Source: Candidatus Doudnabacteria bacterium (lineage in GTDB: Bacteria > Patescibacteriota > Doudnabacteria > UBA920 > O2-02-FULL-48-8). Taken from it: a DNA stretch of 47,975 bases. Below, piece after piece: positions 1 through 47,975 of the stretch. The DNA is taken from assembly GCA_019659055.1 (NCBI GenBank), contig JAIFWV010000005.1, positions 1 to 47,975 on the forward strand, read 5' to 3'. The notes under the pieces were generated by a model. That model made no database searches. It was not told where the DNA came from and saw only the letters and a program-made list of their open reading frames with translations. Made by a program: the position numbers and the translations under genes. How positions within the stretch are numbered: position 1 is the first letter of the stretch; each line of letters opens with the position of its first letter.

Positions 1-776
1 GGAGGATAAAGCTCACAGACATGACAGGCGTTTTGGCGTCGGTGGTGAGCGCCAAAGATGACAGCAACGTTTTGTGGAATTATATGATCAGCCATTATCC
101 TGTGAAGGATTTGCACGTCTTGGAAAAAGTTATGTTCATGAAGGCGGCAATTGAGCAAACCAACAGCAGTGATGAAGTCAAATTCAAATACGAGACCAAT
201 GCCTTGAGTCAGGATGTCGTGCTCAAAAATGGTGATAGCTACTCTGTAACATTGTCCACAAGCGAGCTAGCAAGCCTCAAATTTAGCAATGTTTCCGGTG
301 AAATCAAAGTCATAAGCTATTATGAACAAACGCAAGATCCATCATCCCTAACCAGAAATTCCAAATTGGGAATTGGCCGGCAATACTTGATCAATGGCCT
401 GGCTGCAACTACCTTCCACGAAGGGGATATCATCAAAATCCAGCTCACGCCCAGGATGGATCCTTCAGCCCTCGGCGGCAGTTACCAGATTATTGATTAT
501 TTGCCGAGCGGCCTGCGGCCAATCACGGAACCTTACCGATACGACGGATATTACGATTATTCAAACTGCATTTGGTATCCCCAAAAAATTGTCGATAACA
601 AACTGTACTTCACAGTTTATAAGGGCTCCCAGTATTACCAATGCGGTTCAAGCTTTGTCTATTACGCCCGGGTAGTTACTACGGGAAGTTTCACTGCCAA
701 TCCTGCTATAATCCAATCCGTGACCAACCCCGATGACCTGAACCTCTCTGAATCGACCAAAGTCAATGTTAAGTAA
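1..776 (+). CDS. Alpha-2-macroglobulin family protein, C-terminal part (5' partial, begins upstream of window)
   Basis: Frame is open from the window edge; C-terminus has the A2M receptor-binding pattern (IIDYLPSGLRP...YYARVVTTGSFTANPAIIQS). Confidence 0.75.
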   Translation, partial: RIKLTDMTGVLASVVSAKDDSNVLWNYMISHYPVKDLHVLEKVMFMKAAIEQTNSSDEVKFKYETNALSQDVVLKNGDSYSVTLSTSELASLKFSNVSGEIKVISYYEQTQDPSSLTRNSKLGIGRQYLINGLAATTFHEGDIIKIQLTPRMDPSALGGSYQIIDYLPSGLRPITEPYRYDGYYDYSNCIWYPQKIVDNKLYFTVYKGSQYYQCGSSFVYYARVVTTGSFTANPAIIQSVTNPDDLNLSESTKVNVK

Positions 777-1671
777 TGCAAAAAAAATTGCGCTTGCGGC
801 TGTACTCATCCTAGCATTTGTGATACTCTCGAAATTTTCTCCAGGATTTGGAGAAGATTCGAAGGCTCACATTGAAAGCGCCAATACTCAAATCTCCCAA
901 CTGCCCATCGAGGCAGTTGGGCTTGAGTTTGGCGACGTTATTAAGCAAAGTCTGTCGGGCAACAGAGCCCTGGGAGATTCCAAAACCGCTCAAATTGGCA
1001 TTACCTCACATCACCTACCCACGGCCTCAGGGTTGATTTCGAGGTTTTACAAGACAATCGAGGCTAGTGGCAGTCCCCACAAAACTTTTGTGGTCGTTGG
1101 ACCTGATCATTATGAACACTGCAATACTGCGGTGAGTACTACCAAAAGGCCATACTATACTCCTTACGGAACTTTAGTCGCAAACCAAGGACTTATAGAT
1201 GACCTCATCCAAAACGCCGCCGTCACGGAAGTTGACTCCTGCTTCGATGGCGAGCATTCGATTGGCGTGCAATCGATGTACATAAAATTGTTATATAAAG
1301 ACAGTACCATCGTACCTATTATATATTCATCTAGCGCCTCGGAAGAGGCCGTGGCCAAAGTCGCACAAGTTTTGTCCAAACATAAAGATGAGATTACAGT
1401 GGTAGTGAGTGTAGACTTTTCTCATTATGAATCTGTGGAGCTGGCAAACCAGCTTGACTCCGAATCCGGCAACATGATAAAAAGTTTAGATGGTGCCGGC
1501 CTCACTCTGCACCATATGGATTCGCCGGCATCGATTCGGACAGCTATTGCTCTGGCTAAAATGTGGGGCCTCAAACCGGTCATGCTCGAGCATCTCAATT
1601 CATTCGACGTTACTGCCCACCCGGAGAATACGACCGGTTACTGGAATATTATTTTTACAGAAAATCAATGA
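766..1671 (+). CDS. AmmeMemoRadiSam system protein B / MEMO1 family protein with N-terminal anchor
   Basis: Motifs SHHLP, VVGPDH, EHSIGVQ, VSVDFSHY. Confidence 0.85.
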   Translation: MLSNAKKIALAAVLILAFVILSKFSPGFGEDSKAHIESANTQISQLPIEAVGLEFGDVIKQSLSGNRALGDSKTAQIGITSHHLPTASGLISRFYKTIEASGSPHKTFVVVGPDHYEHCNTAVSTTKRPYYTPYGTLVANQGLIDDLIQNAAVTEVDSCFDGEHSIGVQSMYIKLLYKDSTIVPIIYSSSASEEAVAKVAQVLSKHKDEITVVVSVDFSHYESVELANQLDSESGNMIKSLDGAGLTLHHMDSPASIRTAIALAKMWGLKPVMLEHLNSFDVTAHPENTTGYWNIIFTENQ

Positions 1672-2147
1672 CCGCGATAAAGACATTTTTCCACAAGGCG
1701 TTTGAAGCCAGCATCGTAATCAAATTACTGTTTGCGTTGCTGGAATTTTTTGGCGCGGCTCTGCTGTTGGTAGTGCACCCAACCACGATTGGGGATTGGA
1801 TTATAAGGATCACAAGTATTGGCTTCGAATCCGGCGACCTGGTCTACAAACTGGCCGCCAACGCCGCATACTATTTCGTCGGTCACACTCAGACCTTTGT
1901 GGTTTTTTATCTGGCCAGCCATGGGGTGGTGAAGATTTTTGTCCTGTTCTGCCTGTGGCGAAAAAAGTTATGGGCCTACCCGCTGGCTGAGGTAATGTTC
2001 GTTGGATTTGGGATTTACCAGATGTACCGCTGGTATCTTACTGGTTCGGAGATAATGATCTGGTTGACCGTGCTCGATATCTTAGTCATCTGGCTGACCT
2101 GGTTGGAATATAAAAACCTGAAACATGATATAATGATACAAAGCTAA
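1668..2147 (+). CDS. DUF2127-like membrane protein
   Basis: ATG at 1668 overlaps upstream stop (the track's longer 1563 start is unlikely); motifs YLASHGVVK, LWRKKLWAYP, IYQMY, LTVLD. Confidence 0.75.
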   Translation: MTAIKTFFHKAFEASIVIKLLFALLEFFGAALLLVVHPTTIGDWIIRITSIGFESGDLVYKLAANAAYYFVGHTQTFVVFYLASHGVVKIFVLFCLWRKKLWAYPLAEVMFVGFGIYQMYRWYLTGSEIMIWLTVLDILVIWLTWLEYKNLKHDIMIQS

Positions 2148-2187
2148 TTTTCGGTTCTCAGTTGTCCGTTTTAATTAAGAAACAAAA

Positions 2188-2802
2188 ATGCAAAGAGATT
2201 ATAAATTGGGTGCGCTGGCAGGGTTTCTCACAGGAATCTGTTTGGTACCGACCGCCTGGAATATTGGCACGATCGGAGGTATCAACTTACAGAATCCGGT
2301 ATTGATTATTATATTGCCTCTTGTCTCACTGGTTGGCATTGTCTTTGGCATCTGGCTTGGCAAGATTTTGGGCCGGGCCATACCAGTCGTCACACAGATT
2401 AGCAAGTTTGCGGCTGTGGGCTTCCTCAATACGGCCATAAACTTCGCCGTGCTCAATATATTGAGTATTATCACCGGCCAGGCTGCTGGGCTTTCGGTGG
2501 GCGAATACAACATCCCCGCCACAGCTGTGGCCGCGACCAATAGTTATTTTTGGAATAAATACTGGGTGTTCAAAGGTGTCAGCCGCGGATCAGCCAGTGA
2601 CCCGGTGAAATTTTTTATCGTAACAGCTATTGGTCTGCTGGCGCGCAGTGGCGTGCTCTACTTTGTGACGACATTTGTCTCGCATGGTGATCTGAGCAAG
2701 ACTGCATGGCTCAATGTCGCCAATGTCTTAGCCACACTCGTTGGGATCATGGTGGATTACCTCGGTTATAAATTTTTGGTGTTTGTTAGAAAAAGTAGGT
2801 AA
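2188..2802 (+). CDS. GtrA family membrane protein
   Basis: KFAAVGFLNTAINFAVLN, NSYFWNKYWVF, LGYKFLVF. Confidence 0.85.
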   Translation: MQRDYKLGALAGFLTGICLVPTAWNIGTIGGINLQNPVLIIILPLVSLVGIVFGIWLGKILGRAIPVVTQISKFAAVGFLNTAINFAVLNILSIITGQAAGLSVGEYNIPATAVAATNSYFWNKYWVFKGVSRGSASDPVKFFIVTAIGLLARSGVLYFVTTFVSHGDLSKTAWLNVANVLATLVGIMVDYLGYKFLVFVRKSR

Positions 2803-2855
2803 CTTGTTTTGCTACCTTTTGTGCAGACGAAAGGTAGCACCGAAATAAAAAAAAT

Positions 2856-2888
2856 AGGCGCGTCGGGTCCCAGTGACCTGACGCGCCT
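2856..2888 (-). terminator. Intrinsic terminator of the minus-strand DUF5715-like gene
   Basis: AGGCGCGTCGGGTC-ccagt-GACCTGACGCGCCT stem with an A-run on its left (U-tract on minus strand). Confidence 0.7.
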
Positions 2889-2899
2889 TTGTGTATTGG

Positions 2900-3664
2900 C
2901 TATTTTTGACCGAGAGAAATCGCGGTCATCTGTTGTTTTACAGTTTCGTAGTAAGCGGCAAGCTCAGCGTGCGCTTGCGGCAGAGCAATCACATGGAAAG
3001 CTGATTGCGGATGGGTCTCCTTGAAGTAGATTGCCACTCCGAGGTTGGTCAGCTCGGCTAAGTAGCTCTCTAGGATTTTTTGCTGTTCGAGTGGCATGCC
3101 CATGCGTGTGATATCGAAGGCCAGGCCAAAGACGTGAGTCGGAGGGACTTTCATCTTGAGGACATTGGCTGTGGGATTGCCGCGCATGAGCCGAAGCTGG
3201 TATTTCCACGAGCGCACGAGACTGGTCACCTCAGAGGACCCTGTGCCCTGCATATGGTCGCAGATGCGGAGCAAGAGTCCAGCGGCGGCCGGCCGCAGAC
3301 CGTAATAGTATCCGCGGTGCGGGAGATCTTTTTCGGCGATGGGCCACTTGCCCGATTTCCGCAGACTCATGCCGCAAATACCGATAATGTCGCTCACATC
3401 CACGAGCTCGTGCCTATCCCAAGCCAGCTTCAGCGCCTTGAAGTCCGCAATCCAGAACTGCTGGCGGACTTGGGGTGTAAAGATTCCCCAGAGCTGAGCT
3501 TTCTTGGTGAGAGTGAGGTACGAGGTGTCGAGCGGTACCGGGGGCGGTGGAGCCAGCGGAAGCTTCACAGCAGTTCCGGGCGGGAGTACCAGGGGAGGAG
3601 GCGATTGTTCAGCCATCCCCTGCAGACCTGCGATTGCAAAAATCGCTGCAAGTAAAACAGCCAT
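2900..3664 (-). CDS. Secreted DUF5715-like protein (Hedgehog/DD-peptidase, M15-like fold)
   Basis: Signal peptide, Pro-rich linker, then LRP..., VTSLVR..YQ.RL..GN, H..G.AFDI, E..QSAFHV; SD GGAGG. Confidence 0.7.
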   Translation of the reverse strand: MAVLLAAIFAIAGLQGMAEQSPPPLVLPPGTAVKLPLAPPPPVPLDTSYLTLTKKAQLWGIFTPQVRQQFWIADFKALKLAWDRHELVDVSDIIGICGMSLRKSGKWPIAEKDLPHRGYYYGLRPAAAGLLLRICDHMQGTGSSEVTSLVRSWKYQLRLMRGNPTANVLKMKVPPTHVFGLAFDITRMGMPLEQQKILESYLAELTNLGVAIYFKETHPQSAFHVIALPQAHAELAAYYETVKQQMTAISLGQK

Positions 3665-3734
3665 AAGGCCTCCATTTTGGTTTTTGTGTCAGGTGCGAAA
3701 ACCGATACTTTCATTCTATGCCTTTCCTATGCTC

Positions 3735-3763
3735 TTTACAAATGCCGGCGTTTAGTGTAATAT
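3735..3763 (+). promoter_or_regulatory. Putative sigma70 promoter
   Basis: TTTACA-N17-TAATAT upstream of small ORF 3796. Confidence 0.45.
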
Positions 3764-3795
3764 GTGCTGTTGGTCAACACACATGAGGAGGATAC

Positions 3796-3954
3796 TTGAG
3801 AAGATTGTTGGAAGAATTGCGAAAGTTGTTTGCGGGCCGTTTCAGCGATCGTCGCGTGACCCGTGAGACGGTCGTGTATTACGATGATCTGGAAAGCCAG
3901 GACATCCTCAGCACGAAGGCAGCGCTTTCGCCCAAGGGCCTGCAGAGACTCTAG
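3796..3954 (+). CDS. Small hypothetical protein, 52 aa (not in ORF track)
   Basis: SD GAGGAGG, TTG start, MRRLLEELRKLFAGRF...; flanked by a promoter and a terminator. Confidence 0.55.
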   Translation: MRRLLEELRKLFAGRFSDRRVTRETVVYYDDLESQDILSTKAALSPKGLQRL

Positions 3955-3984
3955 AGTTCGCCACCCCACCTCTCTCTATTTGCC

Positions 3985-4017
3985 AGGATCCGCTTAAGCC
4001 CGGGTCCTTTTTCTTTT
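3985..4017 (+). terminator. Intrinsic terminator
   Basis: AGGATCCG/CGGGTCCT stem followed by TTTTCTTTT. Confidence 0.7.
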
Positions 4018-4022
4018 GTAAG

Positions 4023-4080
4023 CATTTCGACCGGAGGGAGAAATCCCTCATCAGAGCGATCTCTCACGATGTTCGAGATG
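4023..4080. repeat. REP-like palindrome pair of the type that flanks GIY-YIG genes, here with no gene inside
   Basis: CATTTCGACCGGAGGGAGAAATC...GATCTCTCACGATGTTCGAGATG, mutually inverted arms. Confidence 0.55.
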
Positions 4081-4184
4081 GAAAATAGGCCAAATTCGTA
4101 CTTATCGCATTACACCATAAAGTACGGAAACCTGAGTTTGAGGCTTAGATAAGCCATTATTTAGGCCTACTTTGCCCTTGGCTA

Positions 4185-4226
4185 CTCCGACGTCTTAGTC
4201 GGAGCCCCGACCCGAAAGCGTCGGGG
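4185..4226. repeat. CGTC-type double palindrome
   Basis: CTCCGAC-n6-GTCGGAG abutting CCCCGAC-n8-GTCGGGG. Confidence 0.65.
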
Positions 4227-4255
4227 TTGACACAAACCCCATTTGGGTGTATACT
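4227..4255 (+). promoter_or_regulatory. Strong sigma70 promoter at head of the cassette array
   Basis: TTGACA (4227-4232) - 17 nt - TATACT (4250-4255). Confidence 0.75.
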
Positions 4256-4396
4256 TACTCGTTAACATAAAAGCTTCAAAATTTATGGTAGAAATAGGCT
4301 ATTTCAGGAAATGGCCAAAACCTCACCTTAGATTGCAGTAGTCCGGTTTTGGATTTATTTCCGAAGCCGGACTTTTGTATAGTCACTTTCTAATTA

Positions 4397-4442
4397 TTCT
4401 CGCCCGCTTGCGGGAGAGATGGCCGAAGGCCAGAGAGGGTGG
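4397..4442. repeat. DUF559-type REP, left-arm orientation
   Basis: TTCTCGCCCGCTTGCGGGAGAGATGGCCGAAGGCCAGAGAGGG. Confidence 0.6.
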
Positions 4443-4564
4443 CTTCCAGGATGTTGGGCACTACTGGGTTTAAGAGGGATAAATTCACATTTGCCCATTA
4501 ACTTATCTAGTTAGTACCCAGCATTCTGGAAGCAACGGAAACAATTTTCGAACGGAGGAGTTTG

Positions 4565-4765
4565 ATGAAGAAGTTGACTGGCTGTGCCATCATCATCGTA
4601 TATTACATCGCTTTAGCACTTGTCGTCATTTACGCAAACAGGCACTATCCAGTGACTACAGACGGCGACAAGATGTTGAGAGTTATCTGGACAACGTTCG
4701 GCGTACTGGTTCCGTTCGCGGTGGCTGCCTGGCGTAGTACCCGTTTGGAGCCGCCTCGCCAATAG
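4565..4765 (+). CDS. Small two-TM hypothetical protein
   Basis: SD GGAGGAG then ATG 4565; two hydrophobic segments. Confidence 0.7.
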   Translation: MKKLTGCAIIIVYYIALALVVIYANRHYPVTTDGDKMLRVIWTTFGVLVPFAVAAWRSTRLEPPRQ

Positions 4766-4847
4766 GCGAGTGTTAAGAGGAGCGCGATTAGCTATAAAGG
4801 TTTCGCTCTCTTCTCCACTTCAGAAGTCTTCTCAGGAGGTGCGCAAG

Positions 4848-5027
4848 ATGGCGAAGAAATTCCAAATGAGGGCTCAGGTCACCACTTATGTGGGCGACAA
4901 GCTGGTCACACGGCATGTCGTCTATGTCAACGGCGTCTGGCGCGACAAGGCCGGCGAGATCTACTCGGATCGCTTCGTCGATTTCTGCCGGCGGCAGACC
5001 ACTGCAGCTAAGGCGGCGCGGCGCTAG
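4848..5027 (+). CDS. Small basic hypothetical protein
   Basis: SD AGGAGGT, ATG 4848 (MAKKFQMRAQV...). Confidence 0.7.
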   Translation: MAKKFQMRAQVTTYVGDKLVTRHVVYVNGVWRDKAGEIYSDRFVDFCRRQTTAAKAARR

Positions 5028-5177
5028 GTTCCAGAGGGGAAATAATTAGAATATCTTTTGTTTCCTCTCCACTATTCTGAATACTTAATTGTTGTAACAC
5101 GGATATTACCGTAAAGTTCGCTAAGCATTCAGAGTTGTGGAAGCACTACAGCTTTCCAGGTTTTCAGGAGGAGTTCG

Positions 5178-5684
5178 ATGCAGTTGACAAAAGGCATGTA
5201 TGGACACCAGTTCCGCAACGCAAGCCGCATGTACGGGCTTTCATGCGGACAGATGCGCGGCGACGATATGGTCCATAACGGCGGCTGGTACAATGCTGCC
5301 GGGGAAAAGCTCGGCTGGGGCGACCTGTCTCGCCAGGACTTCGAACGAATTTCGTCCGAAATCGAAGAGGGCGAGATCTTCGTGGTCCTATACGAGGGCG
5401 ACGCGTTCTGGAAGTTCGTTACGCACAATCCTGGAATTATCGGGAGCATGTGCAAGACGAGGCCGGACGCGGAAGCTCCGGGAGTTGATTATGTCGCCCA
5501 GAAAGCGGCATGGATCATCACTCGCGGCAAGGTCTTCCATGTCAGCGACTACAGCGAGAGGCTCGGCCCGGAGACACATCGACGCAACGGCATGGCGTTT
5601 GAGCTGACTAACCGGTCTGCTGCCAATACGCTCATCCGTACCACAGCACTCAGGTACGGGAAGGGCGCAGAAACGATCATGTAA
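5178..5684 (+). CDS. Hypothetical protein (HNGGWYN..GEKLGWGDL motif)
   Basis: SD AGGAGGAG; natural-looking globular sequence; function not recognised. Confidence 0.8.
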   Translation: MQLTKGMYGHQFRNASRMYGLSCGQMRGDDMVHNGGWYNAAGEKLGWGDLSRQDFERISSEIEEGEIFVVLYEGDAFWKFVTHNPGIIGSMCKTRPDAEAPGVDYVAQKAAWIITRGKVFHVSDYSERLGPETHRRNGMAFELTNRSAANTLIRTTALRYGKGAETIM

Positions 5685-5867
5685 GATCAGACCTACCGCA
5701 CAGCTCGATCGAGCAGTGCATGAGTCCCCACTTATAGGCGACAAGCCAAGAGGAGTTGATGCAAATCACTCCTCTCCACCTCAGAAGCCATGAATCGTGA
5801 GACATGAATCGTAAATCGTCTCACGCATCACGCTATACGTATCACAACTTGTGATGTGGAGGCAGAT

Positions 5868-5957
5868 ATGAAGAAACGGCCGCAGAAAATACCGCGCAAG
5901 ATTCCTCGGCCAAAGCGGATACGCATCCAGTCGTACACACTCAGCTGGATCAAATAG
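5868..5957 (+). CDS. 29-aa Lys/Arg/Pro-rich peptide (not in ORF track)
   Basis: SD GGAGG, MKKRPQKIPRKIPRPKRIRIQSYTLSWIK; its stop overlaps the next gene's SD. Confidence 0.5.
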   Translation: MKKRPQKIPRKIPRPKRIRIQSYTLSWIK

Positions 5958-5971
5958 GAGGAGTTCGAAAG

Positions 5972-6292
5972 ATGGCATTTAGCCCCGACCGACAGGAGCG
6001 CCTGCGCCGGATCATCGAAGCACATTTGGACGATGATCCGTGGGACGCAAGCCTTGAGCCCACGAGGAGGAATTCGATGGCCGGATTCGCTAACTACACC
6101 GGCGGGCACATCAGCGACGAGACCTTAGGTTACTACGCTGACGGTCTGCTCACTCCAGACGAATTCGACAAGACTCGCGCGCACATCAAGCATTGCGTAC
6201 CGTGCGAGTGGAAAATGCACAACTACGAGGAATACCTGGATATCGATTCGGCCAAGCGGAAATTCCACTGGACGAATCAGCAGCTATCATAA
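5972..6292 (+). CDS. zf-HC2 (anti-sigma-type zinc finger) domain protein
   Basis: H.S.E.LGYY.DG.L.......AHIKHCVPC = HxxxCxxC motif; SD AGGAGGAG. Confidence 0.75.
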   Translation: MAFSPDRQERLRRIIEAHLDDDPWDASLEPTRRNSMAGFANYTGGHISDETLGYYADGLLTPDEFDKTRAHIKHCVPCEWKMHNYEEYLDIDSAKRKFHWTNQQLS

Positions 6293-6323
6293 CCTTCCGC
6301 ACTGGCGTTCCGCTAGTGCAAAA

Positions 6324-6367
6324 CCCTCTCTGTCGCTTCGCGACATCTCTCCCACAAGGGGAGAGAA
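6324..6367. repeat. DUF559-type REP, right-arm orientation
   Basis: CCCTCTCTGTCGCTTCGCGACATCTCTCCCACAAGGGGAGAGAA; inverse of the 4397-4442 arm. Confidence 0.65.
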
Positions 6368-6397
6368 TAAAGTGAGATGACGATTGGGCCCACCAGT

Positions 6398-6464
6398 CGA
6401 GCAGTCTGCAATATAGATTGCTCGCCCTTCCAAAGAGTTTCAAATCTGGAACTTTGTGGAAGGG
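6398..6464 (+). repeat. Divergent abutting double-hairpin spacer (R0)
   Basis: CGAGCAGTCT/AGATTGCTCG hairpin directly followed by CCCTTCCA-AAGAGTTTCAAATCTGGAACTTTG-TGGAAGGG; inner part resembles R2/R6. Confidence 0.6.
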
Positions 6465-6514
6465 AATAGCAAGAGCACGATAAACCAACACTGTCAGATG
6501 TGAGGAGGTTTGCG

Positions 6515-6718
6515 ATGAGAATGATCGTTGCCGTGAGTGCGCCGGGATTGCCGCCGACACCTCCGTTTGGGGGACTGGAGGGGCATCTGGTCGAAGTCGG
6601 CCAGGTGGACGACACGGTGGAAGCCGGCGTCGTCGCCCTCGAAAAGGTCCAGGCCGAATGGGACCTGCCGACGCCCGTGATGAAGGTTACGGGGTTCCGT
6701 CTCAAGAGCCGCAACTAG
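6515..6718 (+). CDS. Small hypothetical protein
   Basis: SD GAGGAGGT, ATG 6515. Confidence 0.65.
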   Translation: MRMIVAVSAPGLPPTPPFGGLEGHLVEVGQVDDTVEAGVVALEKVQAEWDLPTPVMKVTGFRLKSRN

Positions 6719-6906
6719 TTTCTTTAGGAAAGGATCACTAGCGAAATAGCAAAATGACGTCTTGATCGAGCAGACGGTTCAAATCGATCTGGCTTGCCGG
6801 AACAGCCACATAAAATTGAAAAAATCCGGAATTGTGCGCGTCTACCTGATGGAGGATTACATGTCGCGTATATAACTGCCGCCTGCAAGGGCGCCAGAAC
6901 TGAATA

Positions 6907-6979
6907 GGGGATCTCTCGCCAAGATCCCCACCTTTCTCGAGAGTTTGAGTCGATCCTGATTCCAACTTTCAAGTTTGGT
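6907..6979 (+). repeat. Conserved double-hairpin cassette spacer R1
   Basis: GGGGATCT/AGATCCCC hairpin + core ACCTTTCTCGAG (6930-6941) ... TTCAAGTTTGGT. Confidence 0.85.
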
Positions 6980-7004
6980 AGCCGTTCTTTACAAGGAGAG
7001 TCAA

Positions 7005-7835
7005 GTGAGAAAGACATTGTCAGTAGTCGCGTTGGTTCTTTGCTCGTCGTACGCCGCTGTCGCGCAGGACAAGATTCGGGTTTCCGCAACTGTCGAGACG
7101 ACCACCTCACAAGTGATCAGCTCCTCAGCCAAGAGCGAGAACGCCGGCATCGAGTTCCTGCCGTCGCGCTGGGTCACTTCCCAGCAGATCATGACGATCA
7201 CGACCGCACCCACTAAGAAGCTCAGCGCGGCTGTTCGGTTCAATCTCGCCGGTTCCGCGGAGAATCCGCCGGTCGACCGGGATCCCAAAACTGGGGTCGA
7301 GTACCGCGTGCAAGATCTGCGATCGTACTCGGGCGAGAACCGCTTGTTCGAGGCCTCGGCCGCTTACAAGGTCTGGCGGCAGGTTTCGGCCGTCGGCGGG
7401 TACACAAGACTGTCGCTTGCCGGCAGGTACGAAAATACCATTCCCTACGGCTACTACGACGGGGGATTGGTGACTACCTACTCCGAGAGACAGACGTACC
7501 GGGGCATCGAGCTCGGCGCACGTTCGGATTTTGCGATTCGCGGCCTTACCCTCGAGCCGGAATTTCTGCTCTACCCGCGTATCAGCCGGAACTTCCGTTC
7601 GCACCAGAACTACCTCGGCCATGTCTACGACAACGACATCGACCAGAACACTGGCCGGCGCGTGGGAATGCAGATGAGCGGACGGGCAAAGTATGCTCTG
7701 GTCCGACACCTCGCGGCGACGTTCTCCTACAACCTCCAGGTCATCCGAACCACGAACAAAGTCATGTTCGGCGGTCCGGCGCGGGAGAGCTTAAAGACTC
7801 GCACCGCCATGGTCGGTCTGCAGGTCGGGTTCTAA
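7005..7835 (+). CDS. Secreted protein with outer-membrane beta-barrel features
   Basis: GTG start after SD AAGGAG; signal peptide; alternating amphipathic strands; C-terminal ...VGLQVGF. Confidence 0.65.
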   Translation: MRKTLSVVALVLCSSYAAVAQDKIRVSATVETTTSQVISSSAKSENAGIEFLPSRWVTSQQIMTITTAPTKKLSAAVRFNLAGSAENPPVDRDPKTGVEYRVQDLRSYSGENRLFEASAAYKVWRQVSAVGGYTRLSLAGRYENTIPYGYYDGGLVTTYSERQTYRGIELGARSDFAIRGLTLEPEFLLYPRISRNFRSHQNYLGHVYDNDIDQNTGRRVGMQMSGRAKYALVRHLAATFSYNLQVIRTTNKVMFGGPARESLKTRTAMVGLQVGF

Positions 7836-7879
7836 ACGCTGCTCAAATCGCATTCGTGCGACACGAGCGCGTGGTTTCC

Positions 7880-7955
7880 GACCAGCCCCAGTTTTATTAA
7901 CTGGAGCTGGTCACCTTTCTTGAGAGTTCCAATCAATGGAACTTTCACGATTGGT
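7880..7955 (+). repeat. Conserved double-hairpin cassette spacer R2
   Basis: GACCAGC..CCAG/CTGG..GCTGGTC hairpin + core ACCTTTCTTGAG (7913-7924) ... ATTGGT. Confidence 0.85.
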
Positions 7956-7966
7956 AGGAGGATCAA

Positions 7967-8401
7967 ATGCTTTTTGAACTTTTTGTAGTTGTGCTCGTCA
8001 TGAACGTGCTCGCTCAATTCGCTGCAACGCGCAGCAATCGGACTGAGCGGATCCTCGGAATCGGTGCTGCGATCACCCTTGCATCTCTGTTGGGCGGGGT
8101 AGCCAATTATATGGACGAATCCAGAAAGAGGAGTGCAATAATCGACCAGCTCGACGCTATGACAAACCAGACCGCAGATGTCGTTGCGGTGGAACCCATT
8201 GCCGCCAAGCACTATGTGCTGCTTCGGCACCGCATCCTCGAGATCGACGGCAAGAAGCTGGATCTGGTGATAGGCAAGTACATGCAAATGCAAACCGACC
8301 AGTCCGAGTGGGTTTACGCCCTTCCGCGCTGGGCGGCGTCCGGGCGGATTGTCGACCACGGTTACCCGTACGAAGCGGGGCCTGCTAAAGACTCGCGTTA
8401 G
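7967..8401 (+). CDS. Hypothetical membrane protein (two N-terminal TM segments)
   Basis: SD AGGAGG; hydrophobic N-terminus, soluble C-terminus. Confidence 0.75.
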   Translation: MLFELFVVVLVMNVLAQFAATRSNRTERILGIGAAITLASLLGGVANYMDESRKRSAIIDQLDAMTNQTADVVAVEPIAAKHYVLLRHRILEIDGKKLDLVIGKYMQMQTDQSEWVYALPRWAASGRIVDHGYPYEAGPAKDSR

Positions 8402-8407
8402 CGCCAA

Positions 8408-8490
8408 GTGGAGGCGAATTTCGAAAGATTTCGCTTCCACACCTTTCTTGAGGTTTCGAGTCAATCACGATTCGAGGACTCAAGATTGGT
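8408..8490 (+). repeat. Conserved double-hairpin cassette spacer R3
   Basis: GTGGAGGCGAA/TTCGCTTCCAC hairpin + core ACCTTTCTTGAG (8441-8452) ... CTCAAGATTGGT. Confidence 0.9.
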
Positions 8491-8505
8491 CCGAAGGAGG
8501 AATAC

Positions 8506-8829
8506 ATGCGGAAGATTCTGTTACTAGTTCTTATCTTTGTTTCGGCCTGCACGGCAGCTTCGGGGCCGGATTTCCGCATCAGGTGGGAAACGCAAGCTTA
8601 CGATGGCCCGTTCAAAGCCGTCGTAACTCAGGTCCAGGAGACTCTCGGGTCGATTGTCGCTGTCAACGTGCTAGTCGATCAATCTGAGCGCCGAAAATTC
8701 CAGCAGTTGGCGGCGATTGGTTCAAACCTGAAGATCGCCGATCACGTCACGTGCAGGGTCGGAACTCTAACTAATGGTATGGCCAATGACGTCGTGACTG
8801 TGTGTGTGGCAGCAACCCCGAAACAATAA
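8506..8829 (+). CDS. Putative lipoprotein
   Basis: SD AAGGAGG; MRKILLLVLIFVSAC lipobox-like signal. Confidence 0.7.
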   Translation: MRKILLLVLIFVSACTAASGPDFRIRWETQAYDGPFKAVVTQVQETLGSIVAVNVLVDQSERRKFQQLAAIGSNLKIADHVTCRVGTLTNGMANDVVTVCVAATPKQ

Positions 8830-8836
8830 GCTGTTC

Positions 8837-8919
8837 GTGGAGGCGAATTTCGAAAGATTTCGCTTCCACACCTTTCTTGAGAGTTTGAGTCAATCCTGAT
8901 TCCAACTTTCAAGTTTGGT
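8837..8919 (+). repeat. Conserved double-hairpin cassette spacer R4
   Basis: First 45 nt identical to R3; core 8870-8881; second hairpin nearly identical to R1. Confidence 0.9.
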
Positions 8920-8959
8920 GGCTGTTCTTTCAAGCGCGAGAAGCGCGATGAGGTGTGTG

Positions 8960-9229
8960 ATGGCTATCATGGGCGATGGGGGTTGGATTGTACCGCCTCG
9001 ATTCCCTTTCCCTGAACTTTCGACCGAATGGACTAAGTCCCCGGAACTACGACGGTTTTCGGTTCCAGAGGGGACCATGTACCAGAGAGATGAGTACGCT
9101 CTCTCGAAATTGCAGGCTGTTCTCCCGGTTGGCGATCGGTTGGTGCGAGATTGGCTCAGCGAAGCGAAGACACGCAGGCTTGTCGATGACCACACTCATT
9201 ATTGTCTGCTTTGGTATGCAGATAAATAA
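8960..9229 (+). CDS. Hypothetical protein (start uncertain: 8948/8960/8969)
   Basis: Open frame between spacers R4 and R5; GAGGTG precedes ATG 8960. Confidence 0.55.
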   Translation: MAIMGDGGWIVPPRFPFPELSTEWTKSPELRRFSVPEGTMYQRDEYALSKLQAVLPVGDRLVRDWLSEAKTRRLVDDHTHYCLLWYADK

Positions 9230-9277
9230 CATTGCTCAAATTGCTCATCAAAGAAGCGAAGCGAGCGTGTAATTCCT

Positions 9278-9355
9278 GACCAGTCCCAGTTTGTTAAACT
9301 GGAGCTGGTCACCTTTCTCGAGTCCCGCACATGGTGTGGGGGATTCAAGATCGGA
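9278..9355 (+). repeat. Conserved double-hairpin cassette spacer R5
   Basis: Hairpin 1 homologous to R2; core ACCTTTCTCGAG (9311-9322) ... TTCAAGATCGGA. Confidence 0.85.
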
Positions 9356-9378
9356 AACAGTATGGGAGGATTGGAAAA

Positions 9379-9741
9379 ATGAAGAAGAACTTCGTAATCG
9401 TGGGGCTGTTCTGTTTGTCGGTTGCCAGCTTGAGCTGGAACTTCAGCCAGTACCAGCACACCGGCATGCTGAAGAACGCCGCCGCGCAGTTGTCTACACT
9501 GACGACGCACTCCGAACGCAGCGAGTTCGCGATCGTCATTCCGTTTGAAGACACGCCGGTACTGATGCGCCGTGCTGATGTCGAGATCAATGGTGTGGTC
9601 GAACATCTCGTATGCGGACGCGAAAAGTATGACGCGAACGCCGACGAGAACCGGCTCTGGTTCGACGACAAGCTCGTGGCCAAGCTGGAAACCCCGATGT
9701 CGCAGTTCGGGCTGTACGAGGGCCACAAGCCCAATCGGTAG
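9379..9741 (+). CDS. Exported/membrane-anchored hypothetical protein
   Basis: SD GGGAGG; MKKNFVIVGLFCLSVASLSW signal-like N-terminus. Confidence 0.75.
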   Translation: MKKNFVIVGLFCLSVASLSWNFSQYQHTGMLKNAAAQLSTLTTHSERSEFAIVIPFEDTPVLMRRADVEINGVVEHLVCGREKYDANADENRLWFDDKLVAKLETPMSQFGLYEGHKPNR

Positions 9742-9748
9742 CAGTACG

Positions 9749-9828
9749 GTGGAGGCGAATTTCTGAAAAGATTTCGCTTCCACCCCTTTCTTGAGAGTTT
9801 CAAATTCCTTGGAACTCCGAAGTTTGGG
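9749..9828 (+). repeat. Conserved double-hairpin cassette spacer R6
   Basis: Hairpin 1 as R3/R4 (+2 nt in loop); core CCCTTTCTTGAG (9784-9795) ... AAGTTTGGG (compensatory ACC/GGT to CCC/GGG). Confidence 0.85.
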
Positions 9829-9853
9829 TGTTAGGTTCAACAGGAGGATGCAG

Positions 9854-10717
9854 ATGGACAGAAAGTTCAAAGCGTTGAGTCCGCGTGCTCGGTGGGCAGT
9901 TCGCATCAGTTCCGGCGCAGTTCTCATGAGCCTGTTGCTCATGGGGATGTGCTCCCGGAAAGAGACGCCCCAGCCGAACGTGCCGAACCCTGCTCCGCAG
10001 GCTCATCACGTCGTCCGGCGCGGCGAGTTCCTCAAGTCGATCGCACCGCAGTACCGCAACGTCAGCTGGGAGTCGATCTTGCTGGCCAACGAGCCGTACC
10101 TCAAGGGGAAATACCTCGAGACGTGCGAACCATTCTCGGCATCGTACACCAACAACAGTCGCAGGCGTGGGCTGTTCTGCAACGACCGGTTCCATCGGCC
10201 GTACGGCAACACCCTCAAACCGGGTTGGACGCTCGCCATTCCGGCCGGCACGGCGCCGCAAGACGTCGAACAGACCGTGAAGGACTACACTGATTCCGGC
10301 GACGACGTCTCGATCGTCATCGACGATTCGGGTTCCATGGCTGAGGACCGCCGCACAGTGGCACAGTTCTATCTGGCGGCGCTTCAGAAACATGGGCGCA
10401 ACATCGAAGCAGTCTATCTCTACGTCGACGGGTCGGTGCGTCGGCTCGAAGTCCCCAAAGACATCGAGTCGGAAATGCACACAAGTGGCAACATCGAGAA
10501 TACCTACGAGGCGCTGCGCACCGCGGCTGGTGACCGCCCGGACAAAATCATCCTCATCACGGATGAACCGGGGGATGACTGGCCGGCGGACTTCGGCGGC
10601 ATGAAACTGCCGCCGGTGATCGCGACTTGCCTGGCCGATCACGGCTATCACGCGTGCGAAAGTACGCTCATGAAAGTCGCGAAAGTGACTCATGGGAAAT
10701 ATGTAGCGTACAGGTAA
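9854..10717 (+). CDS. Membrane-anchored LysM-like + VWA domain protein
   Basis: TM, then HVVRRGEFLKSIA...ILLAN...LKPGWTLAIP (LysM-like, with insertion), then IVIDDSGSM (MIDAS) and IILITDE. Confidence 0.75.
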   Translation: MDRKFKALSPRARWAVRISSGAVLMSLLLMGMCSRKETPQPNVPNPAPQAHHVVRRGEFLKSIAPQYRNVSWESILLANEPYLKGKYLETCEPFSASYTNNSRRRGLFCNDRFHRPYGNTLKPGWTLAIPAGTAPQDVEQTVKDYTDSGDDVSIVIDDSGSMAEDRRTVAQFYLAALQKHGRNIEAVYLYVDGSVRRLEVPKDIESEMHTSGNIENTYEALRTAAGDRPDKIILITDEPGDDWPADFGGMKLPPVIATCLADHGYHACESTLMKVAKVTHGKYVAYR

Positions 10718-10730
10718 AGCTTGTTCATAA

Positions 10731-10922
10731 AGGGGAGTGGGATTATCATTATAGATCTCCTGCTCCTCTCTCTACTCCTGGATCGCCAATGCGATGGTAT
10801 TGGGTTCCAGAAGTAGGGCGCTCGGCACTTTGCAAAAGTACCGGCCGTAAATTTCTGCTGAAATTTCGGCCTACTCGCTCGGACCGTCGTCCTGTGCGGG
10901 TTACTTTTGCCAAGTGCCTCGC
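10731..10922 (+). other. Almost fully base-paired spacer: abutting double hairpin plus three-way junction
   Basis: Hairpins ~10731-10769 and 10770-10818; GGCACTT-T-GCAAAAGTA...TACTTTTGC-C-AAGTGCC enclosing two hairpins. Confidence 0.65.
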
Positions 10923-10954
10923 TAAGAATAAAATTGAAGTTCAAGGAGGAGATT

Positions 10955-11128
10955 GTGGTTGAAAAAACTGTCGAGATCCTGGCCACTCACAAGTTGTTGA
11001 TCATGACGCTTTATGTTGGGATCAGTTCGCTGATCCTGCTCGGCTCAGAACCTCGAAGCCTTGTTCGCAGAGCCACCTACGGCATTGCCGCGGCGGTCTG
11101 CATCGCAATCATCGTTTCCAGAATCTGA
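10955..11128 (+). CDS. Small two-TM hypothetical protein
   Basis: SD AAGGAGGAG, GTG 10955. Confidence 0.65.
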   Translation: MVEKTVEILATHKLLIMTLYVGISSLILLGSEPRSLVRRATYGIAAAVCIAIIVSRI

Positions 11129-11137
11129 GAGGACCTC

Positions 11138-11455
11138 ATGCTGACTTTAACTGTAAAGATCGTCGGGGTGTTTCTCCTCGTAGTTCTCGTGGTACTGACT
11201 GTGATCCATCCGTTTCGCTTCCGTAAGGAAGTGGCCGCCCTCAAGGACCTCGTCGATTTGAAGATTCGGGAAATGAACCGCTTGCGCCTGCAATCCGGCG
11301 GTACGTCGTTCCACATGCCGGCAGGCGGCGTCACCGACGACGCCGAGGGGGAGATCAAATCGTACTGCCGCGAAAAGGGGTACGAGATCACCTTCAACCG
11401 CGAGCAGAAGAAGATTAGCCTCGTGAAGATTCCTCAATGGAACCGTCAGAGGTAG
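11138..11455 (+). CDS. Single-TM hypothetical protein
   Basis: GAGG SD; N-terminal TM. Confidence 0.7.
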   Translation: MLTLTVKIVGVFLLVVLVVLTVIHPFRFRKEVAALKDLVDLKIREMNRLRLQSGGTSFHMPAGGVTDDAEGEIKSYCREKGYEITFNREQKKISLVKIPQWNRQR

Positions 11456-11459
11456 CACG

Positions 11460-11529
11460 GAGGAACGAGACCAGTTCTCGTTCCTCTCCATTCTCGCAAG
11501 TTCAAAAAATTTGAGCCTGGGAGAATGGA
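11460..11529 (+). repeat. Divergent abutting double-hairpin spacer
   Basis: GAGGAACGAGA/TCTCGTTCCTC directly followed by TCCATTCTC...GAGAATGGA. Confidence 0.65.
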
Positions 11530-11581
11530 TACAGCTTCGACAAACAAAAAACCCGAGTTCTTTTCAAACTGAGAGGAATAT

Positions 11582-11926
11582 ATGTCATCAAGTGCATACG
11601 CGCGCACAACCATGGTTTTTGTCGGACCGGAACTTCTGGTCTGTCTCAACCCCGATTCTGATCCCAGACGGATGCAAACCGAACTCAACGAAGCCATTCG
11701 GCTTGAAGGTATGAAGGGCGTGAAATTCCGTCGCGGCTCCGAAATGGAAGACCGGATGTATTACTTCTATTTCCGGATCGGTAAGTTCGAATTCCGCTCA
11801 ATAGCGGCCGGAACGGAAGCCGAAAACCTCGAAAGATACGATGCTATGCGGAGGAACTACCAGCAGATTCTCGCCTCAAACGGCGAAATGAAGCTTCGCA
11901 TATTCTTGACAAGACAGGAGGCTTAG
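11582..11926 (+). CDS. Hypothetical protein
   Basis: GAGAGG SD; open frame; function not recognised. Confidence 0.7.
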   Translation: MSSSAYARTTMVFVGPELLVCLNPDSDPRRMQTELNEAIRLEGMKGVKFRRGSEMEDRMYYFYFRIGKFEFRSIAAGTEAENLERYDAMRRNYQQILASNGEMKLRIFLTRQEA

Positions 11927-11927
11927 C

Positions 11928-12188
11928 ATGGATCTGTCGCGAAGATTTATTGTTGCCGCAACCGTGCTGGTCATCTTGCCGGGCTTACCGTGGTTTGACC
12001 CGCACCGAATCGCCGCCAGATTGTTTGGGGAAATGACCCCGGATTATCCGCTGGCGATTGCATTGCTTGGACTGACCGGGGTTATCTTGGCCTTCGCCTT
12101 TGCGGCGGTGGTTGTAGAGTCCAGGGTCAAGGACAAATCACTCGGATATCTCATCGATACGATTGGCGATGAACGAAAGGATGGTTAA
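11928..12188 (+). CDS. Two-TM hypothetical protein
   Basis: SD AGGAGG; two hydrophobic segments. Confidence 0.7.
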   Translation: MDLSRRFIVAATVLVILPGLPWFDPHRIAARLFGEMTPDYPLAIALLGLTGVILAFAFAAVVVESRVKDKSLGYLIDTIGDERKDG

Positions 12189-12650
12189 ATGGGAATTTCT
12201 CTCATGCACCTGACTCCAAACGAGATAGAGATGGCGGCCGAGTTCCAGCTTACCGAAATCTTAGAGAAACATCTCGAGGATTGCGCGCATTGCCGTGCCG
12301 CGCCGGCCGAGTTCCAGCTTACCGAAATCTTAGAGAAACATCTCGAGGATTGCGCGCATTGCCGTGCCGCGCTCAACGATTATGGTCGGCGCCTCCATAG
12401 TATCGACACCAACCCACAGACAGTAGGTTCCAATGGACCCTTGTTCATCTGCCCGCCCAATTGCGGCGGCTGTGGGTTTATCGGTTACGCGCTGGAACTT
12501 GAAAAGTCGCACGACGGCGATCTGCACTGTAAGTGCGGCAAGTATCGGCTTTACCATCTCACAAGGTTTAATTTCGCGTTGTTTTCCGAAGGTCTGGATC
12601 TTCACTCGCTGACCCGCGCGACGGCCATTCTCTGGCCGCGTACCCGTTGA
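12189..12650 (+). CDS. Cys-rich protein with duplicated zf-HC2-like motif
   Basis: HLEDCAHC twice, plus CPPNCGGC and HCKC. Confidence 0.65.
   Translation: MGISLMHLTPNEIEMAAEFQLTEILEKHLEDCAHCRAAPAEFQLTEILEKHLEDCAHCRAALNDYGRRLHSIDTNPQTVGSNGPLFICPPNCGGCGFIGYALELEKSHDGDLHCKCGKYRLYHLTRFNFALFSEGLDLHSLTRATAILWPRTR
12235..12372 (+). repeat. Perfect 69-bp tandem duplication (2 copies)
   Basis: 12235-12303 identical to 12304-12372. Confidence 0.95.
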
Positions 12651-12697
12651 AGTAAATCGCAAGCTTTGGTAGGATATATAGTCAACGGGAGGTCAAC

Positions 12698-12853
12698 ATG
12701 ATACTCGCCGCCGCCTGCGCGGGGATTGGGATTATATTCCTGGTGGTGCCGGAACTGAGTGTCTGGTGCCGGGTCCTGGGAATCGTGTATATAATTCTCG
12801 CGATCGCTACGGCCGTCGCCGCTGTTTCCGAAGCAAAAAGAGGAGGACGTTAG
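12698..12853 (+). CDS. 51-aa two-TM protein (not in ORF track)
   Basis: SD GGGAGGT; MILAAACAGIGIIFLVVPELSVWCRVLGIVYIILAIATAVAAVSEAKRGGR. Confidence 0.6.
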   Translation: MILAAACAGIGIIFLVVPELSVWCRVLGIVYIILAIATAVAAVSEAKRGGR

Positions 12854-12863
12854 CACAAGAAGA

Positions 12864-12982
12864 GAGAGTGGGCAGTTAAAATTGCTCACTCTCACTCGAT
12901 TTGTTTCCATGTACCTGCCGACGAATCTGATATTTCGTTTACGAAATGTCGGATCTCCTGTTCGTCGGCAGATATATGGAAA
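12864..12982. repeat. Hairpin pair closing the island
   Basis: GAGAGTGGGCAGT/ATTGCTCACTCTC and long TTTCCAT..CTGCCGACGAA...TTCGTCGGCAG..ATGGAAA stem. Confidence 0.6.
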
Positions 12983-13064
12983 TTTTGGGACTTGTTTTAA
13001 TCCCGAATTTATGTTATAAATTATTGGTCTTAATTTTAGTTTTCAGTAATTAGAAAGGCAAGCA

Positions 13065-13259
13065 ATGGGAGTCCCCAAAAAACATAAGACCCGGTCGGGC
13101 CGGAACCAACGACGTTCGCACGATCATCTTTCTAAATCCAATCTTTCTGTTTGCAGTAACTGTAAGTTTCCGGTGCGGCCGCATGAAGCCTGCCAGAACT
13201 GCGGCTTCTACAAAGGCAAGCAGGTACTTAAGATCAAAGCAAAGACGAAAGCCAAATAA
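13065..13259 (+). CDS. rpmF: 50S ribosomal protein L32
   Basis: MGVPKKHKT...RRSH...CSNC...PHEACQNCGFYKGK. Confidence 0.97.
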   Translation: MGVPKKHKTRSGRNQRRSHDHLSKSNLSVCSNCKFPVRPHEACQNCGFYKGKQVLKIKAKTKAK

Positions 13260-13366
13260 GAATTGACCTAATTACTCTAATTGATCTAATTTCTAAACGA
13301 GATCATTGGGGCGATTGGGTTATTTTTTAGGTCAATTAGAAATTAGTTATTAGAAATTTTCCGGAT

Positions 13367-13852
13367 ATGGCCAACAGGCATCTTTCAAGAACTATTGCTA
13401 TGCAATCCCTCTATGAGTGGGATTTCAACGACCGCACAGGCGACCTTGAGGAAATTACCAAGGTCAACGTCAAACAATTCGCTCCGGGATTGGAAGATCC
13501 TGAGTTTATTTATAATTTGGTTTCCGGTGTCCGGGAGCATATCCAAGATATAGACAAGATCATCGTGGCCACGGCGCCTGAGTGGCCGCTGGAGCAGATT
13601 ACCGTGATTGACCGGAATATTTTGCGCATTGGAATTTACGAACTTAAGTTTGCCAAAGAAGTTCCGCCAAAGGTGGCGATCAACGAGGCGGTGGAGCTGG
13701 GCAAAGCGTTTGGCGGCGAGTCATCCGGAAAATTCGTAAATGGAGTCTTGGGTACACTCTATAAAAACCTCCCGGAGGCTGAGAAAGAAAAAGGGGAAAA
13801 ACAGGAACCAGAAAACAGTAAACAGGAATCAGAAAAAACAAGCGGCGAGTAG
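13367..13852 (+). CDS. nusB: Transcription antitermination factor NusB
   Basis: [42 protein letters not shown]. Confidence 0.97.
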
Positions 13853-13932
13853 CCGCTTTTTTATATCCACAGCCTGTGGATTTGTCAATCATTTGCTTGC
13901 GCTATATAGTTTGGGTAATTCGGCTCAGGGTT

Positions 13933-14287
13933 TCTCCTCTCCTCTCAGGAGAGGGCAGGGAGAGGTGAAAATGCAAATCGAACCAAAGTTATTAAAATAT
14001 TCAAAGAACTTAAGGCAAAATCGCAATCCGTGGGAAGCTAAGCTTTGGTATTACTTGCGCGCTCACAGGTTTTATGGGTTAAAGTTTAAAAGACAATTCG
14101 TAATAGGAGGTTATATTGTAGATTTTTATTGTCATGATAGAAAATTGGTCATTGAGCTCGATGGTGGTCAGCACTCACAAGCTCGAAGGTATGATTCTGC
14201 TAGAGATCGTTATCTCATTGAGAAGGGGAATAAGGTTCTGAGATTTTGGAATAATGACGTAGACCACCCTCTCCTGGAAGGAGAGGG
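13933..14287. mobile_element. REP-flanked DUF559 module
   Basis: CCTCTCCT/AGGAGAGG-type palindrome at 13933-13966 and CCCTCTCC-tggaa-GGAGAGGG at 14267-14287. Confidence 0.6.
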
Positions 14288-14327
14288 AATACCAAGACCA
14301 CAATCAAATTCGATTCGTATTTATTAA
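13971..14327 (+). CDS. DUF559 (Vsr-like) endonuclease, C-terminus possibly damaged
   Basis: LRQN...EAKLWYYLR, FKRQ..IG.YIVDFYC, IELDGGQH, VLRFWNNDV; frame runs straight into the downstream palindrome. Confidence 0.85.
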   Translation: MQIEPKLLKYSKNLRQNRNPWEAKLWYYLRAHRFYGLKFKRQFVIGGYIVDFYCHDRKLVIELDGGQHSQARRYDSARDRYLIEKGNKVLRFWNNDVDHPLLEGEGIPRPQSNSIRIY

Positions 14328-14368
14328 TAATAATTAAAAAGCTGAACAGGACAGCGCCCGAGGATCTT

Positions 14369-16405
14369 ATGAAAAGATTAGTCCTGTTTTTTGTTTGCGT
14401 ATCGTTGTTCACTTTTCCCAGTACAACAAAAGCGGCGGCAGACCATTTGGTCATAAACCAAATCCAAGTGGCCGGAGCTACAGCTGATGACGAATTTATA
14501 GAGATATATAATCCCAGCGAGTCTCCGATCACGATCTCGGGCTGGTCCGTGCAATACAAATCCTCTTCGGGTAGTTTCCCGCTGACTTCCGGGAAAAAGA
14601 ATTTGCCCGAAGCAGTGGTCCCGTCTCATGGATATTTTCTTATAGCGCATACAAATTATGTTGGCTCGGTGGTGGCGGACGTCTCTCATGGAAGTTTTAG
14701 CATGTCGGCTTCAACCGGCGGCGCGACAATATTTTTGGTAAATAGCACGGCTTTTTTGAGCTCCGGTACAGACACAACCATTGTCGATAAGGTCGCGTAT
14801 GGGACTTCCGCCCAAAATTCTCCTGAAAGTGTACAGGCCCCAGTCCCGCCAGCAAGTCAGGTGATTTCGCGCACGGATGGTGCGGATACCGATAACAACT
14901 CAGTGGATTTTTCCGTTTCTGCACCCAATCCGCATAATTCAGCTTCTGTTCCGGCCTCACCAATCCCGGCACCGGCTCCGGCTCCGGCACCCGCGCCAAG
15001 CGGCGGGGGAAGCAGTGCGCTTGTTTACAGCAGTGCTGTGACCATTTCCGAATTTTTGCCCAATCCAGACGGTGCTGATTCCGGCGAAGAATGGATAGAA
15101 CTATATAATTCGAGTAATGTCGCCGTCGATCTCGCGGGTTGGATACTCGACGACGAATCCAAGACCGGGTCTGTTGGTTCGAGTGCATATACTCTTCCGG
15201 CCGGGACAGTTATTTCTGCTGAAAATTTTCTGGCGCTCGACCTGCCGGAAGGGTCATTTGGTTTGGATAATACCGGCGGCGATGTCCTGCGCCTGCTTTG
15301 GCCAAACAAGCAAGTTGCATCCCAAATCGCGTACACTGGCAATGCGCCTGAGGATACGTCTTACGCCCGCAAAGACGATAGTAGTTTTGATTGGACAAAA
15401 AACGCGACCAAAGGTTCGGCCAATAAATTTAATCTCTTCACTCCGGCAGAAAGTATCCACATAGACACGACTCACGCTGATTATTCCACGACAAAGATTC
15501 GGATCAATGAAATTTTTCCCAATCCAGCCGGGACTGACTCCGGCCAGGAATGGGTCGAGGTGATAAACGAGGGCACACAAGCTCTAACGCTTCATGATTG
15601 GATCCTCGATGATGGCGGCAAAGACGATCCGATTGGGTCTTCGGCTTACCGCATCCAAAGCCCCACCGTCGCCGCAGGTTCGGTCGCCAAAGTCAGTATT
15701 CCCGCCGGTAAATTTGCCATGAACAATACTGGCACCGAAACGATCCGGTTGTTTAGTCCCGATAAGGTTCTGGCCGACAGCGTGACATATTCAGGAGCCA
15801 AGGAGGGATTGAGCTTTAGTAATCTTGGCGGCAAATGGGTTTGGACAAGCCCGAGCCCAGATGCGGCAAACACAAACTCTGAACCAGCGGCTTCGGTAGT
15901 TATTAGCGAAGTCTTTCCAAATCCTTCGAAAGCTGAAGAGTTTATCGAACTCATGAACGCCTCTGAAACTACTACAGACCTCACCGGCTGGAAACTCAAA
16001 AGTTTGCACGGTTCGTATAATTTGAGCGGCAGTCTCGAGGCGGGGAAATTTCTCGTGGTCAAACGCTCGCAAAGCAATATTGCTCTGGGTAACTCTGCCA
16101 AAGAAGACCTTCAGCTGATTAATTCCCTCGGGCAAATTGTTTCCGCTGTGCAATACGAGGATGCTCCCATGAATCAATCCTTGGCCCGCAACGAAGCGGA
16201 TGGATACGATTGGTCAGTCCTGCTAACTCCGGGAGAGGCCAACAAATTCGGCAAGTCGGGCAAAGTTAGCGGGGCAACACTGGTCCGCACTGGCAATGAC
16301 CAAAAAGCCGGTAACCCAATGTTTAATTATTTTGCCCCGTTTATCATTATTTGGTATATTGCCAGAGCAATTGTTAACCCTCAAGGAGAAACCGAAAATG
16401 AATAA
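14369..16405 (+). CDS. Surface protein with multiple lamin-tail domains
   Basis: Signal peptide; four repeats of (V/I)xI(N/S)(Q/E)...EFIE/EWIE; PAPAPA linker; C-terminal hydrophobic segment. Confidence 0.85.
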   Translation: MKRLVLFFVCVSLFTFPSTTKAAADHLVINQIQVAGATADDEFIEIYNPSESPITISGWSVQYKSSSGSFPLTSGKKNLPEAVVPSHGYFLIAHTNYVGSVVADVSHGSFSMSASTGGATIFLVNSTAFLSSGTDTTIVDKVAYGTSAQNSPESVQAPVPPASQVISRTDGADTDNNSVDFSVSAPNPHNSASVPASPIPAPAPAPAPAPSGGGSSALVYSSAVTISEFLPNPDGADSGEEWIELYNSSNVAVDLAGWILDDESKTGSVGSSAYTLPAGTVISAENFLALDLPEGSFGLDNTGGDVLRLLWPNKQVASQIAYTGNAPEDTSYARKDDSSFDWTKNATKGSANKFNLFTPAESIHIDTTHADYSTTKIRINEIFPNPAGTDSGQEWVEVINEGTQALTLHDWILDDGGKDDPIGSSAYRIQSPTVAAGSVAKVSIPAGKFAMNNTGTETIRLFSPDKVLADSVTYSGAKEGLSFSNLGGKWVWTSPSPDAANTNSEPAASVVISEVFPNPSKAEEFIELMNASETTTDLTGWKLKSLHGSYNLSGSLEAGKFLVVKRSQSNIALGNSAKEDLQLINSLGQIVSAVQYEDAPMNQSLARNEADGYDWSVLLTPGEANKFGKSGKVSGATLVRTGNDQKAGNPMFNYFAPFIIIWYIARAIVNPQGETENE

Positions 16406-16673
16406 ACAAGAATTGATCGAAGCGCTGGCAGTAAAACTGGGCACGGGCAAAGCTGATGCCGAGCGCGCACTGCAGGCGTTTGTGGATGTGATTACCGACG
16501 CTCTGCGGACTGGCAATGAAGTAAATATTTCCGGCTTCGGAGCGTTTTCGGTTTCCGACCGGGCCGCCCGCATGGGAGTGAATCCTCAGAATCCGGCTCA
16601 GAAAATTCAGATTGCGGCCGTAAAGGTTCCCAAGTTTCGCGCCGGCAAAGGCCTTAAGGATGCCGTAAGGTAA
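16398..16673 (+). CDS. hup: HU family DNA-binding protein
   Basis: MNKQELI...GFGAF...RAARMGVNPQ...KVPKFRAGKGLKDAV; SD AAGGAG. Confidence 0.95.
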   Translation: MNKQELIEALAVKLGTGKADAERALQAFVDVITDALRTGNEVNISGFGAFSVSDRAARMGVNPQNPAQKIQIAAVKVPKFRAGKGLKDAVR

Positions 16674-16689
16674 ACTCGAAGTTAACTAA

Positions 16690-17082
16690 GCCATTGCGAG
16701 GAGCTAAATTAGATAACATGAGGCGACGAAGCAATCATTTCCAAGACGAACCGACGTGTTCTATTTATATACTAACTAATTTTACAAATACCACACTATA
16801 CACCGGATTCAGTACGAGACTTAAGCAAAGAATTTGGGAACATAAGCAGAAATTAGTAAAAGGTTTTGCAAGTAAATACAATCTTACAAAGCTTGTATAT
16901 TATGAGGCCGGTGGTGATTATGATTCAACCCTTGCAAGGGAAAAACAAATCAAAGCTGGCTCAAGGACAGATAAGATAAAACTTATCGAAAACCTGAATC
17001 CTAAGTGGAAAGATCTCTATGACGACTTAGATTAGATCGCCACGTCGTCCCGCGAACTGCAAGCGGGACTCCTCGCGATGGC
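16690..17082. mobile_element. REP-flanked GIY-YIG module
   Basis: Arms 16690-16736 (GCCATTGCGAGGAG..CGACGAAGCAATC) and 17034-17082 are mutual inverted repeats. Confidence 0.65.
16718..17035 (+). CDS. GIY-YIG nuclease family protein (start uncertain)
   Basis: IYILTN...LYTG...RIWEHK...KYNLTKLVYYE...AREKQIK...NPKWKDL. Confidence 0.88.
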   Translation: MRRRSNHFQDEPTCSIYILTNFTNTTLYTGFSTRLKQRIWEHKQKLVKGFASKYNLTKLVYYEAGGDYDSTLAREKQIKAGSRTDKIKLIENLNPKWKDLYDDLD

Positions 17083-17111
17083 AAGTTACAATTAAGTTAT
17101 GGCCATAATTT

Positions 17112-17136
17112 AAAACCCGCTTCGAGCGGGTTTTTT
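17112..17136. terminator. Bidirectional intrinsic terminator
   Basis: AAAACCCGCTTCGAGCGGGTTTTTT. Confidence 0.85.
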
Positions 17137-17148
17137 GATGGTTTTTTC

Positions 17149-17222
17149 TGGTCGGGGTGCTGGGAATTGAACCCAGTCTATCTGCTCCCAAAGCAGACGT
17201 ACTACCGGTATACGACACCCCG
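17149..17222 (-). tRNA. tRNA-Pro(TGG)
   Basis: CGGGGTG acceptor, TCTGC-TT TGG GA-GCAGA, GGTTCAATTCC, encoded CCA. Confidence 0.95.
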
Positions 17223-17230
17223 TAATTGGA

Positions 17231-17470
17231 TCAGGGTAAGAGTTTCTTCAGCTCATTATACCCTTTATGTGTTTTGAAATATCTCTCTCTTTTTCTTGCA
17301 TCGGCTTCGATCTCATATGATTCCGTATATATCAGCCTCAAAGGGAGTCGACTTTTTGTAGAGAATACAAGACCTTTGTTATGTTGCTCAACTCTTCTAT
17401 TTAGGTCATTAGTGCTTCCGATGTATCTTTTTCTATCCTTCAAGCTTTGTAATATATACACGTGATACAT
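17231..17470 (-). CDS. GIY-YIG nuclease family protein
   Basis: MYHVYILQS...YIGSTNDLNRRVEQHN...A.KRERYFK. Confidence 0.9.
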   Translation of the reverse strand: MYHVYILQSLKDRKRYIGSTNDLNRRVEQHNKGLVFSTKSRLPLRLIYTESYEIEADARKRERYFKTHKGYNELKKLLP

Positions 17471-17481
17471 TAGGGTATTTT

Positions 17482-17542
17482 AAGCAGACGTACTACCGGC
17501 CCGCCCCTACGGGTCGTAGGCCCGGGGGTATACGACACCCCG
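17482..17542 (-). repeat. Duplicated 5' half of tRNA-Pro with a 29-bp insert in the D-loop
   Basis: Matches the tRNA from its 5' end through U33; insert 17500-17528 contains CCTAC/GTAGG hairpin. Confidence 0.85.
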
Positions 17543-17564
17543 TTGTCTGGAGTTGAACCAGTTA

Positions 17565-17593
17565 ATTATACTCAAATTAGCAATCCTTTACAA
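17565..17593 (-). promoter_or_regulatory. sigma70 promoter for the half-tRNA/GIY-YIG/tRNA-Pro transcript
   Basis: TTGTAA-N17-TATAAT on minus strand. Confidence 0.65.
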
Positions 17594-17623
17594 TACTCCT
17601 AGTTTTTAAATATACTTATATAC

Positions 17624-18226
17624 ATGGTGACTATTCTTTCAGATTATTATAATGACAACCGCAAATGGATCCTACTGGTGGCCAAGTGGTTTCTGGCGGC
17701 CATGGCTGTGGGTGGAATAGCCTTTTTTATCAAACCGAATTTGGTGGACAGCATTCTCGGAATTTTTCAGAATAAGTACGGCGATCAGCCGGTCCGCGAC
17801 ATCAATTTTGCCAAAGAAATTTTCCTTCAAAACAGCCTCGCTTGCCTCATCGCCCTGGTGGGCGGTATCATCTTTGGCATCAGTTCGGTGCTTACCGTTT
17901 TTTTCAACGGGTTTATCATCGGCTTTGTGATCATGCTTTTGGTGACGAGTCTTTCCGGTAATCCTTTCCACAACATTGAGTACGTCGTTTTGGGTCTGGG
18001 CCCTCATGGGATATTTGAACTGCCGGCGTTTATCCTGGCTTCGGCCTTGGGTCTGCGGCTGGGTACCGAGTGGCTTAAGAGCGAAAACCATGGTCATCGG
18101 TGGGGGACGCTCAAGGCCAACGCTATAAGAGTCATCCAAAGCATGCCTTTGCTTATCATAATGCTTTTGATAGCGGCTGTTGTTGAGGTATTCGTCTCGG
18201 GGAGCTTTGTAGAGAGCTTTAATTGA
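17624..18226 (+). CDS. SpoIIM-like membrane protein
   Basis: IFLQNS...FFNGFIIG...PHGIFELPA...AAVVE. Confidence 0.85.
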   Translation: MVTILSDYYNDNRKWILLVAKWFLAAMAVGGIAFFIKPNLVDSILGIFQNKYGDQPVRDINFAKEIFLQNSLACLIALVGGIIFGISSVLTVFFNGFIIGFVIMLLVTSLSGNPFHNIEYVVLGLGPHGIFELPAFILASALGLRLGTEWLKSENHGHRWGTLKANAIRVIQSMPLLIIMLLIAAVVEVFVSGSFVESFN

Positions 18227-18229
18227 TTT

Positions 18230-18274
18230 TTGACAACCCGAAATCATGAGTTTATGATTTAAGGTACTATAAAC
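18230..18274 (+). promoter_or_regulatory. sigma70 promoter module, copy 1
   Basis: TTGACA-N17-TATGAT followed by TTAAGGTACTATAAAC. Confidence 0.75.
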
Positions 18275-18288
18275 TTGTCGGATAAAGG

Positions 18289-18546
18289 ATGCACCCCATG
18301 GACGAAGATAAAGCAATAAAAAAGTTAATAGACCATGATAGTCATTTCGACAAAATCGAAAATCGTCTTGACGAAATGGTTACAAAGTCCGAATTCAATA
18401 CTCGGCTAGATGAAATGATGGTTATTTTAAAGCGTCTTGATCAAGAACGGGTATTTACAACAGAGTGGATCAAGCGAATAGAATCCGAAGTGGAACAGCA
18501 CACAAAAGACCTAGGTAAACTTAAAGAACACCTCGGAATAGCCTAA
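18289..18546 (+). CDS. Small coiled-coil hypothetical protein
   Basis: Heptad-rich sequence with VTKSEF motif; promoter upstream. Confidence 0.75.
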   Translation: MHPMDEDKAIKKLIDHDSHFDKIENRLDEMVTKSEFNTRLDEMMVILKRLDQERVFTTEWIKRIESEVEQHTKDLGKLKEHLGIA

Positions 18547-18608
18547 GATTAGTTTATTCACAACCTGTGGAGAACTTTAAGTAGAGTTATACACACTTGT
18601 GGACAAAG

Positions 18609-18640
18609 AAAAAATCCCATCAAAATCGATGGGATTTTTT
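18609..18640. terminator. Bidirectional terminator
   Basis: AAAAAATCCCATC-aaaatc-GATGGGATTTTTT. Confidence 0.8.
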
Positions 18641-18644
18641 CTTC

Positions 18645-18718
18645 TGGAGCAGGATACGGGAATCGAACCCGTGCCACCAGCTTGGAAGGCTAGCGTACTA
18701 CCATTATACGAATCCTGC
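18645..18718 (-). tRNA. tRNA-Gly(TCC)
   Basis: GCAGGAT acceptor, CTAGC-CT TCC AA-GCTGG, GGTTCGATTCC, CCA. Confidence 0.95.
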
Positions 18719-18818
18719 GTTTCAACTAGATAAGGTTAGCAAAAATTTCGGGCATAAACAACCCTTGGCCGTTTTAACCAAGGATTGTCCTGTTTTGCGA
18801 CCCGGCTTTAGGTTAATA

Positions 18819-18847
18819 TTGACAAAGTAGTGCATATATAATATAGT
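18819..18847 (+). promoter_or_regulatory. sigma70 promoter of the large surface-protein gene
   Basis: TTGACA-N17-TATAGT. Confidence 0.75.
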
Positions 18848-18877
18848 ACGGTTACTCGAAATATGAATAAACCACAA

Positions 18878-19287
18878 GCAAACCATCATAAATAGCCACT
18901 TCGTTTCGTTGCCGAAAGGCAAGGGAATGAGTGGTTTTTCTGTTGTTTGCGGGCGAATTTTGTTTCGGGGTTTACGTTTCCAAGTTGTCAACAAGTTTTT
19001 CGAAGATTTGTTGTAACTTACAGCGTAAATGTTCGTCTTAGCATATGGACAGGCCAATCTTGGTCGAATTCGGGGAAACCCGGTTTCAAGAAAGAAAAAC
19101 CTGAAAACTTATTTATAAATAGATCATGGTCCACCTTAGAAGTGGGCGGTCGATCTTGTGTCTACTAACTAGAAGCCTGAAAGCCTTCTTATAAATAAGA
19201 AACCCGCGGGTATTAACGCGGGATTCCATACATATTAATAACAACATGTTTACCGAGGTAGTTTGGGTAGATTGATTGTCGCATATG
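18878..19287 (+). ncRNA. Long structured leader or unknown ncRNA upstream of S-layer-like gene
   Basis: Abutting long hairpins 18878-18950 (GAAA loop) and 18951-19038 (TTCG loop); multibranch domain closed by 19042-19047/19282-19287; no credible ORF. Confidence 0.55.
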
Positions 19288-19335
19288 AACAATTAATCCA
19301 TATCTAAATCATATTTCGATAAACAGGAGATTACA

Positions 19336-22300
19336 ATGCAACTAACTCACAATGCACGCAAAGGCATGGCTATCGGCCTGGCGGCATCAACTTTGTTGAT
19401 GACTGCTATGACCGGTTTGATCCCTGCTGCTTTTGCTGCACCTCATGCAGAAGGTTGTTTGGTCCTCTCTTCTGGCACCGTTTACATGGTAACCGGCGGC
19501 CAATTGCGAGGTTTTCCTTCAGCTGATGTCTTTACCTCTTGGGGTAATGGCTTTGGCGGGGTCCAACAAGCAACTGCAGAAGATTTGGCTCTCCCAATGG
19601 GACCAGTCCTCGTTTACGCGGACGGTACCTTGGTCAAGGGTCCAAATGATCCATTGGTCTACTTAGTAGCCAGCGGACAAAAGAGGGGTTTCACCACCGG
19701 TTCAGTGTTTACAGGACTTGGTTTCAAGTTCTCAAACATCCAATCAGCACCTGCTAACACTTTTGCTGATTTGCCGACTGGTGCCAACCTCAACTCAGCT
19801 ACCGAGCGACACACAGCCGGTGTCTGGGTACTCGACTCCACAGGTACAGTTTGGAGAATGACAGCTACCGGACGCGTAGGACTTCCTTCAATGGCAGTCT
19901 TCAACTCTTGGGGCAAATCATTCGCGACCGTTGTCTCTGCTAACGCAGCTGACATGGCCGCGGCCGTAGAAGGTGTTGCGCAAGCAAAGCCTTCCTGCGG
20001 TTCTTCAAATCCACCTCCATCAGGCGGAATGAGCGTAACAACCTCAGGCCCAGTTGGTTCTACCTTGATTGAAACTTCAGTTGCCAACAACTTGGCTGAC
20101 TTTACCTTCAATGGTAATGGCACCATTACATCCTTGGTGCTTGAAAGAACTGGCGTTTCAACAAGTTCCACACTTTCAAACGTCTATTTGTTTGATGGTT
20201 CTACTCGTTTGACTGATGCATACACATTTGGTTCAGACAACAAGCTTACAATGAGCTCCTCATCCCTCTTCTCAGTTTCCGGTTCTAAGACCGTTTCTGT
20301 AAGAGCAGATGTTGCTGCCTCAACTGCAGGTCAGAGCGTAGGAGTCAAATTGAACTCTTACAATGGCAATGCAGTATCGGTGATGGGTAACAGCTTCAGT
20401 ATTGCAGCCAACCCAGGGAGTGGTGGTCTGTCCACAGCTACCTTTGGTTCAGTAACTCCTTCCGGATCTGTTGATCCAGGAAATGATCTTACTCTTTGGC
20501 AGAGCACTCTGACAGTCGCCAGCCATGATGTCTGGTTTACCAGATTATCCCTTAGAAAGATCGGTTCAATTAACAACTCTGATGTAAACAACTTCAAGTT
20601 GTACATCAATGGTGTCCAACAGGCTGCTTCCTTCAGCTTGAATGCTGATGGATACGTAACGTTGACCCCAGCTTCACCAGTGAAGTTGACGACCACAGCT
20701 CACGTAATCCGTGTTGCCGGCGATATAATTGGTGGTTCTACACGAACCCTCCGATTGTCTCTCCGCAACAAAGCAGACATCGGCCTTGTTGACGCAAGCT
20801 TCAATGCAGGCGTCGGCATCGGAACTGCTGTTCCTCTTGACGCCGGTACAGATCTCACCGTTTCTGGTGGAACCTTCACCGTAGTCAAAGCTGGTAACTC
20901 CCCATCAGGTAACGTAGTCAAAGATGCCACAGACGTAGTCGTGGGCAAATGGACTGTTACTGCCTTGGGTGAACCGCTTAAAATTGAAACATTGAACTTT
21001 GGTATCGACACTTCATTGACTGATGCCAACGTAACCTTCCGAAGCGTCCGCGTTTTGGTCAACGGTTCACAAGTCGGTGCTACAACCTCAGTTGCGGCAG
21101 AAGACTTTGGCACAGTAGTTGAAACCGGTACCCAGTTCACCACGAACTTCACAGTCCAACCAGGTGTTCCTGCAACTGTGGAATTGCGTGCTGATATGTT
21201 TGACAACGAAGGCGGTAATGACATAGTAAATGCTGCCACATTGGTTGCATCTATGATCGCCGGAGATTGGAATAACGGTACATTCCAGAATTCACTCACT
21301 GTAACCGATGTTGCAAATGGAACTGTAGGAACTGCAAACAACACTCCTGCAAATTCCTTGACTATAGTTACTGGAACAATGGCATTGGCCAAACAGTCCA
21401 ACTACACCAACCAGACAACCAATGTTCCTTTGACCAACTATGCTTTGGGCAAATTGAATCTCACTGGCAATGCAAGTGAAGATGTCAACGTCACAAGCAT
21501 CTCTGTTGATTTGACCTCAGTTACCAACGCAACATTCTCGTCTGCTGATATTACAAATATGTATATCAAGTACGGCAACCAGACTTCAACTGTGAAGTCA
21601 TCGGTTTCCGCAACAGGTAACGCGTACTCTGTAAGCTTCGTTTTGGCTAAGAATTCTGTTGTGCCGATTGAAATTTATGGAAACGTAGGTTCAACAATCA
21701 CGGCTGCAGACTCAATCAAAACTACAACAACCATTACTGGTACAACTGTCGGATCAGCAACAGCGGTTACAACCGGTGCTGTTGATGGACAAACAATCAT
21801 TTATGGCGCTGGCACTGTTGCCACAGCCGTATCTGGTTCTACTCCAATTGCTGCAATTCTTTACAGCAATCAGACAGCTGATGTAGCTCAATTGGATGTA
21901 ATCACAACAAACGATTCATTCACAATTACTGAGTTGAAAGTCAAGTTTGCCGCATTGCCAACGTCCCTCACTCAAGTTCACTTGAAGGATGGCGGTTCAG
22001 TGTTGCAAAGCCAACCGGCTGCTGCATCGGTAACCTTCACAGGTCTCTCGATCCCAGTAGGCGCCAACGTCACCAAGACCCTTACCGCAGCTGTTACTGT
22101 CGGTAACGTCGGGACTGGTGCTGGTGCAACAGGTGAATCAGTGCTCGCTACCTTTGATGATGTCAAAACTTTGAACTCACAAGGTACTGAAGCTACTGAC
22201 GCCACCGACCGAGCTGGTACTGCTCAGTATGCTTACAAGACAACTCCACAAATCGACGCTGTCGCTTTGGGAACAACCGCCCTCTCCAACTCTAACGTGG

Positions 22301-22770
22301 TATTGAATAAATTCCAGGTTCAGGGCAATGGTGGAACAATCGGTTGGAAGAAACTTGTCTTCACAGTAACCAAGACCTCTGCCCCAGTAGTCACCAATGC
22401 CACTTTGTGGGATATGACAGCTGGCGGTACACAAGTCGCTGGTGCTGCAACTTTGACCACAGTTGGCTCTACGAACCTTTCTGGTTCTATCGCCTTCGTA
22501 GCAACAACCGAACAACAAATCTCGTCAGCTCATGTATATGAACTCCGAGCCGATGTTGCTTCCTCTGTTGCAGGTGACTCTATCTCCTCTAAGATCAACA
22601 ATGGCACAGCTTATGCTGCTTCAGCTGCTTACGCAACTGTTGCCGGTACAGCTGCCAACGTTGCTTGGACCGATCGATCACTCAATGGTCACTCTGAGTC
22701 AACACTTGACTGGACCAATGAAAACTCGATTAAGAATTTGCCAACAACATTGCAAACTCTATCTCGTTAA
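19336..22770 (+). CDS. Large S-layer-like cell-surface protein (1144 aa)
   Basis: Signal peptide; three N-terminal repeats (G.LV...GTVY.V..G..RGF.S..VF..WG..F); Thr/Ser/Val/Gly-rich beta-sandwich body; visibly biased codon usage; SD AGGAG. Confidence 0.8.
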   Translation: MQLTHNARKGMAIGLAASTLLMTAMTGLIPAAFAAPHAEGCLVLSSGTVYMVTGGQLRGFPSADVFTSWGNGFGGVQQATAEDLALPMGPVLVYADGTLVKGPNDPLVYLVASGQKRGFTTGSVFTGLGFKFSNIQSAPANTFADLPTGANLNSATERHTAGVWVLDSTGTVWRMTATGRVGLPSMAVFNSWGKSFATVVSANAADMAAAVEGVAQAKPSCGSSNPPPSGGMSVTTSGPVGSTLIETSVANNLADFTFNGNGTITSLVLERTGVSTSSTLSNVYLFDGSTRLTDAYTFGSDNKLTMSSSSLFSVSGSKTVSVRADVAASTAGQSVGVKLNSYNGNAVSVMGNSFSIAANPGSGGLSTATFGSVTPSGSVDPGNDLTLWQSTLTVASHDVWFTRLSLRKIGSINNSDVNNFKLYINGVQQAASFSLNADGYVTLTPASPVKLTTTAHVIRVAGDIIGGSTRTLRLSLRNKADIGLVDASFNAGVGIGTAVPLDAGTDLTVSGGTFTVVKAGNSPSGNVVKDATDVVVGKWTVTALGEPLKIETLNFGIDTSLTDANVTFRSVRVLVNGSQVGATTSVAAEDFGTVVETGTQFTTNFTVQPGVPATVELRADMFDNEGGNDIVNAATLVASMIAGDWNNGTFQNSLTVTDVANGTVGTANNTPANSLTIVTGTMALAKQSNYTNQTTNVPLTNYALGKLNLTGNASEDVNVTSISVDLTSVTNATFSSADITNMYIKYGNQTSTVKSSVSATGNAYSVSFVLAKNSVVPIEIYGNVGSTITAADSIKTTTTITGTTVGSATAVTTGAVDGQTIIYGAGTVATAVSGSTPIAAILYSNQTADVAQLDVITTNDSFTITELKVKFAALPTSLTQVHLKDGGSVLQSQPAAASVTFTGLSIPVGANVTKTLTAAVTVGNVGTGAGATGESVLATFDDVKTLNSQGTEATDATDRAGTAQYAYKTTPQIDAVALGTTALSNSNVVLNKFQVQGNGGTIGWKKLVFTVTKTSAPVVTNATLWDMTAGGTQVAGAATLTTVGSTNLSGSIAFVATTEQQISSAHVYELRADVASSVAGDSISSKINNGTAYAASAAYATVAGTAANVAWTDRSLNGHSESTLDWTNENSIKNLPTTLQTLSR

Positions 22771-22811
22771 TTCGTTGAGTTAAGTTTCTAGGAACTTAGA
22801 GAAACCTAGGC

Positions 22812-22837
22812 AAAACCGCCCCTTCTGGGGCGGTTTT
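22812..22837 (+). terminator. Intrinsic terminator
   Basis: AAAACCGCCCC-ttct-GGGGCGGTTTT. Confidence 0.85.
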
Positions 22838-22858
22838 GATTTGGTATAATGAACTTGT

Positions 22859-23857
22859 ATGAAGATAGATAAGAAAATGGCTGGTGCGGTTATAGCCGCC
22901 GCATTGATTGCGGCTTTTGGGTCGTTTCTCGTAACCTCTAGTCACTACCAAAAAAAAGAAGACCGGGCTTTCGGCGAGATCAAATCTATAAGAGAGAACA
23001 ACAGTCGCTATCATTATATAAATCCGCTTTTGGCTTACGACCTGCCTGAGAGCCAAGATTTGGGGGAGTACTCGGAGCTTCATAAAAAACTGACAGATCT
23101 GGTCGAGGACGAGAAATCCTCCGGCAAGGCTGATGACATCTCGGTATATTTTCGAGGCAATCAGGGCCGCTGGCTGGGAGTCAATGAAAACGAGCGTTAT
23201 TATCCGGCAAGTCTCCTCAAGGTGGTAGTTATGATGGCCTACTACGACCAGGCTCAATCAGATCCGTCCATCTTAGGCAGGGCTATAATTTACAGCCCTC
23301 AAATTCAGAGCCAAGTGGTAGATTCTGAATTCAATACGCCCTCGTCTCTCAAATTAAATATAAGTTATAAAGTCGACGATCTGATCCGGTATATGATTGT
23401 GGATTCGGACAACGGTGCGACGTACACACTTTTGGATTCCCTGAACGATAATAAGCTCGATCAGATTTACAGCGACTTTGGCCTTCAGGGTCCAAACGAT
23501 AATTCGGCCTATGAGATTTCTACAAGGAACTACTCACTATTTTTTCGGATTTTATATAATGCTACATATTTGAACCGCGAGTTTTCCGAAAAAGCACTCA
23601 GCCTTCTATCTCAAACAAAGTTCAAAGATGGCCTCTTGGCCGGGTTACCCTCGGGTACTGCTGTTGCCCATAAGTTTGGGGAGCACGTTCTCAACGACGA
23701 TAAGGGTAACCAAATCGGAGTGGAACTCCATGACTGCGGGTTGGTATATGGCCGCCAAAATTACCTGTTATGCGTGATGACCCGCGGCAAAAATGTGGAT
23801 GAATTGAAAAATGTTATAAAAGATATTTCTGCTTTGGTGTATAATGAAAATAATTAA
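22859..23857 (+). CDS. Class A beta-lactamase-related serine hydrolase
   Basis: ASLLK (SxxK), SDN, HKFG, HDCG; N-terminal anchor. Confidence 0.88.
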   Translation: MKIDKKMAGAVIAAALIAAFGSFLVTSSHYQKKEDRAFGEIKSIRENNSRYHYINPLLAYDLPESQDLGEYSELHKKLTDLVEDEKSSGKADDISVYFRGNQGRWLGVNENERYYPASLLKVVVMMAYYDQAQSDPSILGRAIIYSPQIQSQVVDSEFNTPSSLKLNISYKVDDLIRYMIVDSDNGATYTLLDSLNDNKLDQIYSDFGLQGPNDNSAYEISTRNYSLFFRILYNATYLNREFSEKALSLLSQTKFKDGLLAGLPSGTAVAHKFGEHVLNDDKGNQIGVELHDCGLVYGRQNYLLCVMTRGKNVDELKNVIKDISALVYNENN

Positions 23858-23877
23858 GAATAATTTCTATATATATC

Positions 23878-24561
23878 ATGCCTACAAGAGTTAAAATTGG
23901 ACTTGCATTATGCATCGCCGTCGTTTTGGGATTTGCAGGATACGCAGCCTACCAAAAAGGGAATGTTAACGAAAGTTTTGTAAAAGAGATAAACCGCAAT
24001 CTTTCCGCTGGCGATCGAAAGATTTTTGAAGATCGGGTGGCTGATGCCAAGCAGAAATTGGCCAGTACCCAGACCGATGATGAGCGTTTTGGCTGGCAAA
24101 TGCAGATTGGATATAATCTCGAGGCTCTAGGGACTTTAAGCGAGGCTCAAGAGGCTTTTGAGCAGGCTGGTAAGATTAAACCAGATGAGGCTACGAGCTA
24201 CGCGGCTCTATCTCAGGTCCAACAGGAGCGGGGAAACTATGAAGGGGCTAAGGAAAGCATAAAAACGGCAATTTCAAAACAATCTACCAATCCTCAATAC
24301 TGGAAAAACTATGCCCAACTCGAAATTCAATATCTCCATGCGTCGAATGACATTATTTCCGCACTTTATTCCGAGGCAGTCGTAAAGACGAATAATAATA
24401 TTGATATCATTACTACGTACGCCGATTGGCTTGAGAAGGCAGGTAACCTCCAGGGATCCAAGGAGTATTGGCAGAAAGCGATCGTGATAAATCCGGCAGG
24501 AAAAAAAATATATCAAGCTGAGATTGATAAAATAAATAAACAACTGAAGGCCCAAGGGTAG
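23878..24561 (+). CDS. TPR-repeat protein with N-terminal anchor
   Basis: Helical repeats A...FEQA.KI.P, NPQYWKNYA, YWQKAIVINP. Confidence 0.85.
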   Translation: MPTRVKIGLALCIAVVLGFAGYAAYQKGNVNESFVKEINRNLSAGDRKIFEDRVADAKQKLASTQTDDERFGWQMQIGYNLEALGTLSEAQEAFEQAGKIKPDEATSYAALSQVQQERGNYEGAKESIKTAISKQSTNPQYWKNYAQLEIQYLHASNDIISALYSEAVVKTNNNIDIITTYADWLEKAGNLQGSKEYWQKAIVINPAGKKIYQAEIDKINKQLKAQG

Positions 24562-24607
24562 GGGAGGAATTATCAATTATCAAAATTCAAGGTTCACCGC
24601 GCCGCCT

Positions 24608-24653
24608 TTGACAACCCGATTTTGTGGGATTATGATTTAAGGTACTTATAAAC
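24608..24653 (+). promoter_or_regulatory. sigma70 promoter module, copy 2
   Basis: TTGACA-N17-TATGAT followed by TTAAGGTACTTATAAAC; homologous to 18230-18274. Confidence 0.75.
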
Positions 24654-24679
24654 AAGGGCGGATTACAAGGAAAAGGTAT

Positions 24680-24967
24680 ATGGCAACAGGTTCAACAAAA
24701 GGCGGCATGTTAACAAATGGCGATCTGGATAAGATTGCAGGTCTTTTGGACGATCGCATGGCTCCCTTGGCGACGAAGCTGGAGCTAAAGGACGAGATAA
24801 CCGGTTTAGAGAAAAATTTAAAGACTTATATGCATGAAGGTTTTGAAGCCGTTATGGCAGGAATGGATAGCTTATCAGAACAGTTGGCAGAAAAAGAGAA
24901 AGTGGACCGTTTAGTAGACTGGGCCAAAGAGGCTTCGAAGAAAATTGGAGTCAATCTTGATATTTGA
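24680..24967 (+). CDS. Small coiled-coil hypothetical protein
   Basis: LATKLEL motif; promoter upstream. Confidence 0.75.
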   Translation: MATGSTKGGMLTNGDLDKIAGLLDDRMAPLATKLELKDEITGLEKNLKTYMHEGFEAVMAGMDSLSEQLAEKEKVDRLVDWAKEASKKIGVNLDI

Positions 24968-24972
24968 ATTTT

Positions 24973-25134
24973 ATGGTTATTCACAAATGCGATTATTGTA
25001 ATAAGCAAATAAAAGATACCAAGCATAATGTCACGGTATGGTACGGTTTGCATTCAAAAGAATTCTGCGATACTTGTGGCAAGAAGATGTTAAGCAAACA
25101 AGGTCAGAAAATTATAACTCCGCCCCGCACTTAA
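24973..25134 (+). CDS. 53-aa zinc-ribbon protein (not in ORF track)
   Basis: MVIHKCDYCNKQI...EFCDTCGKK: two CxxC pairs. Confidence 0.6.
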   Translation: MVIHKCDYCNKQIKDTKHNVTVWYGLHSKEFCDTCGKKMLSKQGQKIITPPRT

Positions 25135-25211
25135 TGCATTTTTGACAACGGGATTTTCGTATAATATCATTTAGTTAATATTAAAAGGCGGCTGGAAGAG
25201 CCGTCTTTTTT

Positions 25212-25634
25212 ATGCAATATAGCGAAGAAAGTTCAATGATCAAGGTTCAAAGTTCAAATAATGTTCAATTACCAAATGATCAAAAAACCACAAAATTTGA
25301 TCTGGAGGAACGGACGCTTAAATTTAGTAAAGAAGTTCTTGTTCTTCTAAAAATTCTGCCAAAAACAATAATAAGTATGCCTTTAATAACACAGCTCGTG
25401 AGATCCGCAACCAGTATCGGGGCAAATTGTTGCGAAGCAACCGAAGCTGGTTCAAAAAAAGACTTTATAAACAAGATCACAATCGCGAAAAAAGAAGCCA
25501 AGGAAACCAGATATTGGCTAAAGCTTATGTTAGACCTATTCCCAGCCGAGAGTTTAAAAATTCAAAAGCTGTTACAAGAAGCCCAAGAATTGAACTTAAT
25601 CCTATCAGCTATTGTCCGCAATTCAAAAAATTGA
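25212..25634 (+). CDS. Four-helix-bundle (23S rRNA IVS-like) protein; true start may be further downstream
   Basis: FDLEERT..F, QLVRSATSIGAN..EA, SKKDF.NK..IA.KEA.ET.YWL. Confidence 0.92.
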   Translation: MQYSEESSMIKVQSSNNVQLPNDQKTTKFDLEERTLKFSKEVLVLLKILPKTIISMPLITQLVRSATSIGANCCEATEAGSKKDFINKITIAKKEAKETRYWLKLMLDLFPAESLKIQKLLQEAQELNLILSAIVRNSKN

Positions 25635-25680
25635 ACATTGGATAATTATTTGAATATTGAATTTTGAAGTTTGAAAATTT

Positions 25681-25705
25681 AAAACCGCTTTGCAGCGGTT
25701 TTTTT
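25681..25705. terminator. Bidirectional terminator
   Basis: AAAACCGC-tttgca-GCGGTTTTTTT. Confidence 0.8.
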
Positions 25706-25712
25706 ATTGGCT

Positions 25713-26102
25713 TTAGGATTTGGAAAGGATTTTTTTGACTTCCTCAAGAATGTCCTCTGTGGTGTGGTAAGCCTTGACCATAAACTGTTCGATGGAGAGC
25801 TTTTTTGTCCGTTCTATGTCTTCTTTACTCCAGAGGTTAGAAAGTATGATGACTTTGGTATTGGCAAGTTTGCTATCCGCACTCTTGCGCATGGTCTCGA
25901 GCACGGTGAAGCCATCCATTTCGGGCAACATGAGGTCGAGGAGCACCAGATCTGGCTTTTCTTTGGTCCAGGTCGCTACGGCCTTCTTGCCGTCGTCGGC
26001 CTCCACGACTTTGTATCCAAACGAGTTGAGTTTGGAGACGACTATTTCGCGCATGGTAATATCGTCCTCCACGACCAGTATTTTTTTGTTTTTCTCGGGC
26101 AT
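25713..26102 (-). CDS. Stand-alone response regulator receiver
   Basis: ILVVEDD, PDLVLLDLMLPEMDG, VIILSN, K. Confidence 0.93.
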   Translation of the reverse strand: MPEKNKKILVVEDDITMREIVVSKLNSFGYKVVEADDGKKAVATWTKEKPDLVLLDLMLPEMDGFTVLETMRKSADSKLANTKVIILSNLWSKEDIERTKKLSIEQFMVKAYHTTEDILEEVKKILSKS

Positions 26103-26229
26103 TATTTACCTAACAAATGAATTTTGGTGTCTTTTTGACCCCGTTTAATAGGACAATATATATTATAGTACAAAATTGATTTTTTGGTAAGTTTAAGGTA
26201 AAATAAATACGATTTCACTATAATATTCT

Positions 26230-27003
26230 ATGATAAACGACGAGCGATCGCCGCAGGTTCCGAATCAGAAACAAAACCCAATTTCTAGATCGCAAGCCTT
26301 ACCTGGTTGGAAAACCGACGTACAAACTAAATCAGAAGTTCAAGCGGGCGATGAGACCGGCTTTTTTGGGGCAATCGTAACAAATTTTACCCAGATTCTC
26401 ATTCGTATCATCAGCCGCATACTTCTGCCGCTTTTGTCTAAGATTGAGGTCCGGTCTGAGGGGTTTGAAGATAAAGACATTAAACCCTTGATCTTTATCT
26501 CAAATCACAAAAGTTATTTTGACGCTCTGGTAATCGCATATTCGTTCCCGTTTTTTTCTAAGATATTCCCTTTGCGCTTTATTACTTGGGACAGATTTTT
26601 TCAAGGATTTTTCTCGAGAATCCTGTTCCGATCCATGGGCAGTTACCCGGCCTACTATGGCCAGGGGATAGAGAGGTCCTTGCAAACCCCGCGCGAGATT
26701 CTCAAAAATCGAGGGGCAGTAGTATTTTTTATCGAGGGTTCGTGTTTCCGCGACGATGAATTGCATCCAGCCAAACCCGGCGCGGCAATTCTGGCTCTGC
26801 GCTCACCTGATGCCAAAATTTTGCCGTTTGCTATCCGCGGATCTTACAAGATCGGAAGACTCTTCCGCCGGCCGCAAGTTCAAACGACTATCGGCAAGCC
26901 GTTTTATTTGAAAGACAAGATAGATATAACCACATCTACCCCCGAACAGGTATCTGAGTTATTTATGAACGAAATCAGTAATTTGTACGGAGATCTTAGA
27001 TAA
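26230..27003 (+). CDS. PlsC-like lysophospholipid acyltransferase
   Basis: NHKSYFD (Hx4D), FFIEG, PFAIRG. Confidence 0.88.
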   Translation: MINDERSPQVPNQKQNPISRSQALPGWKTDVQTKSEVQAGDETGFFGAIVTNFTQILIRIISRILLPLLSKIEVRSEGFEDKDIKPLIFISNHKSYFDALVIAYSFPFFSKIFPLRFITWDRFFQGFFSRILFRSMGSYPAYYGQGIERSLQTPREILKNRGAVVFFIEGSCFRDDELHPAKPGAAILALRSPDAKILPFAIRGSYKIGRLFRRPQVQTTIGKPFYLKDKIDITTSTPEQVSELFMNEISNLYGDLR

Positions 27004-27857
27004 TGGAAGCAAAAGTTTTCGAACATGAGACAATGGAAAAACATCCTTCATATGTAAGACTTATGAGAGTTGTTACAGTCCCTATTTTAAATGCAATCCC
27101 CGCAAAATTCCTACAAAGAGTGATTAGAAAAACTAGCTCTTACGCCAAAAAAGTTATAGAACAGCCCGGGAGTACTCATTCTCTTGAGGCAATGTATACA
27201 AAAGAAAAGAAGGCCAAAGCCGCAGACACATTCTGGCATAATATTGTTTCCCAGCCTAAAGCTATACGAAATAGACTGAAAATAGTAGAAATGGTTTTAG
27301 AAAACGAAATTGCTGAGAGGAAAAAGAAAAGTAATGCACTACAAATTTATAACATAGGCGGCGGTTCATCACGTGCCATAATTCAAGTTGTTAGTAGAGA
27401 GCTGACCGAGTCTAACTTACAAATTAGAGTCACAACAGTAGACCGTGATAAAAAAGCTTTAGAATTAGGGAGAAAAATTGCATTGGACCACAACATCGAG
27501 GGTTTGTTCACTTGGATAGAAGGTGATGCTCGGAACTTAGAAAATCTTGTAGATGCTAATAATGCTGATGTTGTCGAAATGGTAGGGCTGTTAGATTATT
27601 TTGATTTTGATGGGTCAATACAATTAATTAAACAGATCCGTAACTGTTTAAAACCCGGTGGTTTATTCATCGTGGCAAATGTACATCCGAATTCCGAATC
27701 CAAATTTGTTGAAAACGTGGGATGGCCAAAGATGTTTTACAAAACTGCCGAAGAGATGGGTCGTATTTTATCAGCAGCAGGTTTCAAGGAAGAAGAAGTT
27801 ACTCTTCATTTTGAACCCTTAATGGTCCACTTGGTTGGGGTAGCACGCAAAACATAA
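27003..27857 (+). CDS. Class I SAM-dependent methyltransferase
   Basis: IYNIGGGSSR, VDRD, EGDA, EMVGLLDY, LKPGGLFIVAN. Confidence 0.85.
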   Translation: MEAKVFEHETMEKHPSYVRLMRVVTVPILNAIPAKFLQRVIRKTSSYAKKVIEQPGSTHSLEAMYTKEKKAKAADTFWHNIVSQPKAIRNRLKIVEMVLENEIAERKKKSNALQIYNIGGGSSRAIIQVVSRELTESNLQIRVTTVDRDKKALELGRKIALDHNIEGLFTWIEGDARNLENLVDANNADVVEMVGLLDYFDFDGSIQLIKQIRNCLKPGGLFIVANVHPNSESKFVENVGWPKMFYKTAEEMGRILSAAGFKEEEVTLHFEPLMVHLVGVARKT

Positions 27858-27863
27858 AAACAA

Positions 27864-29507
27864 ATGGTAGAGATATTTGCAAAAATCGGCCTCATAAATT
27901 GCATTGTCGCAACGTTTTTGATGATGCAAATTTTAGTTAGGGCAAGGAAAGACCTTGCCAACTGGACATTTGCCTTTCTGGCTTTTTCCATTTCGTTTTG
28001 GTCATTCGGATACTGGGAATGGTTGAGCCAATCAAATGCGTCTTCAGCGTTGTTGTGGGTAAAGGTATTTACCGTCGGATCAATCTTAATCCCTGTATTC
28101 TATTTTTTCTGGTCAGTAACTCTCATGGGAGTTGTAAAAAGATATGTTGTGCATTTATGTGGTCTGGGAGTACTGAGTTTATTTTTAATCTACCATACGT
28201 TCCGCACTGATTTAGTTGTCGAAGGGCTACAAAGAAAACTAATTTTTCCTTTCTGGCCTCAAGCCGGGAGTCTCTATATTTATTACGTTTTATTTCTTTA
28301 TTTAGGTATAATTTCCTTTTCTCTATTTGTCCAATATAGTGTTTACAAAAATACTAAAGATCAAAATTTAAAAAGCCAGATCCGATATATATTCTGGGGG
28401 TCTGTCCTCGGCTTTGGTGGCGGTTTAACTAATTTTTTCTTGTGGTACAACATATTTGTTCCGCCTTATTTTAATTTTCTTCCTGCCGTAGGCTTGATCA
28501 TGTTCTACTATGCGGCTTCAAAGCATAGCTTATTTAATATCAAAGTTATCGCTACCGAGTTCTTTATTTATGTCTTATGGATTGCACTTCTAGCGAGATT
28601 GGTTTTCTCAGTTTCTGTCCAAGATGTGATTATAAATGGGATTGCACTGGTACTTGTATTCATAATTGGCTTACAGCTATTCAAAAGCGTCAGAAAAGAA
28701 GTAGAACAGCGGGAGCAGTTGGAGAAATTAGATAAAGAACTCGAAGCGGCCAATGAACAATTGAAACAGCTGGATAAAGCGCGGGCGGAGTTTATCTCGA
28801 TTGCCAGTCATCAGCTCCGTACGCCGCCGGCAACTATCAAATGGTATCTGGCCGCTATTACCGGGGGAGATTTTGGCCCTGTGAATGCGCGTGCAGCAAA
28901 GGCGATTCAGACCGCGGAGATGACCAACAATAGTCTCATCTCATTGATCGATGATCTGCTCAATGCCTCACGCATTGAGCGCGGCAAGATGGAATTCTTC
29001 TTTGAGCCCACGGATATAGTAAAAATTACTCAAATTACTGTGGATCAGCTCACGCCTCAGGCTTTGCAGAGGAAACAGAAGCTGGTTTTTGCCACCCCCA
29101 AGATCGATTTGCCGCAAATCAAAGCCGATCGTGAAAAATTGCGCCAGGTTATAAACAACCTTATAGATAATGCCATCAAGTATACGCCAGTTGAGGGCGT
29201 GATCACCGTCCGGCTGGAAAAGACAGCTGATGGTATTTTTATCAAAGTCACCGATACAGGCCGAGGAGTGAAACCTGAAGAACGCAAAAATATCTTTACC
29301 AAATACGACCGCGGCGGACGCAAAATGGATTCCCAGGGCTTGGGATTGGGGCTCTATGTCGCTAGGGTTGTCGTAGAACAGCACAAGGGCAAGATCTGGG
29401 TGGAGAGCCCCGGTGAAGGGAAGGGCTCGACATTTGTGATCCAACTGCCGATAAAAAATGATTTGGAAGAGACATCGACATTTGATCTGGTGAAGAAAGC
29501 AAGCTAA
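27864..29507 (+). CDS. Sensor histidine kinase with N-terminal 7TM domain
   Basis: Multi-TM N-terminus; SHQLRTP (H box), NLIDNAIKY, DTGRG, GLGLGL, GKGSTF. Confidence 0.93.
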   Translation: MVEIFAKIGLINCIVATFLMMQILVRARKDLANWTFAFLAFSISFWSFGYWEWLSQSNASSALLWVKVFTVGSILIPVFYFFWSVTLMGVVKRYVVHLCGLGVLSLFLIYHTFRTDLVVEGLQRKLIFPFWPQAGSLYIYYVLFLYLGIISFSLFVQYSVYKNTKDQNLKSQIRYIFWGSVLGFGGGLTNFFLWYNIFVPPYFNFLPAVGLIMFYYAASKHSLFNIKVIATEFFIYVLWIALLARLVFSVSVQDVIINGIALVLVFIIGLQLFKSVRKEVEQREQLEKLDKELEAANEQLKQLDKARAEFISIASHQLRTPPATIKWYLAAITGGDFGPVNARAAKAIQTAEMTNNSLISLIDDLLNASRIERGKMEFFFEPTDIVKITQITVDQLTPQALQRKQKLVFATPKIDLPQIKADREKLRQVINNLIDNAIKYTPVEGVITVRLEKTADGIFIKVTDTGRGVKPEERKNIFTKYDRGGRKMDSQGLGLGLYVARVVVEQHKGKIWVESPGEGKGSTFVIQLPIKNDLEETSTFDLVKKAS

Positions 29508-29511
29508 TGCT

Positions 29512-29826
29512 ATGAAATTGCTTTTTGGCTTAATTATCGGTTTTATAGGCGGTGTGATCGTCGTTTTGATTTTCCGGTCGAGAGCCCGCAAGATGGCAGA
29601 AAGAAAACTTGCGCCCAACCAAAAACAAACAGAGATTTTTGAAACTCATTTGCAAAGCATCATAGAATATATGCGTACACACCTGGAGATCGACAATGCC
29701 CGCGTGGAAGCCATGCTACAGGTTTCGCCATCCACGGCCGAGCGCTACCTAGATACGCTTGAGCGGAGGGGATTACTCGTACAGATGGGCAAGACCGGTC
29801 AAAGCGTGGTCTATAGAAATGCTTAA
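29512..29826 (+). CDS. Membrane-anchored protein with C-terminal winged HTH
   Basis: TM, then IDNARVEAML.VS.STAERYL..LE..G...Q.GK.G..V.Y. Confidence 0.75.
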   Translation: MKLLFGLIIGFIGGVIVVLIFRSRARKMAERKLAPNQKQTEIFETHLQSIIEYMRTHLEIDNARVEAMLQVSPSTAERYLDTLERRGLLVQMGKTGQSVVYRNA

Positions 29827-29838
29827 ATTCCCTAAGCC

Positions 29839-29869
29839 TGAACACCTCACCTTTAAGGTGAGGTGTTCA
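29839..29869 (+). terminator. Hairpin, probable terminator
   Basis: TGAACACCTCAC-ctttaag-GTGAGGTGTTCA followed by TATTTTT. Confidence 0.65.
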
Positions 29870-29964
29870 TATTTTTGCTGTTGATAAGCATTTTGACAAC
29901 AAGGTAACTTTGTCTTATAATAAATGCAAGTTTGAGTAGCGTTTTTTCAGAAACAAAGAATAAA

Positions 29965-31716
29965 ATGTCCATTGATAGACAAGATCTCAAAAAGATCTTG
30001 GTCGCAAAAAAAATAGTGGCGCCGAAGGCCTGGGATGACCTGGCCAAAGAAGCCGATTTGAAGAACGAGCAGATCACAGACCTGGTCGTTGAGAAGAAGC
30101 TGATCGACGGCGAAGACCTGTCGCGTTTGATCGCGGCTTTTTATGATGTCGAATACGCCGACCTCAAAGAAATCAACGAAATTCCTAAGGACATTCTGCT
30201 TTTAGTGCCGGAACCAATTGCGCGCCGCTATGGCGTGATCGCTTTTGGCCGCGACGGCGATAAACTCAAGCTCGGGATGATCGATCCGGAGGATCTAGAA
30301 ACCCGTGAATCGATCAAAAAGAAAAGTGATCTGACTGTGGTTCCTTATTTTATTTCCAAAAGCTCTCTGGATTATGCGCTCAAGCAGTATCATAACTCCC
30401 TGGAAGCAGAATTCGCCAAAATCGTTGACAAAAAAGACGAGTCCAATGACAGCAAGGAACCAGAGTCGGTTAACGCCAAGCTCAAGGAGATGGCGCAGGA
30501 GATCCCAGTCGTTCGTGTGGTGGATACACTGCTTGAATACGCGATTTTTGAGAAAGCCTCCGACGTCCACATCGAACCGCAAGAGCAAGAAGTCATGGTC
30601 CGGTATCGTATCGACGGCGTCTTGCACGATGTCATGACCCTGCCCAAGGTCATTCAGCCGGCGCTGATTGCGCGCATTAAGGTTTTGTCCAACCTCAAAA
30701 TCGACGAGCACCGCTTGCCGCAAGACGGCCGGTTTAAACTCGAAAAAGATGAGTATAAGATTTCCTTCCGTGTCTCCACGATCCCAATTTTTGACGGCGA
30801 GAAGGTCGTTATTCGTTTGCTCGACGAATCAGCCAAGGCTTTGAGTTTGGAGGAGCTCGGGTTCATCCACAGCAATTACGAAATCATTATGCGCAATATC
30901 AAAAAACCCCACGGCGCGCTACTTGTGACCGGTCCGACCGGGTCTGGTAAATCCACGACTCTATATACGATTTTGTCCATGCTCAATACCAAAAACGTGA
31001 ATATCTCAACCATCGAAGACCCGATTGAATATCATATGACCGGCGTCAACCAGATGCAGGTCAATCCCAAAATTGGCCTGACGTTTGCCATGGGCTTACG
31101 TGCTCTCCTGCGCCAAGATCCAAACGTCATTATGATTGGTGAAATCCGCGACGCCGAAACCGCCGAGGAAGCGGTCCACGCGGCACTCACCGGACACATA
31201 GTGCTCTCGACTATTCACACCAACAACGCTGCCGGCGCCCTGCCTCGTCTGCTTGATATCGGCGTCGAGCCGTATTTGATCGCCTCGACTCTCAACGTCG
31301 TCGTCGGCCAGCGCCTCACGCGCCAGATCTGCCCAGACTGCAAAGAAGAATACAAGATCGACAAGGAAACCGAAGACAGCCTCAAGCGGGATTTCAATTT
31401 GCCCAACTTGCTTGAAGTTCTCAAACGCGAGCAGATAATCGACAAGAAAATTACGAGCCTGACCGAATTGGGATTTTTCCGCGGCAAGGGCTGTGAGAAA
31501 TGCAGTCACACCGGCTACAAAGGACGCAAAGGTATCTACGAAGTCTTGGAAGTTACCACGACTATTCAGGAACTAATTTTGAAACACGCTCCGACTTCTC
31601 AGCTCCAGGAAAAAGCTGTGGAGGAGGGGATGATCCTTATGTGGCAGGACGGATTTATCAAATGCCTCAAAGGGGCCACGACTATCGAAGAAGTACTGAG
31701 AGTCTCTAAGGAATAA
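29965..31716 (+). CDS. pilB: Type IV pilus assembly ATPase (GspE/PilB family)
   Basis: ASDVHIEP, RLPQDGR, GPTGSGKSTT, EDPIEY, LRQDPNVIMIGEIRD, TGHIVLSTIH. Confidence 0.95.
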   Translation: MSIDRQDLKKILVAKKIVAPKAWDDLAKEADLKNEQITDLVVEKKLIDGEDLSRLIAAFYDVEYADLKEINEIPKDILLLVPEPIARRYGVIAFGRDGDKLKLGMIDPEDLETRESIKKKSDLTVVPYFISKSSLDYALKQYHNSLEAEFAKIVDKKDESNDSKEPESVNAKLKEMAQEIPVVRVVDTLLEYAIFEKASDVHIEPQEQEVMVRYRIDGVLHDVMTLPKVIQPALIARIKVLSNLKIDEHRLPQDGRFKLEKDEYKISFRVSTIPIFDGEKVVIRLLDESAKALSLEELGFIHSNYEIIMRNIKKPHGALLVTGPTGSGKSTTLYTILSMLNTKNVNISTIEDPIEYHMTGVNQMQVNPKIGLTFAMGLRALLRQDPNVIMIGEIRDAETAEEAVHAALTGHIVLSTIHTNNAAGALPRLLDIGVEPYLIASTLNVVVGQRLTRQICPDCKEEYKIDKETEDSLKRDFNLPNLLEVLKREQIIDKKITSLTELGFFRGKGCEKCSHTGYKGRKGIYEVLEVTTTIQELILKHAPTSQLQEKAVEEGMILMWQDGFIKCLKGATTIEEVLRVSKE

Positions 31717-31812
31717 ATTTCAATGTTCAAGATTCAAATTTCAAATAATTTTCAAACACCAAAAGTTCAAACATTTGAATTTTGGGTCTTGAATTTTGGG
31801 ACTTTGTAAACC

Positions 31813-33027
31813 ATGCCTGAATTTTCATATTCCGCCCGCACTAAAAATGGAGAAATGGAACGAGACGTTTTGGTCGCGGTCAATTCCAAAGCCGCGGCCG
31901 AGGCCTTGCGTGCCAAAGGCTTGATGCCGACCTCGATTGCCCCGGTTCGGCCGACGCTTAATTTTTCTTCGATTACGGAATCGCTGACGAAAATCAAGAT
32001 GATTGATAATATCACCTTTATCAATAATCTTTCCGTCATGATCAAATCCGGTTTGCCGGTGTCGCGCGCACTCAAAATTTTGGTCGAGCAGACCACCAAT
32101 GCCCGGCTCGCCAAAATTATTGCCAATGTCCACCAGCAAGTCGAGTCCGGCACGTCGCTGGCCGACGCGCTGACTAAATTTCCCAAAGTTTTTTCCCCGA
32201 TTTTCGTGAGCATGGTCCGTGTCGGCGAGGTTTCCGGTAATTTGGATCAATCACTGTCGTACTTGGCCGTCCAATTGAAGAAAGACTATGACTTGGTCTC
32301 TAAAGCCCGAGGTGCGATGATGTATCCGTTGGTCGTCTTGGTGGTCTTGGCCTTAGTCGGGTTTGCCATGTTTACGTTTGTCTTGCCGAAACTGACGGCA
32401 ACCTTCGTGGAATTCAACATCAAACTGCCGATTACGACCCGGATTGTTATTGCCATCGTCAATATTTTTGCCCACTATGGGATTCTGGTCATGATCGGCT
32501 TTTTTGCCGCGATTTTTGGGTTCCTTTACTGGCGCAAAACTGATTCCGGTCACACTGTTATCCATAAGCTCATCCTTTATGTTCCGGTAATTGCTCCGAT
32601 TGTGAAAAAAATTAATTTGGCGCGGTTTATAAGCGTCTTTTCGGCACTCCTCAAATCGGGCATGCCGATTGTAGATGCGCTGGAAATTTCTTCGCACGTT
32701 GTCGGCAATATTTATTATCAGAAAGTGATTGCCGATGCCGCGGCCAAAATCAAAATCGGCTCGGCTCTGTCCACAGGCTTCACCAAAGAACCGCAATTGT
32801 TCCCGCCGCTGGTGGTGCAGATGATGCAAGTCGGGGAAGAATCGGGGACCACCGAAACCGTGCTCAACGAGGTTGCACTTTTTTATGAAAACGACGTTGA
32901 CCAAACGATGAAAAACATGTCTTCGATTTTGGAGCCGGTCCTCATGGTCATTATCGGTATTGTCGTTGGATTTTTGGCGGTATCACTTATCACCCCGATT
33001 TATCAAATCACTCAGAACATAGGCTAA
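31813..33027 (+). CDS. pilC: Type IV pilus platform protein (GspF/PilC family)
   Basis: GEVSGNLD, AMMYP, GEESG..., LEPVLM. Confidence 0.95.
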   Translation: MPEFSYSARTKNGEMERDVLVAVNSKAAAEALRAKGLMPTSIAPVRPTLNFSSITESLTKIKMIDNITFINNLSVMIKSGLPVSRALKILVEQTTNARLAKIIANVHQQVESGTSLADALTKFPKVFSPIFVSMVRVGEVSGNLDQSLSYLAVQLKKDYDLVSKARGAMMYPLVVLVVLALVGFAMFTFVLPKLTATFVEFNIKLPITTRIVIAIVNIFAHYGILVMIGFFAAIFGFLYWRKTDSGHTVIHKLILYVPVIAPIVKKINLARFISVFSALLKSGMPIVDALEISSHVVGNIYYQKVIADAAAKIKIGSALSTGFTKEPQLFPPLVVQMMQVGEESGTTETVLNEVALFYENDVDQTMKNMSSILEPVLMVIIGIVVGFLAVSLITPIYQITQNIG

Positions 33028-33428
33028 TGCTGACTTCCAAATCAAAATCCGGGCAAGAAGGCATGAGCGTGATTGAAATCATGGTCGCCGTGTTTTTAAT
33101 TTTCGTCATGTTTGTGGTTTACCTCTCAGCGCTAAACACGATCAAACTCATCAAGCAAAGCAATTATTCCGACCGGGCTTACCATATTGCCAATAAGCAA
33201 ATGGAAGATATCCGCGCGATTCCCTTTGCCTCAATAACCAACGGCACAACTCCGATCAGCGATCCTGAGCTTACCAGTCTGCCTTTGGGAACGGGGAGTT
33301 ATACTATTACTGACAACGGGGCTATGACCGGAGTTAAGGACGTGGTTGTGACTGTGAGCTGGACCGACAGCAATACTAAGTCGGTGGTTTTGCAGACTCG
33401 GATTGGCAATGGGGGGATCAACCCATGA
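33027..33428 (+). CDS. Type IV pilin-like protein
   Basis: G-MSVIEIMVAV prepilin cleavage motif. Confidence 0.85.
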   Translation: MLTSKSKSGQEGMSVIEIMVAVFLIFVMFVVYLSALNTIKLIKQSNYSDRAYHIANKQMEDIRAIPFASITNGTTPISDPELTSLPLGTGSYTITDNGAMTGVKDVVVTVSWTDSNTKSVVLQTRIGNGGINP

Positions 33429-33976
33429 CCCCAAAGAATTATTCGCGAGGATTTACTTTAGTCGAAACTTTGGTCGTGCTGTTTATTTTCTCGCTTGGGA
33501 TAGTTATCATCTTTGATATGTTTTTGGCCCAGAACCGGTTATACCGAACGCAAACTGCACAGTTAAATATCACAAGCTCCGTACGGTTTGCTCTGGATGA
33601 CATCGATAATTATGGTCGGCAGGCCCATCGGACTTTAGCCAGCTATTCGACTTATACCGCCGGACCGCAGACTCTGATCTTGGAAATTGGGTCGGTCAAC
33701 TCCAGCGGCCGCCTGATTTCGGGAACCTATGACCATGTCGTTTATTATTTGACTTCCGGGAGTCTCACCCGGGTGGTCATCCCGGATGCCTCAAGCACAC
33801 GCCCAAGCTCGACTCGCGTAGTGGCCGTCAACGTCACCGCACTGACGTTTACTTACAACAACGCCGACTATACTTCGGTGACACAAGTCGATACATCGCT
33901 GACTTGTGCCGAATCGGCGAGTATCCAGACCCGCACCTACACCGGCAGTTCTAAAACTAAATTAAGATCCTACTAA
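33425..33976 (+). CDS. Type IV pilin-like protein
   Basis: G-FTLVETLVV prepilin motif. Confidence 0.9.
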   Translation: MTPKNYSRGFTLVETLVVLFIFSLGIVIIFDMFLAQNRLYRTQTAQLNITSSVRFALDDIDNYGRQAHRTLASYSTYTAGPQTLILEIGSVNSSGRLISGTYDHVVYYLTSGSLTRVVIPDASSTRPSSTRVVAVNVTALTFTYNNADYTSVTQVDTSLTCAESASIQTRTYTGSSKTKLRSY

Positions 33977-33978
33977 AT

Positions 33979-35361
33979 ATGAACAGAAGCAGAAAACAGC
34001 AGGGAGCGATTATCATTATTGCGCTGGTATTCGTCCTCATCATCATGAGTCTCATCGCCTCACTGATTGGCTATACCTTCCTCCAAGCCCGGAGCAGCCG
34101 GCAGGCAGTGGCTCGGGAGCAGGCTTTGAATATCGCCGAGGCCGGAGTGGAGACGGCAATCTGGAAACTCAACCATCAAACCGGATATACGGGTGAGACC
34201 AATACTTCCTTTGGCAATGGTGTTTACACCGTGACCATGACCAATCTCAACAATATTACCCGCATTATAAACGTCAACGCTTATGTTCCTAACCAGACTT
34301 CTCCTGTGGGGCAACGGCGGCTTCAGGTGACGGCAGTCATTGGCACCAAGAACTTCGGCTTTATCTATGGAGTTCAGGTCGGTGGCGGTGGGCTGGTCAT
34401 GGACAACAATAGTCAGGTTACGGGAAATGTTATTTCCAATGGCCCGATTGTTGGCGGCAACAATGGCTCGGTGATTACCGGAGATGTAATTGTCGCCGGC
34501 GCCAGCGGGTCGATCCAAAATCTGACCATACAGGGGAATTCCAGGTCTCACAGCATCCAGAATTCGAGCGTCACCAAAAACGCCAATCACACCACTCTGA
34601 CTTCGACACAAGTGACGGGGAATGCCTCGGTTAGTTCCCTGGCCGGCCCAAGCTGTTCGGTGGCGGGCACTGCGGCATATAATACCCGCACAAACTGTAC
34701 GGTACTCGGGGCGATTACCACACCCAACTCGAGTGTCCCAGCTGATCCCGCAACCACCACATTGCCCATTTCTGCGAGCCAAGTTACGAACTGGGAAAAT
34801 GAGGGTGCTTCCGGTGGCACGATTTCCGGGCAGACGATCAGTGGGACGGTAAACTTGGGACCGATCAAGGTCAATGGGGATCTAATCATTAACGGAACCG
34901 TGAATATGACCGGGACCATCTGGGTGACCGGGAATCTCACAATGGGTAACGGTTCAAAAATCCAGTTGGATCCAAGTTTTGGACCCTTAAGCGGAGAATT
35001 TATAGTCGGTACGGCAGGTACGACCACCAATGGCTACATCAACATCAACAATGGAGCGACGATCCTTGGTTCGGGGACCTCCGGTAGTTATGTCATGATG
35101 CTCTCTGAACGGAATACGTCCGGCACCAGCAATGTGGCCATTACAGTTGGCAACAATGTCGCGGGAGCGATTTTGTATGCCAATGATGGTTTGGTAGAAG
35201 TCGTAAACAACGCCTCTCTTAAAGAAATCACGGCCTGGAAGCTTCATTTAAATAACCTGACCAATGTTACCTACGACACCGGCTACAGTTCCGCGGAATT
35301 TACTACCGGACCCACGGGTGGGTGGGAAGTCAAAGAGCAGACTTGGCAGCTTCTGCAATAA
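33979..35361 (+). CDS. PilX-like minor pilin with Gly/Thr/Asn-rich C-terminal domain
   Basis: QQG-AIIIIALVF, AEAGVE.A motif. Confidence 0.85.
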   Translation: MNRSRKQQGAIIIIALVFVLIIMSLIASLIGYTFLQARSSRQAVAREQALNIAEAGVETAIWKLNHQTGYTGETNTSFGNGVYTVTMTNLNNITRIINVNAYVPNQTSPVGQRRLQVTAVIGTKNFGFIYGVQVGGGGLVMDNNSQVTGNVISNGPIVGGNNGSVITGDVIVAGASGSIQNLTIQGNSRSHSIQNSSVTKNANHTTLTSTQVTGNASVSSLAGPSCSVAGTAAYNTRTNCTVLGAITTPNSSVPADPATTTLPISASQVTNWENEGASGGTISGQTISGTVNLGPIKVNGDLIINGTVNMTGTIWVTGNLTMGNGSKIQLDPSFGPLSGEFIVGTAGTTTNGYININNGATILGSGTSGSYVMMLSERNTSGTSNVAITVGNNVAGAILYANDGLVEVVNNASLKEITAWKLHLNNLTNVTYDTGYSSAEFTTGPTGGWEVKEQTWQLLQ

Positions 35362-35415
35362 TTTGCAAAGCATGGTATAATAAACGGGTAAAAATACACC
35401 TCAGAAACACAAATA

Positions 35416-36489
35416 ATGTTCAGTTTATATAACGATTCAAAAACCAAAGCATTTGGTCTGGATGTTTCGGATTCAGACATCAAAGTCATGGAACTTGGGG
35501 TGCATGGTTCCAACCTTTTTCCTATCGCGTGGTCGCAAGTCCCTATTTTGCCCGGCGTGATTGCCAATCATATGATCGTCAACGAGAAAAAACTCGCTGA
35601 AAACATCAAAAGTGCAATAGAGGCCGCTAGTCACATCGGGACGGTCTATGTCGTGGCTTCGATTCCAGAATCCAAGTCCTTTGTCCGCGTGCTCAAGATG
35701 CCCAAAATCCCAATGGCTGAACTCGACGGGGCCATTCCTTTTGAGATTGAGCAAAGCATCCCGGTACCGCTCGAGTTGGTTTATATGGATTGGCAGTTAC
35801 TACGCGAAACACCGGAGGGAATGGAAGTGCTAGTGACCGCGACCCCCAAGGATTACGTGAATTCTTACGCTTCAACCCTGAAAGAGGCCGGGCTGATCCC
35901 GGTGGCATTTGAGCTCGAGTCCCAAGCCATGGCCCGGAGTCTGGTGGCCCAAGATGATCAATCAACCGCGCTCATTGCCGATATCTCAAGCCTGCAAACC
36001 AGTTTCATAATTGTGGAGGAGGGTAATGTCCAATACACCTCGAGCATACCAATTGCCGGTAATTCCCTGACCGAAAGCATCTCGCGCAACCTTAAAATAA
36101 GTCCGGTTGAAGCGGAAACCATCAAACGTGAGCGCGGGTTGGTCGCCGACATAAAAAAAGGCAATATCAGGCAGGCGATTTTGCCGCTCTTGGATAACAT
36201 CGTCAATGAAATAAAAAACGTGGCCCGCTTCCATGAGGAACATTCGCCCAAGCACACCAGTATTGCCAAAATTATTCTGAGCGGCGGTTCGGCCAAGCTT
36301 CCCGGGATTGCTGATTATATTGCGGCCCGGATGAGTCTCAGTAGTCAGAAGTCCAGTGGGGAAGTCATCCTTGGCAACCCTTGGATAAATATCGCCGATA
36401 TTTCCAAAGTCAAACTGCCCTTAAGTCAAATTGATGCGCTAAGCTACTGTACGGTCGCGGGCTTGGCTCTAAGAGGAGCGACATCCTAA
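35416..36489 (+). CDS. pilM: Type IV pilus assembly protein PilM
   Basis: FGLDVSD..IK, IADI, ILSGGSAKLPG, VAGLALR. Confidence 0.92.
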   Translation: MFSLYNDSKTKAFGLDVSDSDIKVMELGVHGSNLFPIAWSQVPILPGVIANHMIVNEKKLAENIKSAIEAASHIGTVYVVASIPESKSFVRVLKMPKIPMAELDGAIPFEIEQSIPVPLELVYMDWQLLRETPEGMEVLVTATPKDYVNSYASTLKEAGLIPVAFELESQAMARSLVAQDDQSTALIADISSLQTSFIIVEEGNVQYTSSIPIAGNSLTESISRNLKISPVEAETIKRERGLVADIKKGNIRQAILPLLDNIVNEIKNVARFHEEHSPKHTSIAKIILSGGSAKLPGIADYIAARMSLSSQKSSGEVILGNPWINIADISKVKLPLSQIDALSYCTVAGLALRGATS

Positions 36490-37046
36490 TGAAAATTACA
36501 AACCTCCTACCGCAATCCGAACTGAAAGGTCTGAGACTGCTGCTGGCCAGCAAGCTCTTGGTTAAATTTTTTATTGTGATTGCTATCTCGCTTACTGCTT
36601 TCTTCCTGATGACAATGGCCGTAAGGTTTTATATCGAAGGCTCTATCACCGAAAGCCAATCCCGAATCGGCGAGCTTCAGCGCCAATTGAGCAGTTCCGA
36701 TAACCAAGCTCTGGAAAAACAAGTCCTAAACCTCAATACCCAAATTCGCAACATCAAGAGCGCCAACCAACAGCATTATTATTGGTCCAAGGCTTTGGTG
36801 GAACTTGGGAACATCACTCCAGTCGGCATGCATTTAAACACTTTGGATGTGGATCGGGCCTCCGGCAAGCTTGTGGTTGAAGGCGTGTCGGACAACCGAG
36901 ACGACGTAATTACGTTTTGGAGTAATGTCACGAAATCGAGCTATTTCCAAAATATAAATTTTCCTTTGAATAACCTGGAATCCGCTGCTGATACCGAATT
37001 TACTTTTACCTTTAGCATAAAACCTGAGACTATAAAAACCGAATGA
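36489..37046 (+). CDS. pilN: PilN-like protein
   Basis: NLLP start, TM, coiled coil, position after pilM. Confidence 0.8.
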   Translation: MKITNLLPQSELKGLRLLLASKLLVKFFIVIAISLTAFFLMTMAVRFYIEGSITESQSRIGELQRQLSSSDNQALEKQVLNLNTQIRNIKSANQQHYYWSKALVELGNITPVGMHLNTLDVDRASGKLVVEGVSDNRDDVITFWSNVTKSSYFQNINFPLNNLESAADTEFTFTFSIKPETIKTE

Positions 37047-37723
37047 AATTGACTCCATTTACAAGAATTGTATTGATAGTTTTTCTCGGAGTGGTTCTGC
37101 TTGTAGCTGCCACGTTTGTGTTGATTTTGCCGAGCCTAAATCGGATTGATACTCTAAACAAAGATTTGGTAGCCAAAAAGACCGAGATCTCAAACCTCGA
37201 ACAGCAGATCCGGGCCTACCAAACCGCCCAATCCGATCTCAACCGAGCCGTTGATAAGCAGGAGATCTTCGATGCGTTCCTGCCCAAAGAAAAATTGGTG
37301 ACAGTCATCAAAGAAATGGAGAGCGCGGTAGCAAACAGCGGCACCGGGGAAGAAGTTCTGAGTATAGACGATCCGTTTCTGGCCGCCGCTACCGGCCAGC
37401 CGGCGACCAAAAATGCAAAAAAAGAAGATCCGACTTTGGTTGGGGGACTCAACAATATTACCCTCGTCCCGTACGAGCTAAACTTCTCAAATGACTATCT
37501 CGGGACGATTCGGCTGCTCTCTTATCTTGAGCACCTCCCGCACTTTACCGAATTTTCGTCTTTCCACTTCTCGGCCCAGACTATCACGCCGGCCGCCGGG
37601 ACATCGCAGACCCAAGTCCTTGAGCATACCGGGAAAATTTCCGGAACCATCAAAGGAATATTTTATGCCAGAAAAGAAGTAACAACACCAACAACCAAAA
37701 ATGCAACTAAAACTACAAACTAG
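37043..37723 (+). CDS. pilO: PilO-like protein
   Basis: TM, coiled coil, Y...IRLL..LEHLP; position after pilN. Confidence 0.7.
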   Translation: MKLTPFTRIVLIVFLGVVLLVAATFVLILPSLNRIDTLNKDLVAKKTEISNLEQQIRAYQTAQSDLNRAVDKQEIFDAFLPKEKLVTVIKEMESAVANSGTGEEVLSIDDPFLAAATGQPATKNAKKEDPTLVGGLNNITLVPYELNFSNDYLGTIRLLSYLEHLPHFTEFSSFHFSAQTITPAAGTSQTQVLEHTGKISGTIKGIFYARKEVTTPTTKNATKTTN

Positions 37724-37964
37724 TTATAAGCCGCGCTTAAACAGTATCTTGACTTTCATAACTTTGATCGTATTATTGGTCGAGGGCTACTTGGCGTACA
37801 ATCATTTGTATAAAAACTTTACCATAGTCGAACCGACCCCAGATAATGATAAAATTGTCCGGGTCGATAACGCCTCCTATAAAACCATGATTAGCTATCT
37901 GCATCAACTCAAAATTTTTGCTCCGGACTTCTCGGCACCGGTCAATCCCAATCCGTTCAAATAA
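37701..37964 (+). CDS. Small pilus-operon membrane protein
   Basis: Single TM, ends NPNPF; coupled to pilO. Confidence 0.7.
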   Translation: MQLKLQTSYKPRLNSILTFITLIVLLVEGYLAYNHLYKNFTIVEPTPDNDKIVRVDNASYKTMISYLHQLKIFAPDFSAPVNPNPFK

Positions 37965-37995
37965 AAAACCCGCTTCATCTGAAGCGGGTTTTTTT
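37963..37995. terminator. Bidirectional terminator
   Basis: AAAAAACCCGCTTC-atct-GAAGCGGGTTTTTTT. Confidence 0.85.
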
Positions 37996-38203
37996 AGAAT
38001 AGAGCGGGATTGGCTGGTTTGCCTTGTTTTGAGACTTTTTGGTTGATGATCTTATTGAGGTCGGATTGCCGAATCTTCCATTGTGAGCCGATTTTGAAAG
38101 CGGGGATTTTGCCGGTTTTGCACCAGCGCCAGATTGTCTGGGTGGAAACGCCAAAAAACTTGGCCAATTCTTCGACATTTAGGATTTTATCATCCTTGTT
38201 CAT
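37994..38203 (-). CDS. Excisionase-like HTH (HTH_17) DNA-binding protein
   Basis: LNVEELAKFFGVSTQTIWRWCKTGKIPAFKIG.QW.I. Confidence 0.9.
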   Translation of the reverse strand: MNKDDKILNVEELAKFFGVSTQTIWRWCKTGKIPAFKIGSQWKIRQSDLNKIINQKVSKQGKPANPALF

Positions 38204-38261
38204 AAGTCCAGCTTAGCATTGAAAAGTATCCTTTTCAAGGGTATAATAACGGGGTTATTAG

Positions 38262-38336
38262 GCGTCTGTAGCTCAACGGATAGAGCACTAGTCTTCGGAA
38301 CTAGTGATGGGGGTTCGATTCCCTCCAGACGCACCA
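38262..38336 (+). tRNA. tRNA-Arg(TCG)
   Basis: GCGTCTG/CAGACGC acceptor, CTAGT-CT TCG GA-ACTAG, GGTTCGATTCC, CCA. Confidence 0.95.
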
Positions 38337-38341
38337 GAAGA

Positions 38342-38638
38342 ATGAAATTATTTCAAAAACGGAAAGAAGATTTTATCTGCGGCCATTGCGGCGAAAAAGT
38401 TCACGGAGATGGCTTTACCAACCATTGTCCGAACTGTCTTTGGAGCAGGCACGTAGATATAAACCCAGGTGATAGACGTAACGATTGCCGCGGCCTCATG
38501 GAGCCAGTTGGGATTGAGCAGAAAAACGGCGAAAACGTAATTGTACATCGCTGCATGAAATGTAAGTTTGAAAAGAAAAATAAGGTTGAACCAAACGATA
38601 ACTATGATATAATTGTGCAGTTGTCGGCATTGGTCTAG
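38342..38638 (+). CDS. RNHCP domain protein
   Basis: F.C.HCG...TNHCPNCLWSRHVD..PGDR...C.GLMEP...HRC.KC; ATG 38342 just after the tRNA. Confidence 0.9.
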   Translation: MKLFQKRKEDFICGHCGEKVHGDGFTNHCPNCLWSRHVDINPGDRRNDCRGLMEPVGIEQKNGENVIVHRCMKCKFEKKNKVEPNDNYDIIVQLSALV

Positions 38639-38771
38639 GTTCCAGGGTTTATTACAAAATTAAAACGAGATCAGGGGTTGCTTACCCGTTTTAATTTTGA
38701 GAGGAGCAGTCAAAAGACCGGAGCGGCCGTGAATTTACAAACGGACGCGAAGTGTCTGTGAACTGCGACGA

Positions 38772-38847
38772 GGAGTGGTAGCTCAACTGGTAGAGCAGTT
38801 GCCTCTTAAGCAATTGGTTCTGGGTTCGAGTCCCAGCCACTCCACCA
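38772..38847 (+). tRNA. tRNA-Lys(CTT)
   Basis: GGAGTGG/CCACTCC acceptor, GTTGC-CT CTT AA-GCAAT, GGTTCGAGTCC, CCA. Confidence 0.95.
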
Positions 38848-38991
38848 AGAAAAATATATAAGTGGAAGAAGTCACGGCGTGACTTCTGTCTGGACTCGAA
38901 TGCCGGAACGCCGCTCCAGGCGGCGAGGCGGGGTCGCGACCGCGCTTTAGCGCGAGTTGTGACCGAGTCGTGAGCCACTCCACCAAGAAAA
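38848..38991 (+). repeat. Structured insert ending in a duplicate of the tRNA-Lys 3' end
   Basis: AGCCACTCCACCAAGAAAA at 38835-38853 and again at 38973-38991; GC-rich hairpins between. Confidence 0.8.
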
Positions 38992-39006
38992 TTTTACAAA
39001 TTTATT

Positions 39007-40041
39007 ATGCCTAATCAATCATCCTCCAAAAATGTTTTTCTGTTTTATGGCGAGGATGATTTTAGTTTGCGCCAAAAAGTTAATCTCTGGAAAGAGGAGT
39101 TTACAAAGAAGTTTTCCCAAGCCGGCGTTATAACGCTCACCTCAGACGGTCTGTCCGAACTCGATATGGCCAAAAAACTGGAAGAAGCTTTGAGTCCGTC
39201 TTTGTTTTCCAGCAAGAAATTGATCATTGCCCGAAATTTTCTACCTGCTAAGGCCAGCCAAGAGCTATTGATCAGCAGTTTAGAAAAACTGATCCAGAAT
39301 ATTCCGTCTGATTATTTTTTGGTTTTTTGGCAAGATCATATCGATAAAAGGCTTGCATTTACCAAAAATTTTCTCAAAAGTGCGACTGTCACTGAATTCA
39401 TCCTGCCCCACGGGCTGGAGCTGAATTCCTGGATAAAACGTCAGGCGCAAGTTTTGAAACTGGACCTGGATAACCAGGCTATTGAAAAATTAGCGGTCCT
39501 ATCCGGCCGGGATTTATACGAAGAAAAGAAAATCGGCGGCCGCATCGTCGATCGTAAGGAGTTTTTTGATTTGTGGCAGATCCGTTCGGAACTCGAAAAG
39601 CTAGCGGCTTTTTCTAGTCATCCAACCGCTGATCAGGTCAGGGAGCTGGTTGTCCCAAAGATTTCAGAAAACGTTTTTGCACTATCTGATGCGGTGGTGG
39701 CCCAGAATAAAAAAGCGGCATTTGAGGTTTTGGAAAATCTTATGAGCGAGGACAGCGGCGATGAGAAATCCATTAGCATCAAGCTTCTGGGACTTATCTC
39801 AGAACAAGTCCGGTCGCTTTTGGTGGTTAGTGTCCTCAAGCAGCAGAATATGGATCAAAATCAGATTGCCAGTTTCTTGGGTTGGAGTCCGGGCCGCGTT
39901 TTTATTACAATAAAAAACAGCCGAGCTATAGATCTCGGAAAACTCAAAACTATCCTCAAAAAACTTTTGGAAGCCGATGCGGTGATCAAAAGTTCAGACG
40001 CAAACCCCAGGCTCTTACTGGACCTAATCATAGCGAGCTAG
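39007..40041 (+). CDS. holA: DNA polymerase III subunit delta
   Basis: FLFYGEDDF, SLFSSKKLII, SELEKL, NVFALSDA, D..IKS. Confidence 0.9.
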   Translation: MPNQSSSKNVFLFYGEDDFSLRQKVNLWKEEFTKKFSQAGVITLTSDGLSELDMAKKLEEALSPSLFSSKKLIIARNFLPAKASQELLISSLEKLIQNIPSDYFLVFWQDHIDKRLAFTKNFLKSATVTEFILPHGLELNSWIKRQAQVLKLDLDNQAIEKLAVLSGRDLYEEKKIGGRIVDRKEFFDLWQIRSELEKLAAFSSHPTADQVRELVVPKISENVFALSDAVVAQNKKAAFEVLENLMSEDSGDEKSISIKLLGLISEQVRSLLVVSVLKQQNMDQNQIASFLGWSPGRVFITIKNSRAIDLGKLKTILKKLLEADAVIKSSDANPRLLLDLIIAS

Positions 40042-40063
40042 CCTGAGGTCTGCCGAGAAGTAA

Positions 40064-40225
40064 TTATTCTCTCCCTCCGGATGCCGAGCCGCCTTTTTTA
40101 CCGGCTCGGCGGGCTTTCTCAGTATCGTTTGCGAAATTTCCGGGGTTGTTTTTTTTGCCTTGCGCCTTGCCGCCTTTGCGGCCAGCAGCAGCATGTCCTG
40201 CCGAATCACCATACCATGCCATCAT
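40064..40225 (-). CDS. KGG-repeat stress-induced small protein (YciG/GsiB-like), not in ORF track
   Basis: MMAWYGDSAGHAAAGRKGG...PGNFANDTEKARRAGKKGG; SD AAGGAG 5 nt upstream. Confidence 0.85.
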   Translation of the reverse strand: MMAWYGDSAGHAAAGRKGGKAQGKKNNPGNFANDTEKARRAGKKGGSASGGRE

Positions 40226-40442
40226 AAATGCTCCTTTTCCCGCCCGCGGGCGTTTGATTAATACTTTTGTATTTTGCGCTGGGGCCCAAAAAAAATCTAC
40301 TTACATTGTGTTGAAAATTCTTTCCCAATCACACAACAACTTTGTTTGATTGGCTCATAATTGTGGATGCAATCTCTTTGCTCGCGCTAAAAGATTGACA
40401 CTGCTGGCCTGATTTGCTAAAATCACTGCATAAAATTACACA

Positions 40443-42440
40443 ATGCAAAAGACAACTAGATACTTCCGGAGATATATAGTTGCAATCCTAACCTGCTTGC
40501 TTTTTTTTGGTGCCAGCAGGATTTTTGTTGTCCCAAGCAAGGCCGCAGTCGCACCGGAACTGCCGCGAGTCTATATAGATACCACATACCCGGCTCTCGC
40601 TTCAGGAAGGACGGTGCGGAGCGTCAAGAGTTCCTGTAGTGGTGTCTCAAACTGCACCACGTCTTTGCAGACAGCTATTGACCAGGCCGCCTTAGGCGAC
40701 GAAATAGTCGTGGATGCCGGCCTCAAGGTCCGGGGACCTATAGTTTTGAAAAACAAAACCACGGGAAGTGGCTGGATTGTCATCCGGACTTCAAATCTTT
40801 CTGGAATTTCTCAGCCTGGAACCCGCATTTCGCCAAGCCAGGCTTCGGCTATGCCCAAAATTGAAGCTCCGGGGTCCAATGAGAACGCTTTGGAAACGGA
40901 AGATCGGGCGCATAACTACCGATTGGTCGGGATCGAATTCCGCGAAGCAGTCCCAAGCAGTGACGCCAATGTCTTTGTCCAGCTCGGGAGTCTGGATAGC
41001 TACTGCGCCACTGTCACCGAACCCTATAAAGTCTGCGACACCTCGGTCTTGGCGAATTATGCTTATAACATCACGCTGGACCGGGTTTATATCCACGGTG
41101 ATCCTTCGTATGACTCCAAACGAGGCGTGGGCCTCGACAGTAAGGATACTGCGATTATTGATTCCTATATCTCAGATATTCACGTCGTCGGCCAAGACTC
41201 GCAGGCTATCGGTAGTTTCAACGGCCCCGGCCCTTATAAAATTGTTAATAATTATCTCGAAGCTTCGACTGAGAATATAATCTTCGGGGGTGATGACCCG
41301 CGGGTGCAGAACCTGACGGCTTCCGATATTGAGATCCGGGGGAATTATTTATACAAACCGCTGTCGTGGCGAGAGGGTAGTGCGACTTATGCGGGCAAGC
41401 ATTGGGCTGTAAAGAATCTTTTTGAACTCAAAAACGCCGCGCGAGTGATAGTGGACGGCAATGTTATGGAAAACAACTGGTCGGATGCTCAGCCGGGTGT
41501 AGCGGTGCTTATTAACACCACCAATCAGAACGGCCGGTGTCCATGGTGTGCCCCGACCGATGTGACGTTTTCGAATAATATCATAGCGCATTCGGGCGGC
41601 GGGATGTCTTTCCAGGCCAACGATTATAATTATCCCGCATCCACGGGCCGTACGGCTCGAATCCGGGTCTACAACAATCTTTGGTATGACCTTGACGGCA
41701 CAAAGTGGAGGAACCTTGCAAGCGGCACCAAGGCCACAGATTATTTATTTTACTTGCCAAGCGGCGCCAACGAACCGGGTCCGGATGACATCCAAATTAT
41801 CCATAACACAGGATTTGCGTCGGGGACTATGGTCAGCGTCGATAAAAATAGCGGGACGACGTTTTTCACCAAGTCTGGATTTGTTTTTAAAGACAACATT
41901 GCCGCCCATAATACTTACGGGATATTTGGACCAGGTACAAGCGGACTCGACCAGCCGACTATCGCTTCATATTTCCCGGGGGCAGTGGTGACTAAAAATG
42001 TCATTATGGGCCAGCGCTCTTCTACCGACACCAGAGACTGGAGTGCCAATTACACTAATTACCCCGGCAATTATTTTCCCAAGACCTGGACGGATGTAGG
42101 CTTTACGGATATGACTGCCAATAATTATGCTCTTACCTCAGCGAGTATCTACTCTCACGCGGCAAGCGATGGCAAGGATGTTGGAGCCGATGTGACGAGT
42201 ATCAATAGTATGACCTCGGGGGTCAAACTCGGGACTATAACCCCCGGACCGACTCCACCGCCCCCAACTGCGGGCTTAGATGGGGATATCAATATGGACC
42301 ATATCGTAAATTCGCTCGATTATTCTATCCTCAACTCGCATTGGTTTAGTTCAGATACCCAGTCTGATCTCAATCATGATGGTTTGGTCAATGCTTTGGA
42401 TTTTTCCCTTCTCAACAATAATTGGTTGAAAACTTGGTAA
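40443..42440 (+). CDS. Secreted parallel beta-helix (pectin-lyase-like) protein with C-terminal dockerin-like repeat
   Basis: Signal peptide; NN-rich beta-helix turns; DGDINMDHIVNSLDYSIL...SDLNHDGLVNALDFSLL. Confidence 0.8.
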   Translation: MQKTTRYFRRYIVAILTCLLFFGASRIFVVPSKAAVAPELPRVYIDTTYPALASGRTVRSVKSSCSGVSNCTTSLQTAIDQAALGDEIVVDAGLKVRGPIVLKNKTTGSGWIVIRTSNLSGISQPGTRISPSQASAMPKIEAPGSNENALETEDRAHNYRLVGIEFREAVPSSDANVFVQLGSLDSYCATVTEPYKVCDTSVLANYAYNITLDRVYIHGDPSYDSKRGVGLDSKDTAIIDSYISDIHVVGQDSQAIGSFNGPGPYKIVNNYLEASTENIIFGGDDPRVQNLTASDIEIRGNYLYKPLSWREGSATYAGKHWAVKNLFELKNAARVIVDGNVMENNWSDAQPGVAVLINTTNQNGRCPWCAPTDVTFSNNIIAHSGGGMSFQANDYNYPASTGRTARIRVYNNLWYDLDGTKWRNLASGTKATDYLFYLPSGANEPGPDDIQIIHNTGFASGTMVSVDKNSGTTFFTKSGFVFKDNIAAHNTYGIFGPGTSGLDQPTIASYFPGAVVTKNVIMGQRSSTDTRDWSANYTNYPGNYFPKTWTDVGFTDMTANNYALTSASIYSHAASDGKDVGADVTSINSMTSGVKLGTITPGPTPPPPTAGLDGDINMDHIVNSLDYSILNSHWFSSDTQSDLNHDGLVNALDFSLLNNNWLKTW

Positions 42441-42470
42441 AATAAAATATTAACAAGAAACAAAATTTTC

Positions 42471-44777
42471 ATGCAGGGCAAAATGAAACAAGTACTAAGC
42501 CGCGCTTTAGTGAGCTTAATTTTTTTATCCGCAGTAAGCGGAAACTTTCGAGTAAACCAGGCACAAGCCGATGCCGGAGATATTATTTTACACGCATCCG
42601 ACGGCGGATCGAGCAGCATTACGGGGACCAGATTTATTATCAACAGCGATTCCACAGCGGCTGGTGGTTTTGCCATCTCAAATCCAGATTTGGCGGAAAG
42701 TAAAGCCAGCAATGCCTTGGCTGCCCCTACCAATTATGTCGATTTGAACTTCACAGCCGCTGCTGATACTTTTTATCACCTCTGGGTGCGCATGAAAGCC
42801 CAAAATAATTCGTACACCAATGACTCCATTTTTATGCAGTTTTCGGATTCTTTGAACGATGCGGGATTGCCCGATTACCGCATTGGCACCACTGCATCAC
42901 TCATTGGATTTTTGGAGGAGGGAAGTGGAGCCGGGATTTCTGCCTGGGGGTGGAATGACAATAATTATGGTGCCTTAGGGAGCAATATTAAATTTGCGAC
43001 TACAGGTAACCACACTTTGCGCATAGAACAGCGCGAAGACGGAGTTACCATCGACCAGATTGTATTGAGCCCATCGACTTATCTCACCAGAGCTCCGGGT
43101 CTTTTGAAAAGCGATACGACACTGTTGACCGCGACCCAGGGGTCTTCCGCTGGTATCACACCGCCTCCAACGCCGACTCCAACCCCCACGCCTACTCCTC
43201 CGCCTCTGCCCACTCCGACTTCCGGCAATTTCAAAGTTTCCAACTACAACATCCGCTCCGGCGATGGCCGATGCGGAACCTCGGGAGTCTGCCCGTTTAA
43301 TGACGGCGTCCAAAACTGCACGAATGCCTCGCTTCCCATGAACGCTTGGGGTTATGGTATTCCTCAGACCGAACTTAGAAAGCTCAATGACCCGATTAAT
43401 TCCTCGGTTTTGGCACTCGCCCTCGGCGAGGCCTGGGGGTGCGGCAGTCCAACCAACGTCCAGAATGTTTTGGGCTGGAGGTATGCCTCAAGAGACTATA
43501 ACGGCACGGCTCTCGTGGCCCGCTATGGTATTTCTGGAACGCTTGCCGTGACCAATGTTTCTTGGGAAGGCGAAGCCAAATATATCTTGGGAGCGGATGT
43601 CTGCACCGACAGTGCCTGCATGGCTGTCATACGGATTTATGCCGCACATCTCGGGGCCACGGTTGGAGATATCGATACCAAAGTTCAGGTCGAAAAAATG
43701 TTAGCTTGGATAAATACTCAGCCTCATGCCGACAAACACATTATCACTGGCGATTTGAATATTTATGATGCGGAGCCAACTGTTGATTTTGCTTGTGAGA
43801 CTCCCACCGATTCATTGGCGTTGCCGGTATTCCGCAATGCTGGCTACATAGACAGCTGGGCGGCCACTCAAGGCACGGCTCTCGGTATGACTGGAACTCT
43901 CAACAAAAACGGCTGCGGCTCGCCCAATGGCGCGGCTTGGAAGCGGATCGATTATGTCTGGTCCAAAGGTCTCACACCGATGGCGACAAATTTGTTTGGA
44001 GTGGTGCCGGCGGGAGCTTATGCGTCCTCAGACCACAACGGCATCACGGCCGAGTTGTCTTACGTCCCTTCAGCGGTGGTGTTGCCTTTGTCGATCAACC
44101 TGCCAGCAGGCAACCTCGATGGCCTCAAACCCGACGGCGTGACCTTATTCGGCTGGACTTACGACTCAGATAGCTCCTCGGTTTCGAATACAGTGAAAAT
44201 ATTTATAGATCAGTCCGCGAGCTACAATTTCCAGGTCTCATCCCAACCCACGGCTATTCTCCGCAATGACGTCAATACGACCTTTGGCATCACGGGGAAT
44301 CATGGTTTTGAGTTTGTGGTTCCCGCAAATTTCCGCGACGGCCTGCCGCACACGGTCTTTGCCTACGGTATGGATACGACCTACACCACCAAACCTTCGC
44401 CGCTCGGTTTGCGATTTACTTTCACTATCCCGAGCTCTACACCCACTCCGACCCCGACACCTACCCCCACGCCAACCCCACCGCCGGCACCCACCGGCAG
44501 TTGCGTTACCGTGACACCAAGCATCCTCTCGCTTTATTCCGGAGGTCCGAGTTCGAGCTGGAAAGTAACTATCACCGCGCCCTCCACCAGCTGTACCTGG
44601 ATTGCTACCGCTGACCAGCCCTGGATTCTCCTCAATGGTCTCTCAGTAACGCCCGCAAATGGCATGGGTACGGCTGTGCTCAAAGTCGGCACGACCAACA
44701 ACACCACTGGAGTTACCAGAACCGGAACGGTGATCATCAATGGGGTAATGATCAAAATTAAGCAAGAATCTTCCTAA
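42471..44777 (+). CDS. Secreted modular protein: beta-sandwich + EEP (endonuclease/exonuclease/phosphatase) domain + BACON-like domain
   Basis: YNI, TGDLN, RIDYVW, SDH EEP motifs; PT linkers; C-terminal CTWIATADQPWI...RTGTVII. Confidence 0.8.
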   Translation: MQGKMKQVLSRALVSLIFLSAVSGNFRVNQAQADAGDIILHASDGGSSSITGTRFIINSDSTAAGGFAISNPDLAESKASNALAAPTNYVDLNFTAAADTFYHLWVRMKAQNNSYTNDSIFMQFSDSLNDAGLPDYRIGTTASLIGFLEEGSGAGISAWGWNDNNYGALGSNIKFATTGNHTLRIEQREDGVTIDQIVLSPSTYLTRAPGLLKSDTTLLTATQGSSAGITPPPTPTPTPTPTPPPLPTPTSGNFKVSNYNIRSGDGRCGTSGVCPFNDGVQNCTNASLPMNAWGYGIPQTELRKLNDPINSSVLALALGEAWGCGSPTNVQNVLGWRYASRDYNGTALVARYGISGTLAVTNVSWEGEAKYILGADVCTDSACMAVIRIYAAHLGATVGDIDTKVQVEKMLAWINTQPHADKHIITGDLNIYDAEPTVDFACETPTDSLALPVFRNAGYIDSWAATQGTALGMTGTLNKNGCGSPNGAAWKRIDYVWSKGLTPMATNLFGVVPAGAYASSDHNGITAELSYVPSAVVLPLSINLPAGNLDGLKPDGVTLFGWTYDSDSSSVSNTVKIFIDQSASYNFQVSSQPTAILRNDVNTTFGITGNHGFEFVVPANFRDGLPHTVFAYGMDTTYTTKPSPLGLRFTFTIPSSTPTPTPTPTPTPTPPPAPTGSCVTVTPSILSLYSGGPSSSWKVTITAPSTSCTWIATADQPWILLNGLSVTPANGMGTAVLKVGTTNNTTGVTRTGTVIINGVMIKIKQESS

Positions 44778-44849
44778 AAAAATTGCCAAAAACATAAGGA
44801 ATTGGTATAATAGGCGAAGCTAAAACTAAGTAATTAGGAAACAAAAACA

Positions 44850-47405
44850 ATGGATTTTTTAAATCCCAAGATCGGCCGGTCGAGCCATGATTCGGCCAGA
44901 GAGGATCAGGCTGGTGGTACTTCGGCCCACTCGGTATCCTCGCTTTTTAGTCGTTTAATCAATTATTGTTTGTTGGCCTTGGTGTTATTGATCCCGTTAT
45001 TTTATTTGCCTATAACTTCCGAAACTCGAGAGTTCAACAAACAGCATTTGATTATCCTCGGGCTGATTCTCATGTTGGTGGCCTGGGTCATCAAAATTCT
45101 AACCACCCGCTCGGTGTCGTGGGTCAAGACCCCTCTTGATTTTGCAGTACTCGGATTTGGGGCAGTCTATTTGATTTCCAGTTTTTTCTCGATTGATAAA
45201 GCCTCATCCTTCTTGGGCTATTGGGGACGATTCTCCGGCAGTGCTATTTCGGTCCTGGCCCTAGTCCTCATGTATTTCTTGATAGTAAATAATATCCGCA
45301 GTCAAAAGGTGACTCACCGGATTTTGGATTTACTGACCTTGTCTTCGGGATTGGTCTCGGTCATGAGCCTCTTGCTCATGTTCAATTGGTTTCCGTTTGG
45401 AGAGCTGGGACGATCTTTCAATACTGTCGGGAGTATGGTCGCCTTGAGCATCTTTAGCGCTCTGGCAATTTTGGTTTACCAATGGCAAATGTGGGCCCAC
45501 CCGCAAGCGTCTATGGCAAAACAGGCCTATTGGGGCGTGCTCACCGTCCTGGCTTTGGTAGTGATGTTTATGCTCAATGCCTTTATCGGCTGGCTCGTGC
45601 TCGCACTCTCTATGATCGTCTTCATGGCGCTAGGCATGGTCATGAGCCATTCGCAGTCTCAGAATTGGTTTTGGAAGCCCATGCTGGTGCTGGTGGCGGC
45701 CATACTCTTTGTCGCTTTGCAGGTTTTGCCGAATTCTATAAATCCCAGAAACATAGTCAACATAAATCTCCCGATTGAAATCCAGCTTTCCAACTCAGCG
45801 ACCTTTAATTTGGTTTCAAATTCACTCAAGGGGGGAGTCAAACCTGCGGCACTCGGATCGGGGCCAGGTACCACTGGGATTGCTTTTGGCCAAATCAAGC
45901 CCTCTGAGCTCAACAAGACCGTCATCTGGAGCCTGAACTTTGATCGGGCATCTTCGGAATTTGCCAACATCCTGATCGAAACCGGCATCTTGGGCCTGCT
46001 GGCTTTCGAGGCTGTAAGCATCCTATTCCTCCTTTATGGAATCTTTTTCCTCCTGCGCCAGGTCAATCACCCCGGCCGCATGTACGCCTTTGCATTCTTT
46101 ATGATTTGGGCCGCACTGTTTATTACTCACTTCTTCTATTTCTTCAATACGACCTTCTACTTCCTCTATTGGCTCTCGATTGCGCTGTTTATGGCTATCG
46201 TCCACTGGAATCATGCCATGGAAGAAGAAGCCAATATGAATTTTTCTTCCTCACCACGAGCCGCACTGTCATGGATGTTTGCATCCTTGCTGATGTTGGC
46301 GCTTATCTTAGTCGGAGCGTTCTTTGAAGCCTCGGTTTATGTGGCCGAAGCCTCGTACACCACAGGAGTCAAGATCTTAAACCAAGCCGATCCAGATTTT
46401 ACCCGGGCGCAAAATAATTTTGCCCGAGCCGCAAGCCTCAATCCTTACCGCGATGTTTACCATTTGGCCAACGCCCAGAACATGATTTTCCTGTCCTCGA
46501 TCGAAGCGGCCAAGAAGGAGCCAAACATCCAGCAGATTAACACTTGGATTGCCGGCGCCGTGGATCAAGGCCGACAGGCGACCGAAATCTCTCCAAGCAA
46601 AGCAAGTAACTGGTCGGCCCGAGCCCAGATTTATAATGCTATCCGGCCGTTGGGTGTGCAGGGTACTGCCAAAGCCGCGTCCGACGCTTGGCTTGAGGCT
46701 ATCAAGCATGACGACCGCAACCCGGCGCTCTATGTTCAGCTTGCGGCCGCATATGTGGATCAATCCACCGTCATAGACCCAAGTATTTTGGGTACCGGAG
46801 CCGATGCCGATCAGGACGGTCTTTCCGATGATTCCGAAGCCAAACTCAAATCAGATCCAAATAATTCCGACACCAATGGCAATGGCTTCAGCGATGGTGA
46901 TGAGGTTAAGGCCGGATTCAACCCGGCTGGTGCTGGCCGCTTGAGCGATGCTGTCCTCAAGCAATTTAGCAAGACAGACAACGCTCTCCTCAAGCAAGCC
47001 GAAGACGCTCTGAACAAAGCCATTGAATTGAAGAATGACTTGCCTGATCCATACATCGCCAAGGCCCGGGTGTTTGAGGCTGAGAAGAGATTACCAGACG
47101 CCAAGACGGTCTTGGACAAAGCCTCGGCCATGTTTCCTTTTAATCCCAACATCCGGTTTGAGCAGGGCCGTATCACATACAACAGCGGCGACCCGGCCGC
47201 GGCTGAAAAAATCTTCAATGATGTCCTGAAACTCCAGCCCAAACATGCTGATTCACTGTTCTCACTTGGTCTCATCTATGAATCCAAAGATAAAGTAAAA
47301 GCCTTGGAGTACTACAAAAAAGTCCGCGAAATCACCGGTCCGAACGTAGACCTCGACAAGCGGATCAATGACATCCAACAGGCGATAGCCGCCCCGTCTA
47401 AATAA
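44850..47405 (+). CDS. Polytopic O-antigen-ligase-like membrane protein with C-terminal TPRs
   Basis: About 12 TMs, GSGPGT, LIETGILG; TPRs; acidic DADQDGLSD/DTNGNGFSDGDE loop. Confidence 0.8.
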   Translation: MDFLNPKIGRSSHDSAREDQAGGTSAHSVSSLFSRLINYCLLALVLLIPLFYLPITSETREFNKQHLIILGLILMLVAWVIKILTTRSVSWVKTPLDFAVLGFGAVYLISSFFSIDKASSFLGYWGRFSGSAISVLALVLMYFLIVNNIRSQKVTHRILDLLTLSSGLVSVMSLLLMFNWFPFGELGRSFNTVGSMVALSIFSALAILVYQWQMWAHPQASMAKQAYWGVLTVLALVVMFMLNAFIGWLVLALSMIVFMALGMVMSHSQSQNWFWKPMLVLVAAILFVALQVLPNSINPRNIVNINLPIEIQLSNSATFNLVSNSLKGGVKPAALGSGPGTTGIAFGQIKPSELNKTVIWSLNFDRASSEFANILIETGILGLLAFEAVSILFLLYGIFFLLRQVNHPGRMYAFAFFMIWAALFITHFFYFFNTTFYFLYWLSIALFMAIVHWNHAMEEEANMNFSSSPRAALSWMFASLLMLALILVGAFFEASVYVAEASYTTGVKILNQADPDFTRAQNNFARAASLNPYRDVYHLANAQNMIFLSSIEAAKKEPNIQQINTWIAGAVDQGRQATEISPSKASNWSARAQIYNAIRPLGVQGTAKAASDAWLEAIKHDDRNPALYVQLAAAYVDQSTVIDPSILGTGADADQDGLSDDSEAKLKSDPNNSDTNGNGFSDGDEVKAGFNPAGAGRLSDAVLKQFSKTDNALLKQAEDALNKAIELKNDLPDPYIAKARVFEAEKRLPDAKTVLDKASAMFPFNPNIRFEQGRITYNSGDPAAAEKIFNDVLKLQPKHADSLFSLGLIYESKDKVKALEYYKKVREITGPNVDLDKRINDIQQAIAAPSK

Positions 47406-47410
47406 CACAT

Positions 47411-47438
47411 AAAAAAACAGCCTTCGGGCTGTTTTTTT
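47411..47438 (+). terminator. Intrinsic terminator
   Basis: AAAAAAACAGCC-ttcg-GGCTGTTTTTTT. Confidence 0.88.
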
Positions 47439-47457
47439 GCATCCGTGTCGAGTACAG

Positions 47458-47520
47458 AGATTGCTTCGTCGCCCTGCCTTAGGAGATTTCCTTGTCGCGC
47501 AGGTCTCCTCGCAAAGACGC
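47458..47520. repeat. Solo REP arm of the GIY-YIG-associated family
   Basis: GATTGCTTCGTCG...CTCCTCGCAAAGAC, inverse of the 16690-16736 arm. Confidence 0.7.
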
Positions 47521-47548
47521 TGGTGATTTACTATGTTAAACTTAATCT

Positions 47549-47975
47549 ATGGATATCCTCGCCCACGGTCTTTGGACCAACATAATGTACAAATCACTGC
47601 CAGCCACGCGCAACGACCGAAAGACTGTGCTCTGGGGGATTTTGTTTGGGATCTTGCCGGACTTAATTTCTTTTACTCCGATCTTTGTGGTATATTTTTT
47701 TGGCCTCATCCTCGGCCGGGCGAGTGTCCGGTTTGGCCCGCCTGATTCTACAACCGCACTCTATAGTTACGCCCTCAATTCTTATAATTACACGCACAGC
47801 TTGGTGATTTGGACAGCCGGGCTACTGCTTGCGTGGCTCATCTTGCGCCGGTTCCCGTGGGTCTCCCTCGGTTGGCTCCTGCATATATTGATTGATTTAT
47901 TTACGCACCCCGACTATTTCCGTACGCCGTTTCTGTTTCCGTTATCCAATTTTCATAATCCTTACGCCATCTCCT
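47549..47975 (+). CDS. YdjM-like membrane metal-dependent hydrolase (3' partial, not in ORF track)
   Basis: MDILAHGLW...LPDL...THSL...HILIDLFTH; frame open to window end. Confidence 0.8.
   Translation, partial: MDILAHGLWTNIMYKSLPATRNDRKTVLWGILFGILPDLISFTPIFVVYFFGLILGRASVRFGPPDSTTALYSYALNSYNYTHSLVIWTAGLLLAWLILRRFPWVSLGWLLHILIDLFTHPDYFRTPFLFPLSNFHNPYAIS

Follow-up and report, generated by a model that had tools for sequence, protein, structure and literature searches.

Abutting double hairpins in the spacers of a hypervariable small-gene array of a Saccharibacteria-like chromosome

Introduction

Among described systems, PeSL, a motif of T4-type phages, comes nearest to the spacers studied here (PMC2839356, PMC4122927). 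Integron attC sites form a single hairpin whose bottom strand folds better, whereas our modules have two hairpins and fold better on the top strand, and the GTAG hallmark of REP elements is missing from the array double hairpins. The put RNA of HK022 is likewise built of two stem-loops in close succession. The locus analyzed here lies in a 48-kb stretch of DNA (the window) and spans 8.7 kb, with some 18 small ORFs that all lie on + (4565-12853). It is a lineage-specific hypervariable small-gene array of a Saccharibacteria-like (Patescibacteria/CPR) chromosome, located between a conserved promoter-leader and rpmF. A first-pass annotation had described it as a co-oriented ORFan array in which paired hairpins follow one another without a gap, and had read it in terms that imply an integron analogy; the observation is confirmed by our results, while the interpretation is only partly supported.

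Results and discussion

Feature coordinates are collected in Table 1. The near-consensus promoter previously proposed for the head of the array is indeed present, and is the top-scoring site in a scan of positions 2800-14500. Over its -10 region and flank it shares 93% identity with the array head of the 17-kb relative locus L214 (promoter at 7878-7906); both loci that retain a head share this promoter. Just 5' of the -35 hexamer, at 4184-4226, sits a 42-nt insertion consisting of exactly two abutting similar hairpins, which L214 lacks. Downstream, the leader carries a terminator-like element that may be an attenuator or mark where a small RNA ends, for which Rfam returned no match and which has a similar counterpart in L214 (CCGGTTTTGG...CCGG plus T-run); the leader motif ...ATTCTGGAAGYAA is also kept there, and the long leader hairpin stops right ahead of the first gene's SD. 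Due to the position of this terminator, simple read-through is not assured, and entry into the array must be either conditional or from an unrecognised start. The claim of one head promoter stands as far as conservation is concerned, and promoter-like sites inside the arrays do not exceed those of shuffled sequence (11 vs 7.8 and 7 vs 7.3 expected by chance), but not as far as unhindered read-through goes. In another reading, the modules would be checkpoints of regulated read-through, either processive antitermination or attenuation: the leader (promoter, an RNA of roughly 80 nt, and terminator) would load a factor, and every hairpin 1 would then terminate conditionally, so that expression is graded along the array. 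Promoter, terminator, and structured leader are in fact arranged alike in the window and L214, a terminator-like stem lies behind every unit, and the resemblance to put RNA counts in favour of such a system. However, Rfam and Pfam searches revealed neither an RNA nor a protein known for antitermination, and the leader sequence from promoter to terminator shows no conservation between window and L214. We consider this the least probable of the explanations weighed here.

Table 1. Coordinates of the features of the array
Feature	Position	Strand	Details
Head promoter	4227..4255	+	TTGACA-N17-TATACT, TG before -10; 11/12 consensus positions matched
Intrinsic-terminator-like strong hairpin and T-run	4340..4381	+	Stem 4340-4373, then TTTTGTAT; ~80 nt past promoter
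Structured leader	4397..4536	+	Two short hairpins, then long hairpin (arms 4439-4463 / 4512-4536)
Array ORFs 1-6	4565-4765, 4848-5027, 5178-5684, 5868-5957, 5972-6292, 6515-6718	+	SD and start codon
Array ORFs 7-12	7005-7835, 7967-8401, 8506-8829, 8960-9229, 9379-9741, 9854-10717	+	SD and start codon
Array ORFs 13-18	10955-11128, 11138-11455, 11582-11926, 11928-12188, 12189-12650, 12698-12853	+	SD and start codon
Loose module	4776..4841	+	Hairpin 1 4776-4814 (-15.6 kcal/mol), weak hairpin 2 4816-4841 (-5.6 kcal/mol)
Module	5036..5141	+	Hairpin 1 5036-5067, hairpin 2 5068-5141
Module	5749..5862	+	Hairpin 1 5749-5775; branched hairpin-2 domain 5773-5862, closed by TCTCCAC/GTGGAGG
Two consecutive modules, no gene between	6295..6464	+	6295-6323/6324-6388 and 6398-6424/6425-6464
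Conserved non-coding stretch 5' of 6907 module	6740..6906	+	Homologous to L214 13951-14232
Conserved-copy module	6907..6979	+	Hairpin 1 6907-6929, hairpin 2 6930-6979 (ACC TTT CTYGAG...CTCAAG WTT GGT)
Conserved-copy module	7880..7955	+	Hairpin 1 7880-7912, hairpin 2 7913-7955; SD directly 3'
Conserved-copy module	8408..8490	+	Hairpin 1 8408-8440, hairpin 2 8441-8490
Conserved-copy module, mosaic	8837..8919	+	Hairpin 1 8837-8869, hairpin 2 8870-8919
Conserved-copy module	9277..9354	+	Hairpin 1 9277-9311, hairpin 2 9312-9354
Conserved-copy module	9748..9828	+	Hairpin 1 9748-9784, hairpin 2 9785-9828
Module and third long hairpin	10731..10922	+	Hairpin 1 10731-10769, hairpin 2 10772-10816, third 10820-10922
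Module	11460..11529	+	Hairpin 1 11460-11486, hairpin 2 11487-11529
Terminal module	12864..12989	+	Hairpin 1 12864-12893, long hairpin 12895-12989, then TTTT
rpmF (ribosomal protein L32), right-hand array anchor	13065..13259	+	Pfam Ribosomal_L32p, E=5e-20

The genes of the array are all oriented as first described, although their number, put at about 19, is 18 when ORFs preceded by an SD are counted. Pfam gave only weak zf-HC2 and LysM matches and the PHROGs and PADLOC searches of these ORFs found nothing, in line with an array made up essentially of ORFans. An N-terminal hydrophobic segment is present in 10/18, and many of the genes are predicted to encode membrane-anchored or secreted proteins. 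GC3 ranges from 0.52 to 0.81 per ORF and exceeds GC2 in all 18; for ORFs in arrays it is 0.67-0.74, versus 0.53 in core genes. This strong GC3 richness is confined to the ORFs, the spacers being without it, and is left unexplained by the RNA model proposed below.

The abutting pairs were evaluated with a hairpin-only nearest-neighbour dynamic programme in which each hairpin had to reach -10 kcal/mol and -0.3 kcal/nt or lower, with a gap of at most 2 nt. By this stringent test, a pair is found in 11 of the 14 array spacers of at least 40 nt, compared to 0.59 +/- 0.69 (maximum 3) in 200 dinucleotide shuffles of the window array spacers, and in 25/31 spacers of four related loci, compared to 2.8 +/- 1.25 in shuffles. 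Most array spacers have whole-spacer MFE z-scores of -3 to -9, and in the core-genome spacers of the window the abutting pattern is rare, the control matches being mostly tRNAs or missed coding regions. The coordinates reported earlier agree with ours within a few bases. The six conserved copies served to build a covariance model, which matched array spacers only, on the + strand only, and had no match in 39 kb of window core plus four ordinary CPR loci. Compensatory changes on both sides were seen in 27 of its 28 modelled pairs, paired cells amounted to 91.9% of the alignment (67.6% in shuffles), and the covariation score was 0.451, versus 0.142 for shuffles and 0.05-0.10 when the partners were slid. 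The abutting-pair structure is real and selected, and the proposal of a structure kept despite diverging sequence holds. The sequence-divergent spacers, said to share the same structural grammar, do so, and recur as sequence families in relatives.

In a typical module, hairpin 1, whose GC-rich stem is nearly perfect and free in sequence, begins about 6-13 nt past the stop codon (median 11.5 nt). Hairpin 2 follows with no gap, its 5' base being formed by the C/U-rich tract (A/C)CC(Y)TTCT; of the 8 nt directly past hairpin 1, 6.9 are pyrimidines. The base of hairpin 2 is conserved, with purines prevailing on its 3' side, whereas the top varies, and 10-50 nt (median 36 nt) separate it from the start codon that follows. 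This placement agrees with a role in RNA. Occlusion of the next SD by hairpin 2 is the exception, being limited to the two spacers where it had been noted (4816-4841 and 5773-5862); the first of these belongs to the pair at 4775-4841, rightly called looser given its weak hairpin 2, which encloses the SD, and the second, from a pair that is loose as well, is the branched domain that overlaps hairpin 1 by 3 nt and takes in the SD belonging to the 5868 gene. At its base, hairpin 2 is conserved in primary sequence too (CCTTTCTYGAG...CTCAAGWTYGG), which implies a sequence-specific partner that could be a DNA-acting protein.

The strand on which these modules fold is informative. The + strand is more stable in 35/44 spacers, the two strands differing by -7.2 kcal/mol on average (Wilcoxon p=1.8e-5; p=4e-4 for the difference in folding z-score), and G-U pairs number 302/2582 on + and 194/2436 on -. 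Better folding of the sense than of the antisense strand points to RNA and fits the post-transcriptional role suggested at first, although a role for top-strand ssDNA stays conceivable, as G-T pairs are also tolerated in ssDNA.

Host-type promoters and T-run terminators, easily recognised at the ordinary genes of the relatives, were not found in array spacers. It is nonetheless conceivable, if unlikely, that every gene is transcribed separately, with hairpin 1 as a U-poor intrinsic terminator and hairpin 2 carrying or overlapping a non-sigma-70 promoter, used for example by an alternative sigma factor. The strong GC-rich stem right past the stop codon with a pyrimidine tract on its 3' side, the -35-like hexamer TTGAGA in the hairpin-2 5' arm of the six conserved copies, and the zf-HC2 (anti-sigma-like) proteins encoded by the arrays would all agree with such an arrangement. 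TTGAGA, however, is missing from the other hairpin-2 families, a -10-like element at constant spacing is lacking, the hairpin-2 centre varying from ~20 to >100 nt, and promoter-like sites occur in the arrays at chance level. Hairpin-1 tails are moreover T-poor, in contrast to the T-runs of host terminators: at least 5 T in 8 nt are present in 8/30, and a T-run start in 2. As a T-run terminator, hairpin 1 was ruled out on this basis. The conserved head promoter, the chance level of promoter-like sites and the T-run on the last long hairpin, which is the probable end of the transcription unit and is kept before rpmF in L001 and L214, make a single transcription unit plausible from the sequence.

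Individual modules belong to a few repeat families. The one at 5036 represents the family 'CTCTCCAC TATTCTGAA...TTCAGAGTT GTGGAAG', also found at L214 9156-9260; that at 6398-6464 (covariance model match 6392-6483) belongs to 'CCCTTCY...RGAAGGGAATAGC', abundant in L214; and that at 11460 is matched by the covariance model at 11453-11552 (E=1.4e-8). The module at 5749 has a homologous 5'UTR, GTGGAGGCAGATATG, that precedes a different ORF in L172/L214, and the 10731-10769 hairpin with its 5' flank is homologous to L214 12259-12316, there behind an unrelated gene. In its spacer (10718-10954), the stringent test chose the overlapping alternative 10770-10818 / 10820-10922, and the pair listed in Table 1 comes from other foldings. 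The spacer at 8837-8919 is a mosaic, its hairpin 1 being 100% identical to 8408-8440 and its hairpin 2 96% identical to 6930-6979.

Near-identical copies within one array, the insertion at the array head that L214 lacks, and the tandem modules could all be explained by selfish small palindromic repeats, REP/BIME- or MITE-like, residing in a poorly constrained region and with no function for host genes. We consider this quite improbable, as the modules are strictly placed past the stop codon and ahead of the SD, in one orientation and on one strand, both stems are maintained by compensatory evolution across diverged genomes, no module copies occur outside arrays in ~115 kb of CPR sequence, and no RAYT, transposase, or target-site duplications were seen.

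The array ends just 5' of rpmF-nusB in three relatives, and rpmF has a conserved position in the window, L001 and L214, while the genes themselves mostly differ from relative to relative and their order is partly changed. Spacer homology stops at the stop and start codons of unrelated ORFs, and gene-less tandem modules occur in the window and in relatives. Such plasticity at a fixed chromosomal site, in a co-oriented, promoterless ORFan array behind one promoter and with a GC3 foreign to the core, would also agree with integron-like capture, if the modules were folded-ssDNA recombination sites, hairpin 2 an attC analogue, the ORFs cassettes expressed from the head promoter, and the recombinase encoded elsewhere. 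The complementary conserved ends of hairpin 2, its 3x3 internal loop and length-variable centre, and the 'empty' tandem modules go in the same direction. The array, however, is not an integron. No tyrosine, serine, or HUH recombinase, nor an integrase or any other recombinase, was found in the window or in L214; attC cores (RYYYAAC...GTTRRRY) were present in 0/88 spacer-strands; and a unit consists of a hairpin pair instead of a single hairpin, with the top strand as the better folder. The boundaries of the segments shared with relatives, furthermore, are not fixed, extending for the 5178 gene from its SD to 7 nt beyond its stop, and for the 7005 gene from 5' of hairpin 1 until immediately short of the hairpin 1 that follows, and homologues of two array genes are ordinary single genes with their own promoters elsewhere in CPR genomes. 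Integron-like capture is therefore improbable, and the earlier analogy with 'older cassettes' read from a 'Pc-like' promoter does not hold.

The explanation that we favour, albeit tentatively, is that the spacers are bipartite intercistronic modules of sense-strand RNA and, at the same time, repeat families that drive modular shuffling. Most of the array would be transcribed together, with the modules punctuating the transcript. Hairpin 1 would protect the 3' end of the upstream cistron or serve it as a leaky, U-poor terminator, and hairpin 2, a stem close to the 5' end of the downstream cistron, would insulate or stabilise that cistron, occluding the SD in two spacers. The zero gap between hairpins might allow coaxial stacking, and an RNA cut at the junction would leave both products sealed. 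As the modules fall into a few repeat families with a conserved junction in common, they could also be substrates for homologous recombination and gene conversion, by which hairpin 1, hairpin 2 and genes would be reassorted to generate a plastic array, in analogy to the PeSL motifs.

A conserved non-coding stretch (6740..6906), whose L214 homologue occupies a different place within its array, contains a mini-ORF with a strong SD at 6851-6855 followed by ATG-TCG-CGT-ATA-TAA (6861-6875), encoding M-S-R-I-stop; its L214 counterpart reads M-P-R-I-stop.

Double hairpins in the spacers of the array

In the co-oriented block of small genes that we call the array, most spacers carry two abutting hairpins, an arrangement described in the first-pass annotation and referred to here as a module. 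With a hairpin-only nearest-neighbour dynamic programme that required both hairpins to reach -10 kcal/mol and -0.3 kcal/nt or lower, with a gap of at most 2 nt, an abutting pair was found in 11 of the 14 window spacers of at least 40 nt, against 0.59 +/- 0.69 (maximum 3) in 200 dinucleotide shuffles, which makes the zero-gap double hairpin across the array a statistically robust feature. The core spacers of the window, suggested earlier as a second control next to shuffled spacers, show the pattern seldom, the control matches being mostly tRNAs or coding sequence absent from our crude gene set. Our hairpin positions agreed within a few bases with those reported from the sequence alone, and two looser pairs, at 4776-4841 and 5749-5862, are real but weak or branched. 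Three other procedures were discarded: exterior-loop parsing of the whole-spacer MFE structure overlooks pairs nested within weak outer helices, RNALfold local minima lose subsumed hairpins and admit sloppy long structures, and in an unrestricted hairpin dynamic programme long irregular stems give the shuffles low energies.

Hairpin 1 is a near-perfect, GC-rich stem of 9-14 bp that begins at a median distance of 11.5 nt past the stop codon and whose sequence is free, at least three unrelated versions being held by the six conserved copies of the module. It is followed with zero gap by a pyrimidine tract, (A/C)CC(Y)TTCT (C or T at 6.9 of 8 nt), which makes up the 5' side of the hairpin-2 base. 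The hairpin-2 pattern of the six conserved copies is ACC-TTT-CTYGAG...variable...CTCAAG-WTY-GGT, with an outer helix of 3 bp, a U-rich 3x3 internal loop and a helix of 8-13 bp; two more spacer families, CTCTCCAC-TATTCTGAA...TTCAGAGTT-GTGGAAG and CCCTTCY...RGAAGGGAAT, have the same layout. The centre of hairpin 2, frequently of low complexity, is about 20 nt at its shortest and exceeds 100 nt at its longest, and a median of 36 nt separates the end of this hairpin from the next start codon, with the SD usually free. Pairing of hairpin 2 with the following SD had been noted in two cases, and exactly two spacers, those of the two looser pairs, do hold the SD inside the hairpin-2 closing helix; occlusion of the SD as a general property, being true of those two only, was rejected.

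Four further loci were reached through homologues of the 287-aa and 168-aa genes of the array (see the table), and in these relatives a compact abutting pair occurs in 25 of 31 spacers, compared to 2.8 +/- 1.25 in shuffles. The window and L214 have a conserved head promoter with a conserved flank, 93% identical over the -10 region, and the final long hairpin before rpmF, the right-hand anchor of the array, is conserved in all three loci that reach this gene. In other CPR genomes, homologues of the 168-aa and 287-aa proteins are encoded singly, as ordinary genes with promoters of the TTGACA/TGnTATAAT type and terminators with a T-run, hence the hairpin grammar belongs to the arrays and not to the genes. 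A motif scan of genome contigs gave one true relative among the matches listed, most of the others being chance, one contig of 2.7 kb was found when metagenomes were scanned with the 168-aa protein, and a homologue search with the 276-aa array protein returned the window itself as the sole match.

Features of the array, its flanks and the related loci (window positions unless a locus is named)
Feature	Position	Strand	Description
Segment left of the head	2900-4080		G+C 0.54
Gene in this segment	2900-3664	-	Weak DUF5715 match
Possible small gene	~3796-3997	+	Own promoter-like site; terminator 3985-4008
Insertion relative to L214	4184-4226		42 nt, GC-rich, directly upstream of the -35 hexamer
Head promoter	4227-4255	+	TTGACA-N17-TATACT; 11/12 consensus positions; top site within 2800-14500
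Region after head promoter	4256-4381		Could be small RNA gene or attenuator
Leader terminator	4340-4373		Strong; intrinsic type
Structured leader	4397-4536		Follows leader terminator
Array	4565-12853	+	G+C 0.54
168-aa gene	5178-5684	+
Empty tandem modules	6295-6464
Empty tandem modules, L001	269-481
Empty tandem modules, L007	3505-3855
Covariance model matches	6392-6483; 11453-11552	+	Full length
Conserved non-coding stretch	6740-6990		250 nt
Mini-ORF in conserved spacer	6851-6875		M-S-R-I-stop
Mini-ORF in conserved spacer, L214	14136-14165		M-P-R-I-stop
Six conserved module copies	6907-6979; 7880-7955; 8408-8490; 8837-8919; 9277-9354; 9748-9828	+
287-aa gene	9854-10717	+
Spacer segment shared with L214	10724-10780		Matches L214 12259-12316
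Third long hairpin	10820-10922
Promoter-like site	10907-10934		TTGCCA-16-TAAAAT
Gene with tandem duplication	12189-12650	+	Duplication at 12235-12372
Terminal hairpin	12895-12989		Followed by TTTT
rpmF	13065-13259		Right-hand anchor
AT-rich palindromic stretch	13260-13360		3' of rpmF
AT-rich palindromic stretch, L001	4824-4890		3' of rpmF
L001			Logan; nine small + strand ORFs, then rpmF-nusB-LTD-SpoIIM
L214/L172			NCBI Saccharibacteria MAG; GroES-GroEL, head with same promoter, >20 small + ORFs, then rpmF-nusB
L007			JGI; ten co-oriented ORFans
L217			JGI; short array; same zero-gap grammar, yet another sequence family
Reverse transcriptase gene, L217	12021-13439		RVT_1, 472 aa

Covariation and strand preference

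A covariance model of 28 base pairs, built from the six window copies only, matched at full length on the + strand in two more window spacers and in six L001, seven L214 and one L007 spacers, with no matches across the 39 kb of core sequence in the window or in four CPR loci that lack an array, and its scores were 80-110 bits on the + strand versus 13-21 bits on the - strand. In the model alignment 91.9% of cells are paired, as compared to 67.6% when shuffled, changes are seen on both sides in 27 of the 28 modelled pairs, and the covariation score is 0.451, against 0.142 in shuffles (none of 500 reached 0.451) and 0.05-0.10 with slid partners; because the alignment was fitted to the model these figures lean towards structure, the margin being nonetheless large. 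The model can be used to find such arrays in metagenomes.

Of 44 spacers, 35 have a sense strand that is more stable than the complement (mean difference -7.2 kcal/mol, p=1.8e-5); z-scores are lower on the sense strand too (p=4e-4), and G-U pairs account for 302 of 2582 pairs on the sense strand versus 194 of 2436 on the complement. Such a bias is what selection on the transcript predicts, and is the opposite of the bottom-strand preference of integron attC sites. The per-gene post-transcriptional role proposed in the first-pass annotation fits better than an integron-type one. Our preferred reading, which we hold tentatively, is that bipartite sense-strand RNA modules punctuate a mostly polycistronic, hypervariable array and double as recombination substrates.

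Locus organization and transcription signals

The window is a chromosomal CPR/Patescibacteria segment with PilB/C/M/N (type IV pilus), Lamin-tail-domain, SpoIIM, NusB, L32, HolA and HU genes and four tRNA genes, the nearest named relative with the same locus being a 'Candidatus Saccharibacteria' MAG; its G+C is about 0.46 outside the array and the segment left of the head. We called 18 ORFs in the array, against about 19 genes counted earlier, all of them on the + strand as had been stated, with an AGGAGG-type SD in nearly all and GC3 above GC2 in every one. Four intergenic gaps are of 14 nt or less, which leaves about 13 units, not 18, set apart by double hairpins. Searches of the array against Rfam, at both gathering and E-value thresholds, gave no known RNA family. 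An assembly chimera was rejected, the same architecture being found in independent NCBI, JGI and Logan assemblies.

A promoter and an ordinary terminator for each gene, the arrangement opposed to a shared head promoter in the first-pass annotation, were looked for in the spacers and these signals were not found. No sigma-70-like promoters were detected there, promoter-like sites being at chance level (11 versus 7.8 expected in the window region, and 7 versus 7.3 in L214), and the view that the array lies behind one head promoter is supported. At least five T in 8 nt follow hairpin 1 in 8 of 30 tails, with the T-run at the start in 2 of 30, and the terminator scan called none of the window's hairpin-1 elements and four canonical T-run terminators around the array. 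Hairpin-1 stems are GC-rich and terminator-like but mostly lack the U-run of an intrinsic terminator, whose features only the terminal hairpin and the leader terminator possess. From promoters at chance level, a non-canonical hairpin 1 and a terminal hairpin with a T-run, the simplest reading is that the array is one long transcription unit, with the leader terminator as an important caveat, and the two-hairpin module, which is conserved, covaries and is strand-specific, appears to stand in for the promoters and terminators that normally separate genes. It is unlikely that the genes form separate transcription units with atypical signals: the terminator-like stems of hairpin 1 would suit such units, and the chance-level promoter counts would not. 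That the modules are conditional read-through checkpoints seems to us very unlikely; the terminator-like stems could be seen as favouring it, and the lack of sequence conservation between promoter and leader terminator in the window and L214 as speaking against it.

The strong leader terminator, together with TTTTGTAT, is found about 80 nt after the head promoter, in a region with no Rfam match, and is followed by the structured leader. Given its position, transcription may continue into the array only under certain conditions, or the main product of the promoter may be a small RNA; the region after the promoter may represent either a leader attenuator or a gene of about 120 nt for a small RNA. 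The L214 head has a similar layout of terminator plus long hairpin, but with the terminator about 740 nt further from the promoter and the intervening sequence not conserved. The only other good promoter-like site inside the array is located in the 3' arm of the third long hairpin, ahead of gene 10955.

The head also differs from that of L214 by an insertion made up of two hairpins and nothing else, CTCCGAC..GTCGGAG and CCCCGAC..GTCGGGG, which abut and resemble each other. A repeat family based on the CCGAC...GTCGG hairpin was considered for the window and rejected, with four matches, two of them nested in the insertion, against a chance expectation of about 0.9. The - strand gene left of the head carries an SxHxxGxAxD-like motif, THVFGLAFD, which suggests that it might encode a LAS-type cell-wall peptidase, and the L214 head has no counterparts of this gene or of the possible small + strand gene beside it.

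Plasticity of the array and comparison with known systems

Few genes are common to the window, L214, L001 and L007 (those for the 168-aa, 276-aa and 287-aa proteins, a basic mini-protein of 29-32 aa, zf-HC2 proteins and a 190-aa signal-peptide protein), and their order is partly different. Common spacer families adjoin unrelated ORFs: the spacer segment shared with L214 lies 3' of an unrelated gene there, the 5'UTR ...GTGGAGGCAGATATG is found ahead of one ORF in the window and of another in L214, and the 250-nt non-coding stretch has another position in the L214 array. Within the window hairpins 1 and 2 assort independently, and spacer 8837-8919 is a mosaic of the hairpin 1 of 8408-8440 (100%) and the hairpin 2 of 6930-6979 (96%), joined at the conserved ACCTTTCT junction. 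Tandem modules, two or three with no gene between them, are present in the window, L001 and L007. The conserved 250-nt spacer also holds a four-codon mini-ORF with a strong SD, both in the window and in L214.

The closest likeness of this kind that we can cite is with PeSL (promoter-early stem-loop), composite motifs from hyperplastic regions of T4-type phages in which a terminator stem-loop is combined with an early promoter and for which homologous recombination or gene conversion between repeated regulatory motifs has been described (PMC2839356, PMC4122927). By this analogy, the plasticity seen here would be the signature of the same processes. As in PeSL, a short composite regulatory motif is repeated among small ORFans of a hypervariable, co-oriented region, its copies fall into families, indels, replacements and mosaics break within the motif, and the motif is proposed to serve gene expression and shuffling by homologous recombination together. 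Unlike PeSL, the present motif is made of two abutting hairpins with no recognisable promoter, lies in a CPR chromosome at a fixed locus, from head promoter to rpmF, and not in a phage, and has no sequence similarity to it. A phage origin of the array was in fact rejected, as megablast against a phage collection was empty, the array proteins had no PHROGs matches, and an IMG/VR motif scan gave single chance-level matches only, none with hairpin 1.

Integron attC sites are single imperfect hairpins of 57-141 bp with R''/R' cores, RYYYAAC...GTTRRRY, that include a conserved AAC/GTT (PMC5027507). Like integron arrays and CALINs, the array holds co-oriented, mostly promoterless ORFans behind a head promoter (PMC5027507), with a structured site of conserved ends and variable centre after each gene, and is a fixed platform of varying gene content and composition unlike that of the host. 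Sites of the attC type further have an unpaired central spacer (UCS), extrahelical bases and a variable terminal structure (VTS); the 3x3 internal loop and the very variable centre length of hairpin 2 might be likened to the UCS and VTS, and no conserved extrahelical bases are apparent in the alignment or consensus structure of the modules. Clear differences led us to reject an integron. There is no IntI at the array, and no recombinase or transposase domain was found by Pfam in window ORFs of at least roughly 100 aa and the array genes, nor any recombinase in the precomputed Pfam annotation of the 17-kb locus L214. The modules have no RYYYAAC/GTTRRRY cores and no AAC triplet: at attC spacing such cores occur in 0 of 88 spacer-strands of five loci (0.7 expected by chance), and the 3' ends of the six conserved copies, GTTTGGT, GATTGGT, GATCGGA or GTTTGGG, do not fit GTTRRRY. 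Each unit has two abutting hairpins rather than one, and it is the top, or sense, strand that folds better. Finally, boundaries are not fixed as in integron cassettes, and some units hold 2-4 tightly coupled genes; the segment common with L214 runs, for gene 5178, from the SD to 7 nt past the stop, whereas for gene 7005 it begins about 10 nt before hairpin 1, takes in hairpin 2, the 5'UTR, the ORF and 45 nt of tail, and stops at the following hairpin 1. The 'older cassettes' read from a 'Pc-like' promoter of the first-pass annotation are not supported on these grounds.

We also consider it unlikely that the modules are structure-specific recombination sites acting at the DNA level; the conserved ends and variable centre of hairpin 2 would suit such sites, and the folding bias of the sense strand speaks for the transcript. 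Distinctly unlikely is a new gene-capture platform of CPR/Saccharibacteria, CALIN-like and functionally convergent with integrons, fixed between the head promoter-leader and rpmF, where structure-specific sites (the junction of the two hairpins or the conserved hairpin-2 base) would serve the gain, exchange and loss of GC-rich ORFs through a recombinase or nuclease that would be encoded elsewhere, as in the CALIN case. Varying content on a fixed platform would agree with it, the variable unit boundaries less so; if true, it would let these epibionts quickly renew their repertoire of small proteins, secreted or exposed at the surface.

REP/BIME elements are transcribed intercistronic palindromes of enterobacterial operons that protect upstream mRNA from 3' exonucleases and promote rearrangements. 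The modules resemble them as probably transcribed intergenic palindromes, often paired, placed 3' of cistrons inside what would be an operon. REP/BIME, however, are genome-wide, in both orientations, with a conserved GTAG and RAYT transposases, whereas in the loci examined the model matches fall in arrays only and in one orientation, with no transposase and no GTAG at hairpin 5' ends. Selfish palindromic repeats, which the repeated paired palindromes might recall and the single array and orientation do not, are a quite improbable alternative. In the early operon of phage T7, the upstream message is stabilised by the 3' hairpin that remains once RNase III has cut, and the modules may be likened to these sites as hairpins with an internal loop between successive cistrons of what would be one long transcript, the likeness being structural only (the 3x3 loop of hairpin 2 in the six conserved copies, and a possible coaxial stacking with hairpin 1); the present stems are shorter, the element is bipartite, and the sequences are unrelated.

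CPR/Saccharibacteria are reduced and host-dependent organisms whose gene regulation and genome innovation are little known, and our full-text literature search returned no description of such arrays in CPR. If the modules are RNA processing or stability signals, as our preferred reading would have it, they would offer a first view of operon punctuation in the phylum and a compact natural insulator; if they are recombination sites, they would represent a new kind of gene-capture system.

Array proteins and additional observations

The ORFs of all four arrays have a G+C of 0.56-0.58 and a GC3 of 0.67-0.74, compared to 0.46-0.51 G+C for their spacers and a GC3 of 0.53 for the window core genes; candidate explanations for the GC3 excess are ongoing import from a GC-richer pool, biased gene conversion and codon selection. 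A hydrophobic segment was seen in 32 of 57 array proteins, the first one lying within 25 residues of the N-terminus in 31 of the 32, which suggests that the products are small membrane-anchored or exported proteins. The conserved chromosomal site houses small proteins of fast turnover, mostly predicted to be membrane or secreted and of distinct composition, that are plausible host-interaction factors. Pfam gave only weak zf-HC2 and LysM matches for these proteins, and PADLOC no defence genes in the array, for which reason a defence island was rejected. The 168-aa protein has at least 86 homologues, the few with a source name being labelled Patescibacteria or Peregrinibacteria. AlphaFold predicts its structure with confidence (pLDDT 89, pTM 0.86), and the PDB has no structural match for it (best E=0.9), which gives no functional clue and means that the fold may be new.

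The tandem duplication in gene 12189-12650 is a perfect 69-nt repeat, in frame, that covers 23 aa including a zf-HC2-like HxxxCxxC, and its perfection suggests a very recent event. Low-complexity, AT-rich palindromic stretches are found 3' of rpmF, with examples such as TAATTAG/TAGAAAT or GTAGGT/TACAAC repeats; in L214 and L007 such stretches also occupy the centre of many hairpin-2 elements, and they may serve as spacer filler or as a type of terminator specific to the lineage. In L217, the more distant relative, the reverse transcriptase gene lies directly downstream of the short array.

Follow-up and report, generated by a model that had tools for sequence, protein, structure and literature searches.

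Gene content and boundaries of the island

The window, by which we mean the whole stretch of 47,975 bases analysed, carries an island of small genes whose locus, ahead of rpmF (13065-13259) and nusB (13367-13852), is conserved (Table 1). The island has a GC content of 53.5% against 46-48% in its flanks, and GC3 values of 0.53-0.81 against 0.31-0.62. Six consecutive genes, here called A1 to A6, each have a GGAGG-type Shine-Dalgarno sequence, and have almost no relatives in the databases. No paralogy among the six was detected with blastp (best E = 0.17), in agreement with the initial annotation, which had described exactly one unrelated gene between each pair of neighbouring repeat elements (R1 to R6).

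The candidate promoter at the left end of the island is kept in two related loci, L125 and L127. On the + strand, no sigma-70-like promoter was predicted between 4289 and 10907, nor were promoter-like sites predicted within the six spacers that hold R1 to R6, the scan using an E. coli-type consensus that may miss the promoters of this phylum. The leader directly upstream of R1 is conserved: in L125 and L127, too, it stands ahead of an element, and hairpin 1 covaries among the three. At the right end, a far stronger hairpin with a trailing U run is likely to be the true terminator of the unit, and this hairpin is kept in L125.

Table 1. Features of the island, numbered from the first base of the window.
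Feature	Position	Strand	Description
Island with all copies	3700-12982	+	About 20 small co-oriented ORFs, mostly orphan
Candidate promoter	4227-4255	+	TTGACA-17-TATACT; best sigma-70-like site of the region, island left end
Double-hairpin spacer	4776-4842	+	Diverged copy at 4816-4842; 3' arm of its hairpin 2 holds Shine-Dalgarno sequence of next ORF
Diverged copy	5035-5141	+	Hairpin 1 5035-5068; hairpin 2 5069-5141; upstream of conserved gene 5178-5684
Double-hairpin spacer	5749-5862	+	Like 4776-4842; diverged copy at 5779-5862, 3' arm of its hairpin 2 holds Shine-Dalgarno sequence
Diverged copy	6399-6464	+	Hairpin 1 6399-6423; hairpin 2 6425-6464 (CCCTTCCAAAGAG...); E = 0.005
Leader	6719-6906	+	Directly upstream of R1; 4-codon mini-ORF 6861-6875
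R1	6907-6979	+	Hairpin 1 6907-6929; linker A; core CCTTTCTCGAG 6931-6941; hairpin 2 6930-6979; upstream of A1
A1	7005-7835	+	276 aa; signal peptide, C-terminal VGF
R2	7880-7955	+	Type B hairpin 1 7880-7912; core 7914-7924; hairpin 2 7913-7955
A2	7967-8401	+	144 aa
R3	8408-8490	+	Type A hairpin 1 8408-8440; core 8442-8452; hairpin 2 8441-8490
A3	8506-8829	+	107 aa
R4	8837-8919	+	Type A hairpin 1 8837-8869; core 8871-8881; hairpin 2 8870-8919
A4	8948-9229	+	93 aa
R5	9278-9354	+	Type B hairpin 1 9278-9310; core 9312-9322; hairpin 2 9311-9354
A5	9379-9741	+	120 aa
R6	9749-9828	+	Type A hairpin 1 9749-9783; core 9785-9795; hairpin 2 9784-9828; compensated base pair C-G
A6	9854-10717	+	287 aa; weak LysM match
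Double-hairpin spacer after A6	10731-10818	+	Hairpin 1, then TCTCTACTCCTGG...CCAGAAGTAGGG
Diverged copy	11459-11529	+	Hairpin 1 11459-11487; hairpin 2 11488-11529; core CCATTCTCG; internal loop absent
Island right end	12864-12982	+	Hairpin 1 12864-12893; long hairpin 12903-12983; then UUUUGGG

A double-hairpin element with a conserved core

Six spacers between 6907 and 9828 contain, on the + strand, a stable hairpin 1, a linker of 0-1 nt, the core CCTTTCTYGAG and a hairpin 2, and all six elements were located where they had originally been placed. The core has six exact matches in the 47,975 bases, all on the + strand and all within these spacers, where 0.03 +/- 0.17 are expected by chance; none of 100 shuffles reached a count of six.

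Hairpin 2 rises from a basal stem through a 3x3 internal loop to a variable tip, with no consistent placement of extrahelical bases. The internal loop agrees with the first description, but the stem below it has 2-3 base pairs, not a uniform three. Likewise, the closing sequence then given, CAAG-WTT-GGT, is typical but not general, since R5 closes with GATCGG-A in place of TTGGT, and R2 has CACG for CAAG. Across the family only CCUUUCU and AAG-WUU-GG at the hairpin 2 base are fixed; the 3' base reads G-W-T-Y-GG, its second position being T or A. With a spacing between the core and the 3' conserved block that ranges from 22 to about 50 nt, the element cannot be a promoter. Copies are related piecemeal: R2 and R5 have in common a leader of about 45 nt (7836-7879 at R2), and R4 is a chimera in which a hairpin 1 like that of R3 and R6 is joined at the core to a hairpin 2 like that of R1.

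Folding recovers both hairpins in all six copies, with z-scores of -3.2 to -8.0 in five of them and -1.55 in R1. Of the hairpin-2 cells in these copies, 90.7% pair, and seven pairs are changed on both sides, which none of 500 shuffles matched; the observation that upper stems differ in sequence and still pair was thus correct, the hairpin 2 of R5 having a wholly different upper stem with pairing kept, and the compensatory change CCC...GGG reported for R6 is real. The covariation extends across genomes. With 17 copies from four genomes the paired fraction is again 90.7%, falling to 47-51% when partners are shifted by one column, and compensatory changes on both sides occur in 11 of the 17 pairs, in 52 cells where shuffles give 16.5 +/- 3.5. 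Hairpin 1 was found in 20 of 20 elements (dG -11.6 to -25.2 kcal/mol), and it ends 0-2 nt ahead of the core in every one, despite its differing sequence. At one orthologous position in three genomes it also covaries (GGGGATCT/AGATCCCC, GGGCTGC/GCAGCCC and GGGGAGC/GCTCCCC). A purely structural role does not explain why CCUUUCU is strictly invariant.

The functional strand of the element is the + strand, that is, the sense strand of the genes, as the G-T wobbles had first suggested: this strand gives the better fold in 18 of 20 elements (Wilcoxon p = 1e-5), with a mean minimum free energy of -37.8 against -30.7 kcal/mol for the opposite strand, and G-U cells number 31 against 11 A-C cells. Position relative to the genes is likewise constrained. 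Hairpin 1 begins 3-48 nt past the upstream stop codon, and hairpin 2 ends 11-52 nt ahead of the next start codon and 0-20 nt from the Shine-Dalgarno sequence, often abutting it.

One explanation of such spacers is that they hold ordinary intrinsic terminators followed by unrelated 5'-UTR hairpins, their likeness being due only to recent local duplication. Hairpin 1 is GC-rich, its tail has 4-5 U in 8 nt, and several copies in the window are indeed recent duplicates. However, hairpin 2 covaries across genomes, and the tail starts with ACC and keeps an invariant CCUUUCU next to unrelated hairpins in four genomes, with no variable U run, whereas U runs follow the real terminators of the same genomes. 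Moreover, a simple terminator scan flagged none of the six elements, partly through its loop-size rule, and if termination were complete, the genes downstream would lack a predicted promoter. We consider this explanation very unlikely.

Distribution of the element

A covariance model identified diverged copies at 11459-11529, 6399-6464 and 5035-5141, and further copies in three other Ca. Saccharibacteria assemblies. The copy at 11459-11529 has a covariance-model E of 8.5e-5, and scores 47 bits with the covariance model named R2, among whose training sequences it is. Hairpin 2 of the copy at 5035-5141 pairs CCAC-TAT-TCTGAAT with ATTCAGA-GTT-GTGG, and this copy is kept in L125 and L127; hairpin 2 of the spacer after A6 is kept in L127 at 11468-11511. 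In two further spacers the Shine-Dalgarno sequence lies within the 3' arm of hairpin 2, which ties this hairpin to translation and mRNA function. The array is not confined to the six copies first described, the double-hairpin architecture occupying nearly all spacers of the island of about 9 kb (about 3700-12980).

All copies with E < 1e-3 are on the + strand inside the island, with none in the remaining 38 kb or so of the window, nor do the flanking regions of L125 and L127 contain strong copies. Every strong copy is oriented with the genes and sits after a stop codon and before the Shine-Dalgarno sequence that follows; none was found inside an ORF or beyond such gene arrays. In L122 and L143 the element is also found at a different kind of locus, alongside other small membrane-protein genes. 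A search of Rfam at the gathering threshold returned only four tRNAs, and in E-value mode over 3700-13000 only two chance microRNA matches; nothing was found in viral, phage or plasmid collections. The element is not an attC, REP or CRISPR, as stated at the outset, nor does it belong to any Rfam family.

This distribution bears on whether the element is a selfish miniature repeat of the REP/REPIN, BOX or MITE-like kind, spread by a transposase acting in trans and with no role for the host. Near-identical copies of hairpins 1 and 2 do stand beside unrelated genes in one genome, and the elements are built of modules, like BOX. REP/BIME and BOX elements are also short, structured extragenic repeats, some of which stabilise mRNA between cistrons, but they are scattered over the whole genome, in many copies and in either orientation, whereas the present element is found only in gene arrays, in the direction of the genes and at set distances from stop codon and Shine-Dalgarno sequence. 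In addition, compensatory change keeps the structure across genomes, orthologous sites included, no REP match was obtained, no transposase was found among window ORFs, and no terminal inverted repeats or target duplications are evident on reading the element ends. A purely selfish origin is in our view extremely improbable.

Comparison with related loci

The gene content of the island differs greatly among relatives, which have 1-2 genes in common, while the locus is fixed and the raised GC content is seen in all three genomes. The only gene common to all three related islands is that at 5178-5684, which is also present in genomes without the element; its structure is predicted with confidence and matches no PDB fold. 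In L125 the hairpin 2 ahead of this gene is in place, though the genes downstream differ. L127 and L128, the only pair from one population, assembled from two metagenome samples, have arrays that are the same (99.99% identity). Synteny between L125 and L127 ends just past the core, and repeat boundaries fall at several sites, namely where hairpin 1 begins, at the core and 11 nt beyond hairpin 2. Types of hairpin 1 are homogeneous within a genome and different between genomes, one pair in L127 being 100% identical over 29 nt. RNA function by itself does not account for near-identical, genome-specific copies of this kind, which are a DNA-level phenomenon. Since the module is repeated, its copies presumably recombine with or convert one another; such exchange would homogenise hairpin-1 types within a genome and produce mosaics, and the repeated copies may act as short homologies that help gene gain, loss and reordering.

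The initial annotation interpreted the array as an integron-like cassette system, with a recombinase that would have to act in trans. In such a system the recombinase would recognise hairpin 2, with or without hairpin 1, folded from single-stranded DNA. Much in the loci resembles a sedentary chromosomal integron or attC array without integrase (CALIN): units are co-oriented, apparently promoterless single genes, mostly orphan and of unknown function, and each is bounded by an imperfect palindrome whose sequence is conserved at its base only, and which has an unpaired spacer inside and a tip that varies (PMC5027507). The fixed locus with few common genes, the raised GC content, the homogenised hairpin-1 types, the R4 chimera and the end of L125/L127 synteny just past the core could all be read in the same way. 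When attC features were tested as defined in PMC5027507, however, the R''/R' boxes and the AAC/GTT triplet were absent on both strands, the second base of the would-be GTT being T or A, and a regular-expression scan of 2800-13000, six spacers included, found no RYYYAAC...GTTRRRY pair 35-130 nt apart on either strand. The strand preference is also the opposite of that of attC, where the bottom strand is folded and recombined: here the coding strand folds better and uses G-T pairs. Hairpin 1 is extra, and is left unexplained by the analogy.

No recombinase Pfam match was obtained in window ORFs of at least 120 aa, in line with the earlier statement that the window lacks one, and none is present among the called genes of L125, L127, L128 and L143; no integrase is found in any of four loci. 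Nor is there a single crossover point, given the several repeat boundaries and the hairpin 2 that stays in place before gene 5178 in L125, and the near-identity of the L127 and L128 arrays also speaks against such a system. The integron-like interpretation is consequently not upheld; we judge a structure-specific recombination site improbable, and it is equally doubtful that single-gene cassettes are excised or inserted at the core by a recombinase encoded elsewhere. An mRNA processing or stabilising signal or a weak terminator, which had been listed among the alternatives, fits the evidence better.

A proposed intercistronic RNA module

Most likely, the element acts in mRNA as a cutting, stabilising or insulating signal, and is not an integron-type DNA recombination site. 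More specifically, we propose with moderate confidence that it is an intercistronic RNA module whose copies also recombine into mosaics: a bipartite cis-acting RNA that would punctuate the long multi-gene transcript of a variable small-gene island in Saccharibacteria (candidate phyla radiation). Its structure, conservation, strand, position and distribution are observed; transcript continuity, cleavage, stabilisation and the identity of the factor involved are what we infer from them.

Transcription would start at the left end of the island, at the candidate promoter 4227-4255 and possibly aided by the leader upstream of R1, pass through the spacers and end at the strong terminator at about 12900-12990. 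Since no + strand promoter is predicted over 4289-10907, the array genes need read-through of hairpin 1, and are presumably co-transcribed. Hairpin 1 with its C-interrupted U-rich tail, (A)CCUUUCU, may be a leaky terminator, a 3' protective hairpin of the upstream cistron, or both. Hairpin 2 may be the 5'-proximal protective and insulating hairpin, or cap, of the downstream cistron, or a protein-binding operator. The invariant base of hairpin 2 (CC, the UUU-WUU internal loop and CU-AG) would be the determinant recognised by a trans-acting endoribonuclease or RNA-binding protein, and a cut predicted at the point where the two hairpins meet, or close to it, would yield single-gene messages with a hairpin on both ends. 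In Bacillus subtilis, RNase J is a 5'-3' exonuclease that is stopped by 5' hairpins; on the contig of one relative, RNase J is encoded beside an A1 homologue.

Alternatively, hairpin 2 could be an operator through which a trans-acting RNA-binding regulator controls translation of all genes that carry it, as a post-transcriptional regulon and without cleavage. A base invariant on both strands around a symmetric U-rich internal loop, with the rest covarying, is typical of protein-binding RNA operators, and the proximity of hairpin 2 to the Shine-Dalgarno sequence, the inclusion of that sequence in hairpin 2 of diverged copies, and the occurrence of the element with other small membrane-protein genes in L122 and L143 all agree with regulation of translation. 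No candidate nuclease, RNA-binding protein or regulator for the element was found, however, and the constant abutment of hairpin 1 and core at 0-2 nt is unexplained if the hairpins act independently. Control by an operator without cleavage seems to us rather unlikely, and so does the accompanying suggestion that hairpin 1 is merely the terminator or stabiliser of the upstream gene. The operator and the intercistronic module are not mutually exclusive.

Processing signals of a similar kind are the RNase III sites between the early genes of phage T7 and the site of RNase Y processing in B. subtilis cggR-gapA. The T7 sites likewise have an internal loop within a long hairpin, but the lower stem of hairpin 2, at only 2-3 bp, is unlike that of a typical RNase III site. 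In the Ruminiclostridium cip-cel operon, intergenic stem-loops are cleavage signals and give stability to the processed transcripts at either end (PMC10311766). As in such selective RNA processing and stabilisation, our element comprises stem-loops in the spacers of a long co-oriented series with no promoters predicted inside it, and its hairpins are placed so as to cap the upstream 3' end and the downstream 5' end. In contrast to those signals, its two abutting hairpins form a constant pair joined by an invariant CCUUUCU linker, its cleavage is only proposed, and it forms one family across genomes that is present at nearly every spacer.

The promoter-early stem-loop (PeSL) cassettes of T4-type phages (PMC2839356) offer a further parallel. 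These too are repeated composite regulatory modules with a stem-loop; they are concentrated in hyperplastic regions, where they directly precede orphan genes and extend as far as the Shine-Dalgarno sequence, and their copies recombine, giving a mosaic, shuffled gene content. PeSL cassettes contain a consensus sigma-70 promoter, whereas our element has no predicted promoter and its spacing is variable; it is, moreover, cellular rather than viral, residing at a conserved chromosomal locus, and has a second, covarying hairpin.

Structure and conservation of the double-hairpin element

The double hairpin that the initial annotation had seen in six spacers (R1-R6) is indeed there: in each, a linker of 0-1 nt separates a GC-rich hairpin 1 from a longer hairpin 2, at whose start lies the core CCTTTCTYGAG. 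This core is matched exactly six times in the window, always on the + strand and always within these spacers; only 0.03 matches are expected, and no shuffle reached six. Five of the six elements fold with z-scores of -3.2 to -8.0 against shuffled sequence. In an alignment of the six sequences, 90.7% of hairpin 2 cells are paired, both sides change at seven pairs, and pairing falls by half when the 3' partners are shifted by one column. Adjacent elements are separated by a single ORF with a GGAGG-type Shine-Dalgarno sequence, and the six encoded proteins (A1-A6) are mutually unrelated. Core count, folding, pairing and one-ORF spacing together confirm the observation, with two details amended: the closing sequence CAAG-WTT-GGT is the typical form but is not found in R5 (which closes GATCGG-A) or R2 (CACG), and the lower stem of hairpin 2, described as 3 bp, has 2-3 pairs.

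The same picture emerges from 17 copies in four genomes, where, in an alignment fitted to the model and so favouring structure, 90.7% of cells are paired, 11 of 17 pairs show changes on both sides, cells with such changes number 52 against 16.5 +/- 3.5 in shuffles, and the covariation score is 0.50 against 0.20; the six-copy MAFFT alignment agrees. Invariant sequence is confined to the base of hairpin 2 (5' CC-UUU-CU(Y), 3' (A)AG-WUU-GG), in which two C-G pairs are followed by a symmetric U-rich 3x3 internal loop and then by a C-G and a U-A pair. Hairpin 1 is present in 20/20 elements examined (20-46 nt, dG -11.6 to -25.2 kcal/mol) and ends 0-2 nt 5' of the core; its sequence varies freely, with a compensatory change at the sole position orthologous in three genomes. 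Hairpin 1 lies 3-48 nt from the stop codon, and hairpin 2 (38-69 nt) lies 11-52 nt from the start codon, or 139 nt in one case, often abutting the Shine-Dalgarno sequence.

The + strand had been favoured from the outset, and sense folding is indeed better in 18/20 elements (mean -37.8 against -30.7 kcal/mol, p = 1e-5). The accompanying argument from wobble pairs also holds, hairpin 2 containing 31 G-U cells against 11 A-C cells. Every copy is oriented with the genes and sits between a stop codon and the next ribosome-binding site. Such orientation and placement are what selection on messenger RNA predicts, though the folding molecule could conceivably be top-strand single-stranded DNA.

Distribution of the element

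A covariance model of hairpin 2, run on the window without filters, scores the six copies at 57-66 bits and recovers three diverged + strand copies (Table), with no convincing copy in the remaining ~38 kb. When the other spacers between ~4770 and 12990 are folded, nearly all prove to be built alike: a first hairpin is followed within 0-3 nt by a second, and a pyrimidine-rich tract forms the 5' arm of the second. All window copies sit within a block of ~20 small co-oriented ORFs. That the element is a selfish repeat seems barely credible: copies do recur, and all are confined to one block and one position relative to its genes.

An exact-pattern scan of 185,579 species genomes returned four loci. 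Two are Ca. Saccharibacteria MAGs with several high-scoring copies (four in CAZOKE010000017.1, two in CAZHIA010000007.1), and a Logan contig extending the CAZHIA locus holds a third, diverged copy. The other two, in Planctomycetaceae and Dyadobacter, are single low-scoring matches and were dismissed as chance. JGI metagenome contigs gave four loci with the strict pattern, at 19-24 bits under the model; these scores equal those of the two chance matches, and the loci were therefore rejected. Through the contexts of a conserved gene (gene 5178), four further copies came to light in another related island, the third (L127/L128, from JGI metagenomes), and the element is absent from the contexts of more distant homologues of that gene (L130, L135-L137, L140-L142). 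Viral contigs yielded only single chance matches with the loose pattern and none with the strict one, protein-based viral scans using A1 and the 5178 family yielded none, and blastn found no match among INPHARED phages or PLSDB plasmids. Since these viral, phage, plasmid and metagenome searches lack a credible match, the family is rare, and it was encountered only within a narrow group of Saccharibacteria. It matches nothing in Rfam at gathering or E-value thresholds and is not described in the literature searched.

Coordinates of the features discussed (positions in the window; L125 and L127 are related loci with the island)
Feature	Window	L125	L127	Remark
254-aa gene, minus strand	2900-3664			left flank
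Island	~3700-12982
Promoter-like site TTGACA-17-TATACT	4227-4255			best of the region
Canonical terminator	4340-4373			~85 nt after the promoter-like site
Conserved region with both	4227-4373	around 7887	around 9161
Diverged copies, Shine-Dalgarno in hairpin 2	4816-4842; 5779-5862
Double hairpin upstream of gene 5178	5035-5141			diverged
Covariance-model copy	5067-5142 (same element)			weak
Gene 5178	5178-5684
Covariance-model copy	6421-6468			E = 0.005
Conserved non-coding leader	6719-6906	13955-14200	10820-11027	directly upstream of an element
Leader mini-ORF	6861-6875			M-S-R-I-stop
Elements R1-R6	6907-9828
Gene A1	7005-7835			276 aa
Gene A6	9854-10717
Large conserved structure	10824-10918
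Promoter-like site TTGCCA-16-TAAAAT	10907-10934			just 5' of ORF 10955-11128
Covariance-model copy	11484-11532			E = 8.5e-5
Tandem duplication, 69 bp	12235-12303; 12304-12372			in ORF 12189-12650
DUF559 gene	13974-14327			between nusB and LTD gene
40-nt repeat	18229-18268; 24607-24646			85% identical
61-nt repeat	25224-25284; 31711-31771			84% identical

Possible roles in messenger RNA

From 4289 to 10907 the + strand has no predicted sigma-70-like promoter. The element itself has no -10/-35 pair, and its conserved blocks are spaced by anything from 22 to ~50 nt, so it is not a promoter; an ECF-type promoter read from GGAACTT in the 3' arm is rejected too, as its -10 would fall on the start codon. 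The tail of hairpin 1 begins with ACC and has 4-5 U in 8 nt; it is invariant, not just rich in U, and hairpin 1 is therefore at most a leaky terminator. Plain terminators are a highly improbable reading. The end of the island has a much stronger hairpin, followed by a U run.

The analyses above establish the structure, conservation, strand, position and distribution of the element; we infer that transcription reads through the module, that the transcript is cleaved there, and that a trans-acting factor takes part. Under this model, which we judge about evenly balanced between right and wrong, the element punctuates RNA as a processing and stabilisation module, which would explain why the two hairpins always abut. 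Cleavage at their junction or close to it would leave hairpin 1 as the end of the upstream cistron and hairpin 2 as the start of the downstream one, with the invariant base of hairpin 2 serving as the recognition determinant. In another contig of the candidate phyla radiation, the gene for one relative of A1 neighbours a gene for RNase J. Structures that direct cleavage and protect ends are found at the early RNase III sites of T7 and in B. subtilis cggR-gapA. Intergenic stem-loops of the cip-cel operon likewise direct cleavage and protect both ends (PMC10311766).

Alternatively, or in addition, hairpin 2 could act in translation control, via a bound protein or coupling. In two diverged copies the next ORF has its Shine-Dalgarno sequence within the 3' arm of hairpin 2, where it pairs with a CUCCAC-type tract, and this suggests that translation would be occluded until the hairpin is opened. 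The paired Shine-Dalgarno sequences make translation control a serious rival or additional function; the variant in which the element is a protein operator we consider unlikely. The sequence CCUUUCU might conceivably mimic the 3' tail of 16S rRNA; there are no rRNA genes in the window.

Saccharibacteria are ultra-small episymbionts with reduced genomes; to our knowledge, almost nothing is known of their control of gene expression, and cis-regulatory RNA in the phylum is essentially unexplored. The element looks like a compact, portable expression unit, in that every small gene seems to bring along or acquire two hairpins, one 3' and one 5', with an invariant heptamer joining them, in a region where gene content changes rapidly from one relative to the next. 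As a processing or stabilisation signal it would constitute a new conserved RNA motif family and a natural cistron insulator, and would give a way to identify the nuclease or binding protein that recognises it.

Possible recombination and mosaic repeats

The initial annotation had proposed an integron-like array. Its suspicion of variable, cassette-like gene content proves real, given that few genes are shared between islands and that the neighbours of each shared gene differ. The claim of an integron-like site is not supported: the spacers contain no RYYYAAC...GTTRRRY pair on either strand (attC boxes as defined in PMC5027507), the would-be GTT varies, no locus has an integrase, and the structured strand is the coding strand. 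The box test rules out attC identity, and we regard an integron-like DNA site as distinctly unlikely. As previously remarked, recombinases are missing from the window, no ORF of at least 120 aa having such a domain. The 254-aa gene of the left flank could stand as an integrase in integron position; its only Pfam match is weak (DUF5715), Pfam finds no recombinase domain in it, and it is absent from that position in L125 and L127. A putative Zn-peptidase-like motif can be read in it by eye.

The repeats are mosaic, yet not as a single crossover point predicts. Hairpin 1 types A and B recur after unrelated genes, with similarity beginning at the 5' edge of hairpin 1. R1 and R4 are 93.5% identical in hairpin 2, from the core to 11 nt beyond the hairpin, and R4 combines this R1 hairpin 2 with the hairpin 1 seen in R3/R6. 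L127 has one 29-nt hairpin 1 at two places (100% identical) with differing hairpin 2 sequences, and in L125 the hairpin 2 upstream of gene 5178 has kept its place though two other genes intervene. Such mosaics are consistent with gene conversion or homologous exchange between copies of a repeated module, and the PeSL regulatory cassettes of T4-type phages behave similarly (PMC2839356). Protein identity between islands is 45-68% and neutral spacer sequence is saturated, so that apparent breaks of homology at the core are weak evidence.

That the double hairpin is the recombination site of a hitherto unrecognised, structure-specific gene-cassette system in the candidate phyla radiation is in our view very unlikely. 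Such a system would be analogous to integrons but would have a site grammar of its own (CC/UUU/CU base, abutting hairpin 1), and its recombinase would be encoded elsewhere. If true, an integron-like cassette platform would have been invented independently a second time, and small secreted or membrane proteins of an episymbiotic lifestyle would be stockpiled and shuffled through it. Under either reading, RNA signal or recombination site, the element points to a hypervariable island whose orphan secreted and membrane proteins are good candidates for host-interaction factors. The element is a new, well-defined variant among the intercistronic RNA structures and repeated regulatory cassettes of hyperplastic regions.

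Gene content of the islands

The islands of L125 and L127 lie between groEL and rpmF-nusB-LTD; that of the window has the same right flank and a different left one. All three share a scaffold: a promoter region (TTGACA-17-TATACT) marks the left end, a double hairpin precedes gene 5178, and the leader with a 4-codon mini-ORF and the terminal hairpin are likewise conserved. Gene 5178 is the only gene present in all three; A1 occurs in two islands (45% identity) and an 82-aa gene in the other two. L127 and L128, from two samples, are 99.99% identical across the array. Island GC is 53.5% against 46-48% in the window's flanks, with GC3 of 0.53-0.81 against 0.31-0.62. The three islands have 53.5 (window 2900-12900), 53.0 (L125 7800-16700) and 50.8% (L127 9100-14600) against flanks of 44.5-48%, so in all three genomes the island genes share a composition distinct from that of the host chromosome. 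Their proteins have almost no family matches (weak LysM in A6, weak zf-HC2 in two others). The rest of the window, with lamin-tail-domain (LTD) proteins, type IV pilus genes, rpmF, nusB, HU, holA and four tRNAs, looks like a Patescibacteria chromosome.

The gene 5178 family comprises 127 proteins across the candidate phyla radiation. The AlphaFold model of gene 5178 is confident (pLDDT 89.8) and matches no PDB fold; only a 24-residue motif (GGWYNxxGEKLGWG) resembles the RecA C-terminal domain. Gene 5178 could conceivably supply the trans-acting factor. In L141, one of the distant homologue contexts, a family member lies directly 3' of a sigma-factor gene, on a contig whose gene content looks phage-like.

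An indexed search of 5.8 billion proteins gave no relative of A1, and nine emerged when 1.84 billion representatives were searched exhaustively; an exact-protein look-up of A2 had no match. A1 has a signal peptide and a C-terminal ...VGF, judged from its sequence to be reminiscent of outer-membrane beta-barrels. An outer-membrane beta-barrel would be odd in this lineage, which is thought to lack an outer membrane.

Other sequence features

The conserved region with the best promoter-like site and a terminator has no Rfam match; it may encode a small RNA, or serve as an attenuated leader that governs entry into the island. Given the second promoter-like site, which lies within a large conserved structure, the island may comprise two transcription units. 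The leader upstream of R1 contains a hairpin (GATCGAT...ATCGATC) and a mini-ORF of four codons (M-P-R-I/L-stop in relatives), which has a Shine-Dalgarno sequence of its own. This leader could work as an attenuator through its leader peptide, or it could be a region with an internal promoter.

The 69-bp duplication, perfect and in frame, doubles a 23-aa segment with the CxxC part of a weak zf-HC2 (anti-sigma-like) match, and is either a very recent event or an assembly artefact. Outside the island, a 40-nt promoter-like repeat (TTTGACAACCCGA...TATGATTTAAGGTACT) and a 61-nt TTCAA-rich repeat each occur twice, one copy of the latter overlapping the start of a 23S-rRNA-intervening-sequence-protein gene. 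The DUF559 (Vsr-like endonuclease) gene is flanked by GGAGAGGG-type inverted segments, like the short island hairpins at ~4400 and ~6340.

Follow-up and report, generated by a model that had tools for sequence, protein, structure and literature searches.

Locus and setting

Six elements, R1–R6 (positions 6907–9828), are located as two-hairpin spacers between small genes and have a 12-base core in common (Table 1). The core ACCTTTCTYGAG was found at 6930, 7913, 8441, 8870 and 9311 and its variant CCCTTTCTTGAG at 9784; each of them reads in the + direction, and no others were found in the window (the whole stretch of DNA analysed, 47,975 bases). With at most one mismatch allowed, 6 matches were obtained vs 0.46 expected, and none of 100 shuffled sequences reached 6. 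Each copy points the same way as the genes beside it and sits in the gap between a stop codon and the ribosome-binding site (RBS) that follows; together the copies form one 3-kb array of a single orientation (within 48 kb). The same layout of hairpin 1 followed by hairpin 2, with other "cores", fills most of the remaining intergenic gaps of the island.

The window encodes NusB, HolA, type IV pilus genes, a histidine kinase and tRNAs. PilB is 73–86% identical to Doudnabacteria/Patescibacteria proteins (closest relatives by PilB: 82–86%); the island is >10 kb away from it and differs in composition from its surroundings. No match was obtained by blastn of the window against a phage collection, and no phage structural or replication family of PHROG was matched by window proteins; the PHROG matches were to unannotated families or generic cellular names (kinase, endolysin, transcriptional regulator), those of island proteins being weak. 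The window is a Doudnabacteria-like CPR chromosome, not a phage; a phage origin was rejected in view of the housekeeping and pilus genes. Among 40 Pfam-scanned window ORFs (the small island genes and almost every non-nested ORF ≥120 aa long), no tyrosine/serine recombinase domain and no RAYT or transposase gene was detected; no recombinase was found in the 17-kb L014 locus either.

The product of g1 gave a match to Pfam OMP_b-brl below the cut-off (E = 0.03) and is 45% identical (aa) to that of locus L001, positions 4344–5171; a homologue search returned g1 itself only. No Pfam or PHROG match was obtained for g2 or g3, and an exact protein look-up found neither on record. The LysM match of g6 (Pfam, E = 5e-4) is just below the cut-off.

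Table 1. Features of the array R1–R6 (window positions; CM, covariance model score).
Feature	Positions	Strand	Description
R1 hairpin 1, type A	6907..6929	+	GGGGATCT...AGATCCCC; predicted 8-bp stem abutting the core; 61–65% identical to L001 copies L1a and L1c
R1 hairpin 2	6930..6979	+	core 6930–6941, alpha apex, right arm TTCAAGTTTGGT; CM 56.3 bits; shared tail extends to 6990
g1	7005..7835	+	276-aa signal-peptide protein, weakly OMP beta-barrel-like
B-type 3' extension after g1	7836..7879	+	GCTGCTCAAATCGC...GAGCGCGTGGTTTCC; homologous to 9230–9277; 72% identical to the stretch 3' of the L001 OMP gene
R2 hairpin 1, type B	7880..7912	+	88% identical to R5 hairpin 1; predicted fold
R2 hairpin 2	7913..7955	+	core 7913–7924, beta apex, right arm TTCACGATTGGT; CM 55.2 bits
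g2	7967..8401	+	144-aa membrane-anchored ORFan (ORF list)
R3 hairpin 1, type C	8408..8440	+	identical to R4 hairpin 1
R3 hairpin 2	8441..8490	+	core 8441–8452, alpha' apex, right arm CTCAAGATTGGT; CM 55.3 bits
g3	8506..8829	+	107-aa putative lipoprotein ORFan (ORF list)
R4 hairpin 1, type C	8837..8869	+	same sequence as R3 hairpin 1
R4 hairpin 2	8870..8919	+	core 8870–8881, alpha apex, right arm; CM 56.9 bits; shared tail extends to 8930
g4	8960..9229	+	89-aa ORFan, unrelated to g1
B-type 3' extension after g4	9230..9277	+	homology to extension after g1
R5 hairpin 1, type B	9278..9310	+	88% identical to R2 hairpin 1
R5 hairpin 2	9311..9355	+	core 9311–9322, gamma apex, right arm TTCAAGATCGGA; CM 50.2 bits; right arm and tail align with L001 copy L1b
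g5	9379..9741	+	120-aa signal/TM ORFan
R6 hairpin 1, type C	9749..9783	+	2-nt loop insertion; 94% identical to R3/R4
R6 hairpin 2	9784..9828	+	core CCCTTTCTTGAG 9784–9795, beta' apex, right arm CCGAAGTTTGGG; CM 48.8 bits
g6	9854..10717	+	287-aa lipoprotein-like protein with LysM-like stretch

Structure and conservation of the elements

Hairpin 1 abuts hairpin 2 in the predicted folds of 13/13 copies and is directly followed by ACCUUUCU in all of them. A preliminary description had named a common 12-nt core with arms on either side; this core was found, but it does not stand as a spacer between two hairpins: it forms the 5' strand of the hairpin 2 base, its partner being the conserved TCAAGWTTGGT. 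The base consists of the pairs ACC/GGT and TCTYGAG/YTCAAGA flanking a TT × TT bubble. The distance from core to right arm ranges from 15 to 49 nt, and the right arm of R2 is placed only 3 nt ahead of a Shine-Dalgarno sequence.

The same double hairpin was found in three other CPR MAGs, which gives 13 aligned copies in total. In a pattern search of genome contigs, 3/3 matches were CPR MAGs with the full architecture; it was present in 0/5 metagenome matches and 0/24 viral matches, which were discarded as chance (no hairpin 1, weak folds). A covariance model built from 12 copies recovered the untrained copy at 40.7 bits and found a new divergent copy in locus L002 (35.4 bits, E = 7e-6). In the spliced alignment A1, of which the hairpin-1 columns were taken from predicted stems and are paired by construction, 92.3% of cells are paired vs 68% in shuffles; 14/21 pairs change on both sides, which 0/500 shuffles reach (slid controls 30–54%), the copies analysed being few and partly non-independent. 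At G12·U1', 9/13 copies have a G·U wobble. In 13/13 copies the sense strand gives the more stable fold of the two strands (by −7 kcal/mol on average; Wilcoxon p = 2e-4), with 32 G·U pairs in the sense vs 17 in the antisense orientation.

Core and right arm hardly vary between MAGs with housekeeping proteins just 50–64% identical; recognition by a sequence-specific factor, or horizontal spread, would account for this more readily than a role in structure alone. In Rfam searches only tRNAs reached the gathering score, and nothing credible was obtained at E ≤ 5 over 3600–13400; literature searches gave no match to the motif and no described CPR intergenic element. New are the core as a strand of hairpin 2, the element itself, which is present in other CPR MAGs with strong covariation and not in Rfam, and the assignment of the window to a Doudnabacteria-like chromosome. 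The contexts of ten gene-X homologues (loci L010–L015, L039–L048) contained no type-I copies beyond those of the L001 contig; one of these loci has an analogous architecture with another core. No solitary copies of hairpin 1 were found elsewhere in the 48 kb, and the hairpin-1 types as independent dispersed repeats were rejected, there being no extra window copies; inverted pairs of the DNA-uptake-sequence kind were also rejected, the motif being restricted to 3 kb of 48 kb.

No sigma-70 promoter (−35/−10) was called in the elements by the promoter scan; the scan did call canonical sigma-70 promoters at other places in the island, and such promoters can be recognised by eye in loci L003 and L010. 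A sigma-70 promoter in the core was rejected (no −35/−10, block spacing of 15–49 nt). In L010 an analogous hairpin 2 is located just 3' of TTGACA-N18-TATAAT, i.e. in the 5' UTR. At 10718–10955 a pair of hairpin 1 and hairpin 2 is situated upstream of a canonical promoter, so that hairpin 2 there would belong to the 3' end of g6 and not to a leader. The terminator scan did not call the tail that follows hairpin 1 (ACCUUUCUU), a weak U-tract.

Probable exchange of left and right halves

The three types of hairpin 1 distinguished previously were reproduced: C (R3, R4 and R6; 94–100% identity), B (R2 and R5; 88%) and A (R1), at a shuffled 95th percentile of 52%. The hairpin-2 apices form the groups {R1, R4, (R3)}, {R2, R6} and R5 (identity: R1/R4 96%; R2/R6 76%; R3 vs R1/R4 67–70%); three hairpin-1 types and three apex types are met in five or six combinations. 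The proposal that hairpin 2 varies independently of hairpin 1 agrees with a Mantel r of 0.12 (p = 0.29) for hairpin 1 vs apex; for the extended arms, r = −0.01.

Stretches that the preliminary description had singled out gave the following: R1 and R4, with a near-identical right arm and tail, 92% identity over 66 nt (6925–6990 vs 8865–8930), 38/40 matches after the core and a shared tail of 11 nt; R3 and R4, with left arms identical at 45/45 nt (8408–8452 = 8837–8881), then only 27/40 matches; B-type homology upstream of the hairpin, 82% for 7835–7851 vs 9228–9244 and 82% for 7858–7924 vs 9256–9322, from the g1 and g4 stop codons onward. R3 does differ from R4 in its right arm, as had been stated; this arm is not an unrelated sequence, but a diverged relative of the R1/R4 arm (67–70%). 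Similarity switches at or just after the core, as described there, with junctions at the core or ≤5 nt from it: that of R2 and R5 falls from 32/40 to 8/40 across the core, and that of R4 and R6 switches 5 nt past it. Comparison of R4 with R3 and R1 gave 49 informative sites, of which 27/27 on the left agree with R3 and 21/22 on the right with R1; this puts the break somewhere between core base 9 and the first post-core base (maximum χ2 45.1, permutation p = 0.0001). R4 is a clean chimera, left R3 and right R1, with the junction within core bases 10–12.

Incongruent arms and breakpoints at the core, which the preliminary description had proposed to look for, are seen among the window copies: the groupings are uncorrelated (Mantel) and the break in R4 falls at the core (maximum χ2). 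These comparisons support unlinked histories of the left and right halves, with probable exchange at the core.

Window positions 6730–6941 (S segment and A-type left arm) are homologous to L001 5602–5883; the homology ends at the core, and past this end a different right arm and a different gene follow. This is a single synteny break, and the genomes compared are distant (g1 orthologue 45% aa).

Genes and their arms

It had further been proposed that each gene forms a cassette, flanked by a right arm on the 5' side and a left arm on the 3' side. This is not supported as stated, since unrelated ORFs share identical arms: g2, g3 and g5 each end with hairpin C, and g1 and g4, with no DNA or protein similarity, yet have the alpha 5' arm and the extB + B 3' arm in common. 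Because unrelated ORFs carry the same arms, second junctions are found at ORF/arm borders, namely, for type B, at the stop codon, for type C, at the base with which hairpin 1 begins, and also ~11 nt past the right arm. A gene was also expected to keep its arms in other genomes; g1, the sole gene with an orthologue (L001), keeps short proximal flanks only: the 45-nt 3' extension and an RBS-proximal leader stretch are retained, and the downstream hairpin 1 and the upstream apex are not. As judged from these alignments, genes do not visibly travel with their arms, and a gene-plus-arms cassette is not supported; the arms would exchange independently of the ORFs, and the shuffled unit would therefore be the arm.

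Interpretation and alternatives

The observed structure, conservation, strand bias, mosaicism and junction positions are best accounted for by R1–R6 as composite intercistronic modules of the mRNA strand, with halves exchanged at the core, in an array that sits in a horizontally acquired island of small secreted/membrane ORFan genes (probability of this explanation as a whole, about 0.55). Hairpin 1, G+C-rich and free in sequence, stands at the 3' end of the upstream cistron; the pyrimidine-rich core is the U/C-rich tail of hairpin 1 and at once the 5' strand of the hairpin 2 base; hairpin 2, with its conserved base (ACC/GGT, UU × UU bubble, UCUYGAG/YUCAAGA) and free apex, is placed in the leader, 3–40 nt ahead of the next Shine-Dalgarno sequence. 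Hairpin 1 with the core may act as a leaky terminator and/or 3'-end protector, and hairpin 2 may stabilise the 5' end and/or be a target of processing by an endonuclease (RNase III-type), so that each cistron would end up hairpin-capped at both ends. Exchanges between copies would resolve at the core because it is the sole sequence common to all copies; short-homology recombination, one-sided homology-facilitated events or template switching at hairpins may be the mechanism, and halves of different ancestry, exchanged independently of the ORFs, would be the outcome. The RNA function (termination, read-through, processing) and the recombination mechanism are deduced from sequence, and an identity of 12–17 nt is short for RecA-type recombination, which counts against the proposal.

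A layout of this kind is known from phage T7 early mRNA, with related RNase III hairpins containing an internal loop between successive cistrons of one transcript and sequence conserved around the loop. Likeness to R1–R6 extends to the internal-loop hairpins between cistrons and the conservation around the loop; the elements differ in the additional abutting hairpin 1 and the bacterial island, and their cleavage is putative. E. coli BIME/REP, pneumococcal BOX and Neisseria Correia elements are extragenic palindromic modules in varied orders, which are transcribed with their neighbours and affect termination, mRNA stability or RNase III processing; their copies number tens to hundreds and are scattered, some in one orientation and some in the other. 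Non-autonomous mosaic repeats of this type, whose hairpin modules spread or convert alone with gene adjacency being secondary, would explain the modularity (three hairpin-1 types combined with three apex types), the extragenic and palindromic nature of the elements and an identical hairpin C beside three unrelated genes, with homology from its first base; this is rather unlikely for six copies in one 3-kb array with fixed orientation and strict register vs stop and start codons (48 kb only), lacking solitary hairpin-1 copies in the 48 kb and a RAYT or transposase gene among the scanned ORFs, and with a strand-biased structure that argues for RNA function. Tandem duplicates that diverged with no exchange, the types resulting from uneven drift or from convergence under structural selection, are extremely unlikely: hairpins can drift while pairing holds, and the right arm of R3 resembles a drifted R1/R4 arm, but R3 and R4 match at 45/45 on one side vs 27/40 on the other, the informative sites change parent at a single point (27/27 to its left, 21/22 to its right; p = 1e-4), and the genes between the copies are unrelated.

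The analogy drawn in the preliminary description was to promoter-early stem-loops (PeSLs) of T4-type phages, defined, together with the mini-circles that arise by recombination between them, by Arbiol et al. 2010 (PMC2839356) and Comeau et al. 2014 (PMC4122927). It holds for the layout: short composite elements, a stem-loop beside a conserved sequence, flank co-directional ORFans in a plastic, compositionally distinct island, and rearrangement junctions fall inside the conserved part. In PeSLs the stem-loop is an effective terminator and the conserved part a strong sigma-70-like early promoter. The analogy does not hold for the promoter or the phage host: the conserved part is here a strand of a second hairpin and not a sigma-70-like promoter, the two conserved blocks pair with each other, and the location is a CPR chromosome instead of the hyperplastic regions of T4-like phage genomes; the elements resemble PeSLs without belonging to them. 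Mobile cassettes with a promoter for a host or other sigma factor in the conserved part, excised as ORF-plus-element mini-circles and reinserted at elements, would suit the chimera junctions at the conserved sequence and the one L001 synteny break at the core, but are unlikely in view of the missing −35/−10 pair, the 15–49 nt from core to the other conserved block, the position of the R2 right arm 3 nt from the Shine-Dalgarno sequence (no room for a downstream promoter) and the occurrence of canonical sigma-70 promoters in these genomes; circles would also keep arms linked to ORFs, and here unrelated ORFs have common arms. Very unlikely is an integron-like site in folded DNA, with hairpin 2 as an attC-like target of a recombinase whose gene lies elsewhere. 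In its favour are an array of small promoterless ORFs in one direction, in which every ORF precedes an imperfect hairpin (conserved inverted 12-nt arms at its base, an unpaired bubble and an apex of variable length), and a sequence kept across divergent genomes; but no tyrosine/serine recombinase (IntI) was found among the scanned window ORFs or those of the L014 locus (17 kb), the R''/R' consensus RYYYAAC/GTTRRRY is not matched by the arms ACCTTTC/GWTTGGT, TT(T) is mismatched in all copies exactly where attC R boxes pair, and the junction of the chimera falls within the 5' arm or directly behind it and not in the 3' R' box. Furthermore, attC is recombined as the bottom strand, the G·U bias here favours the sense strand, and hairpin 1 is without counterpart in attC; an integron attC array was rejected on the absence of a recombinase among the scanned ORFs, the arm consensus and the junction at the wrong arm.

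Significance

CPR/Patescibacteria are ultra-small bacteria, believed to be mostly episymbionts, whose host adaptation is thought to rest on rapidly changing small surface/secreted proteins; to our knowledge, almost nothing has been established about their non-coding regulatory elements and the turnover of such genes. If the elements merely tune termination or mRNA stability, they would be a useful but ordinary addition to the mosaic intergenic repeats. There is a small chance that the core and its inverted partner constitute a folded RNA/ssDNA recognition site of a CPR-specific enzyme which moves small secreted-protein genes or arms; the near-invariant 12 + 11-nt sequence in divergent MAGs would then be due to this folded site, and the enzyme would act within and between ultra-small bacteria, as part of a system that parallels phage PeSL shuffling in cells or resembles an integron lacking IntI. 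The locus offers a covariation-supported structured element that is common to divergent CPR lineages and not in Rfam, along with what reads as a sequence-level record of two halves exchanged at one 12-nt core. Plasticity of the PeSL kind had, according to the authors who described it, not been seen in cellular organisms (PMC2839356); the present locus may serve as a testable cellular analogue of that phage mechanism.

Core copies and similarity of the arms

R1–R6 are six intergenic elements, each a double hairpin that separates two cistrons, is conserved and shows strand bias; the halves are of unlinked ancestry and their junctions lie at the core. This core, the 12-nt sequence ACCTTTCTYGAG that starts hairpin 2, was found in six copies at ≤1 mismatch in the whole window, all on the plus strand from 6930 to 9795 (expected, 0.46; six reached in 0/100 shuffles). 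Segment-wise identities bore out the three hairpin-1 types proposed in the preliminary description: C (R3, R4, R6), 94–100%; B (R2, R5), 88%; A (R1), apart. Grouping of the hairpin-2 apices was unlike that of hairpin 1: alpha (R1/R4, 96%; R3, a diverged relative at 67–70%, alpha'), beta (R2 and, as beta', R6; 76%) and gamma (R5, apart); similarity in hairpin 1 and similarity in the apex were uncorrelated, as had been supposed (Mantel r = 0.12, p = 0.29; extended arms, same comparison, r = −0.01).

Matches across the core: R3/R4, described as having a common left arm and differing right arms, 45/45 nt through the final core base, then 27/40; R1/R4, described as sharing right arm and tail, 9/40 on the left of the core, 38/40 on the right and 9/11 along the tail; R2/R5, 32/40, then 8/40; the switch point of R4/R6 lies 5 nt past the core. 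With R4 taken as child of R3 and R1, the break falls between core base 9 and the first post-core base (informative sites: 27/27 match R3 to the left, 21/22 match R1 to the right; max χ2 45.1, permutation p = 1e-4), in keeping with a similarity switch at or just after the core. B-type homology sets in at the g1 and g4 stop codons (g1–g6 denote the genes 3' of R1–R6, respectively). The description of R1–R6 is confirmed, and chance falls far short of explaining the pattern.

Structure and strand

Rather than a neutral linker, the core is the left half of an inverted repeat of 12 nt, whose right arm is the conserved YTCAAGWTTGGT, and it pairs as part of hairpin 2. All copies fold with hairpin 1 directly abutting hairpin 2, the base of which consists of ACC/GGT, a TT x TT (or TTT x TTT) bubble and TCTYGAG/YTCAAGA, with a stem of free sequence beyond it; spacing between the conserved arms is 15–49 nt. 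Stem bases of 13 copies were spliced into a gap-free alignment, in which 92.3% of cells are paired (68% in shuffles, 30–54% with partner columns slid) and both sides change in 14/21 pairs (reached by 0/500 shuffles), the hairpin-1 columns being paired by construction, as they were picked from predicted stems, and the hairpin-2 columns being anchored on conserved sequence. One of these pairs is a G·U wobble in 9/13 copies. In all 13 copies the sense fold was more stable than the antisense one, on average by 7 kcal/mol (p = 2e-4; G·U pairs, 32 sense, 17 antisense). Sense-strand stability, together with fixed orientation and a position between stop codon and next Shine–Dalgarno sequence, points to function on the transcript. 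No matching family was found in an Rfam search.

Copies in other genomes

When 185,579 species genomes were scanned for the exact pattern, three loci came up, all in MAGs of CPR bacteria (Patescibacteria; two labelled Saccharibacteria, one Doudnabacteria), each with the complete order hairpin 1, core, hairpin 2, right arm, 10–25 nt, AGGAGG and start codon; several of them carry more than one copy. Five metagenome and 24 viral pattern matches, lacking hairpin 1 and folding weakly, were rejected as chance and served as internal control. Window and CPR loci together provided the 13 copies of the alignment. Trained on 12 of these, a covariance model scored the remaining one at 40.7 bits and added a divergent copy in locus L002 (35.4 bits, E = 7e-6); in the window it found no strong copy beyond R1–R6, and its two weak matches there are double hairpins with other cores. 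Housekeeping proteins are only 50–64% identical between these loci; core and right arm are nearly invariant, which might reflect a factor that recognises the sequence, or arm-bearing DNA that spread horizontally. The family with the R1–R6 core (type I) is a previously undescribed CPR RNA motif.

Host chromosome and small-ORF island

The window, with nearly all genes on the plus strand, four tRNAs and genes for NusB, DNA polymerase III delta, PilB/C/M/N, pilins, a histidine kinase, and lamin-tail, dockerin and TPR proteins, is a piece of bacterial chromosome. PilB shares 73–86% identity with proteins from MAGs of Doudnabacteria and the 'Patescibacteria group', and therefore the organism is a CPR bacterium, not a phage. 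blastn of the window against a phage collection gave no match; PHROG matches of the window belong to unannotated families or to families with generic cellular-function names (those of island proteins being weak), with no phage structural or replication family among them.

The island (ca. 20 small co-directional ORFs, ORFans; G+C 54% vs 40–50% in the remaining window) is flanked by a DUF5715-like gene on one side and by an L32-like ORF (rpmF, by eye) and then nusB on the other. The products of g1–g6, the six island genes that R1–R6 separate, are signal-peptide, lipoprotein or membrane ORFans. At the island start, a non-coding stretch of 600 nt holds a strong sigma-70-like promoter (TTGACA-17-TATACT) and, ca. 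85 nt on, a 14-bp hairpin with T-run, no ORF lying between; this could be a small-RNA gene. Gene X encodes a conserved hypothetical protein (168 aa; 86 homologues, every named one from CPR/Patescibacteria; no Pfam or PHROG family); it heads small-ORF islands in some genomes and occurs once in a phage-like contig (L048) of tightly packed small ORFs. Within a Cys-rich zf-HC2-like ORF, 69 nt are duplicated in tandem, in frame and without mismatch (2.0 copies, 100% match). A stretch of low G+C (40%) holds an ORF belonging to the '23S rRNA intervening sequence protein' family (PF05635).

Hairpin 1 and hairpin 2, with different 'cores', are laid out in the same way in most of the island's remaining intergenic gaps, and the CPR locus L010 has its own version, the first hairpin 2 standing directly 3' of the canonical promoter TTGACA-N18-TATAAT, i.e., in the 5' UTR; such islands therefore have the double hairpin as a general design, and type I is its largest sequence family. 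As one pair in the window stands upstream of a canonical promoter, hairpin 2 is not always a leader element. In L010, a reverse transcriptase gene lies directly 3' of the small-ORF operon with analogous double hairpins.

Coordinates of features in the window and in compared loci
Feature	Window	Other locus	Sequence
Small-ORF island (3.7–12.9 kb)	3700–12900		
DUF5715-like gene, minus strand	2900–3664		
Promoter and hairpin, island start	4227–4373		
Canonical promoters	4227–4255, 10907–10934		
Other-core double hairpins in island	5035–5140, 6399–6464, 10731–10816, 11459–11528		
Other-core hairpin 2	5069–5140		CCAC.TAT.TCTGAAT...ATTCAGA.GTT.GTGG
Other-core hairpin 2	6425–6464		CCCTTCCA...TGGAAGGG
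Other-core hairpin 2	11488–11528		CCATTCTC...GAGAATGG
Weak covariance-model matches	11487–11529, 6425–6464		
Hairpin 1 + hairpin 2 pair upstream of canonical promoter	10718–10955		
Gene X	5178–5684		
S segment + A-type left arm	6730–6941	L001 5602–5883	
Conserved block upstream of A-type hairpin 1	6855–6880	L001 5790–5815	GGAGGA..CATG(T/C)CGCGTATAT(A/G)A
g1 frame	6990–7835		
g4 frame	8930–9277		
Cys-rich zf-HC2-like ORF	12189–12650		
69-nt tandem duplication	12235–12372		
PF05635 ORF	25212–25634		
Reverse transcriptase (RVT_1) gene		L010 12021–13439	

The exchanged unit

Crossovers confined to the core would leave every ORF with its original right arm upstream and left arm downstream, as in the cassettes proposed earlier. 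This did not hold: the unrelated g2, g3 and g5 all end with hairpin C, and g1 and g4, devoid of DNA or protein similarity, both have alpha upstream and the B-type 3' extension plus hairpin B downstream (chance probability of this common arm pair ca. 0.1, with five genes). The arrangement resembles the replacement of one ORF by another within a conserved frame. Since unrelated ORFs have common arms, homology ends also at ORF/arm borders, namely at the stop codon (type B) and the first base of hairpin 1 (type C); alpha-arm homology ends ca. 11 nt past the right arm.

L001 is the sole locus with orthologous genes (gene X, 67–71%; g1, 45% amino acid identity), and there the outcome for the cassette expectation was mixed. 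In its favour, the S segment with the A-type left arm aligns with L001 and homology stops at the core, past which come a different right arm and a different gene; the element upstream of g1 is orthologous on both sides, with diverged apex. Against it, just the 45-nt extension persists downstream of g1, hairpin 1 belongs to a different type, and the right arm 3' of the L001 orthologue is related to that of R5, not R2. From the arms common to unrelated ORFs and the comparison with L001, the exchanged unit is therefore the arm, not a gene-plus-arms cassette. Junctions fall into several classes, among which the core is the sharpest and the commonest. A conserved block ca. 50 nt upstream of the A-type hairpin 1 in both loci can be read either as a mini-ORF of 4 codons or as a TATAT box resembling a −10 element, and might be the start of the g1–g6 transcript.

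Comparison with known systems

Promoter-early stem-loops (PeSLs) of T4-type phages, to which R1–R6 had been likened, consist of a terminator stem-loop and a conserved early promoter, flank ORFans and recombine between elements, mini-circles being formed (PMC2839356; PMC4122927). R1–R6 have the layout and apparently the junction behaviour in common with them, PeSL being the closest analogue, but the defining promoter test failed and the host is not a phage; they are therefore PeSL-like, not PeSL. Of the earlier interpretation, exchange at the core is supported, and the gene-plus-arms cassettes and the promoter analogy are not. A sigma-70 promoter was rejected: none was called within the elements, the two conserved blocks lack fixed spacing, and the R2 right arm ends 3 nt before the Shine–Dalgarno sequence; canonical promoters were found elsewhere in the window and, by eye, in L003 and L010. 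An attC site was rejected: no integrase was found among scanned window ORFs or in L014, the arms misfit R''/R', the chimera switches at the 5' arm and not at the 3' box, and the strand bias is sense. Within this window the elements are not a dispersed REP-like family. They resemble the mosaic intergenic repeats BIME, BOX and Correia, and the intercistronic RNase III hairpins of T7.

Hairpin 1 with the pyrimidine-rich core may act as leaky terminator and/or 3'-end protector, and hairpin 2 as 5' stabiliser and/or RNase III-type processing site; exchanges between copies would resolve within the core, the sole sequence common to all copies, by short-homology recombination, one-sided homology-facilitated events or template switching at hairpins. 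R1–R6 offer a testable cellular counterpart of PeSL-type shuffling.

Follow-up and report, generated by a model that had tools for sequence, protein, structure and literature searches.

What is the structured sequence that fills the space between a gene and the small ORF downstream of it on a contig of Candidatus Doudnabacteria, and to which of its neighbours does it belong? The stretch of DNA that we analysed, called the window throughout, is 47,975 nt long. An earlier note, made from its sequence alone, had placed a candidate three-way-junction RNA at positions 10818-10922 and had read it as a riboswitch-like leader or a small RNA cassette. Our analysis shows that the locus carries a copy of a non-coding interspersed repeat, about 107 nt long, that is conserved in structure and specific to its lineage; it belongs to one family of Candidatus Doudnabacteria.

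The window copy and its fold

Structure extends over the whole 238-nt gap that separates the 308-aa gene (9791-10717) from the GTG at 10955, and Table 1 collects its features. The helices lie where the earlier note had drawn them, with a closing helix of 17 positions interrupted by a single T/C mismatch, and the fold is real: the RNA of 10818-10922 reaches -53.4 kcal/mol, compared with -28.3 +/- 3.1 kcal/mol for 200 shuffled sequences (z -8.2), none of which folded as well. The location given in that note was also right, whereas its end was one base short, the true unit being bounded by the motifs CGCTCGG and CCTCGCT. The opposite strand folds as stably (-54.5, z -7.9), and the copy also folds well as single-stranded DNA (-32.8, z -7.8), as expected because the two arms are near-perfect inverted repeats.

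Table 1. Coordinates of the repeat copy, its parts and the neighbouring features in the window (G000 is the window's own genome; C numbers denote its contigs; CM, covariance model; SD, Shine-Dalgarno sequence).
Feature	Position	Strand	Remarks
Upstream gene, 308 aa, weak LysM match	9791-10717	+	Transcript would run into the repeat
Double-hairpin spacer of the array, a separate element	10731-10816	+	1 nt separates it from the repeat
Full copy of the ~107-nt three-way-junction interspersed repeat	10818-10923	+	CM R1, 118.6 bits; 98% identity to G000:C10:8516-8618
5' terminal motif CGCTCGG	10819-10825	+	Near-invariant in 12 own copies and ~100 from relatives
Closing helix, 5' arm GGCACTTTGCAAAAGTA	10824-10840	+	A-tract GCAAAAGTA inside at 10832-10840
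Hairpin P2: GGCCG clamp, AT stem, CUGCUG loop region	10843-10871	+	GGCCG(T)AAATTTC/GAAATTTCGGCC
Hairpin P3: CGC-UC-GGAC ... GUCC-UGU-GCG	10873-10901	+	Contains the GGAC/GTCC hairpin
Closing helix, 3' arm TACTTTTGCCAAGTGCC	10902-10918	+	U-rich tract TACTTTTGC inside at 10902-10910
3' terminal motif CCTCGCT	10917-10923	+	Conserved among copies
Promoter-like composite TTGCCA-16-TAAAAT	10907-10934	+	10/12 matches vs 0.3 expected in shuffles
Downstream 57-aa ORF, without family match	10955-11128	+	GTG start; SD AAGGAGG at 10943-10949

Within the 5' terminal motif, an invariant unpaired UC is flanked by GC and GG pairs. The GCUCGG...CCU..GC module that the repeat's own ends form recurs in P3, and 10-11 of the 12 pairs of P2 carry double changes in relatives. 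After P3 the family consensus reads GGYUARUUUU, with 5-6 U in 8 positions, and the window copy reads (GG)UUACUUUUGC.

The surroundings of this copy indicate how it came to its place. Between 4.2 and 13 kb, the window carries an array of small, co-oriented ORFan genes separated by double-hairpin spacers. Elsewhere in the array the spacers are without the repeat, and in them the second hairpin is followed by an SD and a start codon within about 20 nt. Here the 106 nt of the repeat are wedged between a double hairpin and an SD, in the order that the earlier note had described; removing them would restore a normal array spacer, and the repeat is an extra insert at this site. Because of this, and because of the 98% identical twin on contig C10, which lies in an unrelated context and in the opposite orientation, we infer that the window copy is a recent arrival. 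Other spacer elements, repeated between small co-oriented genes at 6925-9800 with the core CACCTTTCTTGAGAG (families D2-D4 and D6), are a family separate from the three-way-junction repeat. The window further contains a perfect 69-nt tandem duplication (2 x 23 codons; 12235-12372) inside the ORF at 12189-12650, and Pro/Thr-rich low-complexity repeats with an ACnCCnAC periodicity at 43158-43225 and 44427-44494, which are probably the linker regions of two paralogous secreted proteins.

The promoter-like composite takes its -35 element from the 3' arm of the repeat and its -10 element from the flank. As a -10-like hexamer occurs at the matching spacing in only about 4 of 30 comparable copies, a built-in promoter was rejected as a function of the family. 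The sigma-70-like promoter that the 3' arm would happen to create in the window is incidental, a local by-product and not a family feature.

Distribution, covariation and spread of the family

The own genome (900 kb in 39 contigs) contains 11-13 copies according to BLAST and the covariance model R1, which was built on 12 copies (alignment A1) and whose E-values are rough; all of them are bounded by CGCTCGG...CCTCGCT. Among 25 Candidatus Doudnabacteria genomes of the same family, R1 detected 1-18 copies in 21, representing 17 of 19 genera, and the three genomes of the window's genus possess 13, 4 and 0 copies; these genomes are draft MAGs in which repeats may be under-assembled. Across the order (121 genomes), the repeat was found in 18 of 24 genomes of the family f1 under stricter filters, in one of two of f5, and in none of the 94 genomes of f2, f3, f4 and f6. 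Within the order it is thus confined to one family and a single genus of another. Searching 185,579 species genomes for an exact 33-nt degenerate pattern yielded 24 stretches, of which 22 belong to genomes named Candidatus Doudnabacteria; of the remaining two, one is a record named 'Harrisonbacteria' and one a match in Acidimicrobiia that is probably due to chance. The same pattern gave 19 stretches in metagenome contigs and no matches in the viral contigs searched, and phage carriage was rejected on the latter result. The repeat is richer in G+C than the genome (0.55 vs 0.47).

The family is apparently undescribed, as it has no Rfam family and a literature search found no paper describing repeats or MITEs in Doudnabacteria or CPR, although small structured interspersed repeats of bacteria are a kind already known. 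The view of the earlier note that the structure is not a known family agrees with this: Rfam 15 at gathering thresholds recognised only four tRNAs in the window, and relaxing the search to E-values up to 10 added only chance matches of 14-20 bits, with no ribozyme or sRNA. The note had further proposed a search for homologues with compensatory changes, and these proved abundant. RNAalifold recovered the three-way junction from the 12 own copies, with double changes in 17 of 39 pairs. In alignment A2 (51 copies from 21 genomes), 95.9% of the pair cells hold standard pairs and 35 of 39 pairs are changed on both sides; none of 500 shuffles reached the observed level, and slid partners gave 31-48%. 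In alignment A3, comprising 57 further copies, 96.1% of the pair cells are paired and 35 of 39 pairs show double changes. A2 and A3 were fitted to the model and their copies are related, which makes these pairing figures generous; the covariation signal is nevertheless far beyond the controls.

The pairing is essentially strict Watson-Crick, and neither strand is favoured. G-U pairs are rare, at about 1%, with 18 among the 1989 pair cells of A2 and about 26 among the 2189 of A3, 13 of the latter in one column. A-C mismatches, the equivalent of G-U on the other strand, number 51, of which up to 32 possibly come from two doubtful or junction columns, so that the comparison of 18 with 51 was discarded as a strand test. 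Such a pattern fits a palindrome acting at the DNA level as well as it fits an RNA.

Polarity is fixed in one part of the molecule. In the middle of the closing helix, 4-5 consecutive A-U pairs have their A in the 5' arm and their U in the 3' arm; this holds for at least 49 of 51 copies in A2 and at least 51 of 57 in A3 (for example, AU in 49/51 and 56/57), whereas the pairs neighbouring this block flip freely. The conserved unpaired positions are the UC/UC mismatch within the terminal GC-UC-GG/CC-UC-GC module and the junction strands. The loops CUGCUG and CCGUCG are conserved in most members, and distant members swap in longer hairpins.

The family combines old and young copies. Clustering of flanking proteins identified loci shared across genera: one after fusA in four genomes (G000, G015, G017 and G020), the tRNA-Met spacer region in five, and a position after a third gene in three. 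Most of the remaining loci occur in a single genome. The orthologous fusA copies are 65-76% identical to each other, and the fusA copy of G000 is 88% identical to the window copy; mean copy identity is 0.80 within G000 and 0.86 within G011, compared with 0.61 between genomes. A few cross-genus pairs of copies reach 0.90-0.94, whereas coding DNA between these genomes is only 64-76% identical. The family has thus been retained over the long term, and it is also still spreading or being homogenised within genomes. The hisS-comEC junction contains a copy in G000 and no R1 match in G002; between genomes of the same genus no base-precise empty site could be defined, the flanks being only 64-76% identical. 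Two mini-hairpins of G000 consist of the repeat's ends only, CGCTCGGCAC-GTCC-GTGCCTCGCT at C8:6649 (-) and CGCTCGGCA-CTGT-TGCCTCGCT at C21:8717 (-), with a TAA 2 nt ahead of the latter; such mini-hairpins may derive from deletions or be footprints of excision.

Placement at gene ends and the alternatives it bears on

Neighbours of 109 copies were called with our own heuristics, with tRNAs taken from ARAGORN and, after them, the longest ORFs of 60 aa or more that did not overlap. The copies occupy the spaces between genes and are mostly in sense. The upstream neighbour lies on the strand of the repeat in 77 of the 109 copies, and in 57 of these 77 its stop codon or tRNA end is at most 5 nt from the first base of the repeat. 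For protein genes the distance is mostly -3 to +2, and the stop codon sometimes overlaps the first bases of the repeat, as in TAGCTCGG and TAACTCGG; after tRNAs (Pro, Phe, Thr and, in G014, Met) it is a constant 4-5 nt. Gene ends facing the 3' end of the repeat behave differently, with only 6 of 40 within 5 nt (Fisher p ~1e-9), and between co-directional genes 55 copies are sense and 19 antisense (p ~3e-5). These tests treat related copies as independent, which overstates their independence; the asymmetry is still large. Of the 109 copies, 40 have a downstream gene on the opposite strand, 23 are wedged between co-directional genes with the next start at most 35 nt away, and at least 7 sense copies have a canonical terminator, a hairpin plus a T-run, 20-65 nt behind them.

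In G000 the upstream genes include hisS, thioredoxin, fusA, a GH8 hydrolase, and tRNA-Pro(GGG), -Phe, -Pro(CGG) and -Thr(GGT), and one antisense copy lies between two tRNA-Met genes. The downstream genes (comEC, ORFans, tRNA-Gly, a GIY-YIG gene, or a convergent gene) are unrelated to each other.

Several tRNA loci show rearrangements of their own. A further three copies stand behind a tRNA 3' end that a different insert has duplicated: at L129 (G011), L144 (G014) and L136 (G008), in the region about 150-300 nt upstream, an insert of 150-180 nt that contains the tRNA 3' end once more separates a tRNA-Thr or tRNA-Pro from the repeat, and the repeat still stands 3-5 nt after the duplicated CCA tail. 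The insert looks like a different, tRNA-targeting element that landed later. The spacer between two tRNA-Met genes holds the repeat in antisense in five genomes (G000:C12:67824-68109, L025, L064, L067 and L052) and in sense in G014 and G008 (L146 and L137), with mirrored spacer lengths of 5/17 and 20/7 nt, which suggests an inversion in place. G000 also carries 11 small stand-alone GIY-YIG genes of 82-125 aa, at least five of them immediately preceding a tRNA gene on the same strand (Glu, Pro-CGG, Phe, Pro-TGG and Trp); the loci include 17261-17470 (-) and 16760-16972 (+) of the window, C8:5440-5652, C35:8517-8723, C35:18389-18601 and C15:1798-1998. A link between these nucleases and the repeat was considered and rejected: three paralogues lie near copies, but their association is with tRNA genes.

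The placement data bear directly on the two readings in the earlier note. A riboswitch or other cis-regulatory leader of the downstream gene would suit the window, where a stable, covarying fold lies 32 nt upstream of an SD-led ORF. The repeat is, however, dispersed, its position is coupled to the end of the upstream gene, no Rfam family matches it, and the junction is almost fully paired, with no evident ligand pocket or alternative expression-platform fold. As the genes that flank it are unrelated, or lie downstream on the other strand, it is excluded as the leader of any particular gene, and we give the riboswitch reading next to no chance. The second suggestion, a small RNA cassette, comes closer, although an independent cassette would need a promoter: since copies 0-5 nt behind gene ends leave no space for one, the repeat must, judging from its position, be transcribed as the 3' trailer of the upstream gene.

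A resemblance to attC, the single-strand recombination site of gene-cassette systems, is also apparent in the length of about 105 nt, the conserved ends, a stem that varies while always remaining paired, a start that touches or overlaps the stop codon of the ORF before it, and the position of the window copy within a co-oriented ORFan array. The ends CGCTCGG/CCTCGCT, however, do not match the RYYYAAC/GTTRRRY cores, copies are solitary and stand behind housekeeping genes or tRNAs at orthologous loci, the array's own spacers are a different element, and each of five genomes examined has one Xer-like tyrosine recombinase or none detected. We regard an attC-like site as extremely improbable, and even taken together with the riboswitch it retains a very small share of the probability.

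An enzyme that could mobilise the repeat was sought in several ways. The flanks of the 109 copies showed no target-site duplication (e.g. TA) and no shared or conserved target, and the own genome contained no longer element or autonomous parent with the ends of the repeat. Its single Y1_Tnp (IS200/RAYT-like) gene, which encodes 139 aa at C28:5223-5540 (-) between ruvA and a femAB-like gene, has no repeat copies alongside. Across 25 genomes, Y1_Tnp is absent from four with 4-18 copies each (G014 with 18, G022 with 15, G002 and G009) and is strongest in the copy-free G005 and G006. A Y1/HUH (RAYT/IS200) transposase was therefore rejected as mobiliser, being neither flanked by copies nor co-occurring with them in the 25 genomes. 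In the five element-rich genomes no DDE_3 (IS630-type) or DDE_Tnp_1 (IS4-type) domain was found, rve was present in only one or two, and the Phage_integrase domain was represented by one Xer-like tyrosine recombinase in four of the five and was not detected in G008; apart from this Xer-like enzyme, none of these transposases or recombinases is common to the element-rich genomes.

Established classes of mobile repeats were compared on similar grounds. PATEs derived from IS200/IS605 lack terminal inverted repeats and have subterminal hairpins, together with a conserved target tetranucleotide on their 5' side and a TnpA, whereas the ends of the present repeat form one closing helix, its 5' flank is not conserved and Y1_Tnp does not co-occur with it. 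MITEs of the Correia, RUP or ERIC type share its terminal inverted repeats, size and dispersal; neither a target-site duplication nor a cognate transposase or parent IS was found. A REP/BIME with its RAYT was discarded in view of the branched 107-nt unit and of a Y1_Tnp gene that is not flanked by copies and does not track them.

How far a selfish origin alone could account for the repeat is the more difficult question. As a purely selfish, non-autonomous MITE- or REP-like element, it would have no role as RNA, its fold would be relevant only in single-stranded DNA or a cruciform during movement, and it would lie at gene ends because a packed genome tolerates insertions there. Such an element would be expected to display terminal inverted repeats like the near-perfect 17-bp ones seen here, with their conserved 7-nt ends, as well as the strict pairing that lets both strands and single-stranded DNA fold equally. 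The same reading accommodates the variation in copy number between genomes (0-18) and within one genus, the 98% identical copies at unrelated loci, the greater likeness of paralogues in one genome than of orthologous copies, the hisS-comEC junction that is filled in one genome and without a model match in another, and the truncated mini-hairpins. Tolerance alone, however, does not explain why the 5' end and not the 3' end abuts gene ends, nor does it explain the fixed A/U polarity or the cross-genus retention of orthologous copies in deletion-prone genomes of 0.5-1 Mb, and the search for a target duplication, a parent element, a Y1 (HUH) enzyme that follows the copies, or a shared DDE or rve transposase was negative as described. 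We consider this reading possible, though on balance unlikely.

A functional RNA released from the trailer is the other possibility of some weight. It would be a stable small RNA or protein-binding module cut from mRNA 3' ends and tRNA spacers by RNase III acting on the ~20-bp helix, by another RNase, or by self-cleavage at the 5' end, and the upstream RNA would owe its 3' end to this cut. The spacing of 0-5 nt from the upstream gene end, constant after tRNAs, agrees with it, as do the copies with a tRNA on either side, which RNase P and 3' processing must free, the separate canonical terminators after some copies, from which it follows that the whole element is transcribed there, and the conservation of unpaired nucleotides at the ends, junction and loops over genus-level divergence. 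It is weakened by the lack of any Rfam ribozyme or sRNA match even at E-values up to 10, by the replacement of loops in distant members, by the avoidance of G-U, which is unusual for a functional RNA, and by the 19 antisense copies, and it seems to us quite unlikely. A stronger variant, in which a dedicated gene-end module undergoes self-cleavage or a specific nuclease cut exactly at the CGCUCGG 5' boundary, makes both mRNA and tRNA 3' ends and is copied without a transposase, is in our view a long shot; if true, cleavage at this boundary would explain the 0-5-nt abutment, the conserved unpaired nucleotides and the retention in deletion-prone genomes.

A working model and its relation to known systems

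The reading that we prefer, and to which we assign roughly an even chance, is that the repeat is of selfish origin and now acts as a gene-end RNA structure; the 19 antisense copies between co-directional genes count against it as well. According to this model, the RNA would fold into a clamped three-way junction, with two G+C-clamped hairpins held between the A-tract and the U-tract. The core of A-tract, two hairpins and U-tract (GGYUARUUUU) would resemble a branched, bidirectional terminator, and the closed junction may block 3' exonucleases, forming a gene-end cap that would be leaky where the next gene starts within 10-30 nt. A core of this kind, terminating or blocking exonucleases, fits the A/U polarity, the sense bias and the gene-end position. 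A further step at the DNA level is suggested by the scarcity of G-U pairs and by the conserved ends: the family would spread, or be homogenised, within genomes through a process that requires paired arms and conserved ends, for which hairpin-templated correction or some enzyme are candidates.

Termination in the strict sense meets several difficulties. A consensus terminator scan of the repeat called nothing, its stem being bulged or branched; the U-tract, which is part of the closing helix, is not continuous (UACUUUU); and the covarying outer half of this helix and the conserved ends lie beyond the U-tract, where a terminator leaves them unexplained. A strong terminator would be harmful at the 23 wedged copies, and the canonical terminators after at least 7 copies argue against efficient termination by the repeat. 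At such wedged or terminator-followed sites a processing or stabilising role is equally plausible, and the closing helix of about 20 bp is, by analogy, a potential substrate of RNase III.

The host lineage lends these alternatives their interest. CPR/Patescibacteria have some of the most streamlined genomes known and very few mobile elements, yet up to 18 copies are kept. Either a selfish repeat spreads there without a recognisable transposase, or a shared structured module finishes or protects transcripts; both would be useful to know for uncultivated bacteria in which the formation of transcript 3' ends is barely known. The covariance model also prevents copies from being misread as riboswitches or sRNA genes, and it flags a possible hazard for assembly and annotation.

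Among known systems, REP/BIME elements are likewise extragenic palindromes, often located after gene ends, with stems that covary between families and no target duplication, and they stabilise upstream mRNA. REPs are single hairpins of 20-40 nt with a conserved GTAG head that flank their RAYT gene, whereas the Doudnabacteria unit has 107 nt and is branched, and copies do not flank the sole Y1_Tnp gene of G000. ERIC, RUP, BOX and other MITE-like repeats are comparably small, structured, transcribed and intergenic, with copy numbers varying among relatives (PMC3184786, PMC2229807, PMC10969869). The present repeat differs from them in having neither a TA duplication nor an IS630-type partner, and in its host, an ultra-small CPR genome with almost no transposases.

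The Correia elements of Neisseria (CREE/NEMIS) are intergenic repeats of 100-155 bp with terminal inverted repeats that form long hairpins when transcribed; they can make promoters at their ends, and RNase III binds or cuts them, altering mRNA stability (PMC2649163). The composite -35/-10 of the window copy and its ~20-bp helix recall these properties. There is, however, no sequence relation, and CREE have an IHF site and a duplicated TA target, whereas no duplication is seen here. We know of no orientation-specific abutment of CREE to gene ends.

The SPRITE repeats of pneumococci have inverted AAAA...TTTT ends on either side of a long duplex, with a U-rich tract behind it; they are enriched near CDS 3' ends, have no known target duplication or transposase, and have been proposed to be co-opted as terminators (PMC3049150). 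Both families are non-coding, about 100 nt long, present in tens of copies, lineage-restricted and located near CDS 3' ends; both show the AAAA/TTTT bracket and the U-rich tract, and neither has a target duplication or an identified transposase. They share no sequence similarity. SPRITE is A+T-rich and a single duplex from one species pair, whereas the Doudnabacteria repeat is G+C-richer than its genome, forms a three-way junction and occurs in at least 17 genera, with A/U tracts internal to a longer covarying helix that ends in CGCTCGG/CCTCGCT, and with stop codons or tRNA ends 0-5 nt away. What sets the repeat apart among small structured repeats is its branched fold, an abutment to stop codons and tRNA ends that is strictly confined to its 5' side, the apparent absence of a transposase, and its persistence in sub-megabase genomes.
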